Translations under genes and position numbers: made by a program
Notes under the pieces: model-generated
What the model was told of the DNA's origin: nothing
Databases searched by the model: none
What the model saw: only the letters and a program-made list of their open reading frames with translations
Part shown: in pieces, positions 1 through 64,000 of the stretch
Layout of the letters: the number at the start of each line of letters is the position of its first letter
Position numbering within the stretch: position 1 is the first letter of the stretch
DNA from: an uncultured Faecalibacterium sp.
GTDB taxonomy: Bacteria; Bacillota; Clostridia; Oscillospirales; Ruminococcaceae
Reading direction: 5' to 3'
Length of the DNA: 64,000 nt
Assembly (NCBI GenBank): GCA_937907025.1
Contig: CALESJ010000035.1
Location: 5,763-69,762, forward strand

Positions 1-1544
1 TTGGACTGGCGCACGGCGGGGTCCAGCAGCGCCGCCACCAGCAGCACCGCACCCAGGCCCAGGGCAATGCCCAGGGTCAGGGTCATCTCACCGTCCATGC
101 CCAGGGCCAGGGACTGAGAGGTGCCGGTGCCCTTGCCGAAGACCATGAACATCTGCCCCAGCATGACGGCGGTGTCCCGCAGGTAGGAGGCATCGTACCG
201 GCCGCTGATGCGGCAGACCCCCTGCACCATGTACTGGGCCAGAGGCACCAGGAACCACAGGTTCCACACCACGGCCAGACCGGCGGCCTTGCACAGGCTT
301 GGCAGCACCGGGCGGCGGAAGGTACGTTTGGCGTAGAGAATGCAGAAGATGGCGGTGAGAAAACCGGTCATGACACTGGTCAGCAGATGGGTCTGCAGCA
401 GCCCCGTAAAACCGATGGCCAGGGAAAGCCAGCACCAGGGCTCGGCCTTTTCGCCGGGTTTCTGGCGGTAGATGCGCCACAGCCCGTACACCACCAGCGG
501 CAGGAACACCATGGCGGAATATTCACCCATGGAAGCCCGCACATACACGTTGGTCAGCCGGTAGGGAGCCAGCAGGTAGAGCGCCGTGCCGGCCAGGGCC
601 ACCATCTCGTTGTTGAACATGCGGCGCAGCACAAACCGGGTGACCAGGGCGGTGGCCAGGGTGATGGCCGCTACATACAGCTTGTACACCGTCTGCAGGC
701 TGAAGCCCACAATGCGCAGGAACGCTGCCGGGTACAAGAGCAGGTCGGCGTACATCAGGCTGAAAGGATAGCCCTTGCCGTTGACCAGGTCCGGGTCCAT
801 CCGCACCGGAAACTGCCCGGCCAGCAACCCGGCTTTCAGGCCCTCAATGCGGGACAGATGCACCGTCAGGTCGTGGCCGTAGATGATGTAGCCCAGCCCC
901 AGGGGCAGGCAGGCCACCGCCACCAGAGCCAGGGTGGCCAGCATGCTGTACCGGGATTCCAGAGTGCGCCAGGGCAGCGCTACCCGGCGGGTCACCACCA
1001 GCAGAATCCAGTCGATGGCCGCAAACAGCACCAGCGCGGTGAGAAAATGCACATAGGCGAAAGAATGGGTGGGGATGAGCTGGGCTCCGGTGATGAAGGT
1101 CACCTGACCCTCGCCGCAGTCGGAATAGAACTGCATCTGGGCCACATCGCAGCCGTGTTCCATCCACAGGGTAAAGACGGAACTGCTGCGCCCCGGGGGC
1201 AGGCTGGCCACATCGTACTGGGCGGTGGGCATGACCTCGTCCAGGAACCGCACCGTGCCGGTGCCGCCGTTGTTGGCGTAGGTCACCACCACCTGGTAGC
1301 TGCCGGGTTCAATGTCCAGCCAGCGGGTGGTGGCAAACTGGCCCACATAGTTTTCCACCTGGGTGCCCCGGGAATCATTCACGGCCTGTTCGGTGTAGGG
1401 AATGATCAGGTCGGGGGTCACGTCAATGGCTGTGCCCGCCCCGAAATCCGAAACAAACCGTGCCAGCAGGAAGATCACCTCGGCGGCCAACAGCAGCAGG
1501 AACCACAGGTTCTTGCGGGTACAAAAACGTTTCAAATGCTGCAT
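1..1544 (-). CDS. Polytopic membrane protein, YfhO/GT-C-like (3' end runs off the window)
   Basis: Absent from the ORF track because it has no in-window stop. ATG at 1544-1542 and the frame stays open to nt 1 (514 codons): MQHLKRFCTRKNLWFLLLLAAEV... It has an N-terminal TM, a ~150-aa extracytoplasmic segment, then many TM helices. The motif GHDLTVHLSRIEGLKAGLLAGQFP is YfhO-type. Track ORFs 88..480(-) and 387..1565(+) are shadows of this gene. Confidence 0.6.
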   Translation of the reverse strand, partial: MQHLKRFCTRKNLWFLLLLAAEVIFLLARFVSDFGAGTAIDVTPDLIIPYTEQAVNDSRGTQVENYVGQFATTRWLDIEPGSYQVVVTYANNGGTGTVRFLDEVMPTAQYDVASLPPGRSSSVFTLWMEHGCDVAQMQFYSDCGEGQVTFITGAQLIPTHSFAYVHFLTALVLFAAIDWILLVVTRRVALPWRTLESRYSMLATLALVAVACLPLGLGYIIYGHDLTVHLSRIEGLKAGLLAGQFPVRMDPDLVNGKGYPFSLMYADLLLYPAAFLRIVGFSLQTVYKLYVAAITLATALVTRFVLRRMFNNEMVALAGTALYLLAPYRLTNVYVRASMGEYSAMVFLPLVVYGLWRIYRQKPGEKAEPWCWLSLAIGFTGLLQTHLLTSVMTGFLTAIFCILYAKRTFRRPVLPSLCKAAGLAVVWNLWFLVPLAQYMVQGVCRISGRYDASYLRDTAVMLGQMFMVFGKGTGTSQSLALGMDGEMTLTLGIALGLGAVLLVAALLDPAVRQS

Positions 1545-1689
1545 GAAAAAACTCTCTTTTCTTGATGTCGTTTTGCGGCATGCCGCAGCTTTCTATCATT
1601 ATACGCGCTTGCCGGGACCGGCGCAAGCGTGTTATACTGTTCCCGGCGGCCACGCCGCCCCAATTTCACAAAAAGGCAGGGAAGAGCGG

Positions 1690-2184
1690 ATGGAGATCGA
1701 GCGCAAATGGATGGTGAAGGGCTGGCCCCAGGGGCTGGAACCGGAGCGGGTACAGCAGATGGACCAGGGCTATATCAGCGTGCGGCCCACGGTGCGCATC
1801 CGGCGGGAAGCGGTGCAGGGCGGCCCCACGGCGCTGGTGCTCTGCTTCAAGGGGGCACCCGACCCCACAGGCATGAGCCGGCAGGAGATCGAAACCGAGA
1901 TCGACGCCGACCTTTTCGCCAAACTGGAAGCCCTCATCGGCAAGCCTCTCATTAAAAAAGAGCGCCGGGACTATGCCCTGCCCGGCGGACTGCACCTGGA
2001 AGTGAACGAGGTGGACCCGGGCCAGCCGGGACACTTTCTGTATGCCGAGGTGGAATACCCCGACGAGGACACCGCCCGCAGCTGGACCCCGGCGGATGCG
2101 GGGCTGGAAGACTACCTCACCGACGAAGTCACGGGGCAGAAAGGCGCCAGCATGGGCGAATACTGGGAACAGACCCGTGGCTGA
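1690..2184 (+). CDS. CYTH-domain protein (CyaB/triphosphatase-like)
   Basis: In-frame ATG at 1690 within track ORF 1402..2184. MEIERKWMVKGWP carries the ExExK CYTH signature, followed by later acidic strands (EIETEID, LEVNEVD, YAEVEY). Confidence 0.75.
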   Translation: MEIERKWMVKGWPQGLEPERVQQMDQGYISVRPTVRIRREAVQGGPTALVLCFKGAPDPTGMSRQEIETEIDADLFAKLEALIGKPLIKKERRDYALPGGLHLEVNEVDPGQPGHFLYAEVEYPDEDTARSWTPADAGLEDYLTDEVTGQKGASMGEYWEQTRG

Positions 2185-2205
2185 GCTTTTATCATAAGAC
2201 AAAAC

Positions 2206-2254
2206 AAACCGGCGCGAAGAAAGCGACTTTGCCTTCTCCGCGCCGGTTTTGCTT
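2206..2254. terminator. Bidirectional intrinsic terminator between the convergent CYTH gene and murE
   Basis: CCGGCGCG (2209-2216) pairs with CGCGCCGG (2239-2246). The stem is flanked by an A-run upstream and a T-run downstream. Confidence 0.6.
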
Positions 2255-2265
2255 TTGTGTCGGGT

Positions 2266-3762
2266 TTATTCGATGCCCTTTTCGGCGGCGTATTCCTCAA
2301 TGAGCTCCCGCTCCAGGAAGGGGGTCTTCACGCCTTCCCGGTCGCGGTACGCCTCGTGGCCCTTGCCGATAACGGCGATCAGGTCGCCTTCCTCGGCGTG
2401 GTCGATGGCATAATGCAGGGCGTCCAGACGGTCGGGAATCTCCACATAGGGCACGTTGAGGTTGCCCTTGGCGATGCCTTCCTTGATGTCGGCAATGATG
2501 TCCTCCACCTTCTCAAACCGGTTGTTGTCCTCGGTGAGAATGAGGAAATCCGCCATCTTGGAGCAGACCTCGCCCATGCCGTACCGGCGCAGCTTGCTGC
2601 GGTTGCCGCCGCAGCCGAACACCACTACCATCCGGTGGGGATTGTAGGCTTTCAGGGTTTCCATCAGGCTCTCGGCGGCCGCCTCGTTGTGGGCGTAGTC
2701 GATGAGGATGGTAAAGTGGTGGCTGATGGGCACCAGCTCCACACGGCCCTTGACCACCGTGTCCCGCAGGCCCTGGTGGATGGGCTCATCGGCCAGACCC
2801 AGCGCCTTGCCCACCCCGATGGTGGCCAGAGCGTTGTAGATGCTGAACCGTCCCGGCATGCCCACCTGCACGTCCATGGTGTGGCCGTCCGGCTCGGTGA
2901 GGGTGAACTCCACCCCCAGCATAGTCTTGTTGCGCAGCAGGCGGTATTCCTGCCCGGCACGGTAATCGGCGGGCTTGTCGATGCCGTAGGTGATGAGGTC
3001 ACAGGTGTGGCCTTCCAGCAGGGCTTCGGTGTTCTCGTCATCGGCATTCACCACACCGATGTCGCAGCGCTGGAACAGCTGGCCCTTCCAGCTGCGGTAT
3101 TCCTCAAAGCTGGAATGTTCGCCCGGGCCGATGTGGTCGGGGTACAGGTTGGTGAACACACCCACCCGGTAGTGGATGCCGGCCACACGGTCCATCATCA
3201 GCCCCTGGCTGGAAACTTCCATCACGCAGGCAGCGCACCCGGCGTCGGCCAGCTGGCGCAGGATCTTCTGCAGCTCGTAGCTTTCGGGGGTGGTGTTGTT
3301 CAGGTCGTAGTGGTGGCCGGGATAATACACGCCGTTGGTGCCGATCATGCCGGTCTTGTGCCCGGCGGCGGTCAGTACCGACCGGATCATGTGGGTGGTG
3401 GTGGTCTTGCCCTTGGTGCCGGTCACACCGATCATGGTCATCTCGTCGGCGGGATGACCGAAATACGCGGCGGACAGCATGGCCAGGGCGTAGCGGGTGT
3501 TTTCAAATTTCAGCACCGTCACATTGGGCATGCTTTCCAGCACATCGGGGGCCAGGTCATGCTGGATGACCAGCACCGAAGCCCCTTTCTCCACCACATC
3601 GGCGGCGTAGTCGTGGCTGTCGCGCTGGGTGCCCACGATGCACACGAACAGGCCCCCGGGAACCACCTTGCGCGAATCATAGAAGATGTCGGCCACTTCG
3701 ACGTGCAGGGGGCCCTGCACCACCTTGTAGCGCAGTCCTTTCAGCAGTTGCTTGAGCAGCAT
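2266..3762 (-). CDS. murE: UDP-N-acetylmuramoyl-L-alanyl-D-glutamate--diamino acid ligase (MurE)
   Basis: 498 aa with a Mur-ligase P-loop (GVTGTKGKTTT), DYAHN and GCGGNR motifs. The specificity motif reads LTEDNNRFE. Confidence 0.9.
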   Translation of the reverse strand: MLLKQLLKGLRYKVVQGPLHVEVADIFYDSRKVVPGGLFVCIVGTQRDSHDYAADVVEKGASVLVIQHDLAPDVLESMPNVTVLKFENTRYALAMLSAAYFGHPADEMTMIGVTGTKGKTTTTHMIRSVLTAAGHKTGMIGTNGVYYPGHHYDLNNTTPESYELQKILRQLADAGCAACVMEVSSQGLMMDRVAGIHYRVGVFTNLYPDHIGPGEHSSFEEYRSWKGQLFQRCDIGVVNADDENTEALLEGHTCDLITYGIDKPADYRAGQEYRLLRNKTMLGVEFTLTEPDGHTMDVQVGMPGRFSIYNALATIGVGKALGLADEPIHQGLRDTVVKGRVELVPISHHFTILIDYAHNEAAAESLMETLKAYNPHRMVVVFGCGGNRSKLRRYGMGEVCSKMADFLILTEDNNRFEKVEDIIADIKEGIAKGNLNVPYVEIPDRLDALHYAIDHAEEGDLIAVIGKGHEAYRDREGVKTPFLERELIEEYAAEKGIE

Positions 3763-3769
3763 CGGCTCT

Positions 3770-5599
3770 TCACCTCTTTACAAAATATTCGTCGTACCAG
3801 ACAAGGAAGATAAACACACACCACAGCTGACGCCAGTTGTCGCGCTTGCCGCTGACATGCTGGTCCAGCATGCGGTTCAATTCTTTGGTATTGAAGAACT
3901 TTTCCGCCGCCGGGGTGGCAAAAGCCTCCCGCAGGATGGCAGCGTACTTTTCTTCCCGCAGCCAGGCCCGCACCGGAACGGGGAAACCCAGCTTCTTTTT
4001 GTCCGCCGTCTTGGCTGGAATGGTCATCTCGGCGGCGCCCCGCATGGCGATCTTGGTCTGCTGGGCGTTGACCTTGCACTTGGTGGGGATGCGGCAGGCC
4101 AGGTCGAACACCCGGCGGTCCAGGAAAGGCACCCGCAGCTCCAGAGAGTTGGCCATGCTCATCTTGTCGGCCTTGAGCAGGATATCCCCCACCATCCACA
4201 GGTTCAGGTCGCAGTACTCCATCCGGGTCACCGGGTCCTGGCCCTTGGTCATCTCAAAGAAGGGACGGGAGATGTCGGTGGGCTTGCACTTGCCGGTGTA
4301 GTTCTTCATCAGCTTGCGCTTGCGGCGCTCGCCCATCAGGTTGGTGTTGCCGATATACCGCTCCTCCAGCGGGCGGCCCCGGCGTACCAGGAAGTTCACC
4401 CCCGGCACCGGCGGCAGCAGGTTGGCCACCGCGCCCACGCTGCGGCGCAGCCACAGGGGCAGATGGTCGTACCAGCTCATGGTGAAGGGCTCTTTGTAGA
4501 TGTTGTATCCGCCGAAGAATTCGTCCGCACCCTCGCCGGACAGGCAGACCTTGACCTGCTTGGCGGCTTCCCGGTTGACGAAGTACAGCGCTACGCTGGC
4601 GGCGTCGGCCAGGGGTTCATCCATATGGTACTGGATGCGGCCCAGGTTGGCCCAGTACTCCTCGGGAGTGATGCGGTAGGCGTAATTCTTGACCCCAATA
4701 TGCTTGGAAAACTCGGTGGCATAATCGGTTTCGTCATACTGCTTGTTGGCAAAGCCCACGGTGAAGGTCTTATCCACCTTGGCCAGGGCAGCCATATAGC
4801 TGGAGTCCACGCCGGAGGACAGAAAGCTGCCCACCTCCACATCGGCGATCTTGTGGGCGGAAACGCTCTCCTGCATGGCGTCGCTGATGGCCTTCTCCCA
4901 CTCCTGCAGGGTGGGCTCGTCATCGGGCTTGAACTCGGGGCGCCAGTAGCGCTGCACCGTCACCTGGCCGTCTTTCCATTCCAGCCAGTGGGCGGGCATG
5001 AGTTTTTTCACGCCCTTGAAGAAGGTGTTTTCACCCGGGGAGAACTGGTAAGACAGATACAGGGAGAGCTGGTCCTCGTTGAGCTCCTTGTGGAAACCCG
5101 GATGGGCCAGAAAGCTCTTGATCTCGCTGCCGAAGAGCAGTTCGCCCGCCTCGTTCTGGTAGTAGTACAGGGGTTTGATGCCGAAATGGTCCCGGGCCAG
5201 CAGCAGGGTCTTTTCCCGCCGGTCCCACAGGGCAAAGGTGAACATGCCCCGCAGCCGGTCCAGCATGCCCTTGCCCCACTGTTCATAGCCGTGGAGCAGC
5301 ACTTCTGTGTCCGACCGGGTGGCAAAGGTATGGCCGGCGGCTTTCAGCTCCTCGGTCAGCGACTGGAAGTTGTAGATCTCGCCGTTAAAGACCACAACAA
5401 GGTTTTCATCCTCGTTGTACATGGGCTGACGGCCGCCTTCCAGGTCGATGATGGAAAGCCGCCGCTGGCCCAGGGCCGCCGGGCCTTCCAGAAACTGGCC
5501 CTGACCATCCGGACCGCGGTGGGCGATCAGGTCCATCATGGCCTGCAGAACTTCGCGCGCGTCATCCCGCGCGCCCACAAATCCAACGATTCCGCACAT
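3770..5599 (-). CDS. asnB: Asparagine synthase (glutamine-hydrolysing) family amidotransferase, paralog 1
   Basis: 609 aa. The N-terminus MCGIVGF carries the Ntn-amidotransferase catalytic Cys2. SFLSSGVDSS is the PP-loop. The stop lies 8 nt upstream of the murE start, so the two are probably co-transcribed. Confidence 0.9.
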   Translation of the reverse strand: MCGIVGFVGARDDAREVLQAMMDLIAHRGPDGQGQFLEGPAALGQRRLSIIDLEGGRQPMYNEDENLVVVFNGEIYNFQSLTEELKAAGHTFATRSDTEVLLHGYEQWGKGMLDRLRGMFTFALWDRREKTLLLARDHFGIKPLYYYQNEAGELLFGSEIKSFLAHPGFHKELNEDQLSLYLSYQFSPGENTFFKGVKKLMPAHWLEWKDGQVTVQRYWRPEFKPDDEPTLQEWEKAISDAMQESVSAHKIADVEVGSFLSSGVDSSYMAALAKVDKTFTVGFANKQYDETDYATEFSKHIGVKNYAYRITPEEYWANLGRIQYHMDEPLADAASVALYFVNREAAKQVKVCLSGEGADEFFGGYNIYKEPFTMSWYDHLPLWLRRSVGAVANLLPPVPGVNFLVRRGRPLEERYIGNTNLMGERRKRKLMKNYTGKCKPTDISRPFFEMTKGQDPVTRMEYCDLNLWMVGDILLKADKMSMANSLELRVPFLDRRVFDLACRIPTKCKVNAQQTKIAMRGAAEMTIPAKTADKKKLGFPVPVRAWLREEKYAAILREAFATPAAEKFFNTKELNRMLDQHVSGKRDNWRQLWCVFIFLVWYDEYFVKR

Positions 5600-5805
5600 A
5601 TACTTTCCCTTTCCTTGGGGTGCCGGTTGATTTTCGATACCCTATATTATACACACATGCCCCCGAAAAGAAAAGCCTGAACCGCTGAAAAGAATGTAAA
5701 AGTATCACAAGGCCCCGGGGGCGGGCTGATACCTTTGGACGATACAGCGCATACTGTAAGGGAAAAGACCCTGCCGGTGCCGTCCCGGCAGGCCACCGCA
5801 GATGA

Positions 5806-5835
5806 TTGACAACGGCACCGCTTTGGACGTAAAAT
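5806..5835 (+). promoter_or_regulatory. Sigma-70-type promoter for the ATP-grasp/asnB-2 operon
   Basis: TTGACA (5806-5811), an 18-nt spacer, then TAAAAT (5830-5835). It sits about 40 nt upstream of the ATG at 5877. Confidence 0.45.
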
Positions 5836-5876
5836 AATCAGGAATATACCATCTGTATGAACAGAGAGGGTTTTGT

Positions 5877-7112
5877 ATGCTGAAATTTCAACCTGTGCTG
5901 CTGGGCAGCGATGCCAACGTCTACGGCATGGCCCGCAGCTTTTATACCCAATACGGTGTCGTCAGCGACGCCGTCTGCAAGGGGGTCCTGGTGGCCTGCC
6001 GCAACACCCGCCTGGTGCGCATTGCGGTGGTGGAACCGGACCTGGAAAAGGACGAAGTCTTTGTGCGTACCCTGGTGGACTACGCCAAAGCCCATGATTA
6101 CCAGAACTGCCCGCTGCTGCTGGTTTCCTGCGCCGACGGGTACACCATCCTCATGGCCCGCCACCGCCAGGAACTGGAGCCCTATTTCCATTTTGCCTGC
6201 CCGGAACTGCAAACCGTGTTGGATCTGGACATAAAAGACAACTTTTATAAAGCCTGTGCCGCACATGGGCTTTCTTACCCGAAAACGGCCACCTGCACCG
6301 CGCAGAACTACAAAAATGCCGAATTTCCCTTCGATTTCCCGGTGATCATCAAGGCCAGCAATTCCCCGGCCTACTGGAACTGCTCCTTCCCCCACAAAAA
6401 GAAGGTGTTCCTGGCCCATGACCGGGTCGAGTACGACGCCATCACCACGGCCATCTACGGCAGTTCCTACCAGGACGACCTGATTTTGCAGGAGTACATC
6501 CCCGGCGACGACAACTGCATGCGGGTACTCAACGCCTACTGCGGTCTGGACCGCAAGGTCCACCTGATGGCCCTGGGCCGCCCCCTGCTGGAGGAGCAGA
6601 CCCCCGAGGGCATCGGCAACTATGCGGCCATCCTCTCCTCCCCGGAGATCAACGATTCCGCCCTGCTGGAGCGGATGCGCGCCTTCCTGGAAGATGTGGG
6701 CTGGGTGGGCTACGCCAATTTTGATATGAAGTACGACGCCCGCACCGGGGAGTATAAGCTCTTTGAGATGAACCCCCGCCAGGGCCGTTCCAGCTACTTT
6801 GTCACCGCCGCCGGCTACAACCTGGCCCGCTGGCTGGTGGAGGACGTGCTGGAAGGCAAGGATACCGGCTTTACCATCGCCGATACCGAAAGCCTGTGGA
6901 TGATCGCCCCCTACGGCGTTATCCGCAAGTACCTGAAAGACGAAAAACTCCTGGCCACTGCCGCCCGGCTGAAAAAGCAGGGCCGCAGCGCCCACCAGCT
7001 CTACTGCAAGGAGGATCGCAGCCTCAACCGGGGCCTGTGGTACCTGCGCAGCCAGCTGAACTACTACCGCAAGACCGCCCGCTATTACGGCAACAAGGGT
7101 CTGACCGACTGA
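5877..7112 (+). CDS. ATP-grasp carboxylate-amine ligase (COG3919 / D-aspartate-ligase-like family)
   Basis: 411 aa. The N-terminus FQPVLLGSDANVYGMARSFY is typical of the COG3919 ATP-grasp group that includes peptidoglycan D-Asp ligases. The central region has ATP-grasp features. SD GAGAGGG lies upstream. Confidence 0.7.
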   Translation: MLKFQPVLLGSDANVYGMARSFYTQYGVVSDAVCKGVLVACRNTRLVRIAVVEPDLEKDEVFVRTLVDYAKAHDYQNCPLLLVSCADGYTILMARHRQELEPYFHFACPELQTVLDLDIKDNFYKACAAHGLSYPKTATCTAQNYKNAEFPFDFPVIIKASNSPAYWNCSFPHKKKVFLAHDRVEYDAITTAIYGSSYQDDLILQEYIPGDDNCMRVLNAYCGLDRKVHLMALGRPLLEEQTPEGIGNYAAILSSPEINDSALLERMRAFLEDVGWVGYANFDMKYDARTGEYKLFEMNPRQGRSSYFVTAAGYNLARWLVEDVLEGKDTGFTIADTESLWMIAPYGVIRKYLKDEKLLATAARLKKQGRSAHQLYCKEDRSLNRGLWYLRSQLNYYRKTARYYGNKGLTD

Positions 7113-7132
7113 CCCAGAGGAGGATAACATCC

Positions 7133-9019
7133 ATGTGTGGTATCACCGGCTTTGCCGAACGCAAACATGACGCCGAAACCGCCCGGGCTACCGTGAAGGC
7201 CATGGCGGACCTGATCACCTACCGCGGCCCCGACGGGGAAGGGTATTATGTGGACGACCAGGTGGCTCTGGGCCACCGCCGTCTGTCCATCATCGACCTG
7301 GAGGGCGGCCGCCAGCCCATGTACAATGAAGATGAGAGCCTGGTGGTCATCTTCAACGGCGAGATCTACAATTTCCAGACCCTGCGCACCGAACTGGAAG
7401 CCGCGGGCCATACCTTCAAGACCCATTCGGACACCGAAGTCCTGCTCCACGGCTATGAACAGTGGGGCAAGGAACTGCCTGCCAAGCTGCGGGGCATGTT
7501 CACCTTCGTGATCTGGGACCGCAACACCAAAACCATGTTCGGCGCCCGGGACATTTTCGGCATCAAGCCCTTCTACTACTACAATGTGGGCGGGCTGCTG
7601 CTTTTCGGCAGTGAGATCAAGAGTTTCCTGGCCCATCCCGGCTTCAAGAAGCAGCTGAACGAGAAGCGCCTGCCCGAATACCTGAGCATCGAATACATCC
7701 CCAACGAGGAAACCATGTTCGTGGATGTGTTCAAGCTGCCCGGCGCCCACATGTTCACCTGGCACGACGGCAAAATGACCATCGAGCGGTATTACGACAT
7801 CCGCTATCATATCGACGAATCCAAGAGCCTGGAAGACTGGGAAAAGAAGATCACCGACACCTTTGCCGAGAGTGTGGCTGCCCATCAGATCGCCGACGTG
7901 GAGGTGGGCTGTTTCCTGTCCTCCGGTGTGGATTCCAGCTTTGTGGTCAACGAGGTAGCCAAGGGCACCCCCCATGTAAAGAGCTTCTCGGTGGGGTATG
8001 CGGAGGAAAAATACTCCGAGCTGCCCTACGCCCAGGCCTTCAGCAAGGAGATCGGCGTGCCCAGCATCGCCAACAAGGTGGACGCCGACCGGTTCTTTGA
8101 GGCCAACCGGGTCATCCAGTGGTATCTGGACGAACCCATGCCCAACCCGGCGGAGGTGCCGCTGTACTTCCTGGCCCAGAACGCCCGCAAGTACGTCAAG
8201 GTGGTGCTGTCCGGCGAAGGCGCCGACGAGCTGTTCGGCGGGTATCCCATGTACTGCCAGGCCGTCCATTTTGAGGATTACGGCCGCAAGGTGCCCAAGG
8301 CCGTGCGCAAGTTCCTTTCCCATACGGCAGCCAGAATGCCCCACTTCAAGGGTCAGCACTTCCTGGTCCGGGGCGGCCGGGAATCCTGGGAACGGTATAT
8401 GCGCGCCAACTATGTGTTTGAATCCCCGGCGGAGCGGGACCGCTACCTGAAGAAAAACTACGGCAACCCCGCCCCCGAAACCTTCTTCAAACCCTACTTC
8501 GACAAGGTGCAGGGCCTGGATGAGCCCACCCAGCTGCAGTGGGTGGATATGCATACCTGGATGCTGTACGACATCCTGCTCAAGGCAGACCGCATGAGTA
8601 TGGCCAACTCCCTGGAGCTGCGTGTGCCTTTCCTGGACCGGGAGATGCTGGAAGTGGCCCTGAGCATTCCCCGCCGCTACCGCTGCGACAAGGAACACAC
8701 CAAGATCGCCTTGCGCGGCGCTGCTCTCAAGCAGCTGTCTGAGAGCGTGGCCCAGCGCAAGAAGCTGGGCTTCCCGGTGCCGCTGAACGACTGGCTGCGC
8801 CAGGACAAGTACTACGCCATGGTGAAGGAAAAGTTCACCGGCCCGGTGGCGGAGCAGTTCTTCAACGTGCCGGAGATCTGCCGTCTGCTGGACGACCACA
8901 AGGCCGGCCGCGCCAAGAACATGACCAAGATCTGGAGCATTTACTCCTTCATCCTGTGGTATGAGCTGTATTTTGTGAACAGCGAACCGCCGGTAGGGGT
9001 GTATTCCGCAAAAGTTTGA
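7133..9019 (+). CDS. asnB: Asparagine synthase (glutamine-hydrolysing) family amidotransferase, paralog 2
   Basis: In-frame ATG at 7133 (MCGITGF) preceded by AGGAGGA, within track ORF 6896..9019. It aligns by eye with paralog 1 along its whole length, for example RRLSIIDLEGGRQPMYNED and FGSEIKSFLAHPGF. Confidence 0.9.
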   Translation: MCGITGFAERKHDAETARATVKAMADLITYRGPDGEGYYVDDQVALGHRRLSIIDLEGGRQPMYNEDESLVVIFNGEIYNFQTLRTELEAAGHTFKTHSDTEVLLHGYEQWGKELPAKLRGMFTFVIWDRNTKTMFGARDIFGIKPFYYYNVGGLLLFGSEIKSFLAHPGFKKQLNEKRLPEYLSIEYIPNEETMFVDVFKLPGAHMFTWHDGKMTIERYYDIRYHIDESKSLEDWEKKITDTFAESVAAHQIADVEVGCFLSSGVDSSFVVNEVAKGTPHVKSFSVGYAEEKYSELPYAQAFSKEIGVPSIANKVDADRFFEANRVIQWYLDEPMPNPAEVPLYFLAQNARKYVKVVLSGEGADELFGGYPMYCQAVHFEDYGRKVPKAVRKFLSHTAARMPHFKGQHFLVRGGRESWERYMRANYVFESPAERDRYLKKNYGNPAPETFFKPYFDKVQGLDEPTQLQWVDMHTWMLYDILLKADRMSMANSLELRVPFLDREMLEVALSIPRRYRCDKEHTKIALRGAALKQLSESVAQRKKLGFPVPLNDWLRQDKYYAMVKEKFTGPVAEQFFNVPEICRLLDDHKAGRAKNMTKIWSIYSFILWYELYFVNSEPPVGVYSAKV

Positions 9020-9027
9020 TGATTTTT
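9012..9027. repeat. Left copy of a 16-bp perfect direct repeat AAGTTTGATGATTTTT (candidate attL)
   Basis: Identical 16-mer at 16646-16661. This copy overlaps the asnB-2 stop codon (TGA 9017-9019). Confidence 0.8.
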
Positions 9028-9112
9028 GCTACCGTCAAGGGTTTAAATTGTAATTTGTGCGATTAACCAAAAAAGTCCATGCTGTTTTGTTGCTTTTTGA
9101 CGGGGGCGGTCT

Positions 9113-9174
9113 GAGCCCCTTACGGGTCTCCGACCGGCTGCGGGAGCCCCTGGGGGTCTCCCTCCGCGGCGGCT
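9113..9174. repeat. Two tandem ~31-bp units, each containing an imperfect hairpin GAGCCCC-N4-GGGTCTC
   Basis: GAGCCCCTTACGGGTCTCC at 9113-9131 and GAGCCCCTGGGGGTCTCC at 9144-9161. Confidence 0.5.
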
Positions 9175-9321
9175 GTGCCGCCATGGGCCAATTTTACAGT
9201 TAACAGCAGCACAAAAAGCCCGTCACCACGGTGGCGGCAGGCAAAAGGTCGCTGCGCGGCATTAAAACGCGCCTAACAGAATTCAATGATGCGCAATTCG
9301 TCCGCCTTCGCGGACTTACGA

Positions 9322-10419
9322 TTAATGACTCTTTTTGAAAAATTGGAAGTCCGGGACTCCGAAAAATTGAGCCACTCGGTCAGGGTGTTGCAGTGGCAAG
9401 TTCGGCAATTCCTGGGCGAACATCTGCGCCGCCGATTTTCCGCCGAACATCTCACGAGGGTATGCGTTCAGCCAGTTCTGGGCTGCTGTTGCTTCTTTTT
9501 GCGTTGCGTTTCGCAGACTTTGTCCTTTCGGGAACATCCGGCGCAGCATCTTATTTCCATGCTCATTGCTGCCCCGTTCCCCCGGGCTTTGCGGATGGGC
9601 GTAAAACACCGTCACACCCGTTTTATCCATACCAGCCTGGTCTGCAAATTCGGCTCCGTTATCTAATGTCAGGGTGCGGAACAGCACATTATAGTCGTGC
9701 TTACCGAAGTACCGTCTTAACCGCTGCAATGCACTCACTGTATTGACAGCGGTTTTTTCTTTTACCTTTATCACAATGGACAGTCGGTATTTCCGGTCAG
9801 TCAGGGTCAGGCAGCTTTCGCCGATGCCGTGCTTTCCAATGATGCTATCGCCTTCCCAGTGACCAAACTGCTGCCGAGTCGATATAGCTTTGTCCCGACG
9901 CTCAATCGAGCGGTGATCTGGCCGGCTCGTCCGCATACGAACCACTCTGCCGTTTCGCTTTTTGGGATGACCTACCGGCAAATGCTCGTACGTCACACTT
10001 TCAAACAGGCCGCCTTGAATATACCGGTAACAAGTTGTCTTTGAAATACACATTTCAAACTTGCCAGATTGAGCAACCTGCTTGATTGCCGCATAGGGGC
10101 TATGCTTTGCCAGAATCGCCCTTTCAAGCGCTTGGAGATAGGCACGATTCTTCCCGATTTTGAGGTCTGGACCATGGGCTGTCTTTTGATAATCTGCATC
10201 CCTTTGAGCCACATCTGCCGAATAGGTACGAAAATATACCCAAGTCCTATAATTCAATTGCGTGACCTGGCCCCGTTTGAGCTCCTTACTAATGGTCTGT
10301 TGAGATACACCAATTTCCCGTGCAATAGCCGTTTGGGTTAATCCTTGCCGGTGCAGACATTCGATTCTTGCACGTTCGTCCGCCGTAAGGTGCTTACCCT
10401 TTCTTCGATTCTCATACAA
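9322..10419 (-). CDS. IS30-family DDE transposase
   Basis: The maximal ORF is 9322..10440. HTH is LTQTAIAREIGVSQQTISKELKR. The DDE core reads HWEGDSI / TLDNGAEF / NEHGNKMLRR. AGGAG plus 8 nt favours a TTG start at 10419. A hairpin with a 17-bp stem (10439-10484) lies just upstream. Confidence 0.85.
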   Translation of the reverse strand: MYENRRKGKHLTADERARIECLHRQGLTQTAIAREIGVSQQTISKELKRGQVTQLNYRTWVYFRTYSADVAQRDADYQKTAHGPDLKIGKNRAYLQALERAILAKHSPYAAIKQVAQSGKFEMCISKTTCYRYIQGGLFESVTYEHLPVGHPKKRNGRVVRMRTSRPDHRSIERRDKAISTRQQFGHWEGDSIIGKHGIGESCLTLTDRKYRLSIVIKVKEKTAVNTVSALQRLRRYFGKHDYNVLFRTLTLDNGAEFADQAGMDKTGVTVFYAHPQSPGERGSNEHGNKMLRRMFPKGQSLRNATQKEATAAQNWLNAYPREMFGGKSAAQMFAQELPNLPLQHPDRVAQFFGVPDFQFFKKSH

Positions 10420-10532
10420 CACAATCACTCCTATAAACAATAAGCCGCCATCCTCTTACCGTAGCGGGAGGATAGCGGCTTATTTTTATGTTCCGGGCCA
10501 CGGCAGGTTGCAAAGCACACCCGCCCAGCGCC

Positions 10533-10613
10533 GTCAAGGGGCGCAATTTTTCACAACTTTCACCAGTGTGCGCACTGGTGAAACCCGTGAACAATCGCGC
10601 TTTTTCCCTTGAC
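10533..10613. repeat. 81-bp imperfect palindrome with a perfect 11-bp core stem
   Basis: Outer arms are GTCAAGGG (10533-10540) and CCCTTGAC (10606-10613). The core is TTTCACCAGTG-TGCG-CACTGGTGAAA (10558-10583). The arms in between match at about 12 of 17 positions. Confidence 0.7.
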
Positions 10614-10723
10614 TGCACTGTTCTGGCGTGCTCGGCTGCAATCAGAGGGTGAAGCGCCTGAGCGCTTCGCCCTCAATTCGATTTTGGGAGAACGGAAGAT
10701 ACAAATAACAGGAAGCTAACACG

Positions 10724-10942
10724 ATGCAAAAATACAAAATCACCGTTTACTATGATATGCACACACCTTGGTCGGGAAAAACATCTTACAACCTTGAAAA
10801 AGAAAAAATCATCCAGTCAGACACTTTTCCCTCCAATGAAATGGCATACGAAGAAGCCCAACTCATGTTCAAGGAACTGCAACTTATGTTTATCATGCAC
10901 GATATTTATGACTGCGGCTTCAAAGTCGAACAAATCGACTAA
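10724..10942 (+). CDS. Hypothetical 72-aa protein on the strand opposite the phage module
   Basis: AGGAAG SD 9 nt upstream. AT-rich codons. No recognisable motif. Convergent with the Zot-like gene. Confidence 0.45.
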   Translation: MQKYKITVYYDMHTPWSGKTSYNLEKEKIIQSDTFPSNEMAYEEAQLMFKELQLMFIMHDIYDCGFKVEQID

Positions 10943-10957
10943 AAGCAGTACACATAG

Positions 10958-11008
10958 CGGCGTGCGCGTGGCGGCGGGGCAGGAGCCCCGCGCCCCCACG
11001 CGCAGCGC
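10958..11008. terminator. GC-rich nested hairpin between convergent genes
   Basis: GCGCGTGG (10964-10971) pairs with CCACGCGC (10996-11003). An inner stem CGGGGC-AGGA-GCCCCG is enclosed. The U-runs are weak. Confidence 0.4.
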
Positions 11009-11011
11009 CGC

Positions 11012-11923
11012 TTACCGTTTTGCAGCAGAGCCAACACGGCGTTTGCCTTTGCGGCTCAAATTTGTGGCGGCATCCAGGCCGAGCGGCCCGGCCGGATTCT
11101 GATTCTGAATGATCTCGGCTTCAGTGAGCAAGTCGCCGTCCTCAACCTTCTTCCGCAGGTTGTCCACAACCGCCAGAGTATCATAAGCATTATAATCCTT
11201 GTCCAGGACAAACCACAAGCCGGCGGCCAGCGGCTGTATCATTTCGGCGTTGGTGGCGTTCTCCAGTTCCCAAGCATCATAGGACTGCCAGAGCTGGAAC
11301 CGCCACACTTTTTTGCATTGAATGACCGTATGCGTCACATCACGCATCAGCTTGTCCACATGCTGAAACCGCTGGGCGGAGCCGTAGAAACTGATATGAT
11401 AGTGACGGCAACACAGCAAGGTGTTGAGGAAATAGGCGTTAAAGTTATCCTTGAAACTGCGGCTGTTCATCTGGACGCTCAATTCATCCATAGCCACGAT
11501 GGTGACTGTTTGAGTATCGTTCTGATCATCCAACACCGGGGTCAATTTAGTCATGTTGACCACCTGGGAAAGAGATTCCAGCTTGATATACGGAATAGCC
11601 AAGTCCACATTGGAGAGGATAACCACCTTTTGAGTTACAAACTTTTGGCGGCGGCTGCACCAGACCGGGCGGTCATTGTACCGCTCATACAGCCCCACAA
11701 CCTTATGCACCAGGGAAAGCGTCTTACCAGAGCCAAAGTAGCCGCAGTAGATGTCCAGGGCACCCACCGGGCAGGTGTTCCAGCCCTTGTGTTTTATGTA
11801 GGCGACTGCATCCCGGACTCCATGCACGGAACACTTAACAGGGTGAAACACAATGCACCGGGCGATTCTGGACACGGCCAGGACCACCAGGAAAACCACA
11901 GCAAAGAAAATCATGTATCCCAT
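11012..11923 (-). CDS. Zot/pI-like P-loop morphogenesis ATPase
   Basis: 303 aa with an N-terminal TM helix, Walker A GYFGSGKT and Walker B TIVAMDE. GGAGGTGG SD. It is the last gene of the minus-strand module. Confidence 0.65.
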   Translation of the reverse strand: MGYMIFFAVVFLVVLAVSRIARCIVFHPVKCSVHGVRDAVAYIKHKGWNTCPVGALDIYCGYFGSGKTLSLVHKVVGLYERYNDRPVWCSRRQKFVTQKVVILSNVDLAIPYIKLESLSQVVNMTKLTPVLDDQNDTQTVTIVAMDELSVQMNSRSFKDNFNAYFLNTLLCCRHYHISFYGSAQRFQHVDKLMRDVTHTVIQCKKVWRFQLWQSYDAWELENATNAEMIQPLAAGLWFVLDKDYNAYDTLAVVDNLRKKVEDGDLLTEAEIIQNQNPAGPLGLDAATNLSRKGKRRVGSAAKR

Positions 11924-11924
11924 G

Positions 11925-12098
11925 TTACCACCTCCGGTTAAAGCTGTTCAGCCAGCTTTTGAGCATGCCGAACACGAACAGGAACAAACCGATTGCCAGC
12001 AGCACAGAGAACAGCCAGGGAATGAGTTCGCAAAGGTTTTGCGGAGCCTGCGAGGACAGGCCGAAGAATGTACAGAGATCAGCAAACAGACCGGACAT
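11925..12098 (-). CDS. Small membrane protein (57 aa), minor-coat/assembly candidate
   Basis: The ATG overlaps the upstream stop (TAATG) and is preceded by AAGGGGTGG. The sequence MSGLFADLC..LFSVLLAIGLFLFVFGML contains one TM helix. The track ORF 11925..12116 begins 18 nt earlier. Confidence 0.55.
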   Translation of the reverse strand: MSGLFADLCTFFGLSSQAPQNLCELIPWLFSVLLAIGLFLFVFGMLKSWLNSFNRRW

Positions 12099-12538
12099 TA
12101 AAACCACCCCTTCCATGCGAATTTAAAGAACGCGACCGCAACCACACCGACAACAAAAAGCAGCACCAGCACTTCTACTACACTGTATTCAGCAAACGGC
12201 TTTTCAAAAGCGCTTTGCGCCGTTTCGGGCGTGGAGGGCTGGGTATTCTGCTCAACTTTTGAAAGTGTAGATTCAATGCGGGTAAGCTGTCCGGAGTAGT
12301 CCGGAACTTCTGCAGCCGGAGCATCTTCCGCCGGTTCCTCGGCCAACTGCTCCAGAATAGCGTCAAGCGTTTCCTGAATACCAACCAACTGTTGGTCCTG
12401 CACTTGCACGGTCCCTTCCGCCGGTGTCGGTGCAGGCGTCGGGTCCACTTCTTCGGCATGGGCCCGATACTGATACACCAGCAACACCAAGAGAGATAGC
12501 ATCACCATAGATGCCACTTGAAAGTAACTTTTATACAT
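12098..12538 (-). CDS. 146-aa protein with a signal-anchor and a C-terminal TM (phage structural/assembly candidate)
   Basis: TGAGGTGA SD 8 nt upstream. It has N-terminal and C-terminal hydrophobic helices flanking an acidic, Pro-rich middle. Confidence 0.6.
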   Translation of the reverse strand: MYKSYFQVASMVMLSLLVLLVYQYRAHAEEVDPTPAPTPAEGTVQVQDQQLVGIQETLDAILEQLAEEPAEDAPAAEVPDYSGQLTRIESTLSKVEQNTQPSTPETAQSAFEKPFAEYSVVEVLVLLFVVGVVAVAFFKFAWKGWF

Positions 12539-12551
12539 TTATTCCATCACC

Positions 12552-12749
12552 TCACTCACCATTAAACAAACGGACCAGAAAGCCAAAAATCAAGAAACCT
12601 ACCATACTATAAAAAAACACGTCACGGAACGAAAAGGAAAATCCATAGATATTCATGGGAATGTTAATACCTTCCCATACAGTGGTCAAAAACTGCCCGA
12701 AAACTTCCACAACATCACCCCCGAATAAACTTGATAACCGCAAGAACAA
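12552..12749 (-). CDS. 65-aa hydrophobic protein (pVI-like candidate)
   Basis: The TTG start overlaps the 3' end of the upstream gene, so the start is uncertain. The C-terminal TM is FYSMVGFLIFGFLV. Confidence 0.4.
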   Translation of the reverse strand: MFLRLSSLFGGDVVEVFGQFLTTVWEGINIPMNIYGFSFSFRDVFFYSMVGFLIFGFLVRLFNGE

Positions 12750-14625
12750 TCATCAAGACAACACCGGCACCAAGAACATTAAGAACATCAGCGGGCAAGT
12801 ACCCAAAAGAAGCCTTCAAGAACTCACTAAAACCACTTGCCATGGTAAGCAGCGATTCAAAAAGGGAAAACAGACCAGAAATGACCGCCGCAAACAAGTC
12901 CCCAAGTCCATTCAATAACGAAAGTATCATATCAATCAGACCATTCAAATCGCTATCGCCATCACCGTCACCAGTCTCAGGAGTGGACGGCGGTAAAGTG
13001 GTTTCGGGATTGTCCGAAGGCGAAGGAGTAGGATCACCAGGATCAGGGGAAGGCGAAGGCGTTGACGGAGATTCCTCATCATTGCCATAATCAGATAAAT
13101 CGGTATCTTTGAGAGATTTCCACTCACCATCAAGATAGATTGCCGCATCAACAGATTGCCATCCATTGTTCTGATATTGCTGCACATCTTTAACGACATT
13201 ATCTTCCAGATAGACATATGTATAACCATTTATCGGATAAGTAGGACGCACACCGCCAACACGAATATCTGATACAGAGATATTAGACTTTACTGCAATT
13301 TGATTTTCAACTCCCTCCTCTGGCAACACCAACACACTGTTTGTATCAAACGGCTGAGAAGAAGGCGTGTAATCGGAAGTATACAGGATTTTATTAGAAA
13401 TTCGAATCTCATCAATAGCAAATGTAGTCCAGCCACAATACATCCACGGTCCTGTCCCTTTATTGTTATACGCCCGGACACCAGTATCGTTAGAGATCGA
13501 ATAACCAGAGCTGGTATAAATATTTGCGAAATTAAAAGAACTATCAATCGATTGTTTGGAACCGTTAACGAATACTACACACTTATTTGATACAGAATCA
13601 TAAGTAATAGCAACGCTGGTCCAAGTATTAAGAGGTAAATCAAATTTTCCAGTGTTAGAAGTATCGTAACAGTTATGAAATATACCGTTATACAAAAATG
13701 TGCCTAATACTTCGCCATTATCAAGAGCCGAACGTTTAGGATCTATACGGGCACTTAAATACTTAATCCGAAATTCAATTGTGTATTTAGGCATGGCACC
13801 AACAAAAGGAATTTCAAGTTCTGCAGTTGATGCAATATCATTAAAATACAATCCACCATCAAAAAAACCATCAGAAAGCGTAAGATAAGAATGACTTTCA
13901 ATATCGGGTGCTCCGTTCGCACTACTATCAGAATAATTGCCATCTAAATGATAAAGGGCCATCGTAGTACCATCATCTTCAACGACTTCTTTATAATTAA
14001 CCGCATCATATATAAAATACTGGCCCCAAACATCTTCCACAGTCAAATTATAAGAATTACGCCCATCCGGCAACTCATAATAATAAATAGAATTTTCATA
14101 GGCGGGCACATCGGGCGTACTTGTCGCAGCGGGATAAGAAACAATTACATATGTATAATAATTTGTAATATAATAGTTTTGATTGTTTACAGTATAGGTG
14201 TAGTAATTATATGTCTGATTATAGTTATAAGTGTTGTAAGTATAACTATTCATGACGTAATTGTTTGTAGAAGAAGAATAACTTGTATAATTCAATGTAT
14301 TGTTTTGCTGATTCACAATGGAGTAATAACTGGTATAGCCAGAATTATACAGATTATCAGCGCCACCATCAGAAGGAGCCGTATAATACTTTTTACCCGT
14401 TTCCAAGCGGCCCGCACCACCACCACGATATGAGCCACCGCCAGCCTGAAAAAGAAGGCAACCACACTCAGGACAATACATGTGCTCAGTCAATACGCCC
14501 TGAAACTGAACAGTACCACAATTCGGGCAATGAGTGTTATACGAAGTAGCAAAAGCAGAAGCAGGCAAGAGAAGAGAAACAAGCAAAAGCACAGCCACAA
14601 AAACGCAACAACATTTTTTACACAT
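12715..14625 (-). CDS. pIII-like adsorption/minor coat protein (signal peptide, N/Y-rich region, LamG-like domain, P/S linker, C-terminal anchor)
   Basis: ATG at 14625 with AAGAGGTG SD. The track ORF begins at 14664. The signal peptide ends AFA. Two CxxC pairs are present. The N/Y/T/S-rich tract is encoded at 14134-14355. The LamG-type ending reads FAIDEIRISNKILY. A PSTPSPSPDPGDPTPSP linker precedes a hydrophobic C-terminus. Confidence 0.7.
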   Translation of the reverse strand: MCKKCCCVFVAVLLLVSLLLPASAFATSYNTHCPNCGTVQFQGVLTEHMYCPECGCLLFQAGGGSYRGGGAGRLETGKKYYTAPSDGGADNLYNSGYTSYYSIVNQQNNTLNYTSYSSSTNNYVMNSYTYNTYNYNQTYNYYTYTVNNQNYYITNYYTYVIVSYPAATSTPDVPAYENSIYYYELPDGRNSYNLTVEDVWGQYFIYDAVNYKEVVEDDGTTMALYHLDGNYSDSSANGAPDIESHSYLTLSDGFFDGGLYFNDIASTAELEIPFVGAMPKYTIEFRIKYLSARIDPKRSALDNGEVLGTFLYNGIFHNCYDTSNTGKFDLPLNTWTSVAITYDSVSNKCVVFVNGSKQSIDSSFNFANIYTSSGYSISNDTGVRAYNNKGTGPWMYCGWTTFAIDEIRISNKILYTSDYTPSSQPFDTNSVLVLPEEGVENQIAVKSNISVSDIRVGGVRPTYPINGYTYVYLEDNVVKDVQQYQNNGWQSVDAAIYLDGEWKSLKDTDLSDYGNDEESPSTPSPSPDPGDPTPSPSDNPETTLPPSTPETGDGDGDSDLNGLIDMILSLLNGLGDLFAAVISGLFSLFESLLTMASGFSEFLKASFGYLPADVLNVLGAGVVLMIVLAVIKFIRG

Positions 14626-14688
14626 AGGACACCTCTTGCGATCTTTTATTTTTGATGTTATCATTGAAAAAAAGGAGGGGTTGCAAGT

Positions 14689-14928
14689 ATGGTTTTCATT
14701 TTCAGTGAAAGCGGACTGTCCTACATTGAACGCCTTATGTATAAGGGTGCAATAGGTATTTTTTACAGTGATACTCTGAGCGGAATACTGGCATATATCC
14801 TCTTTGCGTTTTTCGCTATAATGGCATTCATTGGAATCCTTTGTACGTTAAAAGCCATAATTATAGGAATTGCGAAGAAAATAAACGCAAAAAGAAGCCC
14901 ATATAAGTACTACAACCGCAGTAAATAA
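14689..14928 (+). CDS. 79-aa membrane protein encoded antisense to the phage operon
   Basis: Strong SD AAGGAGG 8 nt upstream. One or two TM helices (ILAYILFAFFAIMAFIGILCTL) and a basic C-terminus. Confidence 0.55.
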   Translation: MVFIFSESGLSYIERLMYKGAIGIFYSDTLSGILAYILFAFFAIMAFIGILCTLKAIIIGIAKKINAKRSPYKYYNRSK

Positions 14929-14958
14929 AAAAGCCGGACGGCCTTGCGACCGCCCGGC
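14927..14958 (-). terminator. Intrinsic terminator directly after the coat-like gene
   Basis: On the minus strand, GCCGGGCGG-TCGCAAGG-CCGTCCGGC forms a 9-bp stem with one G-U pair, followed by UUUUUU. Confidence 0.75.
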
Positions 14959-14967
14959 ATGGGCTGA

Positions 14968-15129
14968 TTAGCCACGCGCAACGCGCTTCAGGCGGCCAAA
15001 GATGGAAATGCCGACAGGCACCAGGCTGGCGGCCAGACAGAACAGCAGGATGGGCTGGCTAGTGATTTCAGTAACACAAGTACCAGCCAGGCTGAACACA
15101 TCGGACATGGCAGTAATGACAGTTTCCAT
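14968..15129 (-). CDS. Major coat protein-like ORF (53 aa)
   Basis: Below the track cutoff. AAAGGAG SD 9 nt upstream. The sequence is METVITAMSDVFSLAGTCVTEITSQPILLFCLAASLVPVGISIFGRLKRVARG. It has an acidic/polar N-terminus, a hydrophobic helix and a basic C-terminus, the Pf3/pVIII architecture. Confidence 0.65.
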   Translation of the reverse strand: METVITAMSDVFSLAGTCVTEITSQPILLFCLAASLVPVGISIFGRLKRVARG

Positions 15130-15170
15130 AGAGCTTTTACTCCTTTCTAGGTTTGTTGTATATGCACCTC

Positions 15171-15407
15171 TTACGAGGGTACAGCGGGATTAACAGGGGC
15201 ATGAGAAACCGTACCGCGAGCGGTACAGTGATGCGTTTCGGGGTCGAAGTGAAGTTCGATTGTTGCGTTGCGAGCCATAGGGCCATATGCAGCATCGAGG
15301 TCCCCGAGGGTCAGGGCGATGATGGTTGCCAGATAAATGGAGCCGTCGAACACCAGAAACGCACCAAAATTCTGCGCGTCCATATAGCTCATAGACAGAT
15401 TGAACAT
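15171..15407 (-). CDS. 78-aa hypothetical protein (position of an ssDNA-binding/gV-like gene)
   Basis: ATG at 15407 with AAAGGAG SD. The track ORF begins at GTG 15416. It lies immediately downstream of Rep, whose stop is at 15413-15415. Confidence 0.5.
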   Translation of the reverse strand: MFNLSMSYMDAQNFGAFLVFDGSIYLATIIALTLGDLDAAYGPMARNATIELHFDPETHHCTARGTVSHAPVNPAVPS

Positions 15408-15412
15408 GATTG

Positions 15413-16117
15413 TCACTCCTTTGAAAGTGTAGAATCAAAAAGGTCATAATCGCCTGTGACCGGCAAAAAGCCGCCTTTGCAGTTCCGGCCACGGGTGCCA
15501 TCGTTCATCGGGGTTCGTGCGCGGGAACGTTCGAGGAAGATGTCCCGCCACATGGCGTAGTTCTTTTTGAAAGTTGCCCAACAACCTTCCTCATAAGCCC
15601 AGCGGGCCATTTCATTGAAGGTGTCAAAGGCAGGCATATCCAACAGAATTTGAACCTGGTCGTCCTCCATAGCGGACATTCCCGCATGTTCTGAGGGTTC
15701 GTCAAATTCGTGGGCCCCGACAATGCTTTTGGGGTATTGGTACTTGTCCGGGTCCAGCATATGCCACAGATAGACATATGCTTTATACAGGTTGTTCACC
15801 TTGCGGATGGTGTTAACTGGTACACCCAATTCCTTGGCGATGCCCGTGAAGTATCGGGCGTTCGGGAACTGACACACAAAATGCACATGAGGTTTCTTGA
15901 GGTCGCCGGGCTTAAAGTCGGGCGGTTCGCCGTCTTTCTTAAGCCGCTTGTCATAATCGGCTTGAGTGTACACGTCTTGATCATGTAGTGCCCACGCGCA
16001 AGGCAGGTGCGTTTGTGCGTAGTCTATAATTGATTGCTGGCTCTCGGGGTAGAGTACAAACATACATTGCCTTGCGCGGATTTTTGGGGCTGGCCGTTCT
16101 TCGCCCAACTTTACCAC
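15413..16117 (-). CDS. HUH rolling-circle replication initiator, Rep_2 (pMV158 RepB) family
   Basis: The motifs align by eye with pMV158 RepB: FVLYPES, AWALHDQD, KKPHVHFV (the HUH motif) and YVYLWH (the catalytic Tyr region). GTG start with a weak SD. Confidence 0.8.
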   Translation of the reverse strand: MVKLGEERPAPKIRARQCMFVLYPESQQSIIDYAQTHLPCAWALHDQDVYTQADYDKRLKKDGEPPDFKPGDLKKPHVHFVCQFPNARYFTGIAKELGVPVNTIRKVNNLYKAYVYLWHMLDPDKYQYPKSIVGAHEFDEPSEHAGMSAMEDDQVQILLDMPAFDTFNEMARWAYEEGCWATFKKNYAMWRDIFLERSRARTPMNDGTRGRNCKGGFLPVTGDYDLFDSTLSKE

Positions 16118-16141
16118 CTACTTTGTTAAATTTTGTTTTTT

Positions 16142-16187
16142 GACACTGACACTGACACTCCAAAGGACGTAGCGCCTTTGGAGTGTC
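16142..16187 (-). promoter_or_regulatory. Candidate double-strand origin: 3 x GACACT iterons plus a hairpin with a 13-bp stem
   Basis: GACACT at 16142, 16148 and 16154. The stem is GACACTCCAAAGG (16154-16166) with CCTTTGGAGTGTC (16175-16187). The 8-nt loop reads CGCTACGT on the coding strand. Confidence 0.55.
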
Positions 16188-16202
16188 AGCCTTGCAGCTG
16201 AC

Positions 16203-16229
16203 AAAAGGCCGGGCTGCGCCCGGCCTTTT
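16203..16229. terminator. Bidirectional intrinsic terminator
   Basis: AAAAGGCCGGGC-TGC-GCCCGGCCTTTT. Confidence 0.7.
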
Positions 16230-16264
16230 CTATGGTGGCGGTTGGGCGTTTTCCGCTGGTGGCA

Positions 16265-16543
16265 TCAGTCCATTACCTGATAGTCGACACAACGGCCATT
16301 CGGGTCGAAATCGAATTCGACAGTATGACCGACGAGATTGGCAGCAGAGCCGCCCACATCAGCAATGAGCTCGGCGGCTTCTTTCGCCTTCATCTTAATG
16401 GTGGTGACTGCCTGCCCGGTGACGCTGCGGGAAGAACACACGGCATGGATGACGAAGTTGTCATATGCGATTTTTTCACCAGGCTTGTCACTCGGGGTAA
16501 AACTGCCCTGACGGCGTTCAACGCCAACAATTCCACATTTCAT
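16265..16543 (-). CDS. 92-aa hypothetical protein at the right end of the island
   Basis: AAAGGA SD. No confident motif. The segment RRQGSFTPSDKPGEKIAYDNFVIHAV is loosely reminiscent of OB-fold gV-type proteins, which is speculative. Confidence 0.5.
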   Translation of the reverse strand: MKCGIVGVERRQGSFTPSDKPGEKIAYDNFVIHAVCSSRSVTGQAVTTIKMKAKEAAELIADVGGSAANLVGHTVEFDFDPNGRCVDYQVMD

Positions 16544-16645
16544 GACTTTTTCCTTTCTTTCTCGGCCCCGGCTATCTTGCCGATTTTTGGCCTTTTGTTG
16601 TTTGTAACCTCGGTTTTTGGCTACAACGTTAATATAAAACTTTTG

Positions 16646-16661
16646 AAGTTTGATGATTTTT
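16646..16661. repeat. Right copy of the 16-bp direct repeat AAGTTTGATGATTTTT (candidate attR)
   Basis: Identical to 9012-9027. It is followed immediately by the tRNA operon promoter. Confidence 0.8.
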
Positions 16662-16672
16662 ACAGCAGGGGC

Positions 16673-16701
16673 TTGACTTTTCAGGCTGCGTATGGTATAT
16701 T
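16673..16701 (+). promoter_or_regulatory. Promoter of the tRNA-Arg/tRNA-His operon
   Basis: TTGACT, a 17-nt spacer, then TATATT with an upstream TGG (extended -10). Confidence 0.6.
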
Positions 16702-16748
16702 AACAAACGCAGCTTGTTCCCGATATATAAGGGGGTCAAGAACCATGC

Positions 16749-16822
<74 letters not shown>

Positions 16823-16829
16823 TATGTAT

Positions 16830-16907
16830 GGTGCCTATGGCGCAGTTGGTTAGCGCGCCAGATTGTGGCTCTGGAGGCCGAGGGTTCGAATCCCTCTAGG
16901 CACCCCA
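16830..16907 (+). tRNA. tRNA-His (anticodon GTG), with G-1 and an encoded CCA
   Basis: An extra 5' G is present. Acceptor GTGCCTA/TAGGCAC, anticodon loop TTGTGGC, T-loop TTCGAAT, then C and CCA. Confidence 0.85.
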
Positions 16908-16982
16908 CCAAAGACCGCACAGTCCTTAAAAAGCTGCGCGGTCTTTTTTCTTAGCTTTTTGGCGGTCCAGGCCGCCTTTTGC

Positions 16983-17057
16983 TGGGCCGTAGCCAAGTGG
17001 TAAGGCAGCGGACTTTGACTCCGCCATTCGTGAGTTCGAACCTCGCCGGCCCAACCA
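16983..17057 (+). tRNA. tRNA-Gln (anticodon TTG), CCA encoded
   Basis: Acceptor TGGGCCG/CGGCCCA, anticodon stem GCGGA/TCCGC, loop CTTTGAC, T-loop TTCGAAC. Confidence 0.85.
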
Positions 17058-17058
17058 A

Positions 17059-17095
17059 ATACGCCCCGTCGAATCCCGGCGGGGCGTATTTTTGT
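17059..17095 (+). terminator. Intrinsic terminator after tRNA-Gln
   Basis: ATACGCCCCG pairs with CGGGGCGTAT, followed by TTTTTG. Confidence 0.7.
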
Positions 17096-17181
17096 TTATG
17101 TGGACGTTTACCGGCCCCGGTACCGGGGCATACTTCTCTTGCAGGACGGCTCCGAGCCGCCCGAAAGGGAGGTGAATCCGA

Positions 17182-17337
17182 ATGGAAAACTGCGGCGTTT
17201 TTTGTGACGTGGACGCCTGCGCCCACAACATCAACTGCCAGAAATGTGATCTGAGCCAGATCAAGATCACCCACCACACCGATAACGCATCCGGCGTGGA
17301 TACCCCGCACTTCTGCCAGAACTACGAACAGAAGTGA
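17182..17337 (+). CDS. DUF1540-type small Cys/His-rich protein (51 aa)
   Basis: Below the track cutoff. AAGGGAGGTGA SD. The sequence is MENCGVFCDVDACAHNINCQKCDLSQIKITHHTDNASGVDTPHFCQNYEQK. Confidence 0.7.
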   Translation: MENCGVFCDVDACAHNINCQKCDLSQIKITHHTDNASGVDTPHFCQNYEQK

Positions 17338-17355
17338 CACTGTCCCGGACAGTGC

Positions 17356-17405
17356 AAAACGGCCCCTTTGCGAAAGAAGCCTTCGCAGAGGGGCCGTTTT
17401 TTTGG
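17356..17405. terminator. Bidirectional intrinsic terminator
   Basis: AAAACGGCCCCTTTGCGAA pairs with TTCGCAGAGGGGCCGTTTTTTT. Confidence 0.7.
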
Positions 17406-17409
17406 TTTA

Positions 17410-18708
17410 TCAGCCGGTGTGCACGAACTTGGGATAAATGCGCTCCATGCGCTCATTGTCAAAGTGTTCGTCCAGATACACGGCAATCTGGTTGTCGGCA
17501 GGTTTGCCCTCAATGCGGGCGGTGTAGCGGGACAGGGCCGCCGAACTCACGGCCATGTTGACGCACATGAACACCACCAGGCACCAAGTCAGCACGGTGC
17601 CGAACCGGCGGGGCAGCTTTTCGATACCGGCGGACAGCGGGGGATAGAAGACCTTGAACCAGGCTACCGCCGCAAAGCCCCAGAAGAAGCAGTACAGCAG
17701 GTTGATACGGCCGCCCAGGTTGAAGGGAATCTTGCTGTAATCCCAGAACACGGCGCCGAAAACGATCTCGGTAAAGACGCTGCACAGATACTCGTACACG
17801 CCGCCCAGCAGGGTACCGGCCACAAACAGCCAGCTGGCGCTCTTGTCCTTGTACCGGTAGAGCAGCAGGGTCACCAGGGCGATGGCCAGGCCCCACACGA
17901 TGGAGAAGGGCCCCCACACCAGGCTGGACCGGCTCATCCATTCCCCGGCGGTGATGCGGCAGAAGATGGTTTCGGCCACATCGCCCAGGAATGCGCCGAT
18001 GACGAACAGCAAAAACAGCTTGTAGAAGCTGCATCCTTCGGCAAAGACGGTGCTCTTTTCCCGCTTGGGGCGCTCAAAGTTGGCCTGGGGATAGGCCTTG
18101 GTCATGCGGCGCTCGGTACGGCCCAGCACCCACATGCCCATGTTCAGGGTCAGCGCGGCCAGACGGTTGTGGACTTCCCGGGCCTGGGCAAACCGGTGGC
18201 GGATGCCCGCCAGGGTCAGCACCGTGCCGATGCTGTCCAGCGCCAGCAGGGCCAGCAGCACCCAGATCAGAATCTGCCCGGCCAGAGCAGGCAGCAGGGC
18301 AAAGAGGTTCAGCAGCAGGGGCGCCACCCATTTGACGGCCACCACGCCCAGAACGCCCCAGAACACAGACGCCGACAGGCAGATGTACCCGTCCAGATTG
18401 AATTTGCGGTTGGAGTAGTCCCACCAGCGGGTGTCACTGAACCGTTCCAGGATGTGCCCGCCGATCCATTCCACCGCCGTGGCAATGACGGCACTGAACA
18501 GGAACAGGAAGAACCAGTCGGTCATGGCCAGCTCCCGCAGGCCCACGGTGATGATGCTGCCTGCCACGCCGTAGATCAGGCACAGGGGACCGCCCAGCAC
18601 GCCGCGGTCCTGATAGCGGTGCTGCCGGATGGCGGTGAACAGGACTTCGGCCAGCCAGCCGATGAAGGAATAACAGAAGAACAGCCAGACTAAACTAAAA
18701 AATGTCAT
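17410..18708 (-). CDS. Duplicated DUF1113 (putative ABC-transporter type IV, CmpB-like) membrane protein
   Basis: 432 aa. Two repeats each carry an FxxYSFIGW-like N-terminal motif and a WDYS..N..G motif (WWDYSNRKFNLDG and FWDYSKIPFNLGG). Confidence 0.75.
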   Translation of the reverse strand: MTFFSLVWLFFCYSFIGWLAEVLFTAIRQHRYQDRGVLGGPLCLIYGVAGSIITVGLRELAMTDWFFLFLFSAVIATAVEWIGGHILERFSDTRWWDYSNRKFNLDGYICLSASVFWGVLGVVAVKWVAPLLLNLFALLPALAGQILIWVLLALLALDSIGTVLTLAGIRHRFAQAREVHNRLAALTLNMGMWVLGRTERRMTKAYPQANFERPKREKSTVFAEGCSFYKLFLLFVIGAFLGDVAETIFCRITAGEWMSRSSLVWGPFSIVWGLAIALVTLLLYRYKDKSASWLFVAGTLLGGVYEYLCSVFTEIVFGAVFWDYSKIPFNLGGRINLLYCFFWGFAAVAWFKVFYPPLSAGIEKLPRRFGTVLTWCLVVFMCVNMAVSSAALSRYTARIEGKPADNQIAVYLDEHFDNERMERIYPKFVHTG

Positions 18709-18751
18709 ACAAAAGACCTCTCGGTATCAAAAGGGAGGGGCGGACGGACGC

Positions 18752-19750
18752 TCATTCGTCGGGCTCGCAGCGCAGGCGCTGTCCGGCGGTGTCGTCGCTG
18801 ACATAATGGGTGCTGCGGGAAACCTGGTTGTCCAGCGTTTCGCCGTTGAGGTAGTGGCGCAGATTGCGGGCAAAGATGTCCACAATGTTGTCCAGCGTGC
18901 GGGGCAGGCTGAACCTGCCGGAAATATGAGGTGTGATGAACGCGTTGGGCAGCTTCCACAGCGGATGGTCGGCGGGCAGGGGCTCCGGGTCGGTCACGTC
19001 CAGGGCGGCACCGAACAGATGTCCGCTGCGCAGGGCTTCGGTCAGGGCGTCGGTGTCCACCGCCGTGCCCCGGCCTACATTCATCAGGATGGCACCCGGC
19101 TTCATCCGGGCGATGCGGGCCGCATCGAACATATGGGCGGTTTCGTCGGTACCGGGCAGGCTCAGGGCCACCAGGTCGGCCTGGGGCAGTTCAGCGTCCA
19201 GGTCTTTCTGCCCCACCACCCGCACACAGTAGGACGGGCAGGTGTCGGGGGCGTGGCGGCGTACCCCCACCACCTGGGCACCCATGGCATGGGCCCGGCG
19301 GGCAAAGCTGGAACCGATGTCCCCCAATCCTACGCACAGCACCCGCGCCCCGGCCACGCTGCGCACCGGGCGCTCGATGGCGTTCCACTCACAGCGGTTC
19401 TGCCGGTCCCGGTACAGGAACAGGTCCTTGCACAGACCCAGCCACATGCCCAGCATCCATTCGCTGATGGCCAGCCCGTAGGCACCGGTGGCATTGGTCA
19501 CGGCGCAGTTCTCAGGCAAAACACCCGGCACCAGATAGGGGTCCGGCCCGGCAAAGTTGCTCTGGAACCATTCCAGATGGTCGTTTTTGCGGATGCTCGC
19601 CACCGGCACGTTGCCCATGATCACATCCGCCCACAGGATGTCGGCTTCCTCCGGTTGGGCGCTGAATTTCAGCTCTGCCTCCGGGGCCGCATGGCGCAGC
19701 CGGTTCTGCTGCTCCTCGTTCAGCGGCAGGGCTACCAGGATTCGCTTCAT
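18752..19750 (-). CDS. D-isomer-specific 2-hydroxyacid dehydrogenase family protein
   Basis: ATG at 19750 (MKRILVALP) with GGAGG SD. It forms an ATGA overlap with the queH stop. The NAD fold is GLGDIGSSFARRA. Confidence 0.85.
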   Translation of the reverse strand: MKRILVALPLNEEQQNRLRHAAPEAELKFSAQPEEADILWADVIMGNVPVASIRKNDHLEWFQSNFAGPDPYLVPGVLPENCAVTNATGAYGLAISEWMLGMWLGLCKDLFLYRDRQNRCEWNAIERPVRSVAGARVLCVGLGDIGSSFARRAHAMGAQVVGVRRHAPDTCPSYCVRVVGQKDLDAELPQADLVALSLPGTDETAHMFDAARIARMKPGAILMNVGRGTAVDTDALTEALRSGHLFGAALDVTDPEPLPADHPLWKLPNAFITPHISGRFSLPRTLDNIVDIFARNLRHYLNGETLDNQVSRSTHYVSDDTAGQRLRCEPDE

Positions 19751-20409
19751 TGTTCTGCCTCCTTCTGGGCGCGGGCCGCCGCCTGGCGTTCCCGCTCTTC
19801 CTTGCTGAAAATGCACCCGCAGTATTCCTGCCGGTACAATCCGTATTCGGCACTCAGGGTCAGGCTGCGCTTGTAGCCGTCCTTCTTGCGGAACTCACTC
19901 TGTAAGTACCGCACCCCGTACCGGTCTGCCAGCTCGGTGCCGATGGTGTTCAGCCGCACCGGGTCCTTCATGGGGGAGATGGACAGGGTGGTGGTGAACC
20001 ATTCAAAGTTGTGTTCGGCGGCATAGCGGGCGGCCTGCTCCAGCCGCAGCCGGTAACACACGGTGCAGCGCTCGCCTTTTTCCGGCTCCTGCTCCAGCCC
20101 GCGCACGGCGGTGTAAAATTCCTGGGGGTCATAGGGCAGGCGCACCACCGTGATTCCCCGCCCGGCATATCCGGCGTCCTGCACAAAGCGGTCCAGCTCG
20201 TCTGCCCGGCGGTGGTACTCCTCCGGCGGGGCAATGTTGGGGTTGTAATACAGGATGGTCACCTGAAATGCGTCGGCCAGTCGCTCCAGCGTGGCGCTGG
20301 AACAGGGCGCACAGCAGGCGTGCAGCAGCAGGGTGGGGCGGCGGCCTTCGGCGGCCAGGGCCTGCATGGTTTTCTCCATTTCCAGCTCGTAATTGATTCG
20401 GTTGGGCAT
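19747..20409 (-). CDS. queH: Epoxyqueuosine reductase QueH (DUF208)
   Basis: 220 aa. The motifs LLHACCAPCS, CxxC (CTVCYRLR) and YCGCIF are typical of QueH. Confidence 0.85.
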   Translation of the reverse strand: MPNRINYELEMEKTMQALAAEGRRPTLLLHACCAPCSSATLERLADAFQVTILYYNPNIAPPEEYHRRADELDRFVQDAGYAGRGITVVRLPYDPQEFYTAVRGLEQEPEKGERCTVCYRLRLEQAARYAAEHNFEWFTTTLSISPMKDPVRLNTIGTELADRYGVRYLQSEFRKKDGYKRSLTLSAEYGLYRQEYCGCIFSKEERERQAAARAQKEAEQ

Positions 20410-20619
20410 AATACGTCACTTCTTTATGATTTATTCATAGAGTTTTAGAAGTTCTTTCGTAATTTCTTGAAAGAACTGTCACTTTTTTGTCACATCTATC
20501 CGGTATTCTTTAAGTGTTCCCAAAAGGAACATCCGGGAACAGGGACCCGGATTCAAAGTCCGCTGAGAAGCAGACAAACTTTTTCATCCACTCCTCTTTC
20601 TCTTTTCTTCTTTTCGGGA

Positions 20620-20659
20620 ACGGCGTGTCGGAACAGGGACCGGCACGCCGTTTGTTTTT
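20620..20659 (+). terminator. Plus-strand intrinsic terminator with no plus-strand gene upstream
   Basis: ACGGCGTGTCGG-AACAGGGA-CCGGCACGCCGT followed by TTGTTTTT. Confidence 0.55.
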
Positions 20660-20667
20660 GTGTATGC

Positions 20668-20695
20668 AAAAGGCCCCCGGCAGATGCCGGGGGCC
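20668..20695 (-). terminator. Minus-strand intrinsic terminator about 85 nt downstream of an orphan promoter
   Basis: GGCCCCCGGC-ATCT-GCCGGGGGCC followed by UUUUGC on the minus strand. Confidence 0.55.
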
Positions 20696-20784
20696 TGCGT
20701 GTTTGTATTGAGCGGGCCGGAGATGTCCGCTGCGAAAAGCCGCCCCGGTCCTGCCTTTTAATTATAAAGGTGGATGTTAGTTGC

Positions 20785-20813
20785 ATTGTACCGTGTCCGG
20801 CAACCCTTGTCAA
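20785..20813 (-). promoter_or_regulatory. Near-consensus orphan promoter (minus strand)
   Basis: On the minus strand: TTGACA, a 17-nt spacer, then TACAAT. Confidence 0.55.
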
Positions 20814-20867
20814 GACGTGGGGCAACATGTCGGAATATCCCGGGGCAGGGCGGCCGCTTTCCGGGGT

Positions 20868-22238
20868 TCAGCGGCCGAGTTTTTGTGCGGGCTCAAAGCT
20901 GCGCAGGAATCTGCGGTAGAGGAGCAGGGCAATGACCAGGGTCACTGCGTCGGAGATGACCTGGGTCCAGGCAAGCCCGGACAAGCCCACCACCGCATTC
21001 ATGAGGAAGAGCAGGGGAATCTGTACGATGCCCGTGCGGCAGCAGGCCACCACCAGGGACTGCGGCCCTTTGCCCACAGCCTGGAACATGAAGCTGATGT
21101 GGAAGTTGCAGATCATCAAAGGTGTGGCCAGACAGTTGATCCGCAGAAAGACCATGCCCATGGCAATGGTGTCCGGGTCGTCGATAAAGACCTGGATGGA
21201 GGTCCGGGCAAACAACTCAAACACAATGACGCAGAGCACCGCAAATCCCATGCCGCTGAGGCTGGCCTTCCGGACGGTTTCTTTCATTCGCCGGAAGTTC
21301 TTGGCGGCATAATTGTAAGCCACCAGCGGCAGCATGCCCTGGCACAGGCCCATGCCCACGTTCATGGGCAGCATCTCGATTTTTTTCACGATGCCCAGCG
21401 CTGCCACGGGAATATCCCCGTAACCGGACGCCAGCTTGTTGATGACCATGTTGGACACACAGGAAAGCAGATTCCCGATGGCGGATGGAAAGCCAACCGC
21501 AAAAATCGTACCGGCATACCGGGCCCCGGACAGAATCCGGCCGGGGGCCACCGAGAGCACGGTGCTGTTGCGGAGCCGGAAGAAAACGACGGCAAAGTAA
21601 CACAGGGCGGCCACGTTGGAGAGCATGGTGGCAATGGCTGCGCCGGTGACTTCCTGCCCGGCCGGCAAAAGCACAAACATGAACAGCGGGTCCAGCGCAA
21701 TGTTGAGGATACCGCCCATGCCCAGGCCGAAGCTGGCCTGGCTGGCATAGCCCTCACTGCGCAGCAGGTGGGACATGGTCAGGCTCAGCATGGCGGGCAG
21801 CCCGCCGATGACCACCACCCAGAAGGTATACCCGGCGGCATAATCCATCGTGTAGGGGCTGGCACCCAGCAGGTTCAGCAGCGGTTCCATAAAAAGCAGG
21901 CAGAACACCGAGTACAGCAGCGCCACGAAAATCGAGCCGTAAAAACTGAAGGAACAGACCTTTTTGGCCTCCTCCGGCTTGCCGTCCCCCAGCAGGCGGG
22001 AGATCAGGCTGCCGCCGCCGATGCCGAACAGGTTGGAAAGAGCGTTCAGGATAAAGAACAGGGTATAGGCCAGGGTGGCTGCGGCCACTTTGTACGGGTC
22101 TTTGGTGCTGCCGATGAAAAAGGTGTCGGCCAGGTTGTAGACCATGGTGATGAGCTGGCTGATGATGGTGGGCACCGCCAGTCTGGCCAGCGCCCGGGAT
22201 ACCGGCATGGTTTCGAACAGGTCCTTGTTGTTATCCAT
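20868..22238 (-). CDS. MATE family efflux transporter
   Basis: 456 aa with 12 predicted TM helices. The N-terminus VPTIISQLITMVYNLADTFFIG is typical of MATE. Confidence 0.9.
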   Translation of the reverse strand: MDNNKDLFETMPVSRALARLAVPTIISQLITMVYNLADTFFIGSTKDPYKVAAATLAYTLFFILNALSNLFGIGGGSLISRLLGDGKPEEAKKVCSFSFYGSIFVALLYSVFCLLFMEPLLNLLGASPYTMDYAAGYTFWVVVIGGLPAMLSLTMSHLLRSEGYASQASFGLGMGGILNIALDPLFMFVLLPAGQEVTGAAIATMLSNVAALCYFAVVFFRLRNSTVLSVAPGRILSGARYAGTIFAVGFPSAIGNLLSCVSNMVINKLASGYGDIPVAALGIVKKIEMLPMNVGMGLCQGMLPLVAYNYAAKNFRRMKETVRKASLSGMGFAVLCVIVFELFARTSIQVFIDDPDTIAMGMVFLRINCLATPLMICNFHISFMFQAVGKGPQSLVVACCRTGIVQIPLLFLMNAVVGLSGLAWTQVISDAVTLVIALLLYRRFLRSFEPAQKLGR

Positions 22239-22695
22239 GGATGGAATTCGCCTCCCCGGTGCGTTCGGCGTTCATGTTTTCCAGGGCCAGCTGGAGCAGG
22301 TCGTAAAATTCGGCCTGCTGTGCCTCGGACATACCCCGCAGCAGAATCTCTTCCGTTTTGCAGGCAATGCCCTGTAAAGAGTCTTCCAGCGCCAGGCCTT
22401 TCTCTGTCAGGACAATGAATTCCCGGCGGGCGTCGTGCCGGTCTGCCCGGCGCTCGATCAGCCCCTTGGCGTGGAGCCGCTTCAAAATGCCTGCAATGGT
22501 GGACTGGGAAAGTTCCAGCCGGCTCATGAGCAGGCCGGCGGTGATCTCCTGCTCCCGGTGGGTCAGCAGATAGCGGATAACTTCAAACTGGCTGGAAGTC
22601 AGGTCGTGCCGCTGCAGTTCCTGGTTGCGGAACCAGATCAGAGCGTTGCTCAGCCGGATCATCAGCCCGCTGGTTTTGTATCGGGTTTCATTCAT
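22231..22695 (-). CDS. MarR family transcriptional regulator
   Basis: ATG at 22695 (MNETRY) with AGGAGG 7 nt upstream. Winged-HTH region. It overlaps the MATE start by 8 nt. Confidence 0.85.
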   Translation of the reverse strand: MNETRYKTSGLMIRLSNALIWFRNQELQRHDLTSSQFEVIRYLLTHREQEITAGLLMSRLELSQSTIAGILKRLHAKGLIERRADRHDARREFIVLTEKGLALEDSLQGIACKTEEILLRGMSEAQQAEFYDLLQLALENMNAERTGEANSIHG

Positions 22696-22885
22696 AAGGC
22701 TGCCTCCTGAAATAAATTGCATGCGATGTATCTTATGCGATATATTATAGAACGAATCCGGGCAGGTTGCAACTCTGCCTGAAAATACCGGGGAAAGCGG
22801 CCGTACAATACAAAAAAGCCCCAGCCAATGCTCGGTGGTCGTAAAACAGTAGTATGTGAATTTCTTGGAACAGGCATGATTTCGG

Positions 22886-23476
22886 TCATGCCTGTTCCGC
22901 TTTTATCAGTTCATCCACGGGAATGTAGCCCACAAGGTCATATTCGATATGTACCCTCTGTTTGCGCTTGCCGCTGGACTTATCCGGTGCCTCCACATAA
23001 ACCGCCTTTACAAGCTCTCTGAGAGCATATGGCGTAAGTTCTGTGAGGTCGGTGTATCTGCGTGCCCGCTGAATAAACTGTTCAAGGTCTTCTATCTGTC
23101 GTTCCTGTACTTCAATTTCTTTTTGCAGATTTACGATTTCAACTTTGAGTTGCGCCTGCTCATCCTCGTAGGTCTTGCTCATCATGGCAAAGCGATCATC
23201 GTTCAGCTTGCCCTTGGCGTTGTCCTCGTAGATTTTGATAAACAGGCGGTCAAGTTCCCCTATACGCTTTTCTGCCTGTGCCAGACGCTTCTTATATACC
23301 CTTATGGTTTCCTCGCTTTGCAGACGGAGTTTTTGCTCCATTTCCACCCTGAAATGTGCTTCATATCGGGTCACATACGAGATAAGCGGTTCATCTATGA
23401 AACAGCAATCCCGTATTTTGAAAAGCGCGGTATTCCCACAAAGATCCTGCGCGGGCAAAAGACATATAGTCGTCAA
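22886..23476 (-). pseudogene. C-terminal fragment of a large serine recombinase (DUF4368-type domain)
   Basis: Coiled-coil region, then TPYALRELVKAVYVEAPDKSSGKRKQRVHIEYDLVGYI. No N-terminal resolvase catalytic domain is present. Confidence 0.65.
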
Positions 23477-24512
23477 TTCGGTATCCTATGCGGACGGAAA
23501 AATGTTCCGCAACAACTTTGACACCTACTACCACGGAATCCGACAGGTATCGGATGAACTTTGCAGAGAGAATCGGCTGTCCGTAATCGAAACGGACGGC
23601 AAGGGAAAATCTTATGACGAGTGGCTAAGCGGTCAGGCCGGCAAGCCTACCATTCGTGGTATGGTACGCAAAGATGTGGAACAGGCTATTGCTGCCGCCG
23701 ACAGCTTTGATGGCCTTATCACGGAATTGCAGAACATGGGCTACACGGTCAAATATGGCCCGCGTGTGGAACACATGGCTGTGCGCCATAAAGACGCCCA
23801 GCGAAATATCCGCATTGACCGGCTCGACCCGCGCTTTTCCGAGACAGCGCTGCGGGAGTATTACCGCCAACTGCACCGTATGCCCACCGAAATGCAGCAG
23901 GAATACCGGCAGGAAAACGCCCCGGAAAAACCGAAATGGCAGCCCACAGAATTACAGCCCCCTGTGCAGCGGGTGAGGTATCGCGGCAAGCTGCCGCGCC
24001 GGTATCCCAAGGTGTCCGGCTTTATGGCTTGCTACTATCACTACTGCGCCCTGCTGCGGAAAGTCTACCACGGCAAGAGCACAAAGCGCTGCTACTTTTT
24101 GCTGCGTGAGGATTTTCTGCTGTTCAGCCGATACCAGCAGCAAACGAAATTCCTATGGGAAAACCATATTGAAACTATGGATGAACTGCTGGCCTACAAG
24201 GAAAATGCAGAAGTCCAAATCCAACAGCTTGCCCGCCAGCGCAAAGTTCTGTATCGCCAAAAACGTGAGCCGGAACGTGCCGCGCGGGAAGAAAAAATCA
24301 AATCACTGACCCAGCAAATGAAAGCCCTGCGCCATAAGGTTTACATCTGTTTCGACATCGAAACAGATGCTGCCGAGGTGCAGGAAAAACTACGGCAAGC
24401 AGAACTTGCCGCACAGGAAGAACGAAATGAGGTGAAACAAGATGAACAACGGAGGCGAAGCAGCCGATCAGATGGTGCGGGAAGCCTTACAGGTTACCGA
24501 AGTAGCCATTAA
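23463..24512 (+). pseudogene. N-terminally truncated relaxase/mobilisation nuclease
   Basis: Homology begins at HIVVNSVSYADGK, the end of the relaxase His motif, within track ORF 23235..24512. The first 76 codons of that ORF are antisense to the recombinase fragment. Confidence 0.6.
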
Positions 24513-25011
24513 GCTGTCTGCGCTGGGTATCAAAAATGCACTGGCCTTATCGCTGGCCTACGCCAAGGAAAATCCTAAAGTGAAAGGCAAAACCAGCCTT
24601 GACCGTCTGCTGCGGGAGGGCAAGGAACTAAAAATTATTGCCCTGCAAAGCAAAGACGTGGGACAGTTTAAGGAATTGGCCAAGCAGTACGGCGTTTTAT
24701 TCGCGGTCATCAAGGATAAGGCACAGAACGAAAAAGTTGACGTCATGTTCAAAGCCGAAGATGTCGCCAAACTGAACCGCATCTATGAGCAGTTGGGATA
24801 TGCCATTCCCAAGGTCACTACGGTAGACAGAAAAAAAGACCCAACCCGCCGTCAATCCGGCGACAGCTTGCTGACGCGCGGGAAGAATCCTTTGGATATT
24901 GACCCACGCCCATCTGTGCGAGCCACAATTATGGCACTGAAAAATGCAGCGCAGAAGGCAGAACAGGCGCAGGAAAAAGTGCAGGATATTACTGCGAAGG
25001 AGGAGCGATAA
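24442..25011 (+). CDS. PcfB/DUF3801-family conjugative element protein
   Basis: 189 aa. The region KGKTSLDRLLREGKELKIIALQSKDVGQFKELAKQYGVLFAV is typical of PcfB. Confidence 0.65.
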   Translation: MNNGGEAADQMVREALQVTEVAIKLSALGIKNALALSLAYAKENPKVKGKTSLDRLLREGKELKIIALQSKDVGQFKELAKQYGVLFAVIKDKAQNEKVDVMFKAEDVAKLNRIYEQLGYAIPKVTTVDRKKDPTRRQSGDSLLTRGKNPLDIDPRPSVRATIMALKNAAQKAEQAQEKVQDITAKEER

Positions 25012-25836
25012 ATGTACGAACAGCGATTGCCCATCGAGGAGTGGAAAGCCAAAAAGCAAGCCGAACTTAAAGAAACCATTGCGGCGCAAAGATCCGTATT
25101 GCAGGAAGTTGTGCAGGATGGCCAGCGCCTTGCCGACTATCTGTACGGCAGGGGGCGGCTTGGTAGTCATATCACATCCGGCAATACAGCACTTGTGCTG
25201 CAAACCCTGTCGCAAGCGCGGGCCGTATTGACCGCCAAAGACTGGGATAAATTCGGGCGACGCGTAAACAAAGGGGCAAAAGGCATCCCGCAGCTTGTGC
25301 GCGTCAACGGTTATTATAATGTCGGCTCAATTTTCGATGTGTCCATGACCTACGGCAACAAGCCGTATCCGATTCCTGAAATCAAGTCGGAGCAGATGGA
25401 CAAGGCCATCAAGGAACTGGAGCACCTTTCTCCGGTCAACATCATTTTTCAAAATGAGGGCGTTGTCGGGTACGATACCGAGCAACACGCGATTGTGTTC
25501 CCAACGGTCATGCCGCAGCGTGAAGTGCTGGCACGACTGCCCGCCGAAATCGTCATTGCAACCGCAGAGCAGCACACGCCGGGTATCTCCCAAGCGCCTT
25601 ATCTGCGAAAAACAGCAATGGCCGTTTCGGTGGAGTTTTGCGGGCGGTTTTCCCTGCCGATGCCCGATACCGCTGCCGCTACGCTGGACGGGATGGGCAC
25701 CCTCATTCCACCCGGCGAGGAACGCAAAACACTGGAAGAAATTCGGGAACTGTCTGTGACTATTGGAGACACTGTGGAAAAGGCACTCGGTTTGCAGCGC
25801 GGTCAGAGCGCACCGCAGCGGGATGAGGCCCGCTAA
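25012..25836 (+). CDS. ArdC-N-like (DUF1738-type) ssDNA-binding domain protein
   Basis: 274 aa. The motif DWDKFGRRVNKGAKGIPQL resembles the ArdC N-terminal motif. The start is adjacent to the pcfB stop. Confidence 0.5.
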   Translation: MYEQRLPIEEWKAKKQAELKETIAAQRSVLQEVVQDGQRLADYLYGRGRLGSHITSGNTALVLQTLSQARAVLTAKDWDKFGRRVNKGAKGIPQLVRVNGYYNVGSIFDVSMTYGNKPYPIPEIKSEQMDKAIKELEHLSPVNIIFQNEGVVGYDTEQHAIVFPTVMPQREVLARLPAEIVIATAEQHTPGISQAPYLRKTAMAVSVEFCGRFSLPMPDTAAATLDGMGTLIPPGEERKTLEEIRELSVTIGDTVEKALGLQRGQSAPQRDEAR

Positions 25837-25841
25837 ACATC

Positions 25842-26384
25842 ATGCGCCCGAATAAGGACCGCCGCACAGAAATTATTCTGTACGGGCTGTTGCTGATACC
25901 GCTGCTGTTTACTGCCGCAGCGCTGGCACAGGCAACTGAACAGGCACAGGGGCTGGCAGAAATCACCGCTGTACTAAGCTCTATTCTCAACAATCCTATG
26001 GCATTGAAATGGTGCGCCAGCACTCCAAAATTTCTGCTGGCGGTGCTGGTGTTTTATCCGTTGGCCGTCTACTGCTATATGCTCGACCAAGCAGACCGCC
26101 ACCCCGGCGCGGAACATGGTACGGCCAAGTGGGGCAGCGCCCACAGACTAAACATCAAGTACCGCAACACCAAAGCCCCCAAAGAAAATTACATTTTGAC
26201 CGAGAATGTACGCTTCAGCACCGACAGCCACGCGCATAAACATATGCTGAATGCAGGGAAAATCAAGGCGTTTCGCATTGGGCGCAGTTACCGCATCCCC
26301 AAGGTAAACGTAATTCGCTTTTTGCAGAACGAAACACCCGAAGATTGCAACACTGTCAATGCGATGACCGACAGTGTGGAGTAA
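25842..26384 (+). CDS. Chimeric ORF: T4SS coupling protein N-terminus fused to an excisionase-type HTH C-terminus
   Basis: Two TM helices followed by EHGTAKWGS..NYILTENVRFS, which is VirD4/TraG-like. At about codon 135 it switches to AGKIKAFRIGRSYRIPKVNVIRFL, which is Xis/MerR-type HTH. No Walker A motif is present. Confidence 0.5.
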   Translation: MRPNKDRRTEIILYGLLLIPLLFTAAALAQATEQAQGLAEITAVLSSILNNPMALKWCASTPKFLLAVLVFYPLAVYCYMLDQADRHPGAEHGTAKWGSAHRLNIKYRNTKAPKENYILTENVRFSTDSHAHKHMLNAGKIKAFRIGRSYRIPKVNVIRFLQNETPEDCNTVNAMTDSVE

Positions 26385-26450
26385 AAGGCATATATCCGCT
26401 ATCATATAGATGCCATCTATACCGTTAGATAGTCGGAAAGGAGCAACGCA

Positions 26451-27725
26451 ATGAAAACAAAAGTAACAGGCTATCTTACGCAAAAACACGGATTCTATTA
26501 TGTCGTTCTGAATCTGCCCACAGATGAAAAAGGAAAGCGAAACCGAAAAACGCTGAGTACAGGGTTGTCCACCGACCGCAATGCAACCAAGGCCAAGGCG
26601 CTGCTCCTGACGATGATCCGCGAAGCCAATGCCGGAGAGGAAGTGCGTGGTGTAAACGAGCGTCAACCCAAAAGCCAAAACAAAACGGAAGATGAAAGAT
26701 GGAATTCACCTTGGCCGGGTATGCTGTTCTCGGATTACCTTGAATTTTGGTTGCAATGGAAACGCAAAAGCTGGGAAGAAGTTACTTATTCCGGCTATTG
26801 CCAGAATGTCAGATCGTGGATTGGACCGTATTTTGCTAAACGGAAAGTACGTTTGAACGAAATCACAGTGCTGGATATTGAAATGTTCTACACACATGAA
26901 ATCAACCAGCGCGGAGTAAGCGGAAACACCGTACTTCATTACCATGCCAACATCCGCAAGGCTTTATCTGACGCGGCAAAGCTCAAATTGATTCCCTATA
27001 ACCCTGCTGCCGAAGTGGAGCGCCCAAAAAAAGACAACTTTGTTGCCAGCTATTATTCAGCGGATGAATTGATGGAAGTGCTGCCTATTTTTGCAAATAC
27101 CAAAATGGAACTTCCTGTCATGCTTGCTGCGTTCTATGGATTGCGCCGCAGCGAGGTAATCGGTCTGCAATGGTCGGCCATCGACTTTGAACGGAAAATC
27201 GTCACGATTTCACGCACCTTTGAACGCATCAATGTGGATGGCAAAATGGTGGACGTTTCCAAGTGCCGTACAAAAAACAAGGCCAGCTTCCGCAGTTTGC
27301 CTCTGATTCCCGCAGTAGAACAGGCTTTACTGAAAGCCCAAAAACGCCAGCACCAGCAAATGAAACTTTGCGGCGGCAGCTACTGCAAGGAATATAAGGA
27401 CTACATCTGCGTGGATGATATGGGTCATCTTGTGACCCCGGACTATGTGACACGGGTTTTCCGCGAAATGCTCTTGAAGAATGGTTTCCGCCCGATTCGC
27501 TATCACGATCTCCGCCACTCCTGCGCCAGCTTGCTTATCAAGAACAAAGTCACAATGAAAGAGGTACAGATGTGGCTGGGGCATTCCAGCTTTTCCACCA
27601 CGGCCAATATTTACGCCCACATCGACGTGGACAGCAAGATGGAAGCCGCGAACATGATTGCCAGCAAAATCAACCTTGGCGGACTTCCCGAAAAAAAGAA
27701 ATCTCCCAAGCAAAAAATTGCTTGA
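26451..27725 (+). CDS. Tyrosine-type site-specific integrase
   Basis: 424 aa. The motifs are GLRRSE.., HDLRHSCASLL and LGHSSFSTTANIYAH, giving the R-H-R-Y catalytic set. Confidence 0.9.
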   Translation: MKTKVTGYLTQKHGFYYVVLNLPTDEKGKRNRKTLSTGLSTDRNATKAKALLLTMIREANAGEEVRGVNERQPKSQNKTEDERWNSPWPGMLFSDYLEFWLQWKRKSWEEVTYSGYCQNVRSWIGPYFAKRKVRLNEITVLDIEMFYTHEINQRGVSGNTVLHYHANIRKALSDAAKLKLIPYNPAAEVERPKKDNFVASYYSADELMEVLPIFANTKMELPVMLAAFYGLRRSEVIGLQWSAIDFERKIVTISRTFERINVDGKMVDVSKCRTKNKASFRSLPLIPAVEQALLKAQKRQHQQMKLCGGSYCKEYKDYICVDDMGHLVTPDYVTRVFREMLLKNGFRPIRYHDLRHSCASLLIKNKVTMKEVQMWLGHSSFSTTANIYAHIDVDSKMEAANMIASKINLGGLPEKKKSPKQKIA

Positions 27726-27758
27726 GAGAACCGACAAGCCCAGCGGAGATTGAATCCG

Positions 27759-27824
27759 TTTTGTCTGCCATTTGGGGTAAAAGTGGCAGACAAAATGGCA
27801 GACAAGCCGAAATCTTGTCTGCCA
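27759..27824. repeat. Four copies of TGTCTGCCA/TGGCAGACA forming two consecutive 11-12-bp-stem hairpins (candidate arm-type sites)
   Basis: TGTCTGCCA at 27762 and 27816. TGGCAGACA at 27784 and 27796. Confidence 0.6.
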
Positions 27825-27827
27825 CAC

Positions 27828-27859
27828 AAAAAATACCTAAGCCGCTAAAAGGCTTAGGT
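27828..27859 (-). terminator. Intrinsic terminator of tRNA-Leu
   Basis: On the minus strand: ACCTAAGCC-TTTTAGC-GGCTTAGGT, then A and UUUUUU. Confidence 0.7.
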
Positions 27860-27867
27860 ATAAGGAA

Positions 27868-27951
27868 TGCCGGTGGTGGGGGTCGAACCCACACGGTATT
27901 GCTACCAACGGATTTTGAGTCCGTCTCGTCTGCCAATTCCAACACACCGGC
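27868..27951 (-). tRNA. tRNA-Leu (anticodon CAA), long variable arm
   Basis: Acceptor GCCGGTG/CACCGGC, anticodon stem ACGGA/TCCGT, loop CTCAAAA, T-loop TTCGACC. 84 nt, CCA not encoded. Confidence 0.85.
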
Positions 27952-27962
27952 AAGACTATACT

Positions 27963-27991
27963 ATTATACTGTATGCAGGCGTGAAAAGCAA
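27963..27991 (-). promoter_or_regulatory. Promoter of tRNA-Leu
   Basis: On the minus strand: TTGCTT, a 17-nt spacer, then TATAAT. It ends about 11 nt before the mature 5' end. Confidence 0.6.
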
Positions 27992-28014
27992 GTTCTTTTT
28001 TTGCCCTGTCAGGT

Positions 28015-28053
28015 ACAAAAAAGCCGCCGCCCGGACAAAAAATCCGCGGCGGC
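28015..28053 (-). terminator. Intrinsic terminator of nrdG
   Basis: GCCGCCGC pairs with GCGGCGGC, followed by UUUUUU on the minus strand. Confidence 0.65.
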
Positions 28054-28080
28054 GGTACAAACGGCAGAAATACGGTGCTC

Positions 28081-28629
28081 TCACATCTTGTGGTCGGCAA
28101 AGATGGGGTCATCTTCCCACAGCACCACATGCCCGGCCTGGCGGGTGCGGTTCAGGTCGATGATGCGCTGGTTGCCAGACCCGCGGAACCGCAGGGTGAT
28201 GTCCTTTTGCTCGGTCAGGAATTCACCGTCCACCAGCACGTCGATCAGGCTCAGCATCTCGTCGGTGACTTCGCAGCGGGCGGCGCTGGGGGCCAGCAGT
28301 TCCTTCTCGTAGCTGTTGCCGGTGTAGCACCAGATGGTCTTGTGGGGGTACAGCACCCGCACATCGTGCAAAAACGGCACCAGGGCCCGCTGGTTTTCCG
28401 GCTCGAAAGGTTCACCGCCCAGCAGGGAAAGTCCGTCGATATACTCCGGGGCCAGGCTGGCCAGAATGGCGTTGCGCACTTCCTTGTCAAAGGGCTTGCC
28501 GTAGCAGAAATCCCAGGCCACGGCGTTGAAGCAGTCCTTGCAGTGGCGGCGGCAGCCGGATACGAACAGACTGGTGCGCACTCCCTCGCCGTTGGCGATA
28601 TCACAGTATTTGATGTTGGCGTAATTCAT
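28081..28629 (-). CDS. nrdG: Anaerobic ribonucleoside-triphosphate reductase activating protein
   Basis: ATG at 28629 (MNYANIKY). The radical-SAM cluster motif is CRRHCKDCFN. Confidence 0.9.
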   Translation of the reverse strand: MNYANIKYCDIANGEGVRTSLFVSGCRRHCKDCFNAVAWDFCYGKPFDKEVRNAILASLAPEYIDGLSLLGGEPFEPENQRALVPFLHDVRVLYPHKTIWCYTGNSYEKELLAPSAARCEVTDEMLSLIDVLVDGEFLTEQKDITLRFRGSGNQRIIDLNRTRQAGHVVLWEDDPIFADHKM

Positions 28630-28662
28630 GGATGGGCCTCTTTCTCTCGGGATCAATAGATG

Positions 28663-28678
28663 ATACAATATCTTGTAG
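28663..28678. promoter_or_regulatory. NrdR-box-like palindrome upstream of nrdG
   Basis: ATACAATATCTTGTAG. It shares the exact 12-mer ACAATATCTTGT with 28923-28934. Confidence 0.5.
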
Positions 28679-28919
28679 CCGGAATGGATAACCGGCCCTG
28701 TATCTGGATAAAATCAGCTTATACAGTATACCAGCCGTCCGGATAAAGCGCAAGGGGCAATTTGTGGGAAATGGCAAAAAACAACGATACAGCGTATGGC
28801 GGAAAAAACTCGCCCATTTTTGCTAAAAATGTGGCCTCAAATTCGGCGTTTTTGCAGGCGCCTGCTTTTCGGCGTGAGAACGTCAAATGCTTTGTATTTT
28901 GGGCTTGTCTGTTGCAGCG

Positions 28920-28936
28920 GACACAATATCTTGTGG
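28920..28936. promoter_or_regulatory. NrdR-box-like palindrome abutting the nrdD promoter
   Basis: GACACAATATCTTGTGG with palindromic arms CACAA/TTGTG. It lies 10 nt upstream of the -35 element. Confidence 0.5.
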
Positions 28937-28945
28937 TCTTTGCCC

Positions 28946-28974
28946 TTGACTTTCGGGGAGGGATAGGGTAAGAT
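28946..28974 (+). promoter_or_regulatory. nrdD promoter
   Basis: TTGACT, a 17-nt spacer, then TAAGAT. Confidence 0.5.
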
Positions 28975-29088
28975 AAATGTGCTCGCCAAAGAGAAAATAT
29001 ACGTTCTGTAATATTTTCCTGGTATATCACTTATTGCATCCCCCGGCGAGAGGGGTGCTTGCCATAGAATTATTGAGGGAGAATCACC

Positions 29089-31314
29089 ATGAAGATCATC
29101 AAGCGTAACGGCAGTGAGGTCGTTTTCGACATTTCCAAGATCATCTCGGCGGTCAGCAAGGCAAACAATGTCGTGCCGGTCAACCAGCGTCTGACCAAGG
29201 AGCAGATCATTGATATTGCCGACCAGGTGCAGGCTGTGTGCGATGGCCGCAACCACGCCATGAACGTGGAAGAGATCCAGGATCTGGTGGAAAATGCCAT
29301 CATGGAATCCGGTGCGCATGAGGTCGCCCGTAAATATATCACCTATCGTTATGTGCAGAGCCTGAAGCGGACCCACAACACCACCGATGACCGCATCCTG
29401 TCCCTGATCGAGTGCAATAACGAGGAAGTCAAGCAGGAAAACTCCAACAAGAACCCCACCGTCAACTCGGTGCAGCGTGACTATATGGCCGGCGAGGTTT
29501 CCAAGGACCTGACCATGCGTATGCTGCTGCCGGCGGACATCGTGAAGGCTCACGAGGAAGGCATCATCCATTTCCATGATGCAGACTACTTCGCCCAGCA
29601 CATGCACAACTGCGACCTGGTCAACCTGGACGATATGCTGCAGAACGGCACCGTCATTTCCGGTACCCTCATCGAGAAGCCCCATTCCTTCTCCACCGCC
29701 TGCAACATTGCTACCCAGATCATCGCCCAGGTGGCGTCCAACCAGTATGGCGGCCAGAGCATCAGCCTGACCCACCTGGCTCCCTTCGTGGACATCAGCC
29801 GCAAGAAGATCCGCCGCGATGTGGAAGCCGAGATGAAGGAGCTGGGCATCGAACCCGGCGAAGAGAAGTTGTCCGAGATCGTGGAAGGCCGTCTGCGTGA
29901 GGAGATCAAGCGCGGCGTGCAGACCATCCAGTATCAGGTCGTTACCCTGATGACCACCAACGGCCAGGCTCCCTTCATCACCGTCTTTATGTATCTGAAC
30001 GAGGCCGGCGACAACCAGCGCCTGAAGTCCGACCTGGCCATCATCATCGAAGAGATGCTGCGCCAGCGCTATCAGGGTGTCAAGAACGAGGCCGGCGTCT
30101 GGATCACCCCCGCTTTCCCGAAGCTGATCTACGTTCTGGAAGAGGACAACATCCGCGAAGGCACCCCGTACTTCTACCTGACCAAGCTGGCCGCCAAGTG
30201 CACCGCCAAGCGCATGGTGCCCGACTACATCAGCGAGAAGAAGATGCGGGAATACAAGCTATCCAAGGGTGAAACCGAGGGCCACGGCGACGTGTACACC
30301 TGCATGGGCTGCCGCAGCTTCCTGACCCCCGACCGTTCCGGCAACGGCTGGGACAACGTGGCCAACGCCAAGAACTATGAGCCCGGCAAGCCGAAGTATT
30401 ACGGCCGTTTCAACCAGGGCGTTGTCACCATCAACCTGGTGGATGTGGCCCTGTCCTCCGGCGGCGACTTTGAGAAGTTCTGGAAGATCTTCGACGAGCG
30501 CCTGGAGCTCTGCCACAAGGCTCTGATGTGCCGTCACAACCGCCTGAAGGGCACCCTGTCCGACGCCGCTCCCATCCTGTGGCAGTACGGCGCCCTGGCC
30601 CGCCTGGAAAAGGGCGAGCCCATCGACAAGCTGCTGTACGGCGGTTACTCCACCATCAGCCTGGGCTATGCGGGCCTGTATGAATGCTGCAAGTATATGA
30701 CCGGCAAGAGCCACACCGACCCGGCTGCCAAGCCCTTTGCCCTGCAGGTCATGCAGCATATGAACGATGCCTGCTCCAAGTGGAAGGCCGAGTCCAACAT
30801 CGACTTCAGCCTGTACGGCACCCCGCTGGAATCCACCACCTACAAGTTCGCCAAGTGCCTGCAGAAGCGCTTCGGCATCATCCCCGGCATCACCGACCGC
30901 AACTATATCACCAACTCCTACCACGTCCATGTGGCCGAAAAGATCGACGCGTTCACCAAGCTGAAGTTTGAGAGCGAGTTCCAGCGTCTGTCCCCGGGCG
31001 GCGCCATCAGCTATGTGGAAGTGCCCAACATGCAGGATAACCTGGCTGCGGTCATCCGCGTCATGCAGTTCATCTACGACAATATCATGTACGCCGAGCT
31101 GAACACCAAGAGCGATTACTGCCAGGTCTGCGGCTTCGACGGCGAGATCCAGATCGTGGAGGACGACGGCAAGCTGGTGTGGGAGTGCCCGCACTGCCAC
31201 AACCGTGACCAGAACAAGCTGAACGTGGCCCGCCGTACCTGCGGCTACATCGGCACCCAGTTCTGGAATCAGGGCCGTACCGCCGAGATCAAGGACCGCG
31301 TGCTGCACCTGTGA
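29089..31314 (+). CDS. nrdD: Anaerobic ribonucleoside-triphosphate reductase (class III)
   Basis: 741 aa with an N-terminal ATP-cone, C-terminal Zn-ribbon Cys pairs and the glycyl-radical motif RRTCGYIG. Confidence 0.95.
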   Translation: MKIIKRNGSEVVFDISKIISAVSKANNVVPVNQRLTKEQIIDIADQVQAVCDGRNHAMNVEEIQDLVENAIMESGAHEVARKYITYRYVQSLKRTHNTTDDRILSLIECNNEEVKQENSNKNPTVNSVQRDYMAGEVSKDLTMRMLLPADIVKAHEEGIIHFHDADYFAQHMHNCDLVNLDDMLQNGTVISGTLIEKPHSFSTACNIATQIIAQVASNQYGGQSISLTHLAPFVDISRKKIRRDVEAEMKELGIEPGEEKLSEIVEGRLREEIKRGVQTIQYQVVTLMTTNGQAPFITVFMYLNEAGDNQRLKSDLAIIIEEMLRQRYQGVKNEAGVWITPAFPKLIYVLEEDNIREGTPYFYLTKLAAKCTAKRMVPDYISEKKMREYKLSKGETEGHGDVYTCMGCRSFLTPDRSGNGWDNVANAKNYEPGKPKYYGRFNQGVVTINLVDVALSSGGDFEKFWKIFDERLELCHKALMCRHNRLKGTLSDAAPILWQYGALARLEKGEPIDKLLYGGYSTISLGYAGLYECCKYMTGKSHTDPAAKPFALQVMQHMNDACSKWKAESNIDFSLYGTPLESTTYKFAKCLQKRFGIIPGITDRNYITNSYHVHVAEKIDAFTKLKFESEFQRLSPGGAISYVEVPNMQDNLAAVIRVMQFIYDNIMYAELNTKSDYCQVCGFDGEIQIVEDDGKLVWECPHCHNRDQNKLNVARRTCGYIGTQFWNQGRTAEIKDRVLHL

Positions 31315-31355
31315 TGCCAGGTCTGAATTCTCCCTGTTTTAAATTTTAAATAAGG

Positions 31356-31400
31356 AAGCCCCGCCTTTTCCGGTCGGAACCGGAGAGGGCGGGGCTTTTT
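31356..31400 (+). terminator. Intrinsic terminator of nrdD
   Basis: AGCCCCGCC pairs with GGCGGGGCT, followed by TTTTTT. Confidence 0.7.
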
Positions 31401-31467
31401 TGTGCGGGAATTTTGTGCTATACTTCCATTAAAATCCGTACATACAGCACAAGGAGAGGAACCGAAA

Positions 31468-32034
31468 ATGCAAAAAGTGACCATTGATGTGATCGTGGAT
31501 ATGCAGAATGACTTTGTGACCGGGGCCCTGGGCACCGCCGAGGCCCGGGCCATGAGCGGCCGTCTGGCGGCCGAAGCCGGCCGGGCTGCCCGGGCAGGCC
31601 ATGCCCTGTTCTTCACCCTGGACACCCATGGGGCCGATTACCTTTCCACCCGGGAGGGCAAAAAGCTGCCGGTGGAGCACTGCCTGCGCGGCACCGAGGG
31701 CTGGAACCTGGTGCCGGAGGTGGAGGCCGTGTATAAAGCGGACGACCCGGCCTGCCCGGCCAAGGTCCTGGTGGAAAAGCCCACCTTTGGCGCCAGTGAG
31801 CTGCCCGCCGCCGTGCAGAAGTTTTTAACCGAAAAGAACGCAACTGTGGAAAAGTTCCGCGTGTACGGCGTCTGCACCGACATCTGCGTCATTTCCAACG
31901 CCATGCTGCTGCGGGCATTCTTCCCCGAAACACCCATCGAGATTCTGGCCGGCCTGTGTGCCGGTGTCTGCCCGGATTCCCACGAAACCGCACTGAAAGC
32001 CATGGGCGCCTGCCAGTTTGACGTGGTGGACTGA
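31468..32034 (+). CDS. Isochorismatase-family cysteine hydrolase (nicotinamidase-like)
   Basis: ATG at 31468 (MQKVTIDVIVDMQNDF) with GGAGAGGA SD. The catalytic Cys context is GVCTDICV. Confidence 0.8.
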   Translation: MQKVTIDVIVDMQNDFVTGALGTAEARAMSGRLAAEAGRAARAGHALFFTLDTHGADYLSTREGKKLPVEHCLRGTEGWNLVPEVEAVYKADDPACPAKVLVEKPTFGASELPAAVQKFLTEKNATVEKFRVYGVCTDICVISNAMLLRAFFPETPIEILAGLCAGVCPDSHETALKAMGACQFDVVD

Positions 32035-32053
32035 CCCTTTGCCTGACGAAAGA

Positions 32054-32099
32054 AAACTCCCCGCTGCCAGGGTACTTCCTTGCAGCGGGGAGTTTGTTT
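32054..32099. terminator. Bidirectional intrinsic terminator
   Basis: AAACTCCCCGCTGC pairs with GCAGCGGGGAGTTT. Confidence 0.7.
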
Positions 32100-32112
32100 C
32101 TATGTGGGAAAA

Positions 32113-32940
32113 TTACAGGGCGCAGGGAGTAAAGCCATCCTTGCCCAGCACCTGGACATGGTCGTAGCCCAGCGCTTTCAGCTGTGCGGCGGCCTCGTCA
32201 AAGCCGAAGGTCAAAGCCTTGGACTCGTGGGCGTCGGCAGTGATGATGACCTCGCCGCCCATCTCCTTCCAGGCGCGCAGGATCGCTTCGCCGGGGAAGA
32301 AGTCGTCCCGGTATCCGCGGTACACCGAGGAAGTGTTCACTTCCAGCACGCAGCCGTTGGCAGCCGCTGCCTCCAGGGCAGTGCGGGCGGCTGCGATGTA
32401 ACGGGGGCTGTTCTCGTCAAAGAACTTGTTGCCCTTGTTGATCTTCTTGATCAGGTCAAAGTGGCCCAGAATGGTGGGCTTGTGCTCCGCTACCTGGCGC
32501 ACGTTGTCGAAGTAGGCTTCCACAACAGCCAGGCCGTCGCCGTCGAAATCGTCCTGAATGCAGGCGGCCAGGTCGGCCTCCCGGAAGTCGATTTCATAAT
32601 ACCGGCCGGTCTTGGGACCGCGCACATAGTGGGCGCTGCCGATGAAATAATCATAGGCGGTGGGGTCGTCGTCGCTGAACAGGTCCCATTCCAGTCCGCA
32701 CAGGATATCGAGCTTGCCTGCATACCGTTCCTTGAGCTTGGCCACCTGCGCCTTGTACAGGGCGGTGCGGCTCTGGGTCATGCAGTATTCGATATCACAG
32801 GGGGTGTGGCTGTGGCCGGTGAAACCCAGGGTTTTCAGCCCGGCATGCCAGGCGGTCACTGCCAGTTCCTCCAGGGTATTCTTGCCGTCGCACAGCTTGG
32901 AATGGACATGCACCGAACTCAGTTTGTATTGGTCAGCCAT
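32113..32940 (-). CDS. Histidinol-phosphatase, PHP family (HisJ/HisK type)
   Basis: 275 aa. HVHSKLCDG and GHSH are metal-binding motifs. It is the last gene of the his operon. Confidence 0.8.
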   Translation of the reverse strand: MADQYKLSSVHVHSKLCDGKNTLEELAVTAWHAGLKTLGFTGHSHTPCDIEYCMTQSRTALYKAQVAKLKERYAGKLDILCGLEWDLFSDDDPTAYDYFIGSAHYVRGPKTGRYYEIDFREADLAACIQDDFDGDGLAVVEAYFDNVRQVAEHKPTILGHFDLIKKINKGNKFFDENSPRYIAAARTALEAAAANGCVLEVNTSSVYRGYRDDFFPGEAILRAWKEMGGEVIITADAHESKALTFGFDEAAAQLKALGYDHVQVLGKDGFTPCAL

Positions 32941-32941
32941 T

Positions 32942-33598
32942 TCACTGCATCCTCTCCTGTTTTACTTTATGATCGACCACGTGGCGCTTTTCCAGCTCAC
33001 GGGTGATGTCTTCCACGGAGATGCCCAGCTCGATCATCAGCACCAGCACATGGTAGGCCAGGTCGCTGATCTCGAACACGGTTTCTTCCTTGTCGCGCTT
33101 GGAGCCCGCAATGATGACTTCGGTGCTTTCCTCGCCGACTTTCTTCAGGATCTTTTCCAGGCCTTTGTCAAACAGATAGCTGGTGTAGCTGCCTTCCTTG
33201 GGGTTAGTCTTGCGGCCCTCAATCAGGTGATACAGCCCTTCCCAGGTGAACTGCTTGAGTTCCTCCGAAACATACACCGGGTTGAAGAAGCAGCTTTCGG
33301 CGCCGGTATGGCAGGCGGGGCCGCTCTTCACGACCCCCACCACCAGGGCGTCCTTGTCACAGTCGGCGGTAATGGAAACCACCTTCTGCACATTGCCGGA
33401 GGTTTCGCCCTTGCGCCAGATCTCCTGGCGGCTGCGGGACCAGAACACAGTGCGGCCTTCCGCGATGGTCAGAGCCAGCGTTTCGGCGTTCATGTAGGCC
33501 AGGGTCAGTACTTCTTTGGTATAGTGATCCTGCACGATGGCGGGGATCAGGCCGTTCGCGTCAAATTTGAGGGAACGGGAAGTTTCGGTATATTCCAT
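32942..33598 (-). CDS. hisI: Bifunctional phosphoribosyl-AMP cyclohydrolase / phosphoribosyl-ATP pyrophosphatase
   Basis: 218 aa. The HisI motifs are [17 protein letters not shown] and ACHTG. The C-terminal half is HisE. Confidence 0.9.
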
Positions 33599-33679
33599 GA
33601 GAAAAAACTCCTGCTCATTATAGATATGAGATACTTATAGTGTACAGCGCCGACGAACATTTTGCAAGAGGGGACGGGG

Positions 33680-34438
33680 TCAAAGGCGCATCTCGACTCC
33701 GTTTTCCCGCAGATACTGTTTCAAATCGTGAATATCCACCTGTTTTGTGTGGAAGATGGAGGCCGCCAGCCCGGCATCCACCGCCGGATGGTTGCGGAAC
33801 AGCTCCAGGAAATCTTCCTTGCAGCCGGCGCCGCCGGAAGCAATGATGGGCACGGCGCAGCGCCGGGCCACGGCGTCCAGCAGCTCCAGGTCGAAGCCGT
33901 TTTTCACGCCGTCGGTGTCGATGGAGTTTACCACCAGTTCCCCGGCGCCGTTGCGCACCCCCTGTTCCAGCCAGTCCAGGGCGTCGATGCCGGTGTTTTC
34001 CCGGCCGCCCTTGGCAAACAGGCGGAACTGCCCGTCCACCCGCTTGATGTCGGCCGAAAGCACCACGCACTGGTTGCCGTAGCGCTGGGCCGCCGCCGAG
34101 ATGATGGCCGGATTGCGGATGGCCCCCGAATTGACGCTGACCTTGTCGGCGCCGCATTTCAGCACCCGGTCAAAGTCTTCCAGGGTGGCAATGCCGCCGC
34201 CCACCGTCAGGGGAATGAAGATCTCCGAAGCCACCCGGCGCAGAATGTCGGTGAACAGGGTGCGGCCCTCCACACTGGCGGTGATGTCGTAGAACACCAG
34301 CTCATCCGCCCCGGCGGTGTTGTAAAAACGGGCCATTTCCACCGGGTCGGCCATGTCTTTCAGCCCTTCAAAGTTGACCCCCTTGACCACCCGGCCGTTT
34401 TTCACGTCCAGGCAGGGGATAATGCGTTTCGTGACCAT
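33680..34438 (-). CDS. hisF: Imidazole glycerol phosphate synthase, cyclase subunit
   Basis: 252 aa beginning MVTKRIIPCLDVKNGRVVKG. Confidence 0.95.
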   Translation of the reverse strand: MVTKRIIPCLDVKNGRVVKGVNFEGLKDMADPVEMARFYNTAGADELVFYDITASVEGRTLFTDILRRVASEIFIPLTVGGGIATLEDFDRVLKCGADKVSVNSGAIRNPAIISAAAQRYGNQCVVLSADIKRVDGQFRLFAKGGRENTGIDALDWLEQGVRNGAGELVVNSIDTDGVKNGFDLELLDAVARRCAVPIIASGGAGCKEDFLELFRNHPAVDAGLAASIFHTKQVDIHDLKQYLRENGVEMRL

Positions 34439-34453
34439 GATGTACCACCCCTT

Positions 34454-35170
34454 TCAGCCTTCAAAGCGGCGCACGGCCTCGGCCAGGTCGATGGCGCCGG
34501 TGTAGATGGATTTGCCCAGAATGGCTGCATGGCAGCCCATATCCCGCAGTTCGGCCAGTTCTTCCATGCGGGCGATGCCGCCGGAAGCGGTGATCTCCAC
34601 CCCGGGAATGGTCAGCAGGTCCCGGTACAGCTGCATGTTGGTGCCCTGCATGGTGCCGTCCCGGGAGATGTCGGTGACAATGAGAGCTTTTACCCCGGCA
34701 TCGGCACAGCGGCGGCAGAAATCCAGTCCCGGTTCGGGGGTCAGTTCCTTCCAGCCGCTCACGGCCACATAGCCGTCTTTCATGTCCACGCCCACCACGA
34801 TTTTGTCGCCGTAGGTGCGGGCCATGCGGGCGGTGAATTCAAAATCCCGCACCGCGATGGTGCCCAGGATGCAGCGACCCACGCCGAGAGCCAGGTAGTC
34901 CTCGATGCGCTGCTGGTCCCGGATACCGCCGCCCACCTCCACAAACAGGTCCCCGGCGGCAGTGATGTTGCGTATGGTGGCAAAGTTCACGGCCAGGCCG
35001 TCCTTGGCCCCGTCCAGGTCCACCACATGCAGGTATTTGGCTCCGGCCGCCGCAAAGGCTTTGACCTGGTCCACCGGGTCAGGGTTGTAGACGGTCATCT
35101 GGTCGTAATCGCCCTGGTACAGCCGCACGGCCTGACCGCCGCGCAGGTCAATGGCAGGATACAGTTTCAT
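34454..35170 (-). CDS. hisA: ProFAR isomerase
   Basis: 238 aa beginning MKLYPAIDLRGGQAVRLYQGDY. Confidence 0.95.
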   Translation of the reverse strand: MKLYPAIDLRGGQAVRLYQGDYDQMTVYNPDPVDQVKAFAAAGAKYLHVVDLDGAKDGLAVNFATIRNITAAGDLFVEVGGGIRDQQRIEDYLALGVGRCILGTIAVRDFEFTARMARTYGDKIVVGVDMKDGYVAVSGWKELTPEPGLDFCRRCADAGVKALIVTDISRDGTMQGTNMQLYRDLLTIPGVEITASGGIARMEELAELRDMGCHAAILGKSIYTGAIDLAEAVRRFEG

Positions 35171-35182
35171 ACCGCGCCCTCC

Positions 35183-35800
35183 TTACAGTTCAGCGAAGGC
35201 CCGCAGAATCCGCAGGCCGGCATCGCCGGATTTTTCGGGGTGGAACTGGGTGCCGTACACCAGCCCCGCCCGTACCGCCCCGGTCACCGGGATGCTGTAT
35301 TCGCTGGTGGCCAGGGTGTTGGGGTTGCAGTCCTTGGCGTAGTAGCTGTGCACATAGTACACATACTCGCCGTTTTTACTGTACTTGAACAGCGGGTCGC
35401 GCTCTCCCGCGGGGGTCAGGTCCAGGGCGTTCCAACCGATGTGAGGCACCTTCAGGGACGGGTCTTTCAGGTCCTCGGCCAGGGGACACACCTGCCCGGG
35501 CACCAGGCCCAGACCCTCGTGTCCTCCGTATTCGTAGCTTTTTTCAAACAACAGCTGCATGCCCAGGCAGATGCCCAGCAGCGGGGTGTGCCGGGTTTCT
35601 TCCCGCAAGACAGGCACCAGGCCGGTGGCCTGCAGTTTGGCGGCGGCGTCCGCAAAGGCGCCCACCCCGGGCAGCAGGATGTGGGTGGCCTGGCGCAGGT
35701 CTTCGGCTTCATGGGTCACCCGGACCTCGGCCCCCAGGCTTTTCACGCTGGAAGCCAGGCTGAACAGGTTGCCCACCCCGTAATCCACAATGGCGATCAT
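35183..35800 (-). CDS. hisH: Imidazole glycerol phosphate synthase, glutaminase subunit
   Basis: 205 aa beginning MIAIVDYGVGNLFS, with LGICLGMQLL as the catalytic Cys region. Confidence 0.95.
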   Translation of the reverse strand: MIAIVDYGVGNLFSLASSVKSLGAEVRVTHEAEDLRQATHILLPGVGAFADAAAKLQATGLVPVLREETRHTPLLGICLGMQLLFEKSYEYGGHEGLGLVPGQVCPLAEDLKDPSLKVPHIGWNALDLTPAGERDPLFKYSKNGEYVYYVHSYYAKDCNPNTLATSEYSIPVTGAVRAGLVYGTQFHPEKSGDAGLRILRAFAEL

Positions 35801-35821
35801 GTGTTCCCCTCCTTTGTCATT

Positions 35822-36883
35822 TCAGCGCAGAATATTATCCAGCTCGAGCAGGAACCGCTGCATCTGTTCCGGCGTGCCGATGGTGATGCGCAGCCAGCTG
35901 TCGATGCGCGGAGCCGAGAAATACCGGATGAGCACTCCGCGCTCCCGCAAAGCTTTAAAAATCTCCTTGGCCGGTTTGCCGGCGGGTCTGGCAAACAGAA
36001 AGTTGGTGGCCGAATCCAGCACGGTGAATCCCCGCTGCCGCAAAGCGTCGGCGGTTTCCTGCCGGGTGCGGCAGATTTTGGCCACCGTGTCCCGGAAATA
36101 GGCGTCGTCCCGCATGGCGGCGGCGCCGGCGGCCTGGTTCAGCGAGCTGATGTTGTAGGGACTGTAACTGAACTTGATGCGGTTCATATCCGCAATCAGG
36201 GCGGGCTGTGCCGCACAGAAGCCCAGCCGGGCCCCGGCCAGGCTGCGGGATTTGGAGAAGGTGCGCACCACGATCAGGTTGTCGTACTTGGGCACCAGGG
36301 GTAGGCAGGAAGCGCCTTCCCCCGCAAAATCCACATAGGCCTCGTCCACAATGACGATGTGGTCGGGGTTGCGCCGCACCACTTCCTCAATGGCCGCTAC
36401 CGGGGCCAGCAGGCTGGTGGGGGCGTTGGGGTTGGCAATGACGATGGTTTCATGCAGCCCATAATAGGCGGTCAGGTCCAGGGTGAAGTCTTCCCGCACC
36501 GGCAGGATGTGGGTGGGCACCCCCATGAGCTGGCAGAGAACGGGATAAAAGCTGTAAGTAATGTCCGCAAAGGCCAGGGGCGTCTGTTCATCGCAGAAAG
36601 CCCGGATGGCCAGCAGCAGGTTTTCATCGCTGCCGTTGCCGCACAGGATGTGGTCGGCGGGCAGGCCCACCTGTTCCGCGATGGCGGCGCAAAGGTCGGC
36701 TTCGGTCAGGTCGCAGTACAGCCGCAGCCCGGTCACGGCCCCCGCCACCGCATCAGCCACGGAGGGGGAGGGGGGATAGGGGTTCTCGTTGGCATTGAGC
36801 TTGACCAGATCGGGCATCTTGCGCTGCTCGCCGGGAGTGTAGGGCTCCAGCGCAGCCAGCGTGGAAGTGAAATACCGGCTCAT
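35822..36883 (-). CDS. hisC: Histidinol-phosphate aminotransferase
   Basis: 353 aa, class-II aminotransferase. FSKSRSLAG carries the PLP Lys. Confidence 0.9.
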   Translation of the reverse strand: MSRYFTSTLAALEPYTPGEQRKMPDLVKLNANENPYPPSPSVADAVAGAVTGLRLYCDLTEADLCAAIAEQVGLPADHILCGNGSDENLLLAIRAFCDEQTPLAFADITYSFYPVLCQLMGVPTHILPVREDFTLDLTAYYGLHETIVIANPNAPTSLLAPVAAIEEVVRRNPDHIVIVDEAYVDFAGEGASCLPLVPKYDNLIVVRTFSKSRSLAGARLGFCAAQPALIADMNRIKFSYSPYNISSLNQAAGAAAMRDDAYFRDTVAKICRTRQETADALRQRGFTVLDSATNFLFARPAGKPAKEIFKALRERGVLIRYFSAPRIDSWLRITIGTPEQMQRFLLELDNILR

Positions 36884-38166
36884 TGTTCCGCCTCCTCATA
36901 GCGGATGGTCACGCTCTTGGCGTGGGCGTGCAGGCCCTCCCGCTCGGCAAAGTCGGCAATGCGGTCTTTCACGTCCGCCAGGGCGTCCCGGGTGTAGTAC
37001 AGGAAGCTGGACTTCTTGACGAAATCGTCCACGCTCAAAGGGCTGGAGAACCGGGCGGTGCCGGAGGTAGGCAGGGTGTGGTTGGGCCCGGCAAAGTAGT
37101 CACCCAACGCTTCGGGCACGTTGCGGCCCATAAAGATGCTGCCCGCATTGCGGATCTGGCCCAGCAGGGCGAAGGGGTCCTCCACACACAGTTCCAGGTG
37201 TTCGGGGGCAATCAGGTTGGCGGCTTCCACCGCCTTGGTCAGGTCGTCGGTGACAATGATCTTGCCGTTGGTGTCGATGCTCTCCCGGGCGATGGCGGCG
37301 CGGGGCAGCTGGGGAATCTGCACTTCCAGCTCCGCCTGTACCGCTTTGGCCAGGTCCATGCTGTCGGTGACCAGCACGGCGGTGGCCAGCTTGTCGTGCT
37401 CGGCCTGGCTCAGCAGGTCCGCCGCCACCCACACGGGGTTGCAGCCGCCGTCGGCCAGCACCAGGATCTCCGAAGGCCCGGCGATCATGTCGATGCCCAC
37501 CTTGCCGAAGACCTTGCGCTTGGCGGTGGCCACATAGATGTTGCCCGGGCCCACGATCTTGTCCACGGCGGGCACGCTCTCGGTGCCGTAGGCCAGGGCC
37601 GCCACGGCCTGGGCGCCGCCGGACTTGACGATCTTGTCAATGCCCGCCACCGCCGCCGCGGCCAGGATGTTGGGGTTCACCTTGCCGTCCTTGCCGGCGG
37701 GGGTGGTCATGACGATCTCGCGCACCCCGGCCACCTTGGCGGGGATCACGTCCATCAATACGGTGGAAGGGTAGGCCGCCGTGCCGCCCGGCACATAGAC
37801 GCCGGCCTTTTCAATGGGGGTGTATTTCTGCCCCAGCACCACGCCGGGGGTATCGTTGATCACAAAGTCCTTGTGGACCTGGTGCTCGTGGAAGGCCCGG
37901 ATGTTGGCAGCGGCCATGCGCAGGGTGGTCAGAAAGTCCTCGCCCACAGCGGCAAAGGCTTCGTCGATCTCCTCCTTGGTCACCAGCAGGCTGTCCAGGT
38001 CGGCACCGTCAAATTTTTTTGCGTAGTCCCGCAGAGCTTCGTCCCCACGGGCGCGAACGTCGGCAATAATGCCGTCCACCACGGCTTCCACATCGGCTTC
38101 CGCCCGGATGTCCCGGTTCAGAATCTCCTCCGGCCGCACGGCGTCAAAAGAAAGAATACGGATCAT
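36880..38166 (-). CDS. hisD: Histidinol dehydrogenase
   Basis: 428 aa containing AGPSEILVLAD and QAEHD. Confidence 0.95.
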   Translation of the reverse strand: MIRILSFDAVRPEEILNRDIRAEADVEAVVDGIIADVRARGDEALRDYAKKFDGADLDSLLVTKEEIDEAFAAVGEDFLTTLRMAAANIRAFHEHQVHKDFVINDTPGVVLGQKYTPIEKAGVYVPGGTAAYPSTVLMDVIPAKVAGVREIVMTTPAGKDGKVNPNILAAAAVAGIDKIVKSGGAQAVAALAYGTESVPAVDKIVGPGNIYVATAKRKVFGKVGIDMIAGPSEILVLADGGCNPVWVAADLLSQAEHDKLATAVLVTDSMDLAKAVQAELEVQIPQLPRAAIARESIDTNGKIIVTDDLTKAVEAANLIAPEHLELCVEDPFALLGQIRNAGSIFMGRNVPEALGDYFAGPNHTLPTSGTARFSSPLSVDDFVKKSSFLYYTRDALADVKDRIADFAEREGLHAHAKSVTIRYEEAEQ

Positions 38167-39731
38167 ACTTTCAGTGCCTCCTTCATTTTGGCCAGCAGCT
38201 CGGTCAGCTGGCGATACTTGAACTGGTAACTGGCGCGGTTGGCAATGAACCGCGCGCTGATGGGCATGAACTCCTCCAGCACAGCCAGATTGTTCTCCCG
38301 CAAAGTGGTGCCGGTTTCCACAATGTCCACGATCACATCGGACAGCCCCAGGATGGGGGCCAGCTCGATGGAGCCGTTGAGCTTGATGATGTCGATGTCC
38401 CGGCCCAGGGCTTCGTAATGGGCCCGGGCAATGGAAACGAACTTGGTGGCCACCCGCAGTGCCCGGCTTTCATCATCCACAAAATCCTTGGGACCGGCCA
38501 CGCACATCCGGCATTTGCCCATGCCGGTGTCCATGAGCTCGTACACATCGGCACCGGATTCGGTCAGGATATCCTTGCCCACAATGCCGATGTCCGCCGC
38601 GCCGTGTTCCACATAGATGGCCACGTCGCTGGGCTTGACCAGGAAGTACCGCACCTTGGCCTCGGGGTTCTCCACCACCAGCTTGCGGGTTTCGTTGTAA
38701 TCCTCTGCGCAGCCGTACCCGGCCTTGGCCAGCAGGCCGTAGGCCTTGTCACCCAGGCGGCCCTTGGGCAGGGCGATGTTCAGCCAGGTATCCGGTTCCG
38801 CTTCGGCGCTGGGGGTCAGCCGTTCCAGCTCATCCAGATACAGGGCAAATCCCAGAGCGCAGGCGCCAGGGGTGAAGCGCCGGGCCAGCAGGTCATACCG
38901 GCCGCCTTTCAGCACCGCACGGGCAGCCCCGGCGGCGTACCCGGTGAAGACCAGGCCGTTGTAATATTCCATATCCCCGGCCAGGCTCAGGTCCAGCCGC
39001 ACGGTGTCGGCGGCATCCCCCAGCCCGGCATACAGGGCCTCCAGCTCGTCCAGGGCGGCGCTCTGGGCATCGCTGCGGCAGCGGGTGCGGGCTTCGGCCA
39101 GAGCGGTCTGGAAGGGGCCGTGCAGGCTCAGCAGGGCACACAGGGCGTCGGCGCCCTCCTCGTCCAGCCCGGCGGAAAGGGCGGCCTGACGCAGTTCGTG
39201 GGCGTTTTTGTCCCGCAGCAGTTCCAGCAGCCGGGGCCGGGCGGCGGCATCCACCCCCAGGGCGTCCAGCAGCCCGGTCAGGTAGCCCATGTGGCTCACT
39301 TCCAGGAAAGTCCGGGTGCCCAGGCTGGCCAGACTGTCCACAGCCAGCCGCACCACTTCGGCCTGGCGGTCGGCGTCCACCGCGCCGATGCACTCCAGCC
39401 CCATCTGGCTGATCTCCGCAAAGGTGTGGCTTTCCCGGCTGGGACGGCAGACCTGCTCGGTGTAGTAGTAACGCTTGCACTCGCCGGGGGCGGGCTGGGC
39501 GTTCTTGGCGATGGAAAGGGTCACGTCCGGGCGGATGGCCCGCAGCTTGCCATCCAGATCGGTGAAGGTAATGACCTGAGCGTCCGGCAGAAACTTCTGG
39601 TTCTGCTGGTACAGGGAATACTCCTCAAACCGGGCGCAGCGGAATTTGCGGTACCCGGCCTGTTCATACAGCGCCCGCAGCTGCAGGGTGCAGCGTTCGG
39701 CGGGGGAAAAACGAGTCAAATCCAGTTCCAT
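38163..39731 (-). CDS. hisG: Fused HisZ-like regulatory domain and short-form ATP phosphoribosyltransferase HisG
   Basis: The N-terminal ~310 aa are class-II aaRS-like HisZ (RPDVTLSIAKN). The C-terminal ~210 aa are HisG (LNIALPKGRL..). The ATG at 39731 is preferred over 39758 on the basis of the SD. Confidence 0.8.
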   Translation of the reverse strand: MELDLTRFSPAERCTLQLRALYEQAGYRKFRCARFEEYSLYQQNQKFLPDAQVITFTDLDGKLRAIRPDVTLSIAKNAQPAPGECKRYYYTEQVCRPSRESHTFAEISQMGLECIGAVDADRQAEVVRLAVDSLASLGTRTFLEVSHMGYLTGLLDALGVDAAARPRLLELLRDKNAHELRQAALSAGLDEEGADALCALLSLHGPFQTALAEARTRCRSDAQSAALDELEALYAGLGDAADTVRLDLSLAGDMEYYNGLVFTGYAAGAARAVLKGGRYDLLARRFTPGACALGFALYLDELERLTPSAEAEPDTWLNIALPKGRLGDKAYGLLAKAGYGCAEDYNETRKLVVENPEAKVRYFLVKPSDVAIYVEHGAADIGIVGKDILTESGADVYELMDTGMGKCRMCVAGPKDFVDDESRALRVATKFVSIARAHYEALGRDIDIIKLNGSIELAPILGLSDVIVDIVETGTTLRENNLAVLEEFMPISARFIANRASYQFKYRQLTELLAKMKEALKV

Positions 39732-39768
39732 AAAACGATACCTCACATACCCATACAAACATGGTCCT

Positions 39769-39797
39769 ATTATACTTTAGCACAGTAAAGTTGTAAA
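39769..39797 (-). promoter_or_regulatory. his operon promoter
   Basis: On the minus strand: TTTACA, a 17-nt spacer, then TATAAT. It lies about 35 nt upstream of the start, so there is no room for a T-box or attenuator. Confidence 0.6.
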
Positions 39798-39811
39798 GCG
39801 ATGACAAGGAA

Positions 39812-39873
39812 AGAAAAAACAAAAGCAGGCGCAGCTTTCCCGTTCGGTTCATGAACGGAAAAACGCGCCTGCT
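39812..39873 (-). terminator. Intrinsic terminator of the upstream small gene
   Basis: AGCAGGCGC pairs with GCGCCTGCT, with an inner CCGTTC/GAACGG stem. UUUGUUUUUU follows on the minus strand. Confidence 0.65.
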
Positions 39874-39897
39874 CATAAGGATCGCAGCTATTGAATA

Positions 39898-40251
39898 TCA
39901 GCCCTGGCAGCCCATCTCGTCCCAGTTGGCAAAATCTTCGGCCTTCGCAATGGCGGTGGGGTCAAGTTTGCCGTTCACAGTGGGAACGGGGTCGGTGTGG
40001 TCCTGCACGGGGTTGGGGTTGGGCGAGCTGTTGTCCGGCACCGGAATATACACCTCGGCGCTTGCGCTGGCCGGGGTCTTTTCGGTTTCAGGCGCGTCGG
40101 TTTCGGGCTCGGCGGCATCGTCATCAAATGCCTCCGGGCCCACAATATGCTCGTGCTCGCTGTCTTCGGTATAGCGCTGGGCCAGCAAAGTGGCGGCACA
40201 GCCCAGGGCCGCACCGGCCAGAACCGGCAGCAGGTGACGGAAAATTGCCAT
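39898..40251 (-). CDS. Membrane-anchored acidic, Pro-rich protein (117 aa)
   Basis: ATG at 40251 (MAIFRHLLPVLAGAALGCAATLLA) with its own promoter TTGTAT-17-TATACT. The rest of the protein is low-complexity acidic sequence. Confidence 0.55.
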   Translation of the reverse strand: MAIFRHLLPVLAGAALGCAATLLAQRYTEDSEHEHIVGPEAFDDDAAEPETDAPETEKTPASASAEVYIPVPDNSSPNPNPVQDHTDPVPTVNGKLDPTAIAKAEDFANWDEMGCQG

Positions 40252-40370
40252 ACGTTGTCCCTCTCTTCCCAGCGCCGGCGGCATGACCGGCGAATTTGTG
40301 GATAGTATACCACCATTTTTCCTGGAATACAAGTTTTTTTATGTCGCAAGCCCCGTGGCGGGCCGCCGTT

Positions 40371-41759
40371 TCAGCGGTAAAGCGCCGTTTCGGGCAGGTG
40401 CAGTTCCGCACAGCCGCCGCCTTCGGGGGCGTTTCGCAGGACAAGACGTCCCCCGTGGGCTTCGGCGGCCCGTCGGGCCATGTACAGCCCCATGCCCTGG
40501 TGCCCGTCGTGGCGGGCGGTGTCCCCGGTGTACAAAAGCCGCCCGGCCTTGTGCAGTGCTTCGGGGGAAAAGCCGGGGCCGCTGTCGGTCACTGCCAGCA
40601 CCAAGTCCCCGGATTCCAGGCGGGCTTCCAGCGTTACGGTGCCGCCCGGCGGGGCGAAGCGGACGGCGTTTTCCAGCAGATTTTCCACGGCCCGGGCCAT
40701 CCGGTCGGGCTGTATCCGCAGTTTGGCATGGTCGGGCAGGCCGTCCAGCAGCCGGAACTGCCGCCCGGCCGCCGTGCACAGCGCCTGCCCGGCAGTCCGG
40801 CGCCGGTTCAGAAAGTCCTTCGCCTCCACCACCGTCTTCGGTTCTGCCGCGGAGGGGCCGGGGGCAGCGGCTGTCCGCAGGTCGGCCAGATACCGGGCAG
40901 CGGTATCACAGCTGCGGCAGATGGCTGCCACACTTTCGGCGGTCTGGACCGGCAGGTCCTCCTCGGCCAGCAGGTCGGCGTGGCCGGCAATCACGGTCAG
41001 GGGCGTTTTCAGGTCGTGGCTCAGGGCGGAAATCTGCTCCGAGCGCTGCTGTTCGGCCTCCCATCGCTCCTGCAGACTCCGGGCCAGGTGTCCCCGCAGG
41101 GTCTGCATGGTGTCCAGGGCTTCGTCCAGCTCCCGGATGCGGGTGCGGCCGAAGTTTGTTTCTGAAAGGTCCCCCGCCGCCAGCCTGGTACAGGCATCCC
41201 GCAGCCGGGTGGTGCCGTCGGACAGGCGCCGGGCGGTGCGGCGGGTGTTCAGCCACACCAGAAACCCCAAAAGCACAGCCAACAGCAGCAGATAACAGGT
41301 CTGGAAGTCCGGCAGCCGCTGCCGCAGCCGCGGATTGGCGTAGGGGACCGAGTAGTCATATTGCAGCAGGCACACCGACCCGTCGGCCAGGGTGGCCGGG
41401 ATGTGGTACAGGGAATATCCCAGGTTGCCGGACCCGCCGAACCAGGCGTTCAGGGCCAGGTCCAGCTGCCGGTCGTTCATGTTGGTGGCCAGCACGGCCG
41501 GGGAACCGGGAGCAGGGAAGAGGACATACCGGCATAAGGGGTCCAGCTGGGAGGCATCGAAGGTGTCGGCGGTCATGGCGGGCAGCACTTCGTCCGCGGC
41601 CCGGCGGCTGACTTCGGCGGCGGTGGAGGCGGGCAGCAGAAACCCGGTGTTGAGCAGAATCCCGAACAGCAGCCACCACAGGAACAGCACCACACCGCCC
41701 AGGATGGCGGTGGAAAGCAGGTAGCACAGCAGCAGCCCCCGCAGACTGACGGATTTCAT
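40371..41759 (-). CDS. Sensor histidine kinase
   Basis: ATG at 41759 forms an ATGA overlap with the response regulator stop. Two TM helices. H-box SHDLKTPLT. The N/G boxes read DSGPGF and GMGLYMA. Confidence 0.9.
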   Translation of the reverse strand: MKSVSLRGLLLCYLLSTAILGGVVLFLWWLLFGILLNTGFLLPASTAAEVSRRAADEVLPAMTADTFDASQLDPLCRYVLFPAPGSPAVLATNMNDRQLDLALNAWFGGSGNLGYSLYHIPATLADGSVCLLQYDYSVPYANPRLRQRLPDFQTCYLLLLAVLLGFLVWLNTRRTARRLSDGTTRLRDACTRLAAGDLSETNFGRTRIRELDEALDTMQTLRGHLARSLQERWEAEQQRSEQISALSHDLKTPLTVIAGHADLLAEEDLPVQTAESVAAICRSCDTAARYLADLRTAAAPGPSAAEPKTVVEAKDFLNRRRTAGQALCTAAGRQFRLLDGLPDHAKLRIQPDRMARAVENLLENAVRFAPPGGTVTLEARLESGDLVLAVTDSGPGFSPEALHKAGRLLYTGDTARHDGHQGMGLYMARRAAEAHGGRLVLRNAPEGGGCAELHLPETALYR

Positions 41760-42442
41760 GGCGCTGCCTCCTTCCGCCACCGGTATCCGATGCCCCACAC
41801 CGTTTCGATGGGGTCGGCGTCGGGCACGGCGGCGCGCAGTTTGGCCCGGATGTTCTTGATGTGCTCGGTGACGGCCCGCTCGTCGGCGGTGCCGTCGTAG
41901 CCGAACACCGCCTCGTAGAGCTGTTCCTTGGAGAAGGTCCGCCCCGGATGCAGGGCCAGGTGTTCACAGATGGCGTATTCCGCCCGGGTCAGGCGCAGGG
42001 GCGTTTCCCCGGCGTACAGCAGCCGGGCGGCCATGTCCAGGGCAAAGGCACCCCGCAGCAGCCGGTCGGTGGGCTGGGGGCCTCGCTGCTGACGGCGCAG
42101 ATGGGCGTTTACTCGGGCCCGCAGTTCCGCCACCCCAAAAGGCTTGCGCAGGTAATCGTCCCCACCTGCGGCCAGCCCTTTCAGTACATCCTCCTCCCTG
42201 TCTTTGGCAGTCAGGAACAGGATGGGCGCCCCGGTCAGGCTGCGGATACGGCGGCACAGGGCCACGCCGTCCTCCCCGGGCATCATCACATCCAGCAGGA
42301 TGCAGTCTGCCCAGCGGCAGAGCGCGGCGTTCACCTCGGCGCCGGACCCGCAGGTGCGCACCCGGTGGCCGTCCCGCTGCAGGGCCGTCTGCAGCAGGAA
42401 ACGAATCTCCCGGTCATCGTCCACAGCCAGAATGTTTGCCAT
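41756..42442 (-). CDS. OmpR/PhoB-type response regulator
   Basis: ATG at 42442 (MANILAVDDD). Winged-helix C-terminus VWGIGYRW. Confidence 0.9.
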   Translation of the reverse strand: MANILAVDDDREIRFLLQTALQRDGHRVRTCGSGAEVNAALCRWADCILLDVMMPGEDGVALCRRIRSLTGAPILFLTAKDREEDVLKGLAAGGDDYLRKPFGVAELRARVNAHLRRQQRGPQPTDRLLRGAFALDMAARLLYAGETPLRLTRAEYAICEHLALHPGRTFSKEQLYEAVFGYDGTADERAVTEHIKNIRAKLRAAVPDADPIETVWGIGYRWRKEAAP

Positions 42443-43290
42443 TACGCGCCTCCCATCCACACGCATACCGCCCAGGACGCCGCGTACAGCAGATACACAT
42501 GGGCCGGATAAAACCAGTAGAAAAGCTGTTTGAGCCCGGCGCCCCGGCGGCCGTTATACAGGGCCATCAGGACCACCGCTGCTACACCGAACCATTCATA
42601 ATAGGTGGTGAACATCTGGGAAAAGGTGAACCCGGGCTGGCTGCGCACCGCCATCAGGACGGCAAAAAAGTCCATGCCGATGGTCCACACAGCCCACGCG
42701 GCCAGCTGCAACGGCCGTTTGTCCCGGAACAGGTAAAGAATCACACCGCCGATGAGGTACAGTGGGCCGCCGTCGGTGATGCACACCCAGGCGGGCAGTA
42801 CCGTACTGCCCAGCAGTACCATGGTTGTGGCCATCCCGGGCTGGGCGGCCAGCAGTACCACCGCAAACCCCCAGGCCACCGGGCCCAGGACGGCCAGCAG
42901 GCCCCGGGCAATCCGTCCCTGCCGCAGCCAGTCGATGCCCTGCCACACCACGCACAGGATGACGAAGTTCAAAAAGATGCCGTTCAGGGGATAGAACCCA
43001 TCAGGGCGGCGCAGCACCCCCACATACAGCATGAGAAAGGTGAGCAGCCCCATCCCAGCGCCGATGCCCCACATGCGCAGGAAATAGCGTTTGCGGTCAT
43101 GGGTGTGGGCAAAGCCTTCCACGGTGCAGAACAGGAACAGCGGCGCCGAAAGCCGCCCCAGCATGGAGAACCACTCCGGTACCAGCCCGGTGAATTCAAA
43201 GAAATAGTGGATGTGGTCCAGCACCATCAGCGCCAGGGCGATGATTTTGAGGGCGGTGCCGTCCAAACCGCGCTTTTGTGTTGTCAGCAT
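42442..43290 (-). CDS. TraX-family membrane protein
   Basis: 282 aa. ALKIIALALMVLDHIHYFF is typical of TraX/acyltransferase-3-like proteins. It is the first gene of the operon with the two-component system. Confidence 0.75.
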   Translation of the reverse strand: MLTTQKRGLDGTALKIIALALMVLDHIHYFFEFTGLVPEWFSMLGRLSAPLFLFCTVEGFAHTHDRKRYFLRMWGIGAGMGLLTFLMLYVGVLRRPDGFYPLNGIFLNFVILCVVWQGIDWLRQGRIARGLLAVLGPVAWGFAVVLLAAQPGMATTMVLLGSTVLPAWVCITDGGPLYLIGGVILYLFRDKRPLQLAAWAVWTIGMDFFAVLMAVRSQPGFTFSQMFTTYYEWFGVAAVVLMALYNGRRGAGLKQLFYWFYPAHVYLLYAASWAVCVWMGGA

Positions 43291-43375
43291 GGGGAAAAAC
43301 CTCTCTTTTCTTTCAGGATACCGGTATGCTAACAGCCGTTTGTGTAGAAAGTATCAGGAAATGCCGTGCAATCCT

Positions 43376-43407
43376 ATAAAAAATGGCCCCCGGCGGTTCC
43401 GGGAGCC
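43376..43407 (-). terminator. Intrinsic terminator
   Basis: On the minus strand: GGCTCCCGG-AACCG-CCGGGGGCC, then A and UUUUUU. Confidence 0.65.
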
Positions 43408-43422
43408 AACAGAGGCAAAGAC

Positions 43423-43656
43423 TCAGCGCACCTGCTGCACGGTGTAGGTGAAGCCGTACTCTTCCTGCAGGGCCTTGACGGCGGGTTCGCAGTCCTCAAT
43501 GAAGGTGGGGGCGTACACGCTCTGGCCGTTGTGGGTCTTCTTGTAATCTTCCACGATCTGGGTCAGTTTGGCCCAGCCTTCGTCGGCCTTGGCGGGGTCC
43601 ATATCCTTCGGGAAGTCGATGATGAATTCACGATGGGTGGGGATGCGAGCTTTCAT
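43423..43656 (-). CDS. Hypothetical 77-aa protein
   Basis: ATG at 43656 with AGGAG SD. The sequence starts MKARIPTHREFIIDFPKDMDPAKADEGW... and carries no known motif. Confidence 0.55.
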   Translation of the reverse strand: MKARIPTHREFIIDFPKDMDPAKADEGWAKLTQIVEDYKKTHNGQSVYAPTFIEDCEPAVKALQEEYGFTYTVQQVR

Positions 43657-43715
43657 AGTGATACACTCCTGTTGATTATTTATGATAATATACACATTGT
43701 ATATTATTGGTGGGG

Positions 43716-44513
43716 TCATTCCACGCCGAAAACCCGGCGTGCGTTGGCGGCGCAGGTATCCAGCACCGTCTGGGCGTCTGTTTCCCACAGGCCGGCAATG
43801 TATCCGGCCACATGGATGATGTTGCGGCTGTCATTGCGGCGGCCACGCACCGGTTCCGGTGCCATGTAGGGGCAGTCGGTTTCCAGCACGGCACAGTCAT
43901 GGGGAATGGCGGCCAGCACTTTGGCGGCGCGTTTGGCGCCTTTGTAGGTCACCGCCCCGCCGAAGCCCAGGCACAGCCCCTGGGCCGTGAGCCAGGCGGC
44001 GTCCTCGGCGCTGCCGCTGTAACAGTGTAGCACGCCCCGGGGCTTGTACCGGCGCAGCAGCTCGTACATTTCGCCGTGGGCTTCCCGGTCGTGGATGGAC
44101 ACGGGCAGGTTCAGCTCGGCGGCCAGCTGCAGCTGGGCTTCAAACAGATCATACTGTTCCCGGGCGGGCAGGGGCCAGTGATGGTCCAGCCCGATCTCGC
44201 CCACAGCCACCACGGCCTTGTCCTCAAACAGCGGCCGCATGGCGTTCAGCTCTGCCCGCCAGTCGCCATGGTAGACGGCCACGGTGGGGGCGTCCTCCTC
44301 GCCCAGACTTTCGGGGTGAATGCCCAGGGCGGCATGGATGTAAGGGTAGGTGTGGGCCAGTTCCAGCACCCGGGGGGCATCCCCCGAGTGGGTGGCACAT
44401 TCCAGCACCCCCGCCACGCCGCCTTCCGGCAAGGCACGGCCCAGCAGGTCGGCCCGGTCGGCGTCGAACTGGCGGGAGGAATAGTGGGCATGGGTGTCAA
44501 AGATGTTGGTCAT
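43716..44513 (-). CDS. TatD-family metal-dependent hydrolase
   Basis: ATG at 44513 (MTNIFDTHAHY), with the conserved His/Asp/Glu pattern. Confidence 0.85.
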   Translation of the reverse strand: MTNIFDTHAHYSSRQFDADRADLLGRALPEGGVAGVLECATHSGDAPRVLELAHTYPYIHAALGIHPESLGEEDAPTVAVYHGDWRAELNAMRPLFEDKAVVAVGEIGLDHHWPLPAREQYDLFEAQLQLAAELNLPVSIHDREAHGEMYELLRRYKPRGVLHCYSGSAEDAAWLTAQGLCLGFGGAVTYKGAKRAAKVLAAIPHDCAVLETDCPYMAPEPVRGRRNDSRNIIHVAGYIAGLWETDAQTVLDTCAANARRVFGVE

Positions 44514-44529
44514 AAGGTACCTCGTATTT

Positions 44530-45477
44530 TCAGGCTGCCTTTTTGGGCTTGTTGACCAGGAAGATACCGCCGCACACCAGCACCAGAGCGGCCACATACT
44601 GCCACTCAAACAACGGCTCGGCATTGAGCACAGCCGAAAGCAGGGTGTTGACCACCGGAATCAGCAGCCCGAAAACGCTGATGCGGCTGACGGGGTTGTT
44701 CTTCATGAGCAGGGCCCACAGCACATATCCGGCGCCCGAAATAAAGGCCAGATACAGCAGAACCGGTACGGCAGCGGGGCTCTGGGGAGCCAGAGAGCCG
44801 CCCATGGCGAAGCCCAGCACGGCCAGAGCCAGACCGCCCACGCCCAGGTTCAGGCAGCAGACCGAGAAGCTGTCGGCTTTCTGGGTCACGGATTTGTTCC
44901 AGGGGCCGGCGAAGGCGAACACCGCCGAGGCAATGAGCATGGCCGAAACGCCCCAGGCGCTGCCGCCGCCGTGGTTGCCCAGAGTGGCCACCAGCACGCC
45001 GCCAAAGCCCAGCACACAGCCCAGAGCCTTGCGGGAGGTCATCCGGTCGGCGGCGCCGTAGATGAAATGGGCCAGGATCACACCCATGAAACTCTGGGTG
45101 CTGTTCAGGATGCCGCCGAAGGAGCCGGTCAGCTGGGCCACGGCCGAGTAGTAGAAGAAATACTGGGTAGCGGTCTGCCACAGACCCAGAGCGCAGCATT
45201 CGCCCAGCACCTTGCCGCGTGGCATGGGCAGGGGACGGCGTTCCATCAGGGAGCCGCACACCCAGACCAGCAGGCTGCCCAGCATGAACCGGACACCGGC
45301 AAAGCAAAGGATGGAGGGGGTATCGGCAGAATCAATCACAAACAGGCGGTACCCCATTTTGATGAAGGGAAACGCCGAGCCCCACAGGATGTTGCACAGG
45401 ACAGCCAGGGCCACCGCTGCGGTAGGAATAGAGAAAAGCGCATCAAGACGCGATTCCTGTACGGGTTTGGTTTCCAA
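44530..45477 (-). CDS. EamA/DMT-family transporter
   Basis: Ten TM helices in two EamA repeats. The TTG at 45477 with AAGGAAGG SD is preferred. The maximal ORF extends to 45549. Confidence 0.8.
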   Translation of the reverse strand: METKPVQESRLDALFSIPTAAVALAVLCNILWGSAFPFIKMGYRLFVIDSADTPSILCFAGVRFMLGSLLVWVCGSLMERRPLPMPRGKVLGECCALGLWQTATQYFFYYSAVAQLTGSFGGILNSTQSFMGVILAHFIYGAADRMTSRKALGCVLGFGGVLVATLGNHGGGSAWGVSAMLIASAVFAFAGPWNKSVTQKADSFSVCCLNLGVGGLALAVLGFAMGGSLAPQSPAAVPVLLYLAFISGAGYVLWALLMKNNPVSRISVFGLLIPVVNTLLSAVLNAEPLFEWQYVAALVLVCGGIFLVNKPKKAA

Positions 45478-45570
45478 AACGATGCCTTCCTTTGTTGGAA
45501 TAGTCAGCCTTTGGGCCGCATACAAAACCGGCGGCGCCCAAAACCGCAAGGCGGCGCCGTCGGTGCAAAA

Positions 45571-47553
45571 TCAGTGGATACGGGTGCCGACCGGTACGTC
45601 GTCACCGTAGAAGGCGATGGCGCAGCCGCCGTCGGCAGTGTCAGCGGCCATGATCATGCCCTCGCTGACATATTTGCCCTTCATCATCGGGCGGGGAGCC
45701 AGGTTGGCCACAATGGGCACACGCTTGCCCACCAGATCTTCCGGCTTGTACCACTTGGCAATGCCGGACAGGATGCAGCGCTCCTTCTCGCCGTCAAACA
45801 CGGTCAGATGCAGCAGCTTCTTGCTCTCCTTCATGGCTTCGCAGGCGCGGACTTCGGCCACCCGCATTTCCACCTTGCAGAAGGTGTCAAAGTCAATCTC
45901 TTCCTCGTGGTCGGTGATCTCGGCCACAGCCTCGGCCTTGGGGGCTTCGGGCTTGGCGGCCTCGGCAGCCTTGGCGGCGGCAGCGGCCTTGCGCTTGGCA
46001 TCCTCGGCTTCCAAGTAGGCGATCTCGGCCTTCACGTCGATGCGGGGGAACAGAACCTCCCCCTTGTGGACGGTGTAGGCGCTGCGCAGGGTGCCCATGG
46101 TGTCTTCCCGCAGCAGGTCGCTCAGCTCGTCGGCGCTTACGCCCAGCTGTTCGGCCATCTTGGGGGCGGTGTTGGGCAGGTAGGGCTGCAGCAGGGCGGC
46201 AATCAGTTCCAGCGCGCTGCACAGGTTGAACAGCACCGCGTTCAGGCGGGGCTTGTCCGCTTCGTTCTTAGCCAGCACCCAGGGCGCGGTTTCGTCAATG
46301 TACTTGTTGGCGCGCTGGACCAGCTCGAAAATGTGAGTCAGGGAAGTGGGCACGTCCAGGGCTTCCATGGAAGCATCCACCTTGCCGGGCAGTTCCCGCA
46401 TGATGGAAGCCAGGGCCTCATCCAGCGGGGCGTTGGTGACGGTGCCGCCAAAGTACTTTTCGCACATGGCCACGGTGCGGGACAGCAGATTGCCCAGGTC
46501 GTTGGCCAGGTCGGTGTTGATGCGGTTGATCAGGGCTTCGTTGGTGAAGGAACCGTCATTGCCAAAGGGCACTTCCCGCAGCAGAAAGTAGCGCACGGCG
46601 TCCACGCCGTAGCGGTCGCAGAGCTTGACCGGGTCCACCACATTGCCCTTGCTCTTGCTCATCTTGCCGCCGCCCAGCAGCAACCAGCCGTGGCCGAAAA
46701 CTTTCTTGGGCAGGGGCAGATCCAGAGCCATCAGCATGGCCGGCCAGATGATGGTGTGGAAACGCAGAATCTCTTTGCCCACCATGTGCACGTCCGCGGG
46801 CCAGTATTTGTCGTAGTCGTGGTAGGTGTCATTGCCGTAGCCCAGCGCGGTGATATAGTTGGAAAGTGCGTCGATCCAGACGTAGATGGTGTGCTTGGGG
46901 TCAAAGGGAACCTGAATGCCCCAGGACACGCTGGTACGGGACACGCAGGTATCCTGCAGACCCTGCTTGATGAAAGCGATCATCTCGTTCTTGCGGGTGG
47001 CGGGCTGGATGAAGTCGGGGTGGTCTTCATACCACTGGAGCAGCCGGTCGGCGTACTTGCTGGTCTTGAAGAAGTAGGCTTCCTCTTCGGCTTCGTAGAC
47101 GGGACCGCCGCAGTCGGGGCAGCAGCCGTCTTTCAGCTGGGCTTCGGTCCAAAAGCTCTCGCAGGGCTTGCAGTACATGCCCTTGTAGGTGCTCTTGTAA
47201 ATATCGCCCTTGTCGTGCAGGGTGGTGAAGATCTTCTGCACGCTCTTGACGTGGTAATCGTCGGTGGTGCGGATGAACCGGTCGTAGCTGACGTCCATGG
47301 TCTTCCACAGGTCCTTGACGGTGGCCACGATAGCGTCCACATATTCCTTCGGGGTCACGCCCTTTTCAGCAGCCTTGTCCTGAATCTTCTGGCCGTGCTC
47401 GTCGGTGCCGGTCAGGAACATGACATCATAGCCCTTGGCGCGCTTGTAGCGGGCCAGCGCATCGCAGGCCACGGTGGTGTAGCTGTGGCCGATGTGCAGC
47501 TTGTCGCTGGGGTAGTAAATGGGGGTGGTGATATAAAATTTCTTGTTTTCCAT
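45571..47553 (-). CDS. metG: Methionine--tRNA ligase (with a C-terminal tRNA-binding domain)
   Basis: ATG at 47553 (MENKKFYITTPIYYPSDKLHIGH). The KMSKS motif is present. Confidence 0.95.
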   Translation of the reverse strand: MENKKFYITTPIYYPSDKLHIGHSYTTVACDALARYKRAKGYDVMFLTGTDEHGQKIQDKAAEKGVTPKEYVDAIVATVKDLWKTMDVSYDRFIRTTDDYHVKSVQKIFTTLHDKGDIYKSTYKGMYCKPCESFWTEAQLKDGCCPDCGGPVYEAEEEAYFFKTSKYADRLLQWYEDHPDFIQPATRKNEMIAFIKQGLQDTCVSRTSVSWGIQVPFDPKHTIYVWIDALSNYITALGYGNDTYHDYDKYWPADVHMVGKEILRFHTIIWPAMLMALDLPLPKKVFGHGWLLLGGGKMSKSKGNVVDPVKLCDRYGVDAVRYFLLREVPFGNDGSFTNEALINRINTDLANDLGNLLSRTVAMCEKYFGGTVTNAPLDEALASIMRELPGKVDASMEALDVPTSLTHIFELVQRANKYIDETAPWVLAKNEADKPRLNAVLFNLCSALELIAALLQPYLPNTAPKMAEQLGVSADELSDLLREDTMGTLRSAYTVHKGEVLFPRIDVKAEIAYLEAEDAKRKAAAAAKAAEAAKPEAPKAEAVAEITDHEEEIDFDTFCKVEMRVAEVRACEAMKESKKLLHLTVFDGEKERCILSGIAKWYKPEDLVGKRVPIVANLAPRPMMKGKYVSEGMIMAADTADGGCAIAFYGDDVPVGTRIH

Positions 47554-47663
47554 GGGGGAAACATCCCTTTCCTTCAAAATCTCATCCAAAACACATTGAT
47601 TTCGTAAGCTGCGACCCGGCGGTCACATTCGGAACCCGGGCTGGCGGCATCGGGGACTGGTTT

Positions 47664-48404
47664 TCATTGGCGGCCTCCCATCTCGTCAAAACCGATGGGC
47701 TGCACACCGCAGGCAAGCAGCGCATGGCGGCACAGCACCTCGGTGCTGTCGATAAAGAAAGGTCCAAGCCCTTCATCGCGCTTGACCAGGCTCAGCTCGG
47801 TGCAGCCCAGCACGGCCATGTCACAGCCCTGGGCTTTCAGGTCGTCCACCGCGGCATTGAACACAGCCATGTCGGCCCGGCGGCCTTTTTTGATCTGGTC
47901 GTAGATCACCGACATGACCCCGGCCTGGTGGGCGGGGGAGGGCACAGCCCAGGGAAGGTCCGCCTCCCGGCACATGATCTGGTAGGTTTCGGCCTGCAGG
48001 GTGCCGTCGGTGGCCAGGATGCCCAGCTTTTTGCAGCCGGCGGCCTTGGCTTCGGCCACGGTCAGCCGGGGCATGTTCAGCACCGGCACCGGCAGGGCAG
48101 CGGCCAGACGGTCATAAAAATAATGCGCCGTGTTGCAGGGGATGGCCAGCACGGTGGCACCGTAGGCCACCAGACTTTCGCCATCCTTTTCCATCACGGT
48201 GAAGGGGTCTTCGTCGCTCTTGCCCAGGATGAAGGCGGTGCGGTCCGGGGTGGAGGCCCGGGAGGACAGCACCAGGTCGATATGATCCTGGTCGCGCACA
48301 GCGGGGGTGTGGTCGATGAGCATCTGATACAGATAACAGCTGGCGGCCGGGCCCAATCCGCCCAGAATCCCCAGCACTTGACGCTTCGGCTTGTTTTGTT
48401 CCAT
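47664..48404 (-). CDS. Aspartate racemase family protein
   Basis: ATG at 48404 with GGGAGGGG SD. The motifs are GILGGLGPAAS, IPCNTAH and LGCTELS, giving two catalytic Cys residues. Confidence 0.8.
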   Translation of the reverse strand: MEQNKPKRQVLGILGGLGPAASCYLYQMLIDHTPAVRDQDHIDLVLSSRASTPDRTAFILGKSDEDPFTVMEKDGESLVAYGATVLAIPCNTAHYFYDRLAAALPVPVLNMPRLTVAEAKAAGCKKLGILATDGTLQAETYQIMCREADLPWAVPSPAHQAGVMSVIYDQIKKGRRADMAVFNAAVDDLKAQGCDMAVLGCTELSLVKRDEGLGPFFIDSTEVLCRHALLACGVQPIGFDEMGGRQ

Positions 48405-48437
48405 ACACACCCCTCCCATTTTAAGCAGTACGTTTCT

Positions 48438-48466
48438 ATTATATCGCCCGGCGCTCCATTATGCAA
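48438..48466 (-). promoter_or_regulatory. Promoter of the aspartate racemase gene
   Basis: On the minus strand: TTGCAT, a 17-nt spacer, then TATAAT. Confidence 0.6.
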
Positions 48467-48472
48467 CCGGGG

Positions 48473-48507
48473 AAACCAAAAAGACCCTGCCCGACAGAAC
48501 AGGCAGG
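48473..48507 (-). terminator. Minus-strand intrinsic terminator (second of a tandem pair)
   Basis: CCTGCC-N10-GGCAGG followed by GUCUUUUUGGUUU. Confidence 0.45.
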
Positions 48508-48569
48508 AAAGAAGGATGCCCGCACGCATAGAGCGGAGGAAAGGGGCGAAAGCGGGAACCTGTACACAG

Positions 48570-48610
48570 AACAAAAGCCCCGGCGCACCGTTCTGTTGGT
48601 GCGCCGGGGC
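48570..48610 (-). terminator. Minus-strand intrinsic terminator closing the ORF-free tract
   Basis: A 13-bp stem GCCCCGGCGCACC/GGTGCGCCGGGGC with an 8-nt loop. CUUUUGU follows on the minus strand only. Confidence 0.65.
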
Positions 48611-50046
48611 GGTACTACTTGATTGGAGTCATAGCCTCATACCCTGTATTCGTTGTATGCAGATCATCGTTTCCAGAACTTGCGATGGTTTTGATCCGCT
48701 CCGTTGCGAAAGTGATTTCAGTGATCCGATCGATCGGATTTTTCAGGGTCTGCCATTGGAACTTGGGGTTTCGCTTACAAGAGGTTTGAAACGGTATCCC
48801 GGGATCTGCGTAAGCAGTCGAATCAGATTTGCCTTCCTTTTACTCAGGTTGGCCGGCCATTCAAGTTTGTTTCGGTTTCCATTTTACGGATTTTGTGCAG
48901 GTCACCCGAAAGGGAAGAACCTTTTACAACATCCTGATGGGTTACGATCCAATTTTGTCCGGTTTGATTTGCTGCGGTCTGTACGCAAAAACTTTTGCGT
49001 GGGAACGTACCTTTTAGAAGCGTTGGTTACCAAAGAACGGTTTGAACAGATTGCTGATCACTGAGGTTGCGGGTAAGGGTTTACTGCCAGAGGATGCATC
49101 CTCTTTTATCAACTGTACATTGGCGTTATCTCCTGTACGGTTAGATGAACGAAGATCGAACTTTTAAGGCTGAATCTTGCGATCCGAACCATTCAAATCT
49201 TACAAACTCTGGATACTTCCGGCCGTTATCTTGTTTCCCTTTTCTCAATCATACTTCCTTAGTGCTTCTCTTTCTTTTTTAAGGAAAGATTTTATCGGAA
49301 AGATCTGTCAAGAAGTTTTCTGTTACGCAAAACCTTCAGGCTTACGGGCCTTCCGATTTGTTTTGTAATCCAGGTCTTCCTTTCGGAATCCTTTGTTCGG
49401 GAATCACCGGCCACGAGGTCAGACTTTACGTTCCTTTCATCTAATCTATTCGAAACGCTTGGGGTCCAAACTTTGACGGGCCCTGGGTCTGCTGATCTCT
49501 ATTATACGAACCGATCATCGGTTTTTTGATCTTCTTTTACAGGTAATGACCTGCGGCTGTCAATGTGGTTCGTTTTTCTTCAGCAGGCCCAGGCCCGCCG
49601 GTGATGAATGGGATCTTTAAAGTTTGCCATGGGGCTGAGCCTCCTTTCTTACGAATCCCGCCGGCCTAGCCTTTGCACGTCTTTCAAGTTTTCCGATGGC
49701 CTTTCCGGTCTTCCCTTTACGGAGTCCCTGCAGTGTTCCCTTTGAAGCTGCCATTCCGTTTATCGAAACCAACTGGTTCCGAACCGGGGGTTCATGCTTT
49801 AGAGAAATCTTCTGCAAGCTGTCGAAAGAGTGTCCGTGCCTTTTTCGGTTCCTTTTGAAAGTGGCTACCTTGGAACTTTCTGTGGTTCCTTATCTCCGGC
49901 TGTTTTCTTTCTGTGACTATACTATATCACACGGGTCCGGGGGCGTCCATTCGCAGATGCGCCAAAGCTAAAATGGAATATTTGTTCATGTTATGGATGG
50001 AAATTGCATTGACAGATGTGGTATAATAAATATGTTCGGTGTAACT
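48611..50046 (-). ncRNA. Candidate large structured non-coding RNA(s), class unknown
   Basis: About 1.4 kb with no ORF longer than 91 aa and none with a plausible SD and protein-like composition. The minus strand is purine-rich with many GNRA-type loops and short perfect hairpins. The tract is bracketed by terminators. The strand call rests on terminator polarity and base composition only. Confidence 0.3.
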
Positions 50047-50099
50047 AAAAACGGGATGCAGCCCCCGCACAGGGGATTGCATCCCGTTTTGTTTTGTCA
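50047..50099. terminator. Bidirectional intrinsic terminator
   Basis: AAAACGGGATGCA..CCCC-GCAC-GGGG..TGCATCCCGTTTTGTTTTG. Confidence 0.7.
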
Positions 50100-50480
50100 G
50101 AAAACTGCCGGAAAAACTGCGATGTTGCGCAAGATACCCCATGCCAGCAGGGCGGCGATGTACCCGGCAACCAGTGCCAGCCAAAGGCGGCCGGGGCGGG
50201 TATCCCGCCACCAGAACCGCCATACAATCGCCGCCAGCAGGGGCGAAGTGGCCAGCAGAAAGGGATTGGCGGTCCAGGCGCCGGACCAGTCCCCCCGCAG
50301 CAGGCACAGGACCAGCGTGGTCACGCCGCAGCCGGGACATTGCAGGCCGGTCACCAGGCGGAAGGGGCAGGGGAGCCCGCCGAAACGGGCGGCAAACACC
50401 GCATAGACCGCCCCTGCACAGGCGAGGAACGCCAGGGTCCGCAGCTTGCGGCGCTTAGCCGGCGTAACGGTTGACAGCAT
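50097..50480 (-). CDS. DUF2752-family membrane protein
   Basis: 127 aa. The CPFRLVTGLQCPGCGVTT motif is present. It overlaps the upstream gene by 26 nt. Confidence 0.7.
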   Translation of the reverse strand: MLSTVTPAKRRKLRTLAFLACAGAVYAVFAARFGGLPCPFRLVTGLQCPGCGVTTLVLCLLRGDWSGAWTANPFLLATSPLLAAIVWRFWWRDTRPGRLWLALVAGYIAALLAWGILRNIAVFPAVF

Positions 50481-50952
50481 CCTGGAACAGAGCCAGATTG
50501 ATGATCTGGAAGCCGAACAGGGCGATGATCAGGTTGATGACGCCACTGTCCGATGTGCGGTTGAGGTAGGCCACCTTGCGGCCTATGACGTAGGCCCAGT
50601 AGAGGCCGTAAATGCCGCAGGTGATCAGGCTCAGCAGAAAGGCCACGAGGCCGCTGGGGGCGGTGGTATCGCCGGTCAGGTCGTTGATTTCGTCGTTGAG
50701 CACCACGAACCAGTAGATGGAATAGATGCCGCAGGTGATGATACTCAGGACGATGGCCAGGGCCACGCTGCGGCGGGGCCGCTGGTAAGCGGACTGGTAC
50801 ACCGGGCCGTCATGCGGGGGCTGCTCATAGCGGGGACCGTTTTCAGCGTGAGGCGGCTGGGTGTAGGACGATTCGGGCAGCGGGTTGCCGCAGTTGGGGC
50901 AGAAGCGGTCGTTGTCGGTGCAGGTGGCACCACAGCGGGGGCAGGTCTTCAT
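50455..50952 (-). CDS. Zinc-ribbon plus DUF4234-type membrane protein
   Basis: 165 aa. The N-terminus reads CPRCG..CPNCG, followed by two repeats of ITCGIY(S/G)(I/L)YW. Confidence 0.7.
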   Translation of the reverse strand: MKTCPRCGATCTDNDRFCPNCGNPLPESSYTQPPHAENGPRYEQPPHDGPVYQSAYQRPRRSVALAIVLSIITCGIYSIYWFVVLNDEINDLTGDTTAPSGLVAFLLSLITCGIYGLYWAYVIGRKVAYLNRTSDSGVINLIIALFGFQIINLALFQDAVNRYAG

Positions 50953-51010
50953 AGAGGGGTCCTCCTTCGCTTTTTATACATCCACCGGCGGCAGGGCCCG
51001 CCGGAAGAAT

Positions 51011-52768
51011 TTACATGCTTTCGGGGGCGCTGATCTTGAACATGGTCAGCACGTTGCGGATCACACCGCGCACGGCCAGGCACAGGGCAATACGGCCCTG
51101 CTGCACGGCATCCTCGGTGCCCAGAATACGGCAGGAGTTGTAGAAGCGGTGGAAGGCGCTGGCCAGGTCGATGACAAAGCGGGTGATGCGGGCCGGGTCG
51201 TACTTTTCGGCTGCTGCGGCGATCTCGGCAGGGAAGGCGGCCAGCAGACGGATCAGGGCCTGCTCGCTGGGGTCGGTGAGGACCGAAGCGTCCACGGCGT
51301 CAATGCCGCGGAAGGCGATGCCCTCGCTCTCCAACTTCTTCAGGATGGAGCAGATGCGGGCGTGGGCGTACTGCACATAGTACACCGGGTTCTCGCTGTC
51401 ATTGCGCACAGCCAGGTCCAGGTCAAAGTCCAGGGTGGAAGTGCTTTCCCGCTGGTTGAAGAAGAAGCGGGCGGAATCAATGGGCACCTCATCCAGCAGG
51501 TCGGTCAGGGTGATGGCCTTGCCGGTACGCTTGGACATACGCACGGGCTTGCCGTCGCGCATCAGGTTGACCATCTGCATCAGGACCACGTCCAGACGGC
51601 TGCCGTCCAGGCCCACGGCGTCCATGGCGCCCTTCATGCGGGCTACATGGCCGTGATGGTCGGCGCCCCACACGTCGATGGCCTTGTCAAAGCCGCGCAC
51701 GGCCAGCTTGTTGTAATGGTAGGCGATGTCGGCGGCAAAGTAGGTGGGAATGCCGTTGGCGCGCACCAGCACCTCGTCCTTGGCTTCCTCCTCGGAGCCG
51801 TCCTCGGTCTTGCGCTTGTTGACCACACCGTACTTGGCGGCAAACTGGGCGCTCTTGTACATGATGGCGCCGTCCTCGGCCTTGTAGCAGGCGCCGGACT
51901 CCAGCAGCTTGTCCACCACGGCCTTCACCGCGCCGGACTCGTGCAGGGTGCTCTCATGGAACCACACATCGTAGGTGATGCGGTATTTGCCCAGGTCGCG
52001 CTGCAGGCCTTCGATGTTCTTGGGCAGGGCGTAGTCGATGATAGCCTGCTTCAGCTCCTCAAAGTCGGCGTTCACATAGGCATCGCCGTGCTCGGCGGCA
52101 AAGTTCTTGGCGTGCTCGATGATATCGTGGCCCTGGTAGCATTCCTCGGGCAGGGGGCAGGCCTCCTCACCCTTGAACAGCTGCAGGTAGCGGATGGCCA
52201 GGCTCTTGCCGAACTTCTGGATCTGGTTGCCGGCGTCGTTGATGTAGAACTCGCGGGTCACATCATAGCCCGCCCAGTCCAGGCAGGCGGCCAGGCAGTC
52301 GCCCAGAGCGCCGCCGCGGGCGTTGCCCATGTGCATGGGACCGGTGGGGTTGGCGGAAACAAACTCCACGTTGTACTTTTTGCCGGCGCCCACGTCGGTG
52401 CGGCCGTATTCAGACTCGGAGCAGGCTGCGCGGACCACATCGGTGAACCAGCCGTTGCCCAGATACAGGTTGATGAAGCCGGGACCGGCGATCTCCACCC
52501 GGTCAAAGGGGCTGCCGGTCAGGTCCAGGCAGCCCACGATGGCCTCGGCAATCTGACGGGGAGCCTTATGGAACACACGCGCACCGGCCATGGCCAGGTT
52601 GCAGGCCACGTCGCCGTTCTTCACGTCCGCCGGAATTTCCACAATGTAGGCGGGCAGTTCGGCACGGGGCAGCGCGCCGGACTCCATGGCGGCTTCGGCG
52701 GCGTTCTGCAGCAGACCGCGGGCCGCATCCAGAGCGGCCTGGCGGGGGTTGTAGTGTTCGTAATTCAT
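51011..52768 (-). CDS. argS: Arginine--tRNA ligase
   Basis: ATG at 52768 with GGAGG SD. The HIGH-region motif is SANPTGPMHMGN. The DALR anticodon-binding domain is at the C-terminus. Confidence 0.95.
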   Translation of the reverse strand: MNYEHYNPRQAALDAARGLLQNAAEAAMESGALPRAELPAYIVEIPADVKNGDVACNLAMAGARVFHKAPRQIAEAIVGCLDLTGSPFDRVEIAGPGFINLYLGNGWFTDVVRAACSESEYGRTDVGAGKKYNVEFVSANPTGPMHMGNARGGALGDCLAACLDWAGYDVTREFYINDAGNQIQKFGKSLAIRYLQLFKGEEACPLPEECYQGHDIIEHAKNFAAEHGDAYVNADFEELKQAIIDYALPKNIEGLQRDLGKYRITYDVWFHESTLHESGAVKAVVDKLLESGACYKAEDGAIMYKSAQFAAKYGVVNKRKTEDGSEEEAKDEVLVRANGIPTYFAADIAYHYNKLAVRGFDKAIDVWGADHHGHVARMKGAMDAVGLDGSRLDVVLMQMVNLMRDGKPVRMSKRTGKAITLTDLLDEVPIDSARFFFNQRESTSTLDFDLDLAVRNDSENPVYYVQYAHARICSILKKLESEGIAFRGIDAVDASVLTDPSEQALIRLLAAFPAEIAAAAEKYDPARITRFVIDLASAFHRFYNSCRILGTEDAVQQGRIALCLAVRGVIRNVLTMFKISAPESM

Positions 52769-52814
52769 GTTTGAAACCTCCGTTTTCAAGTAAAAATCCC
52801 CAATGAGGATGCGC

Positions 52815-53261
52815 TTATTCTTCCACTTCGGTGGGCAGCTGCTCCACCGTGATGTCCACCAGATTGCGGCTGATGAAATTTTCTCCGCCGGAATCCAGGG
52901 TGTAGCTGAACTTCAGCCGTCCGCCGGCCTCGCTCAGGAACAGCTCGATGACATCGGCCGCCACACCCAGAGAGATGGAACCGTAGCCGGTTTCGTAATG
53001 GCAGATGTGGCGGATGCCCTTTTCGATGACCAGCTGGCTGGGCACTTTGCCGAAACGGGTCATGACCACCTGCTGGCCGTCCAGGGTGACCTTGACGGTG
53101 GTGGTGCAGCCCGCATAGCCGGTGGCTTCGGTTTCCTCATATACAATGTAATAGGCGGAACCGCGCTGGGTGAACTTGCCGCGGGTCATCAGCTCCACGC
53201 TGTCCTCCTCGCCGTTCTGCTGCATGGTGCCGCGTATGGTAATCAGGTAATTGTCCTGCAT
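52815..53261 (-). CDS. DUF1934-family protein
   Basis: ATG at 53261 (MQDNYLITIRG). Its position upstream of argS is conserved in Firmicutes. Confidence 0.75.
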   Translation of the reverse strand: MQDNYLITIRGTMQQNGEEDSVELMTRGKFTQRGSAYYIVYEETEATGYAGCTTTVKVTLDGQQVVMTRFGKVPSQLVIEKGIRHICHYETGYGSISLGVAADVIELFLSEAGGRLKFSYTLDSGGENFISRNLVDITVEQLPTEVEE

Positions 53262-53295
53262 GATCTTTTCCGTATCCTTATATAGTATAGGTGAA

Positions 53296-54111
53296 TCAAT
53301 AGGTTTCGATGGCAATCTGGTCCACCGGGCCGCCGGCGTATTCGCCCAGGAACAGGTTTTCCAGTTCCTTGAAGGCCTCGGGGGTGTCGCTGACATAGTA
53401 GTGCACCCGTCCGCCTTCGCTGCGGCCGTTGGTCAGCCCCAGGTCGTCCAGGGCGGCGGCGGTTTCAATGGCCGTGACCTTGCCCGGGTCGATGAGGGCC
53501 ACATCCTCGCCCATGAAATCCCCGATCATCTTTTTCAGCAGCGGGTAATGGGTGCAGCCCAGGATCAGGGTGTCCACCCCGGCATCCCGCACCTCGGTCA
53601 GATACTGCTCAATGACCAGGGTGGTCACCGGGTCGCCGTCGGCCACATGGCCGCTTTCCACCAGCGGCACAAACAGCGGGCAGGCTTTGGCGGTGATCTG
53701 GATGTCCGGCACCAGATCTTTCAGCAGCGCCGCATAGGAGCCGCTGCGGATGGTGGCCGCCGTGCCGATGACCCCCACCCGGTGGTTGCGGGTCAGGGTG
53801 GCCGCCTTGCGCGCGGCCGCTCCCACCACGCCGGTGTAGGGCACGGGCAGGCGGGAGGCTTCCTCCGAAGGATAGGTGGAGGAAACGGTGCCGCAGGCAG
53901 CCATCAAAAACTTGACGTTCTGGCTCAGCAGAAACCGGATATCCTGCCGGGCATACTGCAGAATGGTCTGACGGCCGCGGCTGCCGTAGGGCACCCGGCC
54001 GGTGTCACCGAAATAGACGATGTCTTCCCCGGGCAGAACCCGGCGCAGCTGGCGCACGGCGGTCAGACCGCCCAGGCCGCTGTCAAATACTCCGATGGGC
54101 CTTGTATCCAT
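53296..54111 (-). CDS. murI: Glutamate racemase
   Basis: The ATG overlaps the ddl stop (TGATG). The motifs are GVFDSGLGGLT, ACGT and GCTHYP. Confidence 0.9.
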   Translation of the reverse strand: MDTRPIGVFDSGLGGLTAVRQLRRVLPGEDIVYFGDTGRVPYGSRGRQTILQYARQDIRFLLSQNVKFLMAACGTVSSTYPSEEASRLPVPYTGVVGAAARKAATLTRNHRVGVIGTAATIRSGSYAALLKDLVPDIQITAKACPLFVPLVESGHVADGDPVTTLVIEQYLTEVRDAGVDTLILGCTHYPLLKKMIGDFMGEDVALIDPGKVTAIETAAALDDLGLTNGRSEGGRVHYYVSDTPEAFKELENLFLGEYAGGPVDQIAIETY

Positions 54112-55226
54112 CAATAGGCTCCCTTCCGCTTGGTCAGCGCCAGGTGAATCAGACGGTCCGCCAGCGCCGAGAAGCTCAGACCCTCCCGCTCCATCAGCTT
54201 CGGATACATGCTGATGGCCGTAAAGCCGGGGAAGGTGTTCAACTCATTGCACAAAACACGGCCGGTGCCCTTCTGCACAAAGAAGTCGCAGCGGGACAGC
54301 CCGGCGCAGCCCAGGGCCAGATACGCCCGGCGGGCCAGGGCCTGCACCTCATCCAGCTTGGCTTCCTCCAGACGGGCGGGGATCAATACCTGGGACACGC
54401 CGTTCTTGTACTTGTCGTCGTAGGTGTAGAACTCCGCACCGGCCAGAATCTCGCCGGGGCGGGTGGTGAAAACGGTGTCGGGGGCATCGGGGTTGCCGAT
54501 GGCCGCACACTCCACTTCCTGTCCGTCGATGAATTCCTCAAACACGACCTTGTCATCCTCGGCCAGGGCCACGTCAATGGCCTTGCGCAGCTCGGCGCGG
54601 TCCCGGGCCTTGGTGATGCCCACGCTGGAACCGGCGTTGGCAGGCTTGACGAAGACGGGGTAGGGCAGCTTGGCTTCCACCATGTCCAGCACCTTGTCGG
54701 CGTCGGCTTCCACGTCGGCGCGGATGGCAAAGCACCAGGCGCAGTGGGGCACGCCGGAAGCGTCCATCACGGTGTTGGCCACCGCTTTGTCCATGCACAC
54801 GGCACTGGCCAGCACACCGCAGCCCACATAGGGCAGTCCCGCCAGCTCAAACAGGCCCTGGATGGTGCCGTCCTCGCCGTTCTTGCCGTGGAGCACCGGC
54901 ACCGCCACGTCCACCGGATGTTCGGTCCAGCCGCCCGCTTCCTTCACCAGCAAAGCGCGCATGATGCGGTCGGGGCTCAGGGCGCAGGGGGCACAGTTGG
55001 CAGCGTCGGTCTTCCAGCTGCCGTCCTCCACCCGCTCGGCCGGGCCGGTGTAACGCAGCCAGCGGCCTTCCTTGGTGATGCCCACCGCCGTCACGGCATA
55101 GCGCCCGGCGCAGGGCGGCTGACGCAGGGCCCGCAGCCAGGCCGCCGCGGACACGCAGCTGACCTCATGTTCACTGGATACACCGCCGAAGAACAAAACC
55201 AGGCGGATCTGCTTATCTTCAACCAT
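54111..55226 (-). CDS. ddl: D-alanine--D-alanine ligase
   Basis: 371 aa with FGGVSSEHEVS and an ATP-grasp core. Confidence 0.9.
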   Translation of the reverse strand: MVEDKQIRLVLFFGGVSSEHEVSCVSAAAWLRALRQPPCAGRYAVTAVGITKEGRWLRYTGPAERVEDGSWKTDAANCAPCALSPDRIMRALLVKEAGGWTEHPVDVAVPVLHGKNGEDGTIQGLFELAGLPYVGCGVLASAVCMDKAVANTVMDASGVPHCAWCFAIRADVEADADKVLDMVEAKLPYPVFVKPANAGSSVGITKARDRAELRKAIDVALAEDDKVVFEEFIDGQEVECAAIGNPDAPDTVFTTRPGEILAGAEFYTYDDKYKNGVSQVLIPARLEEAKLDEVQALARRAYLALGCAGLSRCDFFVQKGTGRVLCNELNTFPGFTAISMYPKLMEREGLSFSALADRLIHLALTKRKGAY

Positions 55227-55373
55227 ACAGATTACATCCCCTCATGTATTGAAACGCACAACATTTCAGCTTATAATAATACCATATTTACCCGCGGGTT
55301 AAAAGATGTTTGCCCAAAAAAGAAAAAATAAAACCGCAAATCCTGTTCCGGCCTGTCTATGCCAAAAAAGTGC

Positions 55374-55402
55374 TTGACAAGGCAGGAAACCCGTGGTAAG
55401 AT
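55374..55402 (+). promoter_or_regulatory. infC operon promoter
   Basis: TTGACA, a 17-nt spacer, then TAAGAT. Confidence 0.6.
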
Positions 55403-55409
55403 AACGTTT

Positions 55410-55560
55410 GTAAAAAAAGCAGCGTCCGGCTAGATTGCCGTCGTTCACCTTGCGGGCCGAAAGGCTCCGGGTCATAATATTCCGAAGCGTGGGACACACT
55501 GTGTCCGCTTTGGCATGTATGGTCTGTTCGGCGGCTGCTTTTTACGGCAGCCGCTTTTGT
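55410..55560 (+). promoter_or_regulatory. infC-rpmI-rplT leader with a terminator (L20-leader-type attenuator)
   Basis: A structured 150-nt leader containing the GGGCC-GAAA-GGCTC and GGACAC-ACT-GTGTCC hairpins. It ends in GCGGCTGC-N8-GCAGCCGC plus TTTTGTT (55531-55560), just before the infC SD. Confidence 0.5.
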
Positions 55561-55590
55561 TATTCACTTTACGTTTTGTATGGGAGGTGT

Positions 55591-56127
55591 ATTCCAATCG
55601 CCAGCACTAACACTACCAAGGAACTGGAGATCAACGAGCGCATTCGTGACAAAGAGATTCGCCTGATCGGGGCCGATGGCTCCCAGATGGGCATCATGTC
55701 GCCCCGCGACGCACTGCGCATGGCTATGGATCAGGACCTGGATCTGGTTAAGGTCGCCCCGCAGGCCAAGCCCCCGGTGTGCAAGATCCTTGACTATGGC
55801 AAGTACCGCTTCGAAATGCAGAAGCGGGAAAAGGAAGCCAAAAAGAACCAGAAAGTCGTGGAAGTCAAGGAGATTCGTCTTTCTTTGAACATTGATACCA
55901 ACGACTTCAACACCAAGGTCAACCAGGCGGCCAAGTTCCTGGCACAGGGCCACAAACTCAAGGTTTCCATTCGGTTCCGCGGCCGTGAGATGGCGCACAC
56001 CAACCTGGGCCTTGACGTGCATCGTCGTTTTGCGGAACAGCTGGAAGGCAAGGGCGTTGTTGACAAACAGCCCAAGCTGGAAGGCCGCAGCATGATGATG
56101 TTCATGTCGCCCGCGCCCACCAAGTAA
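55591..56127 (+). CDS. infC: Translation initiation factor IF-3
   Basis: ELEINERIRDKEIRLIG.. is canonical IF-3. There is no in-frame ATG near the SD GGAGG (55583-55587), so a non-canonical ATT (55591) or ATC (55597) start is inferred. The track ORF begins at 55435. Confidence 0.85.
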   Translation: MPIASTNTTKELEINERIRDKEIRLIGADGSQMGIMSPRDALRMAMDQDLDLVKVAPQAKPPVCKILDYGKYRFEMQKREKEAKKNQKVVEVKEIRLSLNIDTNDFNTKVNQAAKFLAQGHKLKVSIRFRGREMAHTNLGLDVHRRFAEQLEGKGVVDKQPKLEGRSMMMFMSPAPTK

Positions 56128-56151
56128 CCCAATATTAGGAGGAAAAACAAA

Positions 56152-56358
56152 ATGGCAAAGCTCAAACTGAAGACCTGCTCCGGCGCCAAAAAGCGCTTCA
56201 AGATGACCGGTTCCGGCAAGATCAAGCGCAATGCGTCCAAGCGCCGTCATATCCTGACCAAGAAGACCACCAAGCTGACCCGCGGTCTGCGCATGAACCA
56301 CTATGTGGACAAGACCAACGAGGCCACCGTGCGCCGCATGATGCCCTACGGTGGCTGA
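56152..56358 (+). CDS. rpmI: 50S ribosomal protein L35
   Basis: 68 aa beginning MAKLKLKTCSGAKKRFKMTGSGKIKR. Confidence 0.95.
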   Translation: MAKLKLKTCSGAKKRFKMTGSGKIKRNASKRRHILTKKTTKLTRGLRMNHYVDKTNEATVRRMMPYGG

Positions 56359-56418
56359 TTGCCCACCCCGCACGAAACACCGGTTTGAATATGACTGTAT
56401 AAAAGGAGATAGAATACA

Positions 56419-56772
56419 ATGGCTCGTATCAAAGGCGCTACCATGACGCACAAGCGTCGCACCAAGACCCTGAAACTGGCAAAGGGCTACTACGGCTCCA
56501 AGTCCAAGCATTTCCGCATGGCCAAGCAGGCCGTGATGAAGTCCGGCAACTACGCTTTCGTTGGCCGCAAGCTGAAGAAGCGCCAGTTCCGTAACCTGTG
56601 GATCACCCGCATCAACAATGCGGTCCGTGCCCAGGGCATGAACTACTCCACCTTCATGAACGGCCTGAAGAAGTCCGGCATCGAACTGAACCGCAAGATG
56701 CTGTCCGAGATGGCCATTCACGATCCCGCCAGCTTCACCGCTCTGGTGGAAACCGCCAAGAAGGCTCTGTAA
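56419..56772 (+). CDS. rplT: 50S ribosomal protein L20
   Basis: 117 aa beginning [26 protein letters not shown]. Confidence 0.95.
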
Positions 56773-56791
56773 TCGAAAACAGAAACCACCC

Positions 56792-56827
56792 AAAGACGCC
56801 CGCGCACATGCGCGTGCGTCTTTTTTG
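56792..56827 (+). terminator. Intrinsic terminator of the rplT operon
   Basis: AGACGCCCGCGCA pairs with TGCGCGTGCGTCT, followed by TTTTTT. Confidence 0.7.
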
Positions 56828-56832
56828 GAATT

Positions 56833-57630
56833 GTGAGCATTTTTATGGACATGTTACCTGTGATCACCAGCCGGGACAATGCCCGCATCAAGCGGGTGTG
56901 TGCCCTGCGCGATGCCGAAAAGCAGCGTGCCGCGGCGGGGCTTCTGTTTGCCGAAGGCCCCAAGCTCTGCCTGGAACTGGCCAAGGACTGTACCCTCACC
57001 GAGCTGTATGCCACCGAGGCTGCCCTGGCCCATACCCCGGCGCTTTCCGCCTACGGGGACCGCACCACCGTGATCGCCCCTCATGTGGCCGAAAAGCTGG
57101 CCGGGACCCGCTCTTCCCAGGATGTGTTTGCCCTGTTTGAGGCACCCTCCACCGACCCGGTTCCTTTGCTGGAAACCGCCCGCCGTATCCTGGCTCTGGA
57201 AGGGGTGCAGGACCCCGGCAATGTGGGAACTTTGCTGCGCAGTGCCGCGGCCTTCGGGTTTGATGCGGTACTGCTGGGCCCCGGGTGTGCCGCGCCCTTC
57301 TCCCCCAAAGTCCTGCGGGCTTCCATGGGGGCGGCAGGGCGGATGCCTATCGGCATCTGCTCCGACCTGCCCGTCGCATTGGGCAAACTGCGGGCCCGGG
57401 GCGTCACCTGCCTGGCGGCGGCCCTCTATAAGGCCCGGCCCCTGGATGCGGTGGGCACCGACCTGCCCGGCGGGGTGTGCGTGGTCATCGGCAGCGAAGG
57501 CCAGGGCCTGACCGACGAGGCCGTGGCCGCCTGCGATGCCGCCGTGCGCATCCCCATGACCGACCGGGTGGAAAGCCTGAACGCCGGTGTGGCCGGCAGC
57601 GTTTTGCTGTGGCATTTCAGAGGAGTTTGA
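56833..57630 (+). CDS. TrmH/SpoU-family RNA 2'-O-methyltransferase
   Basis: The start is ambiguous among GTG 56833, ATG 56845 and ATG 56851 (MLPVITSRDNARIK). The SpoU motifs are GNVGTLLRSA and GSEGQGL. Confidence 0.85.
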   Translation: MSIFMDMLPVITSRDNARIKRVCALRDAEKQRAAAGLLFAEGPKLCLELAKDCTLTELYATEAALAHTPALSAYGDRTTVIAPHVAEKLAGTRSSQDVFALFEAPSTDPVPLLETARRILALEGVQDPGNVGTLLRSAAAFGFDAVLLGPGCAAPFSPKVLRASMGAAGRMPIGICSDLPVALGKLRARGVTCLAAALYKARPLDAVGTDLPGGVCVVIGSEGQGLTDEAVAACDAAVRIPMTDRVESLNAGVAGSVLLWHFRGV

Positions 57631-57636
57631 TGTACA

Positions 57637-58737
57637 ATGGATACCGCGCTGTACTGGATGTGGTTGGCCGACGGTCTGGGTTCCGGATACCGGCAGGCCC
57701 AGGCTCTGCTGCGGCAGTGGCCGGACCCCCGGGCGCTGTATGAGCGCATCTGCCGGGAACAGACTCTGCCCAAAACCCTGCATCCCACGGCGCTGGCCCG
57801 GCTGAAAGCCCTCCGGCCTGCCGATCTGCAGGGACGGCTGGAAAGCTGTGCCCGGCTGGGGGTGGAGATCCTCACCCCCCAGGACATCGACTATCCCGAA
57901 CGCCTGCGCACCCTGCCCGATATGCCGGTGGTGCTGTATGTCACCGGCAGCATTGCCTGCCTCAACGGTGGGCGGTATGTGGGCATGGTGGGTACCCGCC
58001 GTCCCACCCGCTACGGCCAGCAGGCCTGCCATGATCTGGCCGTGAATATGGCCCGGGCGGGGGCGGTGCTGGTCAGCGGTCTGGCCGACGGCCTGGACGC
58101 CGAGGCTCACCGGGCTTCGGTGGAAGCAGGGACCCCCACCGTGGCCTTTCTGGGCACTGGGATCGACAAGACTTTCCCCGCCGCCAACGCCGCCCTGCGC
58201 CGTGAGATCGAAGCCGGGGGCGGGGCGGTGGTCAGCGAATACCCGCCCGACTACAAGGGCAAGACCACCGGGACCTTCCTGGCCCGCAACCGGCTGATCG
58301 CCGGGCTCTCGGAGGCGGTCTGCGTCACCGAGGCCCGCCGCCGCAGCGGGACCCTGAACACCGTATCCCACGCCGCCCGGTACGGGCGGCTGGTGTTCAG
58401 CGTGCCGGGCAGCATTTACAGCCCCACCAGCGAGGGCACCAACGACCTGCTGCGGGAGGGCAAAGCCCGCCCGCTGTGCGAGGCCTCCGACGTGCTGAAA
58501 GCGCTGGAGATGCAGGCCGCAGCCGATGAGCCGGCCGCCGCCGCGGCGGAAGAAGTCCCCCTCAGTGAGGACGCCCGCACCGTGCTGGGTGCGCTGGGAC
58601 CGGTGCCCTGCACCCCCGCCCAGGCGGCAGCCGAGTCCGGCCTGCCCATGCCCCGGGTCCTGGCGGCCCTGATGGAACTGGAATTTGCCGGTGCCGCCGC
58701 CTCCCACCCGGGACAACTGTATACCGCCGAGCGGTAA
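57637..58737 (+). CDS. dprA: DNA-processing protein DprA
   Basis: 366 aa with a Rossmann-like core: GTRRPTRYG, SGLADGLDAEAH and the NRLIAGLS region. Confidence 0.9.
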   Translation: MDTALYWMWLADGLGSGYRQAQALLRQWPDPRALYERICREQTLPKTLHPTALARLKALRPADLQGRLESCARLGVEILTPQDIDYPERLRTLPDMPVVLYVTGSIACLNGGRYVGMVGTRRPTRYGQQACHDLAVNMARAGAVLVSGLADGLDAEAHRASVEAGTPTVAFLGTGIDKTFPAANAALRREIEAGGGAVVSEYPPDYKGKTTGTFLARNRLIAGLSEAVCVTEARRRSGTLNTVSHAARYGRLVFSVPGSIYSPTSEGTNDLLREGKARPLCEASDVLKALEMQAAADEPAAAAAEEVPLSEDARTVLGALGPVPCTPAQAAAESGLPMPRVLAALMELEFAGAAASHPGQLYTAER

Positions 58738-58759
58738 ACCTTTTTTCAGGAGCGAAGCT

Positions 58760-60850
58760 ATGCCAAAATTAGTCATTGTGGAATCCCCGGCCAAGGCCAA
58801 GACCATTGGCAAGTACCTGGGCCGCGGGTACAAAGTCACAGCCAGCATGGGCCATGTGCGCGACCTGCCTTCCAGCCAGCTGGGCATTGACATTGAACAC
58901 GGCTATACCCCCAAATATGTAGTCATCAAGGACAAGAAGAAACTGGTCAAAGATCTGAAAGCAGAAGCCAAAAAGTGTGACGGCGTTCTGCTGGCCACCG
59001 ACCCGGACCGTGAGGGAGAAGCCATCAGCTGGCATCTGGCCAATCTGCTGGGTCTGGACCCGGCCGCGCCCAACCGTGTGACCTTTGACGAGATCACCAA
59101 AAAGGGCGTCAAGGAAGGCATGGCCCATCCCCGGGCCATTGATATGGACCTGTTCAACGCCCAGCAGGCCCGGCGGGAACTGGACCGCCTGGTGGGCTAC
59201 AAGCTCAGCCCGTTTCTGTGGCGCAAGGTGCGCCGGGGCCTTTCCGCCGGCCGTGTGCAGAGCGTCACCGTGCGCCTGATCCGGGACCGGGAGCTGGAAA
59301 TCGAGCGCTTTGTGCCCGAAGAATACTGGAACATCGACGCCAACGTCAAGCCCGTGGGCGGCGGGGCGGCCTTTACCGCCCGCCTGTCCGCTTCCGCCGA
59401 CGGCAAAAAGATCACCGTCCGCACCAAAGAGGAAGCGGACAAGATCCTGGCCTCCCTGGAAGGCAAGGCGTACAGTGTGGCCAAAGTGGACAAGGGCAAG
59501 CGCCGCCGTGCGCCTGCCCCGCCCTTCATCACCTCCACCCTGCAGCAGGATGCCAGCCGTGCCTTCGGCTTTTCCGCCACCCGTACCATGCGGGCGGCCC
59601 AGACCCTGTATGAAGGCGTGGACATCCAGGGCCACGGTACCGTGGGTCTGATCACCTATATGCGTACCGACTCTCTGCGCATCTCCGACGAGGCCGTGGC
59701 CGCCGCCAAGAGCTATATCGGCGGCCGCTGGGGCGAGCAGTACGTCTGCCCCACCCAGCGCCACTGGAAGTCCCGTTCCGCCACCGCGGCCCAAGATGCC
59801 CACGAAGCCATCCGTCCCTCCATGCCCGAACTGACCCCCGACGAGGTGGAAAAGAGCATTGAGGGGGATACCGCCCGCCTGTACCGGCTGATCTGGTCCC
59901 GCTTCATGGCCAGCCAGATGGCCGACTGCCTCATGGATACCGTGTCGGTGACCGTGGGAGCAGGGGACTGGCTGTTCCGCGCTTCGGGCTACACCGTCAC
60001 CTTCGACGGCTTCACCGCCCTGTACGAGGAAGCCACCGACGACACCAAAAAGAAAGAAACCGCCCTGCCCCCGCTGGAAGCCGGGCAGGCGCTGGACCTG
60101 CATAAACTGACGGCGGACCAGAAGTTCACCCAGCCGCCGCCGCTGTACACCGAAGCCGCCCTCATCCATGCTCTGGAAGAGAACGGCATCGGCCGTCCTT
60201 CCACCTACGCTCCCACCATCAGCACCATCATCGACCGGGGCTATGTGGAAAAGGAAAACAAGAAGCTGAAAACCACCCCCCTGGGTCAGGCCGTGAATCA
60301 GGTCATGATGGAGGAATTCCCCGACATCGTGGACCCCACCTTCAGCGCTGCGATGGAAAAGAAGCTGGACGTGGTGGAAAGCGGCCAGGCCGATTGGGTC
60401 CAGACGGTGGACGAGTTCTACCAGGGCTTTGCCAAGAGCCTGGAAAAGGCCGAAAAGGACATGGAGGGCAAAAAGGTCAAGGTGGCGGACATCCCCACCG
60501 ATGAGCTCTGCGAAAAATGCGGCAAGCCCATGGTTATCAAGTCGGGCCGCTACGGCAAGTTCGTGGCCTGTTCAGGCTTCCCGGAATGCCGCAACGCCCA
60601 CCCGCTGGTCAAGGATACCGGCGGCCTGTGTCCGCTGTGCGGGGGCCACATGCTGCTGCGCAAGAGCGCCAAGGGCCGTGTGTACTACGGCTGCAGCAAC
60701 TATCCCACCTGCAACTTCATGACCTGGGACGAGCCCGTTACCGAGCGCTGCCCCCAGTGCAACAGCACCCTGTTCAAGCGCAAGGGACAGCTGATCTGCC
60801 TGAAGGAAGGCTGCGGCTTTACCAAGGATGCCGCCCCCAAGAAGGAGTAA
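58760..60850 (+). CDS. topA: DNA topoisomerase I
   Basis: ATG at 58760 (MPKLVIVESPAKAKTIGKYLG). TOPRIM domain, active-site Tyr region and C-terminal Zn ribbons. Confidence 0.95.
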   Translation: MPKLVIVESPAKAKTIGKYLGRGYKVTASMGHVRDLPSSQLGIDIEHGYTPKYVVIKDKKKLVKDLKAEAKKCDGVLLATDPDREGEAISWHLANLLGLDPAAPNRVTFDEITKKGVKEGMAHPRAIDMDLFNAQQARRELDRLVGYKLSPFLWRKVRRGLSAGRVQSVTVRLIRDRELEIERFVPEEYWNIDANVKPVGGGAAFTARLSASADGKKITVRTKEEADKILASLEGKAYSVAKVDKGKRRRAPAPPFITSTLQQDASRAFGFSATRTMRAAQTLYEGVDIQGHGTVGLITYMRTDSLRISDEAVAAAKSYIGGRWGEQYVCPTQRHWKSRSATAAQDAHEAIRPSMPELTPDEVEKSIEGDTARLYRLIWSRFMASQMADCLMDTVSVTVGAGDWLFRASGYTVTFDGFTALYEEATDDTKKKETALPPLEAGQALDLHKLTADQKFTQPPPLYTEAALIHALEENGIGRPSTYAPTISTIIDRGYVEKENKKLKTTPLGQAVNQVMMEEFPDIVDPTFSAAMEKKLDVVESGQADWVQTVDEFYQGFAKSLEKAEKDMEGKKVKVADIPTDELCEKCGKPMVIKSGRYGKFVACSGFPECRNAHPLVKDTGGLCPLCGGHMLLRKSAKGRVYYGCSNYPTCNFMTWDEPVTERCPQCNSTLFKRKGQLICLKEGCGFTKDAAPKKE

Positions 60851-60851
60851 T

Positions 60852-62174
60852 ATGCACAAGATTACGATATACGGCGCCGGCCTGGCCGGGTGCGAAGCTG
60901 CCCTCTGGCTGGCGGAACACGGGGTGCAGGTGGACCTGTACGAGCAGAAACCGGTCCATTTTTCCCCGGCTCACAAAAGCGCAGGCTTTGCGGAGCTGGT
61001 CTGCTCCAATTCCCTGAAAGCCGAGCGCCCGGACTCCGCCTCCGGCCTGCTGAAACTGGAGATGCGGGCCATGGGCAGCCATCTGCTGCCCGCCGCCGAG
61101 GTGGCCCGTGTGGCTGCCGGCGGTGCCCTGGCCGTGGACCGGGACCGCTTCAGTGAGGAAGTCACCCGCCTGGTGGAAAGCTGCCCGGGCATCACGGTAC
61201 ACCGGCAGGAAGTTACCGCCATCCCGGAGGATGAACCCGTGCTGGTGGCCACCGGCCCCCTCACCGAGGGCGCGCTGGCCGAGGCCGTGGCCGCTTTGTC
61301 CGGCGGACAGGAACTGAACTTCTACGATGCGGTGGCCCCCATCGTCACCGCCGAAAGCCTGGACTACAACAAGGTGTTTGCCGCTTCCCGGTACGGCCGG
61401 GGGGAGGCCGACTACCTGAATTGTCCCTTCAATAAAGCGGAATACGAGGCCTTCCACGCCGCCCTTATCAGCGCCGAGCGGGCTCCCCGCCACGACGCCG
61501 ACAAGGACCTGACCGTGTACGAGGGCTGCATGCCCATCGAGGTCATGGCCGCCCGGGGCGCCGATACCATCCGCTTCGGCCCCCTGCGCCCGGTGGGGCT
61601 CAAGGACCCCAACACCGGCCACCGCCCCTGGGCCAACGTCCAGCTGCGGGCTGAGAATACCGCCGGTACCCTGTACAACCTGGTGGGATTCCAGACCAAC
61701 CTGAAATGGGGCGAACAGCAGCGGGTGTTCCGCATGATCCCCGGCCTGGAAAACGCCGAGTTCGTGCGCTACGGTGTCATGCACCGCAATACCTTCCTCA
61801 ATGCCCCCAAGGTCCTGGCTCCAGACCAGAGCCTGAAACAGCACCCCAACGTCTTCTTTGCCGGGCAGATCACCGGCTTTGAAGGCTACATGGAAAGCGC
61901 GGCCAGCGGCCTGCTGGCGGCGCGGTCGATTTTTGCCCGTCTGAACGGCAAACCGTACACCCCGCCTCCGGCGGCCACCATGTGCGGCTCCCTGATCGAC
62001 TATCTGATGACCCCCAACAAGGACTTCCAGCCCATGGGCGCCAACATGGGCATCTTGCCCCGCACCGAGGAGATCAACTCCATCCGGGACAAGCGGGAAC
62101 GCTATATGGCGCTTTCCAACGCCGCCCAGACCGCCATGGCCACCTGGGTGGCTGAACAGGAGGACGTGGAATGA
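60852..62174 (+). CDS. trmFO: Methylenetetrahydrofolate--tRNA-(uracil-5)-methyltransferase TrmFO
   Basis: ATG at 60852 (MHKITIYGAGLAGCEAA), with an FAD-binding fold. Confidence 0.9.
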   Translation: MHKITIYGAGLAGCEAALWLAEHGVQVDLYEQKPVHFSPAHKSAGFAELVCSNSLKAERPDSASGLLKLEMRAMGSHLLPAAEVARVAAGGALAVDRDRFSEEVTRLVESCPGITVHRQEVTAIPEDEPVLVATGPLTEGALAEAVAALSGGQELNFYDAVAPIVTAESLDYNKVFAASRYGRGEADYLNCPFNKAEYEAFHAALISAERAPRHDADKDLTVYEGCMPIEVMAARGADTIRFGPLRPVGLKDPNTGHRPWANVQLRAENTAGTLYNLVGFQTNLKWGEQQRVFRMIPGLENAEFVRYGVMHRNTFLNAPKVLAPDQSLKQHPNVFFAGQITGFEGYMESAASGLLAARSIFARLNGKPYTPPPAATMCGSLIDYLMTPNKDFQPMGANMGILPRTEEINSIRDKRERYMALSNAAQTAMATWVAEQEDVE

Positions 62175-63187
62175 AGATTCTTTTGGACGTGATGGGCGGC
62201 GACAACGCCCCCAACGCCGTTCTGCAGGGGGCGGCCGATGCCATGAAGGAGTTCGGCCAGGGCATGACCATCGCCCTGCTGGGCCAGGAGGAAGTCATCC
62301 GCCAGGCGGCTGCCGAGCTGAACATCGACCTCGCTCCCTTTGAGGTCATCAACTGCACCGAAGTGGTCACCATGGAGGACGACCCCGTCAAGGCCGCCCG
62401 CCACAAGCCGGATTCCAGCCTGGTGAAGGGCCTGACCATGCTCAAGAACGGCGAGGGCGACGCTTTCGTTTCCGCCGGCTCCACTGGCGCACTGCATGTG
62501 GCTACCAGCCTCATTGTGCGCACCGTCAAGGGGGTCAAGCGCCCGGCTCTGGCCACCCCCATGCCCGGCATCCAGCAGCATTACCTGCTGCTGGACTGCG
62601 GCGCCAACGCCGAATGCCGTGCTGACATGCTCAACGCCTTCGGCACCATGGGCAGCGTCTATGCCGAAAAGGTCATGGGCCGCAAGGACCCCAGCGTGGC
62701 CCTGGTCAACAACGGTGCCGAGGACCACAAGGGCACCCCCATGTACCGGGAAGCCCACCAGAAGCTGAAAGCCAACCCCTCCATCCGGTTCGTGGGCAAC
62801 ATCGAGCCCCGCTACATCCCGGAAGGCAAGGTGGACGTGGTGGTCTGCGACGGTTTTGTGGGCAACGTGGTGCTCAAGCTCACCGAGGGCGTGGCCACCA
62901 GCCTGCTGGGCATGCTCAAGCCCATCTTCCTGAAGAATCTGTTCACCAAGCTGGCCTATCTGACCATCAAGGACGGTCTGCGCGGCCTGAAAAACATGAT
63001 GGACTCCGAGGAAGTGGGCGGCGCGCCCCTGCTGGGTGCCGCCAAGCCGGTCATCAAGGCCCACGGCTCCAGCAAGGCCCGGGGCATCAAGAATGCCATC
63101 CGCCAGGCCAAGACCTGCGTGGAGAACGATCTGTGTGGCACCATGGAAAAGGCTCTGGCCGACACCATGGCCGCCGCCCAGGAATGA
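62171..63187 (+). CDS. plsX: Phosphate acyltransferase PlsX
   Basis: 338 aa beginning MKILLDVMGGDNAP. Confidence 0.95.
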   Translation: MKILLDVMGGDNAPNAVLQGAADAMKEFGQGMTIALLGQEEVIRQAAAELNIDLAPFEVINCTEVVTMEDDPVKAARHKPDSSLVKGLTMLKNGEGDAFVSAGSTGALHVATSLIVRTVKGVKRPALATPMPGIQQHYLLLDCGANAECRADMLNAFGTMGSVYAEKVMGRKDPSVALVNNGAEDHKGTPMYREAHQKLKANPSIRFVGNIEPRYIPEGKVDVVVCDGFVGNVVLKLTEGVATSLLGMLKPIFLKNLFTKLAYLTIKDGLRGLKNMMDSEEVGGAPLLGAAKPVIKAHGSSKARGIKNAIRQAKTCVENDLCGTMEKALADTMAAAQE

Positions 63188-63205
63188 CGGAAAGGACGAA
63201 TCCCT

Positions 63206-63877
63206 ATGCCGAACCGCTCCTTTGAACAGCTGGAGCAGGTGCTCCACTATCATTTCAAGAACCCGGCACTGCTGCGCATTGCCATGACCCATACCAGTTT
63301 TGCCAACGAATCCAAGGTGCCCACCCGCCACAACGAACGCCTGGAATTCCTGGGCGACAGTGTGCTGTCGGTGGTGGTGGCGGACTATCTGTTCCACCAT
63401 TCCTCCCGCCCCGAGGGCGAACTGACCCGCATGCGGGCGGCCCTCGTTTCGGAGGAAGCCCTCTTCCGCTTTGCCGCCGAGATCGACCTGGGCAGCTATC
63501 TGCGCCTGGGCCACGGTGAGGAACTGGGCGGCGGCCGCACCCGCCCCAGCGTGGTGTCCGACGCTTTTGAGGCCCTCATCGCCGCGCTATATCTGGACGG
63601 CGGCATGGAAGTGGCCCGCAACTTCATTCTGCCCTTCATCACCGAGGGCAAGACCGCAGACCCCGACTACAAGACCAAGCTGCAGGAACTGGTGCAGGAA
63701 AAACCCGGCGCCGAACTGCGGTACACGGTGGTGGGCCAGTCCGGCCCCGACCACGATAAAACCTTTGAGGTGGAAGTCACCCTCAACGGCAAGACCCTGG
63801 CTACCGGCAAAGGCCGGAGCAAAAAGGCCGCGGAACAGCAGGCCGCCAAACAGGCCCTTGCCGAACTGAACCCCTGA
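63206..63877 (+). CDS. rnc: Ribonuclease III
   Basis: 223 aa with the NERLEFLGDSVL signature and a C-terminal dsRBD. Confidence 0.95.
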   Translation: MPNRSFEQLEQVLHYHFKNPALLRIAMTHTSFANESKVPTRHNERLEFLGDSVLSVVVADYLFHHSSRPEGELTRMRAALVSEEALFRFAAEIDLGSYLRLGHGEELGGGRTRPSVVSDAFEALIAALYLDGGMEVARNFILPFITEGKTADPDYKTKLQELVQEKPGAELRYTVVGQSGPDHDKTFEVEVTLNGKTLATGKGRSKKAAEQQAAKQALAELNP

Positions 63878-63899
63878 TTACGGAAAGGAACCCGCCTGC

Positions 63900-64000
63900 A
63901 TGCGCTTAAAAGAACTTGAGATCCAGGGCTTCAAGTCCTTCCCGGACCGCACCAAGGTCGCCATCGGCGCCGGTATCACCGGCGTGGTGGGCCCCAACGG
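63900..64000 (+). CDS. smc: Chromosome segregation protein SMC (5' end only)
   Basis: MRLKELEIQGFKSFPDRTKVAIGAGITGVVGPNG (Walker A). The gene runs off the window. Confidence 0.85.
   Translation, partial: MRLKELEIQGFKSFPDRTKVAIGAGITGVVGPN

Follow-up and report, generated by a model that had tools for sequence, protein, structure and literature searches.

A murE-linked locus of Gemmiger and its relatives predicted to amidate peptidoglycan precursors and ligate D-aspartate to them

Amidation of meso-DAP (mDAP) and substitution of its side chain set NOD1 recognition, sensitivity to lysozyme and other hydrolases, and the chemistry of transpeptidation. The enzymes that amidate mDAP include LtsA of C. 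glutamicum and the AsnB proteins of B. subtilis, L. monocytogenes and C. difficile. Peptidoglycan of the A4-gamma type, in which mDAP is combined with bridges of dicarboxylic D-amino acids, is a chemotype of actinobacteria such as Brachybacterium. To our knowledge it has not been described for Clostridia, and we know of no enzyme assigned to the addition of D-Asp to an mDAP stem. The asnB1 gene of L. plantarum is located together with murE, and mDAP is amidated in this species (PMC4155827). The genes aslA and racD form an operon, and the D-Asp is amidated by AsnH once it has been ligated (PMC4155827).

We analysed a window of 64 kb, i.e. the whole stretch of DNA presented above, for which the original prediction had proposed a single locus modifying the peptidoglycan stem peptide. 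The four genes of this locus were found at the coordinates first given for them, and matches to an aspartate racemase, murI and ddl, which had been named as lying in the same window, were also present. The features are as follows:

2206–2249, minus strand: terminator-like hairpin with a 19-bp stem, directly downstream of murE
2266–3762, minus strand: murE, 498 aa
3770–5599, minus strand: asnB-1, 609 aa
5806–5835, plus strand: sigma-70-like promoter (TTGACA, 18 nt, TAAAAT), 11 of 12 positions, a consensus match only
5877–7112, plus strand: ATP-grasp ligase, 411 aa
7133–9019, plus strand: asnB-2, 628 aa
47664–48419, minus strand: Asp-type amino-acid racemase (TIGR00035 asp_race, 168 bits), adjoining metG
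53350–54096, minus strand: murI match, within an ORF at 53296–54114
54138–55205, minus strand: ddl match, within an ORF at 54111–55226

The asnB-1 gene lies upstream of murE and the spacer between them is 7 nt (3763–3769), not the 8 nt first reported. The gap between the ATP-grasp gene and asnB-2 was measured at 20 nt, the value already given, and contains a GGAGGA ribosome-binding site. The two gene pairs diverge from an intergenic region of 277 nt (5600–5876), and the putative promoter is located within this region, upstream of the ATP-grasp gene. The same four-gene cluster was seen in every close relative examined (12 loci in one set, and more than 25 named Gemmiger/Subdoligranulum loci), and the arrangement is therefore not a matter of chance. 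RNA libraries made from animal guts in two studies contain the locus. The contigs in these libraries span both gene junctions, which is compatible with expression of the locus but is no proof of it, and they end between positions 2212 and 2338, around the hairpin downstream of murE.

The MurE protein has the three Mur-ligase domains (PF01225, PF08245 and PF02875) and is encoded by the sole murE of the genome. Its score against NF001126 was 457 bits (cut-off 373), a model that also accepts a DNPD-motif paralogue of the congeners, so that specificity is left unsettled by the score. At the position equivalent to the DNPR motif, by which the distal carboxylate of DAP is bound, the sequence is EDNNR, i.e. 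the Arg is retained and the Pro is replaced by Asn. This variant is found in all Faecalibacterium loci with a readable motif, and Lachnospiraceae have ADNSR at the same position. The protein belongs to a Clostridial lineage of MurE that is probably DAP-adding, since no murE other than a 72% orthologue was found in the genome of the type strain F. prausnitzii ATCC 27768, and meso-DAP is present in two other Faecalibacterium species (PMC8166934). A recent review table lists Faecalibacterium with the diamino acid meso-DAP only and no peptidoglycan type (PMC11382707). Since MurE looks DAP-type, the acceptor of the neighbouring ligase is probably mDAP and not L-Lys. The congeners have a second, alternative cluster in the order asnB, ATP-grasp, murE′, where the MurE′ motif is DNPD, the DAP-binding Arg is lost and the sequence is Lys/Orn-like; some species carry both clusters. 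The known D-Asp ligases use L-Lys precursors, with the epsilon-amino group of the stem-peptide Lys as acceptor, a counterpoint to D-Asp addition on mDAP next to a MurE that looks DAP-type.

No Pfam or NCBIfam model was passed by the ATP-grasp protein of the window (P0003), the best matches being weak ones to ATPgrasp_Ter and CPS-like models. A full-length alignment (416 aa, E 6e-90) gave 39% identity with the AslA orthologue from a Lys-D-Asp-type Lacticaseibacillus, the reference in this comparison being orthologues, in D-Asp-type lactobacilli, of the biochemically characterised Aslfm/AslA. Further homologues were found in Pediococcus, Apilactobacillus, Fructilactobacillus and Periweissella; those of Periweissella are named ‘D-aspartate ligase’ in UniRef, and the same name is given by JGI to unnamed homologues. 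Placing the protein phylogenetically had been suggested as a check, and this put it in one full-length family and one tree with the D-Asp-ligase orthologues. In the midpoint-rooted tree, the Lactobacillaceae clade is nested among racemase-linked proteins of Oscillospirales and the clade of the window's ligase is the most divergent branch. An AF2 model (pLDDT 95.7) has an ATP-grasp fold, with CPS, L-amino-acid ligases, PylC and PurK, all ATP-grasp enzymes, as its best PDB matches (TM ∼0.55). Across 63 homologues, residues K159, K176, Q205, N299 and R301 are invariant and E297 is nearly so. By homology the protein is a carboxylate-amine ligase of the D-aspartate-ligase (AslA/Aslfm) family, and it is predicted to join D-Asp to the diamino acid at position 3 through the amino group of its side chain.

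The racemase had originally been listed as a supporting gene, and its distribution makes it a true partner of the ligase rather than a mere neighbour in the window. In a sample of the bacterial family, 151 genomes from 135 genera, the ligase was found in 24 genomes, all 24 of which have a racemase of the same type (P0416; E ≤ 1e-46), located immediately downstream of the ligase in 15. Among the ligase-negative genomes, a racemase match at E ≤ 1e-44 was seen in only four, plus one (G100) where only a ligase fragment is present. In addition, two metagenomic proteins (P0145 and P0168) are natural fusions of the ATP-grasp ligase with an Asp_Glu_race domain. The window's own racemase is unlinked, at ∼40 kb from the ligase. 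It is predicted to be the supplier of D-Asp for the ligase.

These proteins might instead tailor peptidoglycan with another D-amino acid produced by the racemase (e.g. D-Glu or another acidic residue), or act on another acceptor such as a different carboxyl or amino group of the stem. Specificity is unreadable from sequence, the racemase also passes, narrowly, the cysteate-racemase model (200 bits against a cut-off of 190), the ligase clade is divergent, as described above, and the partner MurE is DAP-type and not Lys-type. We nevertheless regard this as unlikely, given the full-length identity of the ligase to orthologues from D-Asp-type lactobacilli and the combination of ligase, Asp-type racemase and AsnB, which is exactly the set of the D-Asp/D-iAsn pathway.

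The linkage of these genes to murE takes several forms: asnB-1 and murE divergent from the ATP-grasp gene and asnB-2; asnB, ATP-grasp and murE′; and murE, ATP-grasp and racemase. Many members of the ATP-grasp module lie away from murE. Of the five genes, F. prausnitzii ATCC 27768 carries just murE, Anaerofilum only asnB1–murE, and G. formicilis the complete set. Of the original prediction, the cell-wall role is supported, but the single unit is not: the locus is made of two independent modules placed back to back. The ligase family has further fusions: P0243 is an ATP-grasp protein fused to a FemAB domain, and P0171 and P0265 are fused to DegT-type sugar aminotransferases. The gene for the racemase fusion P0145 directly follows two M23/LysM peptidoglycan hydrolases.

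The DegT-type fusions, the module members away from murE and the versatile chemistry of ATP-grasp ligases would also fit a product other than peptidoglycan (e.g. a small peptide of D-amino acids or a modified secondary wall polymer) made by the ATP-grasp protein, AsnB-2 and the racemase, with the adjacency to murE being incidental. This is quite improbable, as adjacency to murE arose in at least three gene orders, one family member is fused to FemAB and a fusion protein has M23 hydrolases as neighbours, and the family includes orthologues of the Lactobacillaceae cross-bridge ligase.

AsnB-1 and AsnB-2 align along their full length, as first noted, with 52% identity over 618 aligned positions. 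Both begin MCG and contain FLSSGVDSS, and the glutaminase Cys and the PP-loop are thus kept in each; AsnB-2, which starts MCGITGF, matches the glutaminase and synthetase domains GATase_7 and Asn_synthase. A tree of AsnB proteins contains three clades, each with 100% support and each with a fixed gene partner. All 24 members of the AsnB-1 clade adjoin murE, also in genomes lacking the ATP-grasp gene. In the AsnB-2 clade, 20 of the 21 members adjoin the ATP-grasp gene or the racemase, and the last one (L056) shares its locus with the racemase at a distance of ∼1.5 kb. The two paralogues called in the original prediction are therefore separate orthologous groups with different partners (murE as against ATP-grasp/racemase). 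No member of the AsnB-2 clade turned up in F. prausnitzii or in Anaerofilum, and neither of them has the ligase.

When aligned with the canonical AsnB that this genome encodes, AsnB-1 and AsnB-2 show a ∼57-aa insertion, and in their Asp-binding motif Lys takes the place of Arg (DILLK in AsnB-1 compared with DV-LR); the Asp of the Asp-binding pair is kept in both. The mDAP-amidating AsnBs are reported to have lost the D/R pair that binds Asp and to have an additional loop at the acceptor site (PMC8554201). The insertion and the Arg-to-Lys change partly resemble these features. On gene context only, AsnB-1 is predicted to act on mDAP and AsnB-2 on D-Asp. Asparagine synthesis elsewhere in the genome, which had been proposed as a check, was found: AsnA is on contig C54 and the canonical AsnB on contig C21 (NF006949, 593 bits, cut-off 499). 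A reading in which both paralogues simply make asparagine, as redundant isozymes like those of B. subtilis, and the gene clustering is unrelated to the cell wall is very hard to credit. In its favour, both pass the generic asparagine-synthase model TIGR01536 with their catalytic motifs intact, and promiscuity has been reported for the B. subtilis AsnB (PMC8554201). Against it, the genome has these other asparagine enzymes, no AsnB-1- or AsnB-2-type gene was found in F. prausnitzii, the gene partner of each paralogue is strictly conserved from genus to genus, and both carry the insertion and the altered Asp-binding motif.

We consider it likely that the locus is a two-module unit for tailoring peptidoglycan precursors, giving a stem with amidated mDAP and a branch or cross-bridge of D-Asp or D-iAsn. 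This reading is based on gene identities, homology-based families, conserved linkage, phyletic patterns and fusions. Counting against it are the L-Lys acceptor of the known ligases, the distance of the racemase from the ligase in this genome, the narrow pass of the racemase in the cysteate-racemase model and the Asp that both AsnBs keep. In the first module, asnB-1 and then murE would be expressed as one operon; MurE would add the diamino acid at position 3, most likely meso-DAP, and AsnB-1 would carry out a glutamine-dependent amidation of its free carboxyl on the cytoplasmic precursor, as does AsnB1 of L. plantarum. The second module would consist of the operon of the ATP-grasp gene and then asnB-2, together with the racemase at 47664–48419. 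The racemase would make D-Asp, which the ligase would convert to an acyl phosphate, beta-aspartyl phosphate in D-Asp ligases, and transfer onto the amino group in the side chain of the diamino acid; AsnB-2 would then amidate the remaining carboxyl of the D-Asp, the alpha-carboxyl for an AsnH-type enzyme, to give D-isoasparagine, as in the pathway of AslA/Aslfm, RacD and AsnH. We infer D-Asp as donor, mDAP as acceptor and the carboxyl amidated by each AsnB. The expectation that the genes serve ligation plus amidation, with a separate amidation of the diamino acid, rather than asparagine biosynthesis is thus supported by genomics.

A further proposal, which we put forward tentatively, is that Gemmiger has an A4-gamma-like wall, in which mDAP amidated by AsnB-1 bears a D-isoasparagine branch or bridge and the acceptor of the ligase has switched from L-Lys to mDAP, and that the genus is polymorphic for wall chemotype. 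We found no muropeptide data for Gemmiger in the literature. If the chemotype is polymorphic, the muropeptides met by NOD1/NOD2, lysozyme and phage lysins would differ between closely related gut commensals. Few Firmicutes of human and animal guts are as abundant as Gemmiger, Subdoligranulum and Faecalibacterium, yet their peptidoglycan is essentially undescribed in its fine structure. The predicted chemistry would be one that has not previously been reported in an abundant group of gut commensals. A D-Asp branch on amidated mDAP in Clostridia is a predicted variant of the known trio of D-Asp ligase, racemase and AsnH, and the comparative data point to a candidate for the enzyme that would add D-Asp to mDAP stems. 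They also offer a natural series for experiments, from F. prausnitzii with murE only through Anaerofilum with asnB1–murE to G. formicilis with both modules.

The closest known systems for the second module are Aslfm/Racfm of Enterococcus faecium and AslA/RacD of Lactococcus lactis (EC 6.3.1.12). The window shares with them an ATP-grasp protein of ∼410 aa, full-length homology (39%) of this ligase to the Lys-D-Asp-type lactobacillar orthologues, and coupling to an Asp-type racemase, which is encoded next to the ligase in 15 of 24 genomes and joined to it in some metagenomic proteins. It differs in that the racemase of the window is ∼40 kb away, the ligase gene diverges from the murE side of the locus and precedes an AsnB gene, the MurE is DAP-type with (amidated) mDAP rather than L-Lys as the predicted acceptor, and the host is a Clostridial gut anaerobe. 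AsnB-2 is like AsnH of Lactococcus lactis and Lacticaseibacillus casei in being a long AsnB-type glutamine amidotransferase, in having its gene beside a ligase or racemase, and in its predicted action after D-Asp ligation; here asnB-2 is co-operonic with the ligase and the AsnH-like role is predicted.

For the first module, AsnB-1 shares its AsnB-type architecture and the co-localisation with murE with AsnB1 of Lactiplantibacillus plantarum (PMC4155827). In comparison with the AsnB1/LtsA-type systems, asnB-1 and murE form a tight operon, with a spacer of 7 nt, and the MurE is of a distinct Clostridial lineage. Its extra insertion near the acceptor-binding motif may also liken AsnB-1 to the mDAP amidotransferases (PMC8554201); unlike them, it keeps the Asp of the Asp-binding pair. 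At the level of the wall, the predicted mDAP with a D-Asp-type bridge resembles A4-gamma peptidoglycan, from which the chemistry of Gemmiger, a genomic prediction, would differ by two extra amidations.

The putative cell-wall locus is made up of four genes, and its layout in the original prediction was correct, with murE, asnB-1, the ATP-grasp gene and asnB-2 all found in the places claimed for them. These genes and their neighbours on the right-hand side are as follows:

2266-3762, minus strand: murE
3770-5599, minus strand: asnB-1, with 7 nt between it and murE
5877-7112, plus strand: ATP-grasp ligase gene, with a 277-nt divergent spacer between it and asnB-1
7133-9019, plus strand: asnB-2, 20 nt past the ATP-grasp gene and preceded by GGAGGA
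9322-10440, minus strand: IS30-like transposase, directly after the asnB-2 stop
15413-16117, minus strand: Rep_OBD replication protein, inside the low-GC island

There is a promoter close to consensus 5′ of the ATP-grasp gene, and 3′ of murE there is a strong hairpin. To the left, the cluster's neighbour is a gene without family matches that converges on murE; to the right come the IS30-like transposase and a mobile island of low GC content (together 9028-16800). The island has a GC content of 43-51%, compared with ∼60% elsewhere, and carries large ORFs without family matches. RNA-library contigs from other samples part from the window exactly at 9027/9028, which is therefore a strain-variable insertion junction. 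When riboswitches and leader RNAs were sought in positions 1-10000, the sole match was a chance-level miRNA. The window covers C35:5763-69762 of a host genome of 3.0 Mb with a GC content of ∼60%. The host's MurE shares 94% identity with the Gemmiger formicilis An812 protein and 97-99% with those of uncultured Gemmiger/Oscillospiraceae MAGs. Two D-Ala-D-Ala ligase genes in the genome score above the model cut-off, one in the window beside murI (54111-55226) and one on another contig (C44:116452-117477).

The two long AsnB proteins align over their full length with 52% identity, and in each of them the N-terminal Cys and SSGVDSS PP-loop are conserved, as had been claimed. A role in housekeeping asparagine synthesis was rejected, since the enzymes that the original prediction proposed to look for elsewhere were found: AsnA on contig C54 (334 bits) and a canonical asparagine synthase B on contig C21 (NF006949, 593 bits against a cut-off of 499). 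Compared with this canonical AsnB, AsnB-1 and AsnB-2 both have ∼57 extra residues immediately ahead of the aspartate-binding motif, which reads D-ILL-K rather than D-V-L-R, with the Asp kept. AsnB homologues that amidate mDAP are reported to have an extra loop and to have lost the Asp-binding D and R (PMC8554201). As the Asp is retained here, the insertion and motif change are no more than suggestive.

To place the two paralogues, a tree was built from the long AsnB proteins of all the loci fetched, and this separated three clades, each with 100% support. Members of the AsnB-1 clade were always immediately upstream of the window's MurE lineage, including in genomes without ligase and racemase (Anaerofilum, G156 and G055/G182). 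Members of the AsnB-2 clade were beside a ligase or a racemase in all but one case, and the exception was in the same locus. Members of the third clade occur with the ligase, both in other genera and in an alternative cluster of some Gemmiger species. Three named genomes form a graded series: all five genes are present in G. formicilis An812, only asnB-1/murE in Candidatus Anaerofilum faecale, and only the window's MurE lineage in F. prausnitzii ATCC 27768, in whose genome long AsnB, ligase and P0416-type racemase (the type encoded in the window) were not found. The predicted cell-wall assignment is supported, and the AsnB clades and their partners define two modules rather than a single unit. 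The asnB-1/murE module behaves like the asnB1/murE pair of L. plantarum, which amidates mDAP (PMC4155827), and the other module (ligase, asnB-2 and racemase) resembles the AslA/RacD/AsnH pathway in its behaviour.

Two further arrangements of long AsnB genes were noted. In G156, a genome without the ligase, a 17.9-kb contig (L071, C19:1-17949) has at each end one of two identical, outward-facing asnB-1/murE pairs; this inverted duplication may be real or may be an assembly artefact. A fourth long-AsnB group, with 37-38% identity to AsnB-1, was seen in genera that have the canonical DNPR form of MurE (G102:C13:65647-67485, G120:C6:28330-30168 and G138:C4:162281-164116) and lies 7-8 kb from murE in two of the three. 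Its members may be further candidate mDAP amidotransferases.

The locus was present in animal-gut RNA libraries from two studies at ≥99% identity. In the best run, one contig contained murE and asnB-1 and another contained the ligase gene and the start of asnB-2. Such contigs bridge both gene junctions, and one also spans the divergent promoter region. Because these sequences are contigs, they indicate presence in RNA libraries only, and not a single transcript, strand or level; they are consistent with two operons without proving them.

Searches of Pfam and NCBIfam with the ATP-grasp protein gave sub-threshold matches only (ATPgrasp_Ter and CPS-like models) and no curated family name. At E ≤ 1e-30 the family comprises 337 clusters at 50% identity, with members in Periweissella, Lacticaseibacillus, Pediococcus, Apilactobacillus, Fructilactobacillus and Bombilactobacillus. 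The name D-aspartate ligase is given to the Periweissella members by UniRef and to unnamed homologues by JGI. Several of these Lactobacillaceae genera have Lys-D-Asp cross-bridges. In the table of one review, Lys-D-Asp is given only for its L. casei and L. rhamnosus strains (PMC4155827). We compared the ligase with orthologues from D-Asp-type lactobacilli, which stood in for the characterised Aslfm and AslA; the Lacticaseibacillus protein aligned end to end with 39% identity (E 6e-90). In a midpoint-rooted tree of the family, the Oscillospirales proteins enclose a nested Lactobacillaceae clade. The AlphaFold model (pLDDT 95.7) has a generic ATP-grasp fold. A PDB sequence search gave no match, and a fold search with the model returned generic ATP-grasp enzymes only, at 12-16% identity, with no close solved relative, and was uninformative on substrate.

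Natural fusions among metagenomic proteins link the family with the chemistry of D-amino acids and cross-bridges. The ATP-grasp domain is joined to an Asp/Glu racemase domain in P0145 and P0168, the former immediately preceded by two M23/LysM wall hydrolases. In P0171 and P0265 it is joined to a DegT-like aminotransferase, and P0243 (1235 aa) combines DegT, ATP-grasp and a C-terminal FemAB domain.

The racemase is a genuine partner of the ligase. In a sample of 151 genomes from 135 genera of the host's family, the ligase was present in 24, and all 24 had an orthologue of the window's racemase (E ≤ 1e-46). Only four ligase-negative genomes reached E ≤ 1e-44, plus one (G100) holding only a ligase fragment. 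In 15 of the 24 ligase-positive genomes, the racemase gene begins within a few tens of bases 3′ of the ligase gene, which is the aslA-racD arrangement of L. lactis (PMC4155827). The genomes are kin rather than independent counts, but this linkage is kept through at least four gene orders, which argues for selection. The order asnB, ligase, racemase, asnB was seen in several genera. In the window's clade the racemase has moved away from the ligase, here to 47664-48419 on the minus strand, beside metG. Adjacency is not universal in the ATP-grasp family, as the Lacticaseibacillus orthologue stands alone with no racemase or AsnB adjoining. The window's racemase passes the asp_race subfamily model and, narrowly, the NCBIfam equivalog for the cysteate racemase CuyB (200 bits, cut-off 190), so automatic annotation may misname it.

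The window's murE is the only one in its genome. MurE proteins in the family fall into three lineages: DNPR (canonical), EDN(N/S)R with the Arg kept (the window's) and DNPD with the Arg lost, the last found only right beside a ligase. The NCBIfam DAP model NF001126 was rejected as a test of specificity, as it accepts all three (583 bits for DNPR, 457 for DNNR and 431 for DNPD). The sole murE found in F. prausnitzii ATCC 27768 is of the window's lineage (72% identity, same EDNNR motif), and meso-DAP is present in two other Faecalibacterium species (PMC8166934); from this we infer mDAP as the residue added by the Gemmiger enzyme, in which case the acceptor for the D-Asp ligase would be mDAP or amidated mDAP in place of L-Lys. 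Genomes in which the canonical DNPR form of MurE occurs together with a ligase-racemase-AsnB operon (G102, G111, G120, G138 and G152) point to an mDAP acceptor too.

An alternative cluster, with its genes all in one direction and in the order asnB, ATP-grasp, murE′, is found in some Gemmiger species (L034, L036, L039-L041 and L043-L045, from G001, G002, G006, G008, G010, G020, G022 and G023). Its ligase is 35-39% identical to the window's and its MurE ∼40% identical. This MurE has an SDNPD motif, in which the DAP-binding Arg is lost (Lys/Orn-like), and GSVGGRT instead of GCGGNRS. G006 has the alternative-cluster murE only; G008 and G010 contain both types of cluster and hence two murE genes each. 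In a genome from another family of the order (G034), a 789-aa open frame (L038:4910-7279, minus strand) adjoins an ATP-grasp gene of the same family and encodes a divergent MurE-like ligase (motif EEDPGEE) with an acetylglutamate kinase (ArgB) domain. It may point to an ornithine-type precursor, or the frame may be a read-through of two genes.

The proposed cell-wall role is thus supported by independent genomic lines, namely homology, fusions, phyletic pattern, recurrent linkage, paralogue-specific partners and the housekeeping Asn enzymes. The predicted donor is D-Asp and the predicted acceptor mDAP, and the carboxyl targeted by each AsnB is likewise a prediction. A literature search on Gemmiger/Subdoligranulum peptidoglycan found nothing relevant. 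Each enzyme of the locus has a known counterpart; what is new is the predicted DAP acceptor, the predicted pairing of the branch with both amidations, the presence of these genes in abundant gut commensals of the Clostridia, and the fact that a second ligase-linked murE, of the Lys/Orn-like type, coexists in the same genus.

Follow-up and report, generated by a model that had tools for sequence, protein, structure and literature searches.

An inovirus-like prophage of gut Clostridia that appears to integrate upstream of host promoters by IS30-type transposition

Introduction

The window analysed here, a 64-kb stretch of DNA from an uncultured Faecalibacterium sp., holds an island between an asparagine-synthase gene (asnB; TIGR01536, 503 bits) and a tRNA cluster, which raises the question of what the island is and how it came to be there. 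A sequence-only reading took it for an integrated inovirus-like phage, and its Rep, its Zot/pI-type ATPase and the existence of empty sites support this identification. We consider it likely that positions 9028-16645/6 are a complete inovirus-like prophage in an Oscillospiraceae bacterium of the human gut, integrated by a transposase upstream of host promoters. The prophage appears to enter via IS30-style transposition of the whole phage and not through a classical attachment site.

The island and its insertion site

The 64-kb window contains exactly two copies of the 16-bp repeat AAGTTTGATGATTTTT, one at each edge of the island (Table 1). No third copy was found in the window with up to two mismatches allowed, and none of 100 shuffles gave two matches. 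The noted fall in G+C between the copies was also borne out, with values of 0.58-0.65 in the flanks and 0.36-0.53 in the island, where the minimum (0.36-0.40) lies at 13000-15000 inside the adsorption-protein gene. The stop codon of asnB (TGA, 9017-9019) falls within the left copy, and the right copy ends 11 bp before a TTGACT(16673)-17-TATATT promoter upstream of the tRNA-Arg, tRNA-His and tRNA-Gln cluster.

The empty site that was predicted for related genomes, in which asnB and a single AAGTTTGATGATTTTT are followed directly by ACAGCAGGGGCTTGACT, was found in precise form in L007, an Oscillospiraceae MAG with flanks 97% identical to those of the window, and in L032 and L034, near-isogenic metagenome contigs with 99.7-99.97% identical flanks. 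An identical AsnB is encoded on 24 contigs, of which 20 have an occupied site and 4 an empty one. The island is a recent insertion.

Gene content

The minus-strand layout is as the sequence-only reading described it, running from Rep through the 78/81-aa ORF, the 53-aa protein with its terminator, the 636/649-aa protein and small membrane ORFs to the ATPase. Its gene list lacked the transposase, the 92-aa ORF and the two opposite-strand ORFs (Table 1).

Table 1. Features of the island and its borders in window coordinates
Feature	Position	Strand	Remarks
Left copy of duplicated target	9012..9027	.	perfect repeat of 16 bp
Transposase-proximal terminus ...ACAATTTAAACCCTTGACGGTAGC	9028..9060	-	tip at 9028
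IS30-family DDE transposase, 372-aa ORF (called as 366 aa)	9322..10440	-	N-terminal HTH_38, rve core
Intergenic control region	10436..10680	.	hairpins 10436-10487 and 10645-10674
Opposite-strand 72-aa ORF	10724..10942	+	accessory slot between ATPase and transposase genes
pI/Zot-like morphogenesis ATPase, 303 aa	11012..11923	-	N-terminal transmembrane helix, Walker A GSGKT, Walker B MDEL
Small membrane protein, 63-aa ORF (called as 57 aa)	11925..12116	-	coupled to ATPase start
146-aa protein	12098..12538	-	signal-like N-terminal segment and C-terminal anchor
65-aa membrane ORF	12552..12749	-	weak homologue in L004
pIII-like adsorption protein	12715..14664	-	649-aa ORF, 636 aa from called start
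79-aa membrane ORF, opposite strand	14689..14928	+	conserved, between coat and adsorption genes
Strong intrinsic terminator 3′ of coat gene	14933..14958	-	11-bp stem, 9 G-C pairs, then T run
Major-coat-like protein, 53 aa	14968..15129	-	69-79% identical in L002-L004
78/81-aa ORF between rep and coat gene	15171..15416	-
Rolling-circle Rep, PF01719 family	15413..16117	-	Pfam 8.4e-11, 42.5 bits vs cut-off 24.6
Candidate double-strand origin	16140..16189	.	CTGACA x3, then perfect 15-bp inverted repeat, upstream of rep
Conserved 92-aa ORF	16265..16543	-	first gene after phage 5′ end
Rep-proximal terminus (T)CAAAAGTTTTATATTAACGTTGTAGCC	16600..16646	- (minus-strand sequence)	-10-like TATATT at 16631-16636
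Right copy of duplicated target	16646..16661	.
Host promoter TTGACT-17-TATATT, with TG extension	16673..16701	+	target landmark, 11 bp from duplication

At the replication end, the claimed Rep_2 similarity holds, as the Rep passes the Pfam cut-off for PF01719, which we take to be the family that formerly carried the name Rep_2. Its motifs, read from the sequence, are FVLYPES, HVH (the HUH motif) and YLWHMLDPDKYQY, and in tblastn it matched replication initiators from bajarodino viruses and Inovirus sp., with values as low as 2e-14. The CTGACA repeats and the hairpin upstream of rep (arms 16152-16166 and 16175-16189) would function as the double-strand origin. The 78/81-aa ORF, which had no family match in Pfam, PHROG or NCBIfam profile searches, is suggested by its position to be a candidate ssDNA-binding protein; neither a repressor nor an ssDNA-binding protein was assignable in the island.

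The coat-like protein has one transmembrane segment; its N-terminal part is acidic and its C-terminus (RLKRVARG) is basic. The adsorption protein has a signal peptide and a low-complexity N/Y/T region, followed by a central domain, a P/S/T/D linker and, at the C-terminus, an anchor; its residues 195-523 share 32% identity with the L004 counterpart, and its length ranges from 465 to 821 aa among relatives. The 146-aa protein is a candidate minor virion or assembly protein, and the small membrane protein next to the ATPase is conserved in L001 and L003-L006. No secretin was found, as had been noted, and among named genomes an Oscillospiraceae (Bacillota) MAG is the nearest. With this gene set the phage would be expected to produce filamentous virions.

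Similarity of the ATPase to Zot, also claimed, was found at the family level. The single sequence falls below Pfam's Zot threshold, and it matches the M13 pI PHROG (phrog_1675) at 1.2e-4, as do 31 of 32 family members. Profile-profile comparison of the family (hhalign) with a bona fide Zot/pI profile, built from reference proteins that all lie above the Pfam threshold, gave 99.2% probability (E 3e-19), and tblastn matched annotated Zot genes of bajarodino viruses. An AlphaFold model of the ATPase was poor (pLDDT 65), and structural comparison gave no significant match. Judged by its sequence, the ATPase is distantly but significantly homologous to Zot/pI.

The leftmost 1.4 kb of the island are taken up by the transposase region, whose protein scores 213 bits against the NCBIfam IS30-family equivalog NF033563 (cut-off 80), 5.5e-97 against phrog_4646 and 1.4e-13 against Pfam HTH_38. 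The adjoining control region holds an inverted pair of CCCTTGAC motifs (10533-10540, minus strand; 10606-10613, plus strand), and the accessory slot carries a SprT-like gene and small ORFs in sister phages.

Phage ends, target duplications and promoter targeting

The transposase-proximal terminus carries, 5 nt in from its tip, a -35-like TTGACG (9033-9038); a short repeat follows in subterminal position at about 9042-9053. In relatives, the corresponding ...CCTTGAC(A/G)GTAGC adjoins differing host DNA (L002, L012-L018, L020, L023 and L035-L044), and homologous Rep-proximal termini read CTTAAAGTTTTATAAT and CCTAGAGTTTTATAAT. The terminal inverted repeats of the window's phage are weak, with about 8 of 12 bases in register. 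Joined ends were observed in two relatives, as ...TTGACAGTAGC-TC-CTTAAAGTTTTATAAT... in L011, a linear contig, and as ...TTGACAGTAGC-GG-CCTAGAGTTTTATAAT... in L044, where the junction is that of a tandem copy and not a proven circle; both have a 2-bp spacer and form TTGACA-17-TATAAT. Scans of IMG/VR and JGI metagenomes gave no match to the terminus or the joined ends of the window's own phage.

Phages that share identical ATPases were located at many places in the chromosome; at each, the conserved ends adjoin a 15-16-bp repeat specific to that site. The sister phages at other loci include one with an ATPase 95% identical to that of the window. Since each site has its own duplication and the phage ends stay the same, the 16-bp repeat is a target-site duplication and not an att core. 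It bounds the island as the sequence-only reading had it, but as a duplicated target near a promoter. When the duplication was fixed at 15 bp, its left and right copies agreed fully at 13 of 13 scored reconstructed sites; for L043, 16 bp is the length that fits. In the window's sub-lineage the length is probably 15 bp plus one ambiguous base (15 or 16), and the in-register termini of relatives suggest that the left copy is a 15-bp duplication at 9013-9027.

The proximity of the repeat to the tRNA promoter had been seen from the sequence; its role as the targeting rule of the element goes beyond that account. Promoter sites were scored at a fixed offset, with at least 9 of 12 bases matching in -35 plus -10. 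In 15 of 16 independent scored sites, exactly 11 bp separate the duplication from such a promoter downstream of it, compared with a control rate of 0.07% of 317,454 positions. Nine sites served to derive the rule, and of 7 further sites 6 obeyed it. A 17th site, read by eye, agrees, and a lineage of 63% identity follows the rule if its duplication is read as 15 of 17 repeated bases. The phage always has one orientation relative to the targeted promoter, and in nearly all cases the gene tables show the host gene beside the insertion oriented for expression from it. The sampled sites come from metagenome contigs picked via four clusters of ATPases, which leaves room for lineage effects.

A proposed integration cycle

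Based on these observations, we propose a phage of three parts: one module for replication (Rep, the 92-aa ORF and an origin made up of iterons and a hairpin), one for structure and assembly (putative ssDNA-binding protein, coat, pIII-like protein, small membrane proteins and ATPase) and, at the far end, the IS30-family transposase as the putative integrase. In a double-stranded circular form, which may arise by copy-out, both ends would be abutted with a 2-bp spacer. They would thereby assemble a consensus promoter, in which one end supplies TTGAC(A/G), 5 nt from its tip, the other supplies TATA(A/T)T at its positions 11-16, and 17 bp lie between the two. Transcription from this presumably active promoter would proceed into the 92-aa ORF and on to rep and the virion genes. 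The transposase would cut at the tips and insert the whole genome, in one orientation, at a target whose strands are cut with a stagger of 15(-16) bp, 11 and 26 bp before a host sigma-A-type -35 hexamer; the 16-bp direct repeat would thus be the resulting target-site duplication. Insertion would split the junction promoter without damage to the targeted host promoter or the genes on either side; in the window, the tRNA promoter and the stop codon of asnB have both been retained.

Alternative explanations

If the 16-mer were an attL/attR core, the island would be a classical site-specific prophage, recombined by host XerCD or an integrase, as many inoviruses are. A perfect repeat that bounds the island, overlaps a gene 3′ end and adjoins a tRNA cluster would fit, as would the observation that all occupied copies of the window's exact phage, as read, lie at one same site. 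However, Pfam, PHROG and NCBIfam profile searches found no tyrosine or serine recombinase in the island, the differing 15-16-bp repeats of sister phages at many loci share no common core, and the relatives' joined ends contain only the 2-bp spacer, with no copy of the flanking repeat. The 16-mer is thus disfavoured as an att core, and we regard this explanation as extremely improbable.

It is very unlikely that two unrelated elements are present, namely an ordinary IS30-family insertion sequence beside or inside an inovirus prophage and without a role in its integration. IS30 elements are common, and selfish and domesticated transposases are indistinguishable from sequence alone (Roux et al., PMC6813254), but a transposase homologue lies next to the ATPase gene in 6 of 6 IMG/VR relatives with constant position and strand, which also holds in metagenome relatives with the right end captured, down to 36% transposase identity, and its divergence is in step with that of the ATPase. 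Only a weak 15-nt inverted match, with no short duplication, brackets the transposase gene alone, whereas the duplications enclose the whole phage; the transposase-side terminus abuts host DNA and its partner end lies 7.6 kb away, past the 92-aa ORF. By these sequence comparisons the transposase is a module of the phage, and we infer that it is the enzyme of integration. An integrated rolling-circle plasmid or other non-viral integrative element, with a P-loop ATPase and membrane proteins but no filamentous virion, is unlikely. In its favour, Reps of the PF01719 family typify small Gram-positive plasmids, the ATPase weakly resembles FtsK/A32-like packaging ATPases (19 of 32 members hit Pox_A32) and relative L035 is on a plasmid-like contig. 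Against this stand the specific and strong Zot/pI profile-profile match, the inovirus order of Rep, small ORF, coat-like protein, terminator, large secreted anchored protein, membrane proteins and ATPase, the circular inovirus genomes from viromes that are the closest annotated relatives of Rep and ATPase, and the presence of six relatives in the IMG/VR viral collection.

Comparison with known systems

IS30 forms an IRL-IRR junction with 2-bp spacing and a junction promoter, Pjunc, and targets its own inverted repeats (PMC9333248); the promoter proposed for the joined phage ends resembles the Pjunc of IS30 minicircles. IS30 proper makes 2-bp duplications, in contrast to the 15 bp of the phage, while the IS30-type IS1630 makes long duplications of 16-26 bp (PMC3317919). 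Promoter targeting, here by insertion of a whole phage, is as in TnGBS.

Insertion locus and empty site

The 16-mer AAGTTTGATGATTTTT is found exactly twice in the 64-kb window, with no third copy even when two mismatches are tolerated, and two copies were obtained in 0 of 100 shuffles. Its left copy takes in the TGA stop codon of an asparagine-synthase gene, while 11 bp separate the end of its right copy from the promoter TTGACT-17-TATATT, downstream of which lie tRNA-Arg(tct), tRNA-His and tRNA-Gln. G+C content between the copies is 0.36-0.53, with the minimum at 13-15 kb, compared with 0.58-0.65 in the flanks. The direct repeat and the compositional drop, from which the sequence-only reading had proposed an integrated inovirus-like phage, are thus both borne out.

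That reading also predicted that related genomes should hold an empty site, and such sites were found. A 30-mer representing the empty junction matched an Oscillospiraceae MAG contig (L007) in the GTDB genomes, which follows window positions 1863-9027 at 97% identity, continues at 100% identity with 16646-16802, and carries the 16-mer once. Among contigs read with the exact AsnB protein, the prophage was present in 20 of 24 and absent from four. At the level of near-identical strains, contig L033 is 100% identical to window positions 1-18019, whereas contig L032 lacks the phage and has a single 16-mer between flanks of 9.0 kb and 6.7 kb at 99.97% identity. The insertion measures 7,634 bp, one repeat copy counted in. 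Scans of JGI metagenome contigs gave 0 exact matches to either the empty-site 30-mer or the phage terminus, and scans of IMG/VR gave 0 matches each to the window phage terminus and to joined ends. In all, the element is a discrete, recent and polymorphic insertion, an intact inovirus-like prophage, and both its phage identity and its mobility rest on several independent computations.

Phage genes and identity

The minus-strand gene order agrees with that listed in the sequence-only reading, which missed the IS30-family transposase gene, the conserved 92-aa ORF and two opposite-strand ORFs. The inovirus-like assignment is supported by the Rep, which matches Pfam PF01719 at 42.5 bits (cut-off 24.6), and by the ATPase, which matches a Zot/pI profile. 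The Rep motifs FVLYPES, HVH (HUH) and YLWH...Y are readable in the sequence, and the protein matches initiators of circular inovirus genomes from faecal viromes as well as the Rep genes of 42 inovirus records (tblastn).

Walker A and B motifs and, at the N-terminus, a transmembrane helix are recognizable in the ATPase (303 aa). Its family comprises more than 2,000 metagenomic proteins; of the 120 listed, none had a precomputed Pfam domain. As a single sequence the ATPase matches phrog_1675 (‘protein I of M13’) at 1.2e-4 and annotated Zot genes of bajarodino viruses at 4e-4. In a set of 32 diverse family members, 31 matched phrog_1675 and two gave weak matches to Pfam Zot, single sequences staying below the Zot threshold. 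An AlphaFold2 model (pLDDT 65) compared with the PDB by Foldseek returned nothing below E 0.07 and generic P-loop folds only, and a profile search of PDB sequences yielded only spurious matches. In place of the structure route, we used profile-profile comparison with verified Zot proteins, taking as reference the alignment of seven proteins that pass the Pfam Zot threshold (five bajarodino Zot proteins, M13 pI and phage B5 Orf8). The hhalign match between the ATPase family and this profile spans 182 columns (99.2% probability, E 3e-19), and the ATPase is therefore a divergent pI/Zot homologue.

Among the remaining products, the 53-aa coat-like protein has no family match, and a strong terminator follows its gene. 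Hydropathy gives the 636/649-aa adsorption-like protein a signal peptide and a C-terminal anchor, and marks the 65-, 146- and 63-aa ORFs as small membrane proteins; this order of adsorption-protein and small-membrane-protein genes is kept in relatives. The 78/81-aa and 92-aa ORFs, neither of which has a family match in Pfam, PHROG or NCBIfam searches, are positional candidates for a gVp-like ssDNA-binding protein. Family searches of the island detected no secretin or other family, which bears out the earlier remark on its absence in a host of the Bacillota, class Clostridia. We infer that the phage produces filamentous virions.

Several further features of the phage are included in the table. 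The pIII-like gene has a G+C content of 0.36-0.40, compared with about 0.52 for the remaining phage, and the corresponding genes of relatives encode 465 to 821 aa; low G+C and size range together suggest frequent exchange of a host-recognition module. The opposite-strand membrane ORF, conserved in position and size (62-94 aa) across many relatives, could serve in superinfection exclusion or in regulation. Between the ATPase and transposase genes lies an accessory slot with a single ORF here; in sister phages (L012-L015, L045-L049), whose size goes up to 9.3-9.4 kb, it holds an SprT-like metalloprotease gene and 3-4 small ORFs.

Coordinates of features in the window, with strand where assigned
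Feature	Position	Strand	Remarks
Asparagine-synthase region	1-9019		Upstream of the insertion
Left 16-mer copy	9012-9027		
CCCTTGAC octamer	9034-9041		Terminus
IS30-family transposase, 372 aa	9322-10440	-	Overlooked by the sequence-only reading
Accessory slot	10440-11012		One opposite-strand 72-aa ORF
CCCTTGAC octamers, inverted pair	10533-10540, 10606-10613		Upstream of the transposase gene
pIII-like gene	12715-14664		
Membrane ORF, 79 aa	14689-14928	+	Between coat and adsorption genes
Coat-like protein, 53 aa	14968-15129	-	By features only: one hydrophobic segment (residues 27-45), acidic N-terminal part, basic C-terminus RLKRVARG
Candidate double-strand origin or nick site	16140-16189		Upstream of rep; three CTGACA iterons, then a perfect 15-bp inverted repeat
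Conserved 92-aa ORF	16265-16543	-	Overlooked by the sequence-only reading
Right 16-mer copy	16646-16661		
Second lower-G+C island	22400-27952		G+C 0.48-0.53
MobA/VirD2-like relaxase	23235-24512		
Tyrosine integrase	26451-27725		
tRNA-Leu(caa)	27867-27952		End of second island

The flanking repeat as a target-site duplication

We considered two origins for the 16-mer, namely the att core of an integrase- or XerCD-dependent prophage, which should be identical at all integration sites, and the target duplication of a transposition event. Phages with identical ATPase proteins occupy different loci. The P0001 type, whose ATPase is 95% identical to that of the window, sits between rpsF and galT, by a DUF975 gene, by ackA and elsewhere, while three sites were seen for the P0015 type, two for P0025 and at least six for P0044 (each type again defined by identical ATPases), among them one on a plasmid-like contig. 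Wherever a contig holds both ends, the conserved termini are flanked by a perfect repeat that is specific to the site (for example CCGTTTATTCGACGG(T), AAAAAATCGCATTTT(T), AATTAAATTTTGCCG and CATACTTTGCAGGGC, or GATTTATTCAAGATT, CGGCCGCCTTTATTC, AAAAAATCGCGTCAG and AACAGGTGATTTTAT). Likewise, the IMG/VR sister phages L005 and L006 have common termini but different repeats, of 24 bp and 15 bp. As the flanking repeat differs at each site, a fixed att core is excluded and we rejected the 16-mer as one, and Pfam, PHROG and NCBIfam searches found no site-specific recombinase in the island. Instead, the repeat marks where the phage as a whole was inserted by DDE transposition, in the region upstream of the tRNA promoter.

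The duplication is 15 bp at every unambiguous site, and under a fixed 15-bp model both copies were identical in 13 of the 13 reconstructed sites scored; for contig L043 a duplication of 16 bp fits instead. In the sub-lineage of the window phage the repeat reads 16 bp in all three cases. Alignment of the termini in register with those of the other lineages points to 15 bp and one additional base that is shared fortuitously or through target preference, and we leave the length at 15-16 bp. The plasmid-like contig (L035; ERZ28636347 scaffold_713) carries one copy of a sister phage, inserted upstream of a promoter that serves a Rep3-type plasmid replication gene, by a ParA-like gene. The phage is therefore able to land on plasmids, which would add a second route of spread.

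The transposase as a phage module

The transposase matches the NCBIfam IS30-family equivalog NF033563 at 213 bits (cut-off 80) and the Pfam domains HTH_38 and rve. An IS30-type gene lies beside the ATPase gene in all six IMG/VR relatives that were found via the ATPase, with identities of 36-54% for the transposase and 58-84% for the ATPase, and also in metagenome relatives with the right end captured; L009 has an SprT-like gene and, as far as its contig extends, no transposase gene. The sequence beside the transposase gene, ...CCCTTGAC(A/G)GTAGC, is conserved, and the host DNA that it directly adjoins is unrelated from relative to relative. By comparison, neither the transposase gene alone, bracketed by a weak 15-nt inverted match only, nor the island as a whole showed convincing repeats, the automatic search of the window ends for long terminal inverted repeats giving only a weak match. 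Short end repeats in register were seen only through comparison with relatives. About 8 of 12 bases match at positions 15-26 from each tip of the window phage, in the P0015/P0025 lineage the two ends share a perfect 10-bp TCAATGCAAA at positions 16-25, and the terminal inverted repeat of L004 is about 19 bp. The enzyme behind transposition of the whole phage is very probably its own IS30-family transposase.

The octamer CCCTTGAC occurs seven times in the 64-kb window, three of these inside the phage, where the inverted pair upstream of the transposase gene may serve as binding sites for the transposase or a regulator.

Insertion upstream of promoters

Reading the host flank outward on the rep-proximal side at each site, we found a common arrangement: the 15-bp duplication, then 11 nt up to a -35-like hexamer and a further 17 nt, in which a TG extension is frequent, up to a -10 hexamer. 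At the nine sites from which the rule was derived, the -35 hexamers are TTGACT, TTGACT, TTGACA, TTTACT, TTGACA, TGGAAA, TTGCAT, TTGTTA and TTGCAA, and the -10 hexamers TATATT, TAAAAT, TATAAT, TAAAAT, TACAAT, TATAAT, TATAAT, TATACT and TATAAT. When tested on seven further independent sites of P0044 phages, the rule held in six, the seventh being cut by the contig end. A promoter match of at least 9/12 at the fixed offset was seen at 15 of 16 sites, compared with 0.07% of 317,454 control positions. The rule also holds in the L045 lineage (63% ATPase identity), inserted before another tRNA-cluster promoter, provided that its duplication is taken to be 15 of the 17 repeated bases.

In almost all cases the adjoining host gene is oriented so as to be driven by the targeted promoter; such genes include rpsF, pyrH, purA, a racemase gene, a plasmid rep gene and the tRNAs of the window. 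The duplication lies at roughly -47 to -61 from the transcription start, that is, in the UP-element region, and averages 63% A/T (genome G+C about 60%); an A-run lies immediately beyond it, and a C immediately precedes the -35. The helix-turn-helix of the transposase resembles sigma-70 region 4 (Pfam 1.3e-3; NCBIfam sigma70-ECF 5.5e-6). Such a domain is expected to be generic to IS30 transposases, and we treat it as a lead only for how the -35 might be recognized. In the literature searched, with incomplete coverage, we found no description of promoter targeting by the IS30 family or by a phage, and none of DDE-transposing inoviruses beyond the mention of Plectroviridae.

Joined ends and a candidate junction promoter

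Two contigs carry abutted phage ends. In L011, with an ATPase 76% identical to that of the window, the order is ATPase, transposase, ...TTGACAGTAGC-TC-CTTAAAGTTTTATAAT..., a 95-aa ORF and Rep, and host DNA is absent. In L044 (ERZ18732548 NODE_4721), a host flank is followed by a first phage copy, ...TTGACAGTAGC-GG-CCTAGAGTTTTATAAT... and the start of a second copy, the head-to-tail copies differing by one base. Both junctions therefore have a 2-bp spacer (TC and GG), and they come from relatives of 74-76% ATPase identity. In the joined ends, a TTGACA located 5 nt from one tip and a TATAAT at positions 11-16 of the other form TTGACA-17-TATAAT.

For the window phage the predicted junction is GGTAGC-NN-(T)CAAAAGTTTTATATT, which would give TTGACG-17-TATATT. 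Corresponding predictions are TTGACA, a 16-17-nt spacer and TACAAT for the L005/L006 lineage, and TTGACA-17-CATAAT for the L045 lineage. Transcription from such a promoter would run into the 92-aa ORF, rep and the virion genes, and integration would split the promoter. Judging from these sequences, we infer that the junction acts as a promoter and that circles form by a copy-out process.

Contig L003 was also considered as a joined-end junction and rejected, as it holds two different elements of the family set apart by a fragment of a host response-regulator gene. On the evidence of L003 and L044, polylysogens and tandem arrays seem to exist in this family.

Neighbouring loci

The region upstream of the insertion holds two asparagine-synthase paralogues, about 78% identical over roughly 470-bp stretches, together with an ATP-grasp-like 411-aa gene and a Mur-ligase gene, and may be a cell-wall amidation cluster. 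The second lower-G+C island, with its relaxase and tyrosine integrase, looks like an integrative mobilizable element. The near-isogenic contigs L032 and L034 cease to match the window at 23385, where they instead encode a serine recombinase and a methylase/helicase of 2489 aa; this different content marks the region as a variable hot spot.

Overall reading and comparison with known systems

We lean slightly towards a reading in which these phages form a widespread clade of gut-Clostridia inoviruses that turned an IS30-family transposase into their integrase. The whole genome would behave as a copy-out-paste-in transposon that finds its target in the UP-element region, 11 bp upstream of sigma-A promoters, convergently with TnGBS, and the promoter, switched on where the ends abut in the circle and split in the prophage, would act as an episome/prophage switch. 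In Gram-positive gut anaerobes, the genes of filamentous prophages mostly bear hypothetical-protein annotations, and there has been little study of how such phages integrate; moreover, Roux et al. (PMC6813254) left open whether the transposases of inovirus genomes are domesticated or selfish. With defined ends, a duplication, a target rule and a candidate junction promoter, this locus and its relatives offer a testable answer on the role of the transposase. As a practical use, such prophages can be delimited exactly in genomes and metagenomes from the conserved ends, a duplication of 15 bp and a distance of 11 bp to the -35 box. Promoter-proximal targeting has been described as an unusual property of Mutator-like transposases, as in TnGBS (PMC3942029). 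If the reading is true, a virus-borne IS30-family example would show that the strategy evolved more than once, and would provide a second system in which to study how a transposase reads promoters.

The phage resembles the monoderm-host inoviruses (Roux et al. 2019, PMC6813254) and phage B5 (Paulinoviridae) in its small genome with genes mostly on one strand, rolling-circle Rep, tiny coat protein, pIII-like protein, pI/Zot-like ATPase and lack of a secretin, and its relatives are already within IMG/VR. Orf8 of Propionibacterium phage B5 and the window ATPase share one Zot/pI profile match, although B5 has a Rep_1-type Rep and no transposase. A further difference is that the transposase ends here coincide with the phage ends.

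IS30 forms circles and dimers with an IRL-IRR junction of 2-bp spacer, in which the promoter Pjunc arises (PMC9333248). The present clade shares the IS30-family transposase and the abutted ends with a 2-bp spacer, L044 resembles the tandem ‘dimer’ junctions, and a promoter would likewise be assembled across the junction; unlike that of IS30, it would point into the phage genes, the transposase gene being last. IS30 targets sequences like its own ends (PMC9333248), and here the phage end CCCTTGACA resembles the target C-TTGACA. However, the cargo is a whole phage genome of 7.6-9.4 kb with replication and morphogenesis genes, the window element measuring 7.6 kb compared with the 1-1.8 kb typical of the family, and the terminal inverted repeats, of about 20-30 bp in the IS30 family, appear short and subterminal here. 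The duplication is 15-16 bp, as opposed to 2-3 bp for the family and 2 bp for IS30 itself (PMC9333248), a length that is unusual but not unprecedented, since the IS30-type IS1630 makes duplications of 16-26 bp (PMC3317919).

Promoter-proximal insertion is shared with TnGBS, ISLre2 and ISKra4 (PMC3942029). So are a short-spaced circular intermediate, as proposed for the present clade, and insertion between genes, which are left uninterrupted. The TnGBS insertion point is 15-17 bp upstream of the -35 (PMC3942029), whereas the nearer junction of the window element is 11 bp upstream; TnGBS has a Mutator-like (p-MULT) DDE transposase rather than an IS30-family equivalog, its vehicle is conjugative rather than viral, and its duplication is shorter. 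TnGBS-like targeting by an IS30-family transposase would be convergent.

By description, another viral parallel is with Plectroviridae (Spiroplasma SpV1-type), filamentous phages of wall-less/monoderm hosts that encode IS3 or IS30 transposases (PMC13595969). Those with such transposases reportedly have no replication gene of their own, their replication being ascribed to transposition (PMC13595969), unlike the window phage, which keeps a rolling-circle Rep and a candidate origin. Relative to the literature searched, a monoderm-host inovirus, IS30-type circle-junction transposition and TnGBS-like promoter targeting are each known, and what is new is their combination.

Follow-up and report, generated by a model that had tools for sequence, protein, structure and literature searches.

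Large bacterial RNAs that are conserved yet of unknown function are, to our knowledge, few (OLE, ROOL, GOLLD and raiA), and each of them opened new biology. The candidate RNA described here resembles these and HEARO in its size class (0.5–1.4 kb), in having long-range helices in a conserved core alongside variable expansions, and in its narrow phylogenetic range, but it is predicted to be less densely paired (89 pairs in ~640 nt) and contains conserved translation-initiation-like modules, which as far as we know the other RNAs lack. RNAIII of S. aureus (hld), SR1 of B. subtilis (SR1P) and SgrS (SgrT) are, like our candidate, stand-alone structured RNAs with their own promoter and terminator and an embedded small ORF preceded by a good ribosome-binding site. 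There is, however, no sequence or Rfam relationship with these RNAs; our RNA is two to three times longer, its ORF has only 16 codons, encodes a peptide that is not conserved between genera and is locked in a predicted long-range helix, and there are extra modules of 2–5 codons. As in tmRNA (SsrA), a short internal reading frame within a structured RNA would engage ribosomes, but a tRNA-like domain is absent (ARAGORN and Rfam were negative) and, whereas the tag frame of tmRNA has neither SD nor AUG, the ORF described here (ORF1) has both, so that initiation would be canonical rather than trans-translation. In the Firmicutes, the ermC leader and the STAB-SD of cryIIIA provide examples of a short ORF or SD that overlaps alternative RNA pairings. 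By analogy, ribosome binding may remodel or protect our RNA, although those elements precede protein genes as 5' leaders and no protein gene lies downstream in this putative transcript. Finally, an A-rich non-coding RNA in which GGA- or SD-like motifs recur and modules can be duplicated is reminiscent of CsrB/RsmZ, with the differences that the motifs are far fewer here, lie in stems and are followed by an AUG and short ORFs.

The locus is a tract of ~1.4 kb between a racemase gene and a DUF2752 gene (Table 1), located in a stretch of 64,000 nucleotides that was analysed as a whole and is termed the window. An earlier note had proposed that positions 48611 to 50046 lack coding capacity and represent one or more large structured RNAs. 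The largest ORF on either strand is indeed only 91 aa, no ORF in another frame is conserved from species to species, and searches of Pfam and PHROGs with all ten ORFs of at least 40 aa returned nothing credible. The reported low G+C content (0.40–0.50 versus 0.58–0.71 in the flanks) and purine richness of the minus strand (56.9% purine, A = 33%) were reproduced, and internal repeats in the tract were limited to short, chance-like ones. The minus strand is also the strand of the base pairs, as fixed by G·U pairs. Comparison of related sequences gives good support for the tract being one minus-strand RNA gene of ~1.35 kb, which would be transcribed between the limits given in Table 1. The proposal of a large structured minus-strand RNA therefore stands, but for a single RNA rather than several, and its 49915–50046 portion comprises the promoter and the region upstream of it rather than RNA.

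These limits are set by a promoter and a terminator. While the earlier note had seen no convincing sigma-70 promoter, a consensus scan detected TGGACG-17-TGaTATAGT at 49949–49921, which is invariant in relatives and from which transcription would likely start near 49914. Across 11 Gemmiger species the hexamers are invariant and the spacer variable, the motif is also present in Faecalibacterium, and TGCGAATRGAC occurs 142 times in 2.3 Mb of fetched loci, each time at the promoter of this RNA. The core promoter motif had no further copy in these 2.3 Mb and the RNA is single-copy; a promoter regulon was considered and rejected, two other regex matches in the window being weak and at chance level. 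At the 3' end, we recovered the described terminator (48610–48577), with its covarying 13-bp stem and a U-run that reads in the minus orientation, as well as a second terminator behind it (48508–48485), and a hairpin at 50048–50090 corresponds to the proposed bidirectional terminator towards the DUF2752 gene. An own promoter and an own intrinsic terminator, both conserved alongside the RNA as they are here, are generic hallmarks of an independent bacterial RNA gene.

Table 1. Positions of the RNA gene, its predicted elements and neighbouring features in the window
Feature	Position	Strand	Remark
Putative RNA gene, ~1.35 kb	48570..49914	minus	limits from promoter and terminator; homologous units elsewhere
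Racemase gene	47664-48419	minus	flank of tract
DUF2752 gene	50097-50480	minus	flank of tract
Conserved A/T-rich upstream region	49957..50046	minus	consensus scan, Gemmiger comparison
Promoter-like site TGGAAA-18-TGgTATAAT	49998-50027	opposite strand	within A/T-rich upstream region
Promoter CTGCGAATGGACG	49916..49956	minus	consensus scan; sigma-70-type
-35 TGGACG	49949-49944	minus	followed by 17-nt variable spacer
-10 TGaTATAGT (ATAGT)	49926-49921	minus	consensus scan
Purine-rich 5' leader CACAGAAAGAAAACAGCCGGAGAUAAGG and hairpin P1	49872..49914	minus	leader invariant in Gemmiger
P1	GGAAC 49889-49885 with GUUCC 49876-49872	minus	covariation
Helix P2	CUUUCAA 49861-49855 with UUGAAAG 49687-49681; span 49681..49861	minus	encloses E1
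Expansion E1	49854-49688	minus	inside P2
Shine-Dalgarno site AGAAAGGAGG	49640..49649	minus	9-nt spacer to ORF1 AUG
ORF1, 16 codons, MANFKDPIHHRRAWAC*	49580..49630	minus	
Domain after ORF1	49506..49573	minus	CGAACC 49573-49567 with GGUUCG 49512-49506
Hairpin in post-ORF1 domain	GCAGGU 49554-49549 with ACCUGU 49544-49539	minus	
Hairpin AACCGATCATCGGTT	49509-49523	plus-strand sequence	corrected coordinates
3' strand of long-range helix UCAGCAGACCCAGGGCCCGUC	49475..49495	minus	pairs with ORF1 codons 11-16 and stop codon, 49599-49580
Helix Px	UUAGAUGAA 49444-49436 with UUCAUCUAA 49149-49141; span 49141..49444	minus	encloses E2
Expansion E2	49435-49150	minus	inside Px
MY module	49109..49133	minus	GGAG 49133-49130, 9-nt spacer, AUG UAC AGU UGA 49120-49109
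Hairpin after MY module AGAGGAUGCAUCCUCU	49089..49105	minus	a 'perfect hairpin' of the earlier note
Hairpin AGAGGATGCATCCTCT	49089-49104	minus	corrected coordinates
Hairpin ACGCAAAAACTTTTGCGT	48983-49000	plus-strand sequence	corrected coordinates
Expansion E3	48651..49076	minus	A-rich, some GNRA-capped hairpins; before 3' module
Hairpin TCCGATCGATCGGA	48725-48738	minus	corrected coordinates
3' module GGGUAUGAGGCUAUGACUCCAAUCAAGUAG	48611..48650	minus	common to Gemmiger and Faecalibacterium
3'-module motif GAGGCUAUGACUCC	48638-48625	minus	
Intrinsic terminator, 13-bp stem and U-run	48568..48610	minus	scan
Second, back-up terminator	48478..48508	minus	scan
Putative racemase-metG promoter TTGCAT-17-TATAAT	48438..48466	minus	read from sequence; outside RNA

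The tract is conserved in relatives, with homologues in Gemmiger, Faecalibacterium and 'Subdoligranulum'. Using the common promoter, the conserved 3' motif and the terminator as limits, we identified homologous RNAs of 0.5–1.4 kb in more than 44 species-level genomes of these groups and in 103 metagenome contigs; lengths ranged from 499 nt (L107) to 1419 nt, with ~0.64 kb in F. prausnitzii. The metagenome scan recovered largely one abundant lineage and little new diversity except for the 499-nt form and one of 817 nt. An nhmmer profile of the Faecalibacterium RNAs recovered only short blocks in the window RNA, so that the case for homology is built on the promoter, the 3' module, synteny and the helices in common. 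A prophage link, with the RNA as a possible integration site, was also considered: ORFs adjoining the RNA in viral contigs gave one phage match (Phage_Gp15), and there was no integrase among those searched.

The usual position of the RNA between argS and metG might point to a cis-regulatory leader of the racemase–metG operon or a 3' UTR of argS. This reading is contradicted, and is in our estimation very improbable, because the RNA has its own promoter, two strong terminators precede the racemase promoter, and the neighbours differ elsewhere. In L013 the RNA comes after argS and faces an HD-domain gene, whereas members of the F. prausnitzii group carry it elsewhere, or on the opposite strand, relative to metG; promoter and terminator are kept in both cases. 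Moreover, metG of Faecalibacterium has its own T-box leader, located downstream of the terminator of the RNA. Retention of promoter and terminator with changed neighbours, together with the putative promoter of the racemase gene, indicates that the unit would be transcribed independently.

Alignments of the homologues resolved a conserved core of ~500 nt which, on this comparative evidence, is structured and includes several covarying helices, some of them long-range. Its parts are predicted to be, in order, a purine-rich leader with P1, the ORF1 domain, Px, a second SD–AUG–UAC–stop module with its hairpin (the MY module) and a 3' module with the terminator. Among 24 Faecalibacterium members, 18 pairs had compensatory changes as compared to 5.8±1.7 in shuffled alignments, none of 500 shuffles reaching 18, and to 2–10 double-change pairs in slid controls; 97.7% of cells were paired. 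This excess of compensatory changes over controls is what is generically expected of a structured RNA. The signal was weaker for the Gemmiger ORF domain, with only three double-change pairs (reached by 24 of 500 shuffles), and most core helices are too conserved for covariation. RNAalifold found no consensus fold for a joint Gemmiger and Faecalibacterium alignment of the ORF domain, and so the genera were analysed separately and homologous helices compared by position.

Individual helices exhibited variation of several kinds. P1 covaries in Gemmiger (GGAAU/AUUCC, GGAGC/GCUCC and GGAG/CUCC) and in Faecalibacterium, where pair 31/43 is CG in 17, AU in 4 and UA in 3. P2 was predicted on eight Gemmiger sequences, with seven unbroken pairs and compensated differences in L012/L072 and L013, while Px retains complementarity with differing sequences in each tested lineage, around inserts of 67–334 nt. 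The long-range helix formed with the 3' half of ORF1 was first seen as an inverted repeat, has 19 predicted pairs and covaries within and between genera: the ORF1 changes CGG>CAG and GCC>GCU are each compensated in L012/L072, and the homologous Faecalibacterium helix GACAGG/CCUGUC (GC in 16, AU in 8) is never broken. Pairing in the domain after ORF1 is 98–100% with near-invariant sequences; the palindromic hairpin AACCGAUGAUCGGUU was tried as a conserved fold and is ruled out by the GGUUCG–CGAACC pairing in all Gemmiger species. The hairpin after the MY module is replaced in L107 by AAGGCG-AAA-CGCCUU, an instance of covariation, and a closing helix ACCC/GGGU of invariant sequence around E3 is plausible. 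The perfect hairpins previously listed for the tract exist, but at coordinates 1–13 nt away from those reported. A high density of hairpins, as compared to dinucleotide shuffles in 300-nt windows of the RNA strand, held for RNA positions 301–600 (z=-4.45) and for the terminator-containing 3' end (z=-4.6) but not elsewhere, the interior folding at chance level (z ~0 to -0.9).

Three fast-evolving, lineage-specific expansions (E1–E3) together account for over half the length of the window copy. Between lineages E1 varies from 0 nt (L107) to ~400 nt; E3 has 0–30% invariant columns in eight Gemmiger species and folds no better than shuffles, and the segment matching it in L107 is 59 nt versus 476 nt in the window copy. 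The low G+C and the rapid evolution and chance-level folding of the interior could all be explained if the tract were a decayed gene, a mobile-element scar or functionless spacer, and for E1–E3 this is a fair description. For the core it is contradicted, and as an account of the tract it has minimal probability. No degraded protein gene or mobile-element scar emerged from Pfam, PHROGs or a 'distant' blastn search of phage and plasmid collections, which gave no match, and the unit is single-copy, has covarying helices and conserves promoter, core and terminator across two genera. Selection on the core is also evident within one species: among 100 sequences, pi was 0.001–0.003 in core blocks and 0.010–0.020 in expansions, as compared to 0.0020 at codon positions 1+2 and 0.0122 at four-fold sites of argS. 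Core diversity thus matches the level of non-synonymous sites, and expansion diversity that of four-fold synonymous sites.

The 16-codon ORF with an SD noted earlier was confirmed at 49630–49580, with AAGGAGG 9 nt upstream, and is not incidental, being the best-conserved part of the RNA. Its SD is invariant family-wide as A[AG]GGAG[GC], the SD–AUG spacer is 8–10 nt, the AUG and stop codon are retained across loci, and the frame is open in 53 loci carrying 25 distinct sequences; two lineages have an in-frame 3-nt deletion. Ten of its upstream nucleotides (AGAAAGGAGG) would presumably pair with the usual 3' end of 16S rRNA. These features suggest that ORF1 may be translated, and one reading is that the RNA is an mRNA whose product is a functional peptide of 16 residues and whose untranslated regions are long and structured. 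Such an mRNA would account for the perfect initiation site, for the near-invariance of the peptide in Gemmiger (five synonymous versus two non-synonymous variant codons) and for ORF1 being the least polymorphic segment of the whole RNA (pi 0.0012). In Gemmiger, five of seven variable sites are synonymous in this frame versus 0/7 and 3/7 in the other two, but two of these five changes are at the same time compensated pairs of the RNA (TTT/TTC with A/G upstream of the SD; GCC/GCT with G/A downstream) and hence the coding signal is partly confounded with structure. While ORF1 has 16 codons in both genera, the Faecalibacterium peptide (MVDMEPAQQGQAVGVR) is unrelated in sequence and charge and varies freely, with variable sites spread evenly over codon positions (13/14/16). 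Additionally, more than 90% of the core that is conserved and covaries falls outside the ORF, the invariance extends to synonymous sites and flanks as RNA constraint predicts, and no processing, export or receptor genes accompany the RNA. We regard a peptide mRNA as improbable, and the peptide itself is probably not the conserved product.

The shorter modules are conserved as well. The MY module occurs in both genera in 1–4 copies per RNA with the form RGGAG-N5-7-YCC-R-AUG-UAC-stop, such modules having 1–4 codons between AUG and stop, and GGAG modules number 2–5 per RNA, with the GGA in the 5' strand of a 3–4-bp stem and in-frame stops within 1–5 codons of the AUG. Alternatively, the GGAG modules and single-stranded blocks may bind an RNA-binding protein (CsrA-like or other), making the RNA a sponge or scaffold whose 'ORFs' are never translated. 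Repetition of the modules, one of which is duplicated in tandem as a unit in L020, would agree with this, as would the window module ACAGGAG, which we take to resemble CsrA sites (CAGGAUG), and the absence of a coding-like substitution pattern in Faecalibacterium. Many conserved, often invariant, blocks are placed by RNAalifold in unpaired regions, which would fit protein binding too, and the predicted location of the SD and AUG of ORF1 inside a hairpin could mean that they are never used. CsrB-type RNAs, however, have about 9–22 GGA sites, far more than the few found here, and the GGA lies in a small stem rather than a hairpin loop. Optimal AUG spacing, stops within a few codons and a fixed ORF length would be superfluous for protein binding, and we consider the sponge rather unlikely.

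The reading that we favour, and hold to be moderately probable, is that this is a new structured RNA, regulatory or scaffolding in role, in which folding and ribosome loading are coupled. It would act as RNA, as a regulator or scaffold, and loading of ribosomes or 30S subunits on the embedded initiation sites would be a gate on it. Since ribosomes could not initiate at ORF1 and the MY module without opening the hairpin at the initiation site, the long-range helix and Px, translational capacity would be reported or buffered by the fold of the RNA and probably by its stability as well. We infer this ribosome-driven switch, like the mechanism as a whole, from the arrangement of conserved elements.

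The RNA is missing from Rfam 15, the RNA-family library used for annotation. Our scan agreed with the earlier note in assigning it to no known large RNA: covariance models of OLE, ROOL, GOLLD, HEARO, raiA and all other Rfam 15 families gave no match at gathering score, and at E<=10 the tract had only chance-level hits (best E=2.4; best score 17.9 bits versus a gathering score of 40). Across the whole window Rfam 15 found four tRNAs only and no T-box, in six related loci it found one T-box only, and ARAGORN detected no tRNA or tmRNA in 48300–50200. A literature search returned no description of this RNA; it is absent from a 50-genome ncRNA survey (PMC11109978), and the 200 of 408 supplementary files of PMC8040213 that were covered do not contain its sequence strings.

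Here we have characterized an RNA gene that explains why these genomes have a conspicuous gap of 0.6–1.7 kb without genes between argS and metG, and for which the promoter CTGCGAATRGAC...TATAVT, the 3' motif GAGGCU(U)AUGACUCC and the terminator provide annotators with a diagnostic signature. Its architecture is unusual, with a covarying core around a strong ribosome-binding site, a mini-ORF of fixed length and 'start-Tyr-stop' modules, and the compact versions of 500–640 nt are convenient for structural and genetic work. Faecalibacterium and Gemmiger are very common in the human gut. We tentatively raise the possibility, in which we place limited confidence, that these dominant commensals carry a new class of ribosome-engaging structured RNA, with canonical initiation sites (the 16-codon ORF and 'minigenes' of 2–5 codons) at the heart of the fold, in which 30S/70S loading would flip closed and open states and which may serve to sense, buffer or absorb translational capacity.

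The tract that the earlier note had singled out as non-coding belongs to a gap of about 1.68 kb, from an aspartate/glutamate-racemase gene to a DUF2752 gene, without an ORF of more than 91 aa, and other assemblies of the window species share this gene-free gap. The source of the window is a Gemmiger species; its MetRS shares 97% identity with the MetRS of Gemmiger MAGs. The low G+C content (0.40-0.50 versus 0.58-0.71 around the tract), the purine-rich minus strand (57% purine), both terminators and ORF (16 codons, led by an SD) were all as claimed. The perfect hairpins also exist, but the coordinates given for them were off by 1-13 nt. The description 'dense in hairpins' holds for RNA positions 301-600 (z=-4.45) and for the 3' end with its terminator (z=-4.6) when the RNA strand is compared with dinucleotide shuffles; it is not by itself beyond chance, because elsewhere folding is no better than in the shuffles (z about 0 to -0.9). 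We show by comparative analysis that this tract holds an autonomous RNA gene that is structured, conserved and subject to purifying selection, in line with the large structured RNA proposed from the single sequence: it has its own promoter and terminators, relatives, covarying helices and a constrained core.

A search of Rfam 15 at gathering and permissive thresholds gave no match for the tract or for the RNA in six related loci, ARAGORN detected no tRNA or tmRNA in the tract, and we found no description of the RNA in the literature searched; it falls into none of the catalogued RNA families. No remnant of a gene or mobile element was detected by comparison of the tract ORFs with Pfam and PHROGs or of the tract with phage and plasmid collections by blastn. 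The only Rfam matches in the window are a three-tRNA-gene cluster and an isolated tRNA gene. Antisense to metG and argS run two very long ORFs, of 1037 and 629 aa; these are the usual artefacts of high G+C content and not genes.

Features of the window and of selected related loci
Feature	Position	Strand	Remark
RNA promoter	49949-49921	-	TGGACG-17-TGaTATAGT
GCCGG/CCGGC helix	49900-896 with 49664-660	-	compensatory change in L010
P1	49889-85 with 49876-72	-	covaries in both genera
P2	49861-55 with 49687-81	-	closes E1; changes compensated in L012/L072 and L013
E1 (expansion)	49854-49688	-	closed by P2
ORF1	49630-49580	-	16 codons
Long-range helix	49599-49580 with 49495-49475	-	ORF1 codons 11-16 + stop
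Px	49444-36 with 49149-41	-	complementary with different sequences in every lineage; inserts 67-334 nt
E2 (expansion)	49435-49150	-	inside Px
MY module	49133-49109	-	RGGAG, 5-7 nt, YCC-R-AUG-UAC-stop; M-Y-S-stop in window
Hairpin after MY module	49105-49089	-	arms swapped for different complementary pair in L107 (499-nt form)
E3 (expansion)	about 49076-48651	-
13-bp terminator	48610-48577 + U-run	-	sequence scan
Second, back-up terminator	48508-48485	-	sequence scan
racemase-metG promoter	beyond RNA terminators		TTGCAT-17-TATAAT; read from sequence
Racemase gene	47664-48419	-
DUF2752 gene	50097-50480	-
DUF4234-DUF2752 pair	50097-50952
Promoter-like site	49998-50036	+	TGGAAA-18-TGgTATAAT, plus TTGACA at 50009
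Bidirectional terminator	50048-50090
metG upstream region	47590-47663		no T-box leader
Antisense ORF, 1037 aa	44494-47607	+
Antisense ORF, 629 aa	50885-52774	+
Three-tRNA-gene cluster	16749-17054	+
Isolated tRNA gene	27868-27951	-
T-box, L027	6266-6532		Rfam match
T-box, L044	about 9680-9990		by eye
T-box, L059	about 9560-9990		by eye
L020 duplicated segments	9094-9170 / 9357-9433; 9239-9302 / 9493-9556

The earlier note had seen no convincing promoter, which a scan now supplies on the minus strand. Among 11 Gemmiger species the CTGCGAATRGAC block and the -10 region are invariant and the 17-nt spacer is variable, which is the signature of a promoter. The promoter core, present 142 times in 2.3 Mb of fetched DNA, belongs to the RNA gene in every case. 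The transcript would run from near 49914 to the 13-bp terminator, hence a predicted minus-strand RNA of about 1.35 kb; the strand is confirmed by G·U pairs in conserved helices. On the plus strand, a well-formed promoter-like site faces the bidirectional terminator, with the RNA gene behind it. Conservation of this block is high in Gemmiger, also in loci with argS directly upstream. It may be a divergent promoter that gives a very short or antisense transcript, or it may act on the RNA promoter as a regulator or UP-like site.

Family loci were collected with the flanking MetRS gene as bait, one per species. The closest species share 82-88% identity over the whole tract, and only parts can be aligned in more distant Gemmiger. 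The promoter motif, the 3' motif GAGGCU(U)AUGACUCC-RAAGAAGUAAG and the terminator delimit the gene in >44 species-level loci, drawn from Gemmiger, Faecalibacterium and 'Subdoligranulum' in a synteny-based scan of the genome collection; a metagenome scan returned mostly one lineage. The RNA measures about 640 nt in the F. prausnitzii group, about 920 nt in the L020 group, 1110-1170 nt in the L059 group and 1007-1419 nt in Gemmiger, with compact metagenomic Gemmiger-type forms of 499 and 817 nt. The usual order is argS>RNA>(racemase)>metG; argS is the sole retained neighbour in the L013 locus, and members of the F. prausnitzii group can have the RNA kilobases from metG or on the opposite strand to it. 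These differing neighbours indicate an autonomous gene and, together with its own transcription unit, covarying helices and selected core, contradict a cis-acting leader.

Several features of these loci deserve separate mention. Only in the window species and its nearest relatives (L005-L007) does the DUF4234-DUF2752 pair separate argS from the RNA gene; the RNA promoter comes directly after argS in L009-L012, L072 and L089. The window metG and the racemase gene appear to share a transcript, and Faecalibacterium metG is preceded by a T-box, matched by Rfam in L027 and visible from its GGTGGTACCAC motif in L044 and L059. In the Faecalibacterium lineage of L020, L024 and L025, a tandem duplication of about 260 nt repeats a set of modules that includes the SD-AUG-UAC-stop module, and duplication of modules seems to be how the RNA grows. 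In one abundant Gemmiger lineage (IMG/VR contigs L083-L090; e.g. L084 1-11800) a prophage with a Phage_Gp15 match and a 1073-aa ORF lies directly downstream of the RNA terminator, and the RNA gene is where the 'viral' contigs start or stop. By analogy with tRNA and tmRNA genes, the RNA 3' end might be a prophage integration site; no integrase was found among the ORFs searched. The RNA of metagenome contig L181 is chimeric, with 340 nt of Faecalibacterium type at the 5' end and 400 nt at the 3' end that match the Gemmiger L089 type with 99.7% identity; this is most likely an assembly join at a shared block, and real recombination may be an alternative.

Comparison of the 499-nt form with the window RNA resolves a shared core and three expansions in the window copy. 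Among 24 full-length Faecalibacterium RNAs, 97.7% of cells are paired and 18 pairs carry changes on both sides, as compared with 5.8±1.7 in shuffles (0/500) and 2-10 in slid controls. Both ORF1 substitutions of L012/L072 are compensated in the long-range helix, whose positional homologue in Faecalibacterium, GACAGG/CCUGUC, pairs as GC in 16 sequences and as AU in 8, with no sequence breaking it. The Gemmiger ORF domain has three double-change pairs, a number reached by 24/500 shuffles, and is too conserved to be informative alone; structure beyond the tabulated helices is uncertain. In 100 sequences from one abundant Gemmiger lineage, with argS from the same contigs, pi was 0.002 in the 5' leader and P1, 0.0012 in ORF1 and 0.002-0.004 in other core blocks, a constraint equal to that of amino-acid-changing sites (0.0020 at argS codon positions 1+2); the expansions (0.010-0.020) are close to neutral (0.0122 at argS four-fold degenerate sites). 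A selected core, covarying helices, a promoter with terminators and a family across genera contradict an interpretation of the tract as junk.

ORF1 is preceded by AGAAAGGAGG at 9-nt spacing and is open in 53/53 loci with 25 distinct sequences, two lineages having an in-frame 3-nt deletion. It has 16 codons in both genera, and the peptides differ: MANFKDPIHHRRAWAC in Gemmiger, MANAEPAQFGQAVGTR in L020 and MVDMEPAQQGQAVGVR in F. prausnitzii. What the genera have in common is the frame rather than the peptide. Five of seven variant codons in Gemmiger are synonymous, versus 0/7 and 3/7 in the other frames; counter to coding, two of these five changes are also compensated RNA pairs, and variable sites in Faecalibacterium are spread evenly over codon positions (13/14/16). 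Such a frame could belong to a micropeptide mRNA, against which stand the difference in peptide between genera and a constraint that lies mostly outside ORF1. ORF1 is broken in metagenome contigs L097 and L129, of which one has gained 2 nt and the other has lost about 46 nt; these changes may stem from assembly errors or reflect rare natural variation, and they bear on whether an open ORF1 is required. The MY module, directly 3' of Px, resembles the ORF1 initiation region and is kept between genera; each RNA has one to four such modules, with a stop always within 1-5 codons. An RNA that sequesters a protein by mimicking SD sequences would account poorly for this arrangement, given the few modules, the location of GGA in stems and the AUG, stop and frame features left unexplained.

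The SD flank and AUG of ORF1 lie inside a predicted hairpin, one pair of which covaries (AU in 8, GC in 5 and GU in 2 sequences). A 30S footprint at either start site would overlap this initiation-site hairpin, the long-range helix, Px and the following hairpin, so that ribosome loading and the closed fold would be mutually exclusive. This favours a regulatory or scaffold RNA that may be gated, or stabilized, by ribosome binding. Ribosome- and SD-mediated RNA protection is established in Firmicutes (STAB-SD, ermC leader).

By architecture, the closest analogues are the dual-function RNAs RNAIII and SR1 and, among large orphan RNAs, OLE, ROOL and GOLLD; we class the RNA with the known large bacterial RNAs that are structured or dual-function, as a new family. 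Its distinguishing feature is a conserved fold that centres on canonical initiation sites and on ORFs resembling minigenes. Should ribosome gating prove true, this RNA would be a new class.
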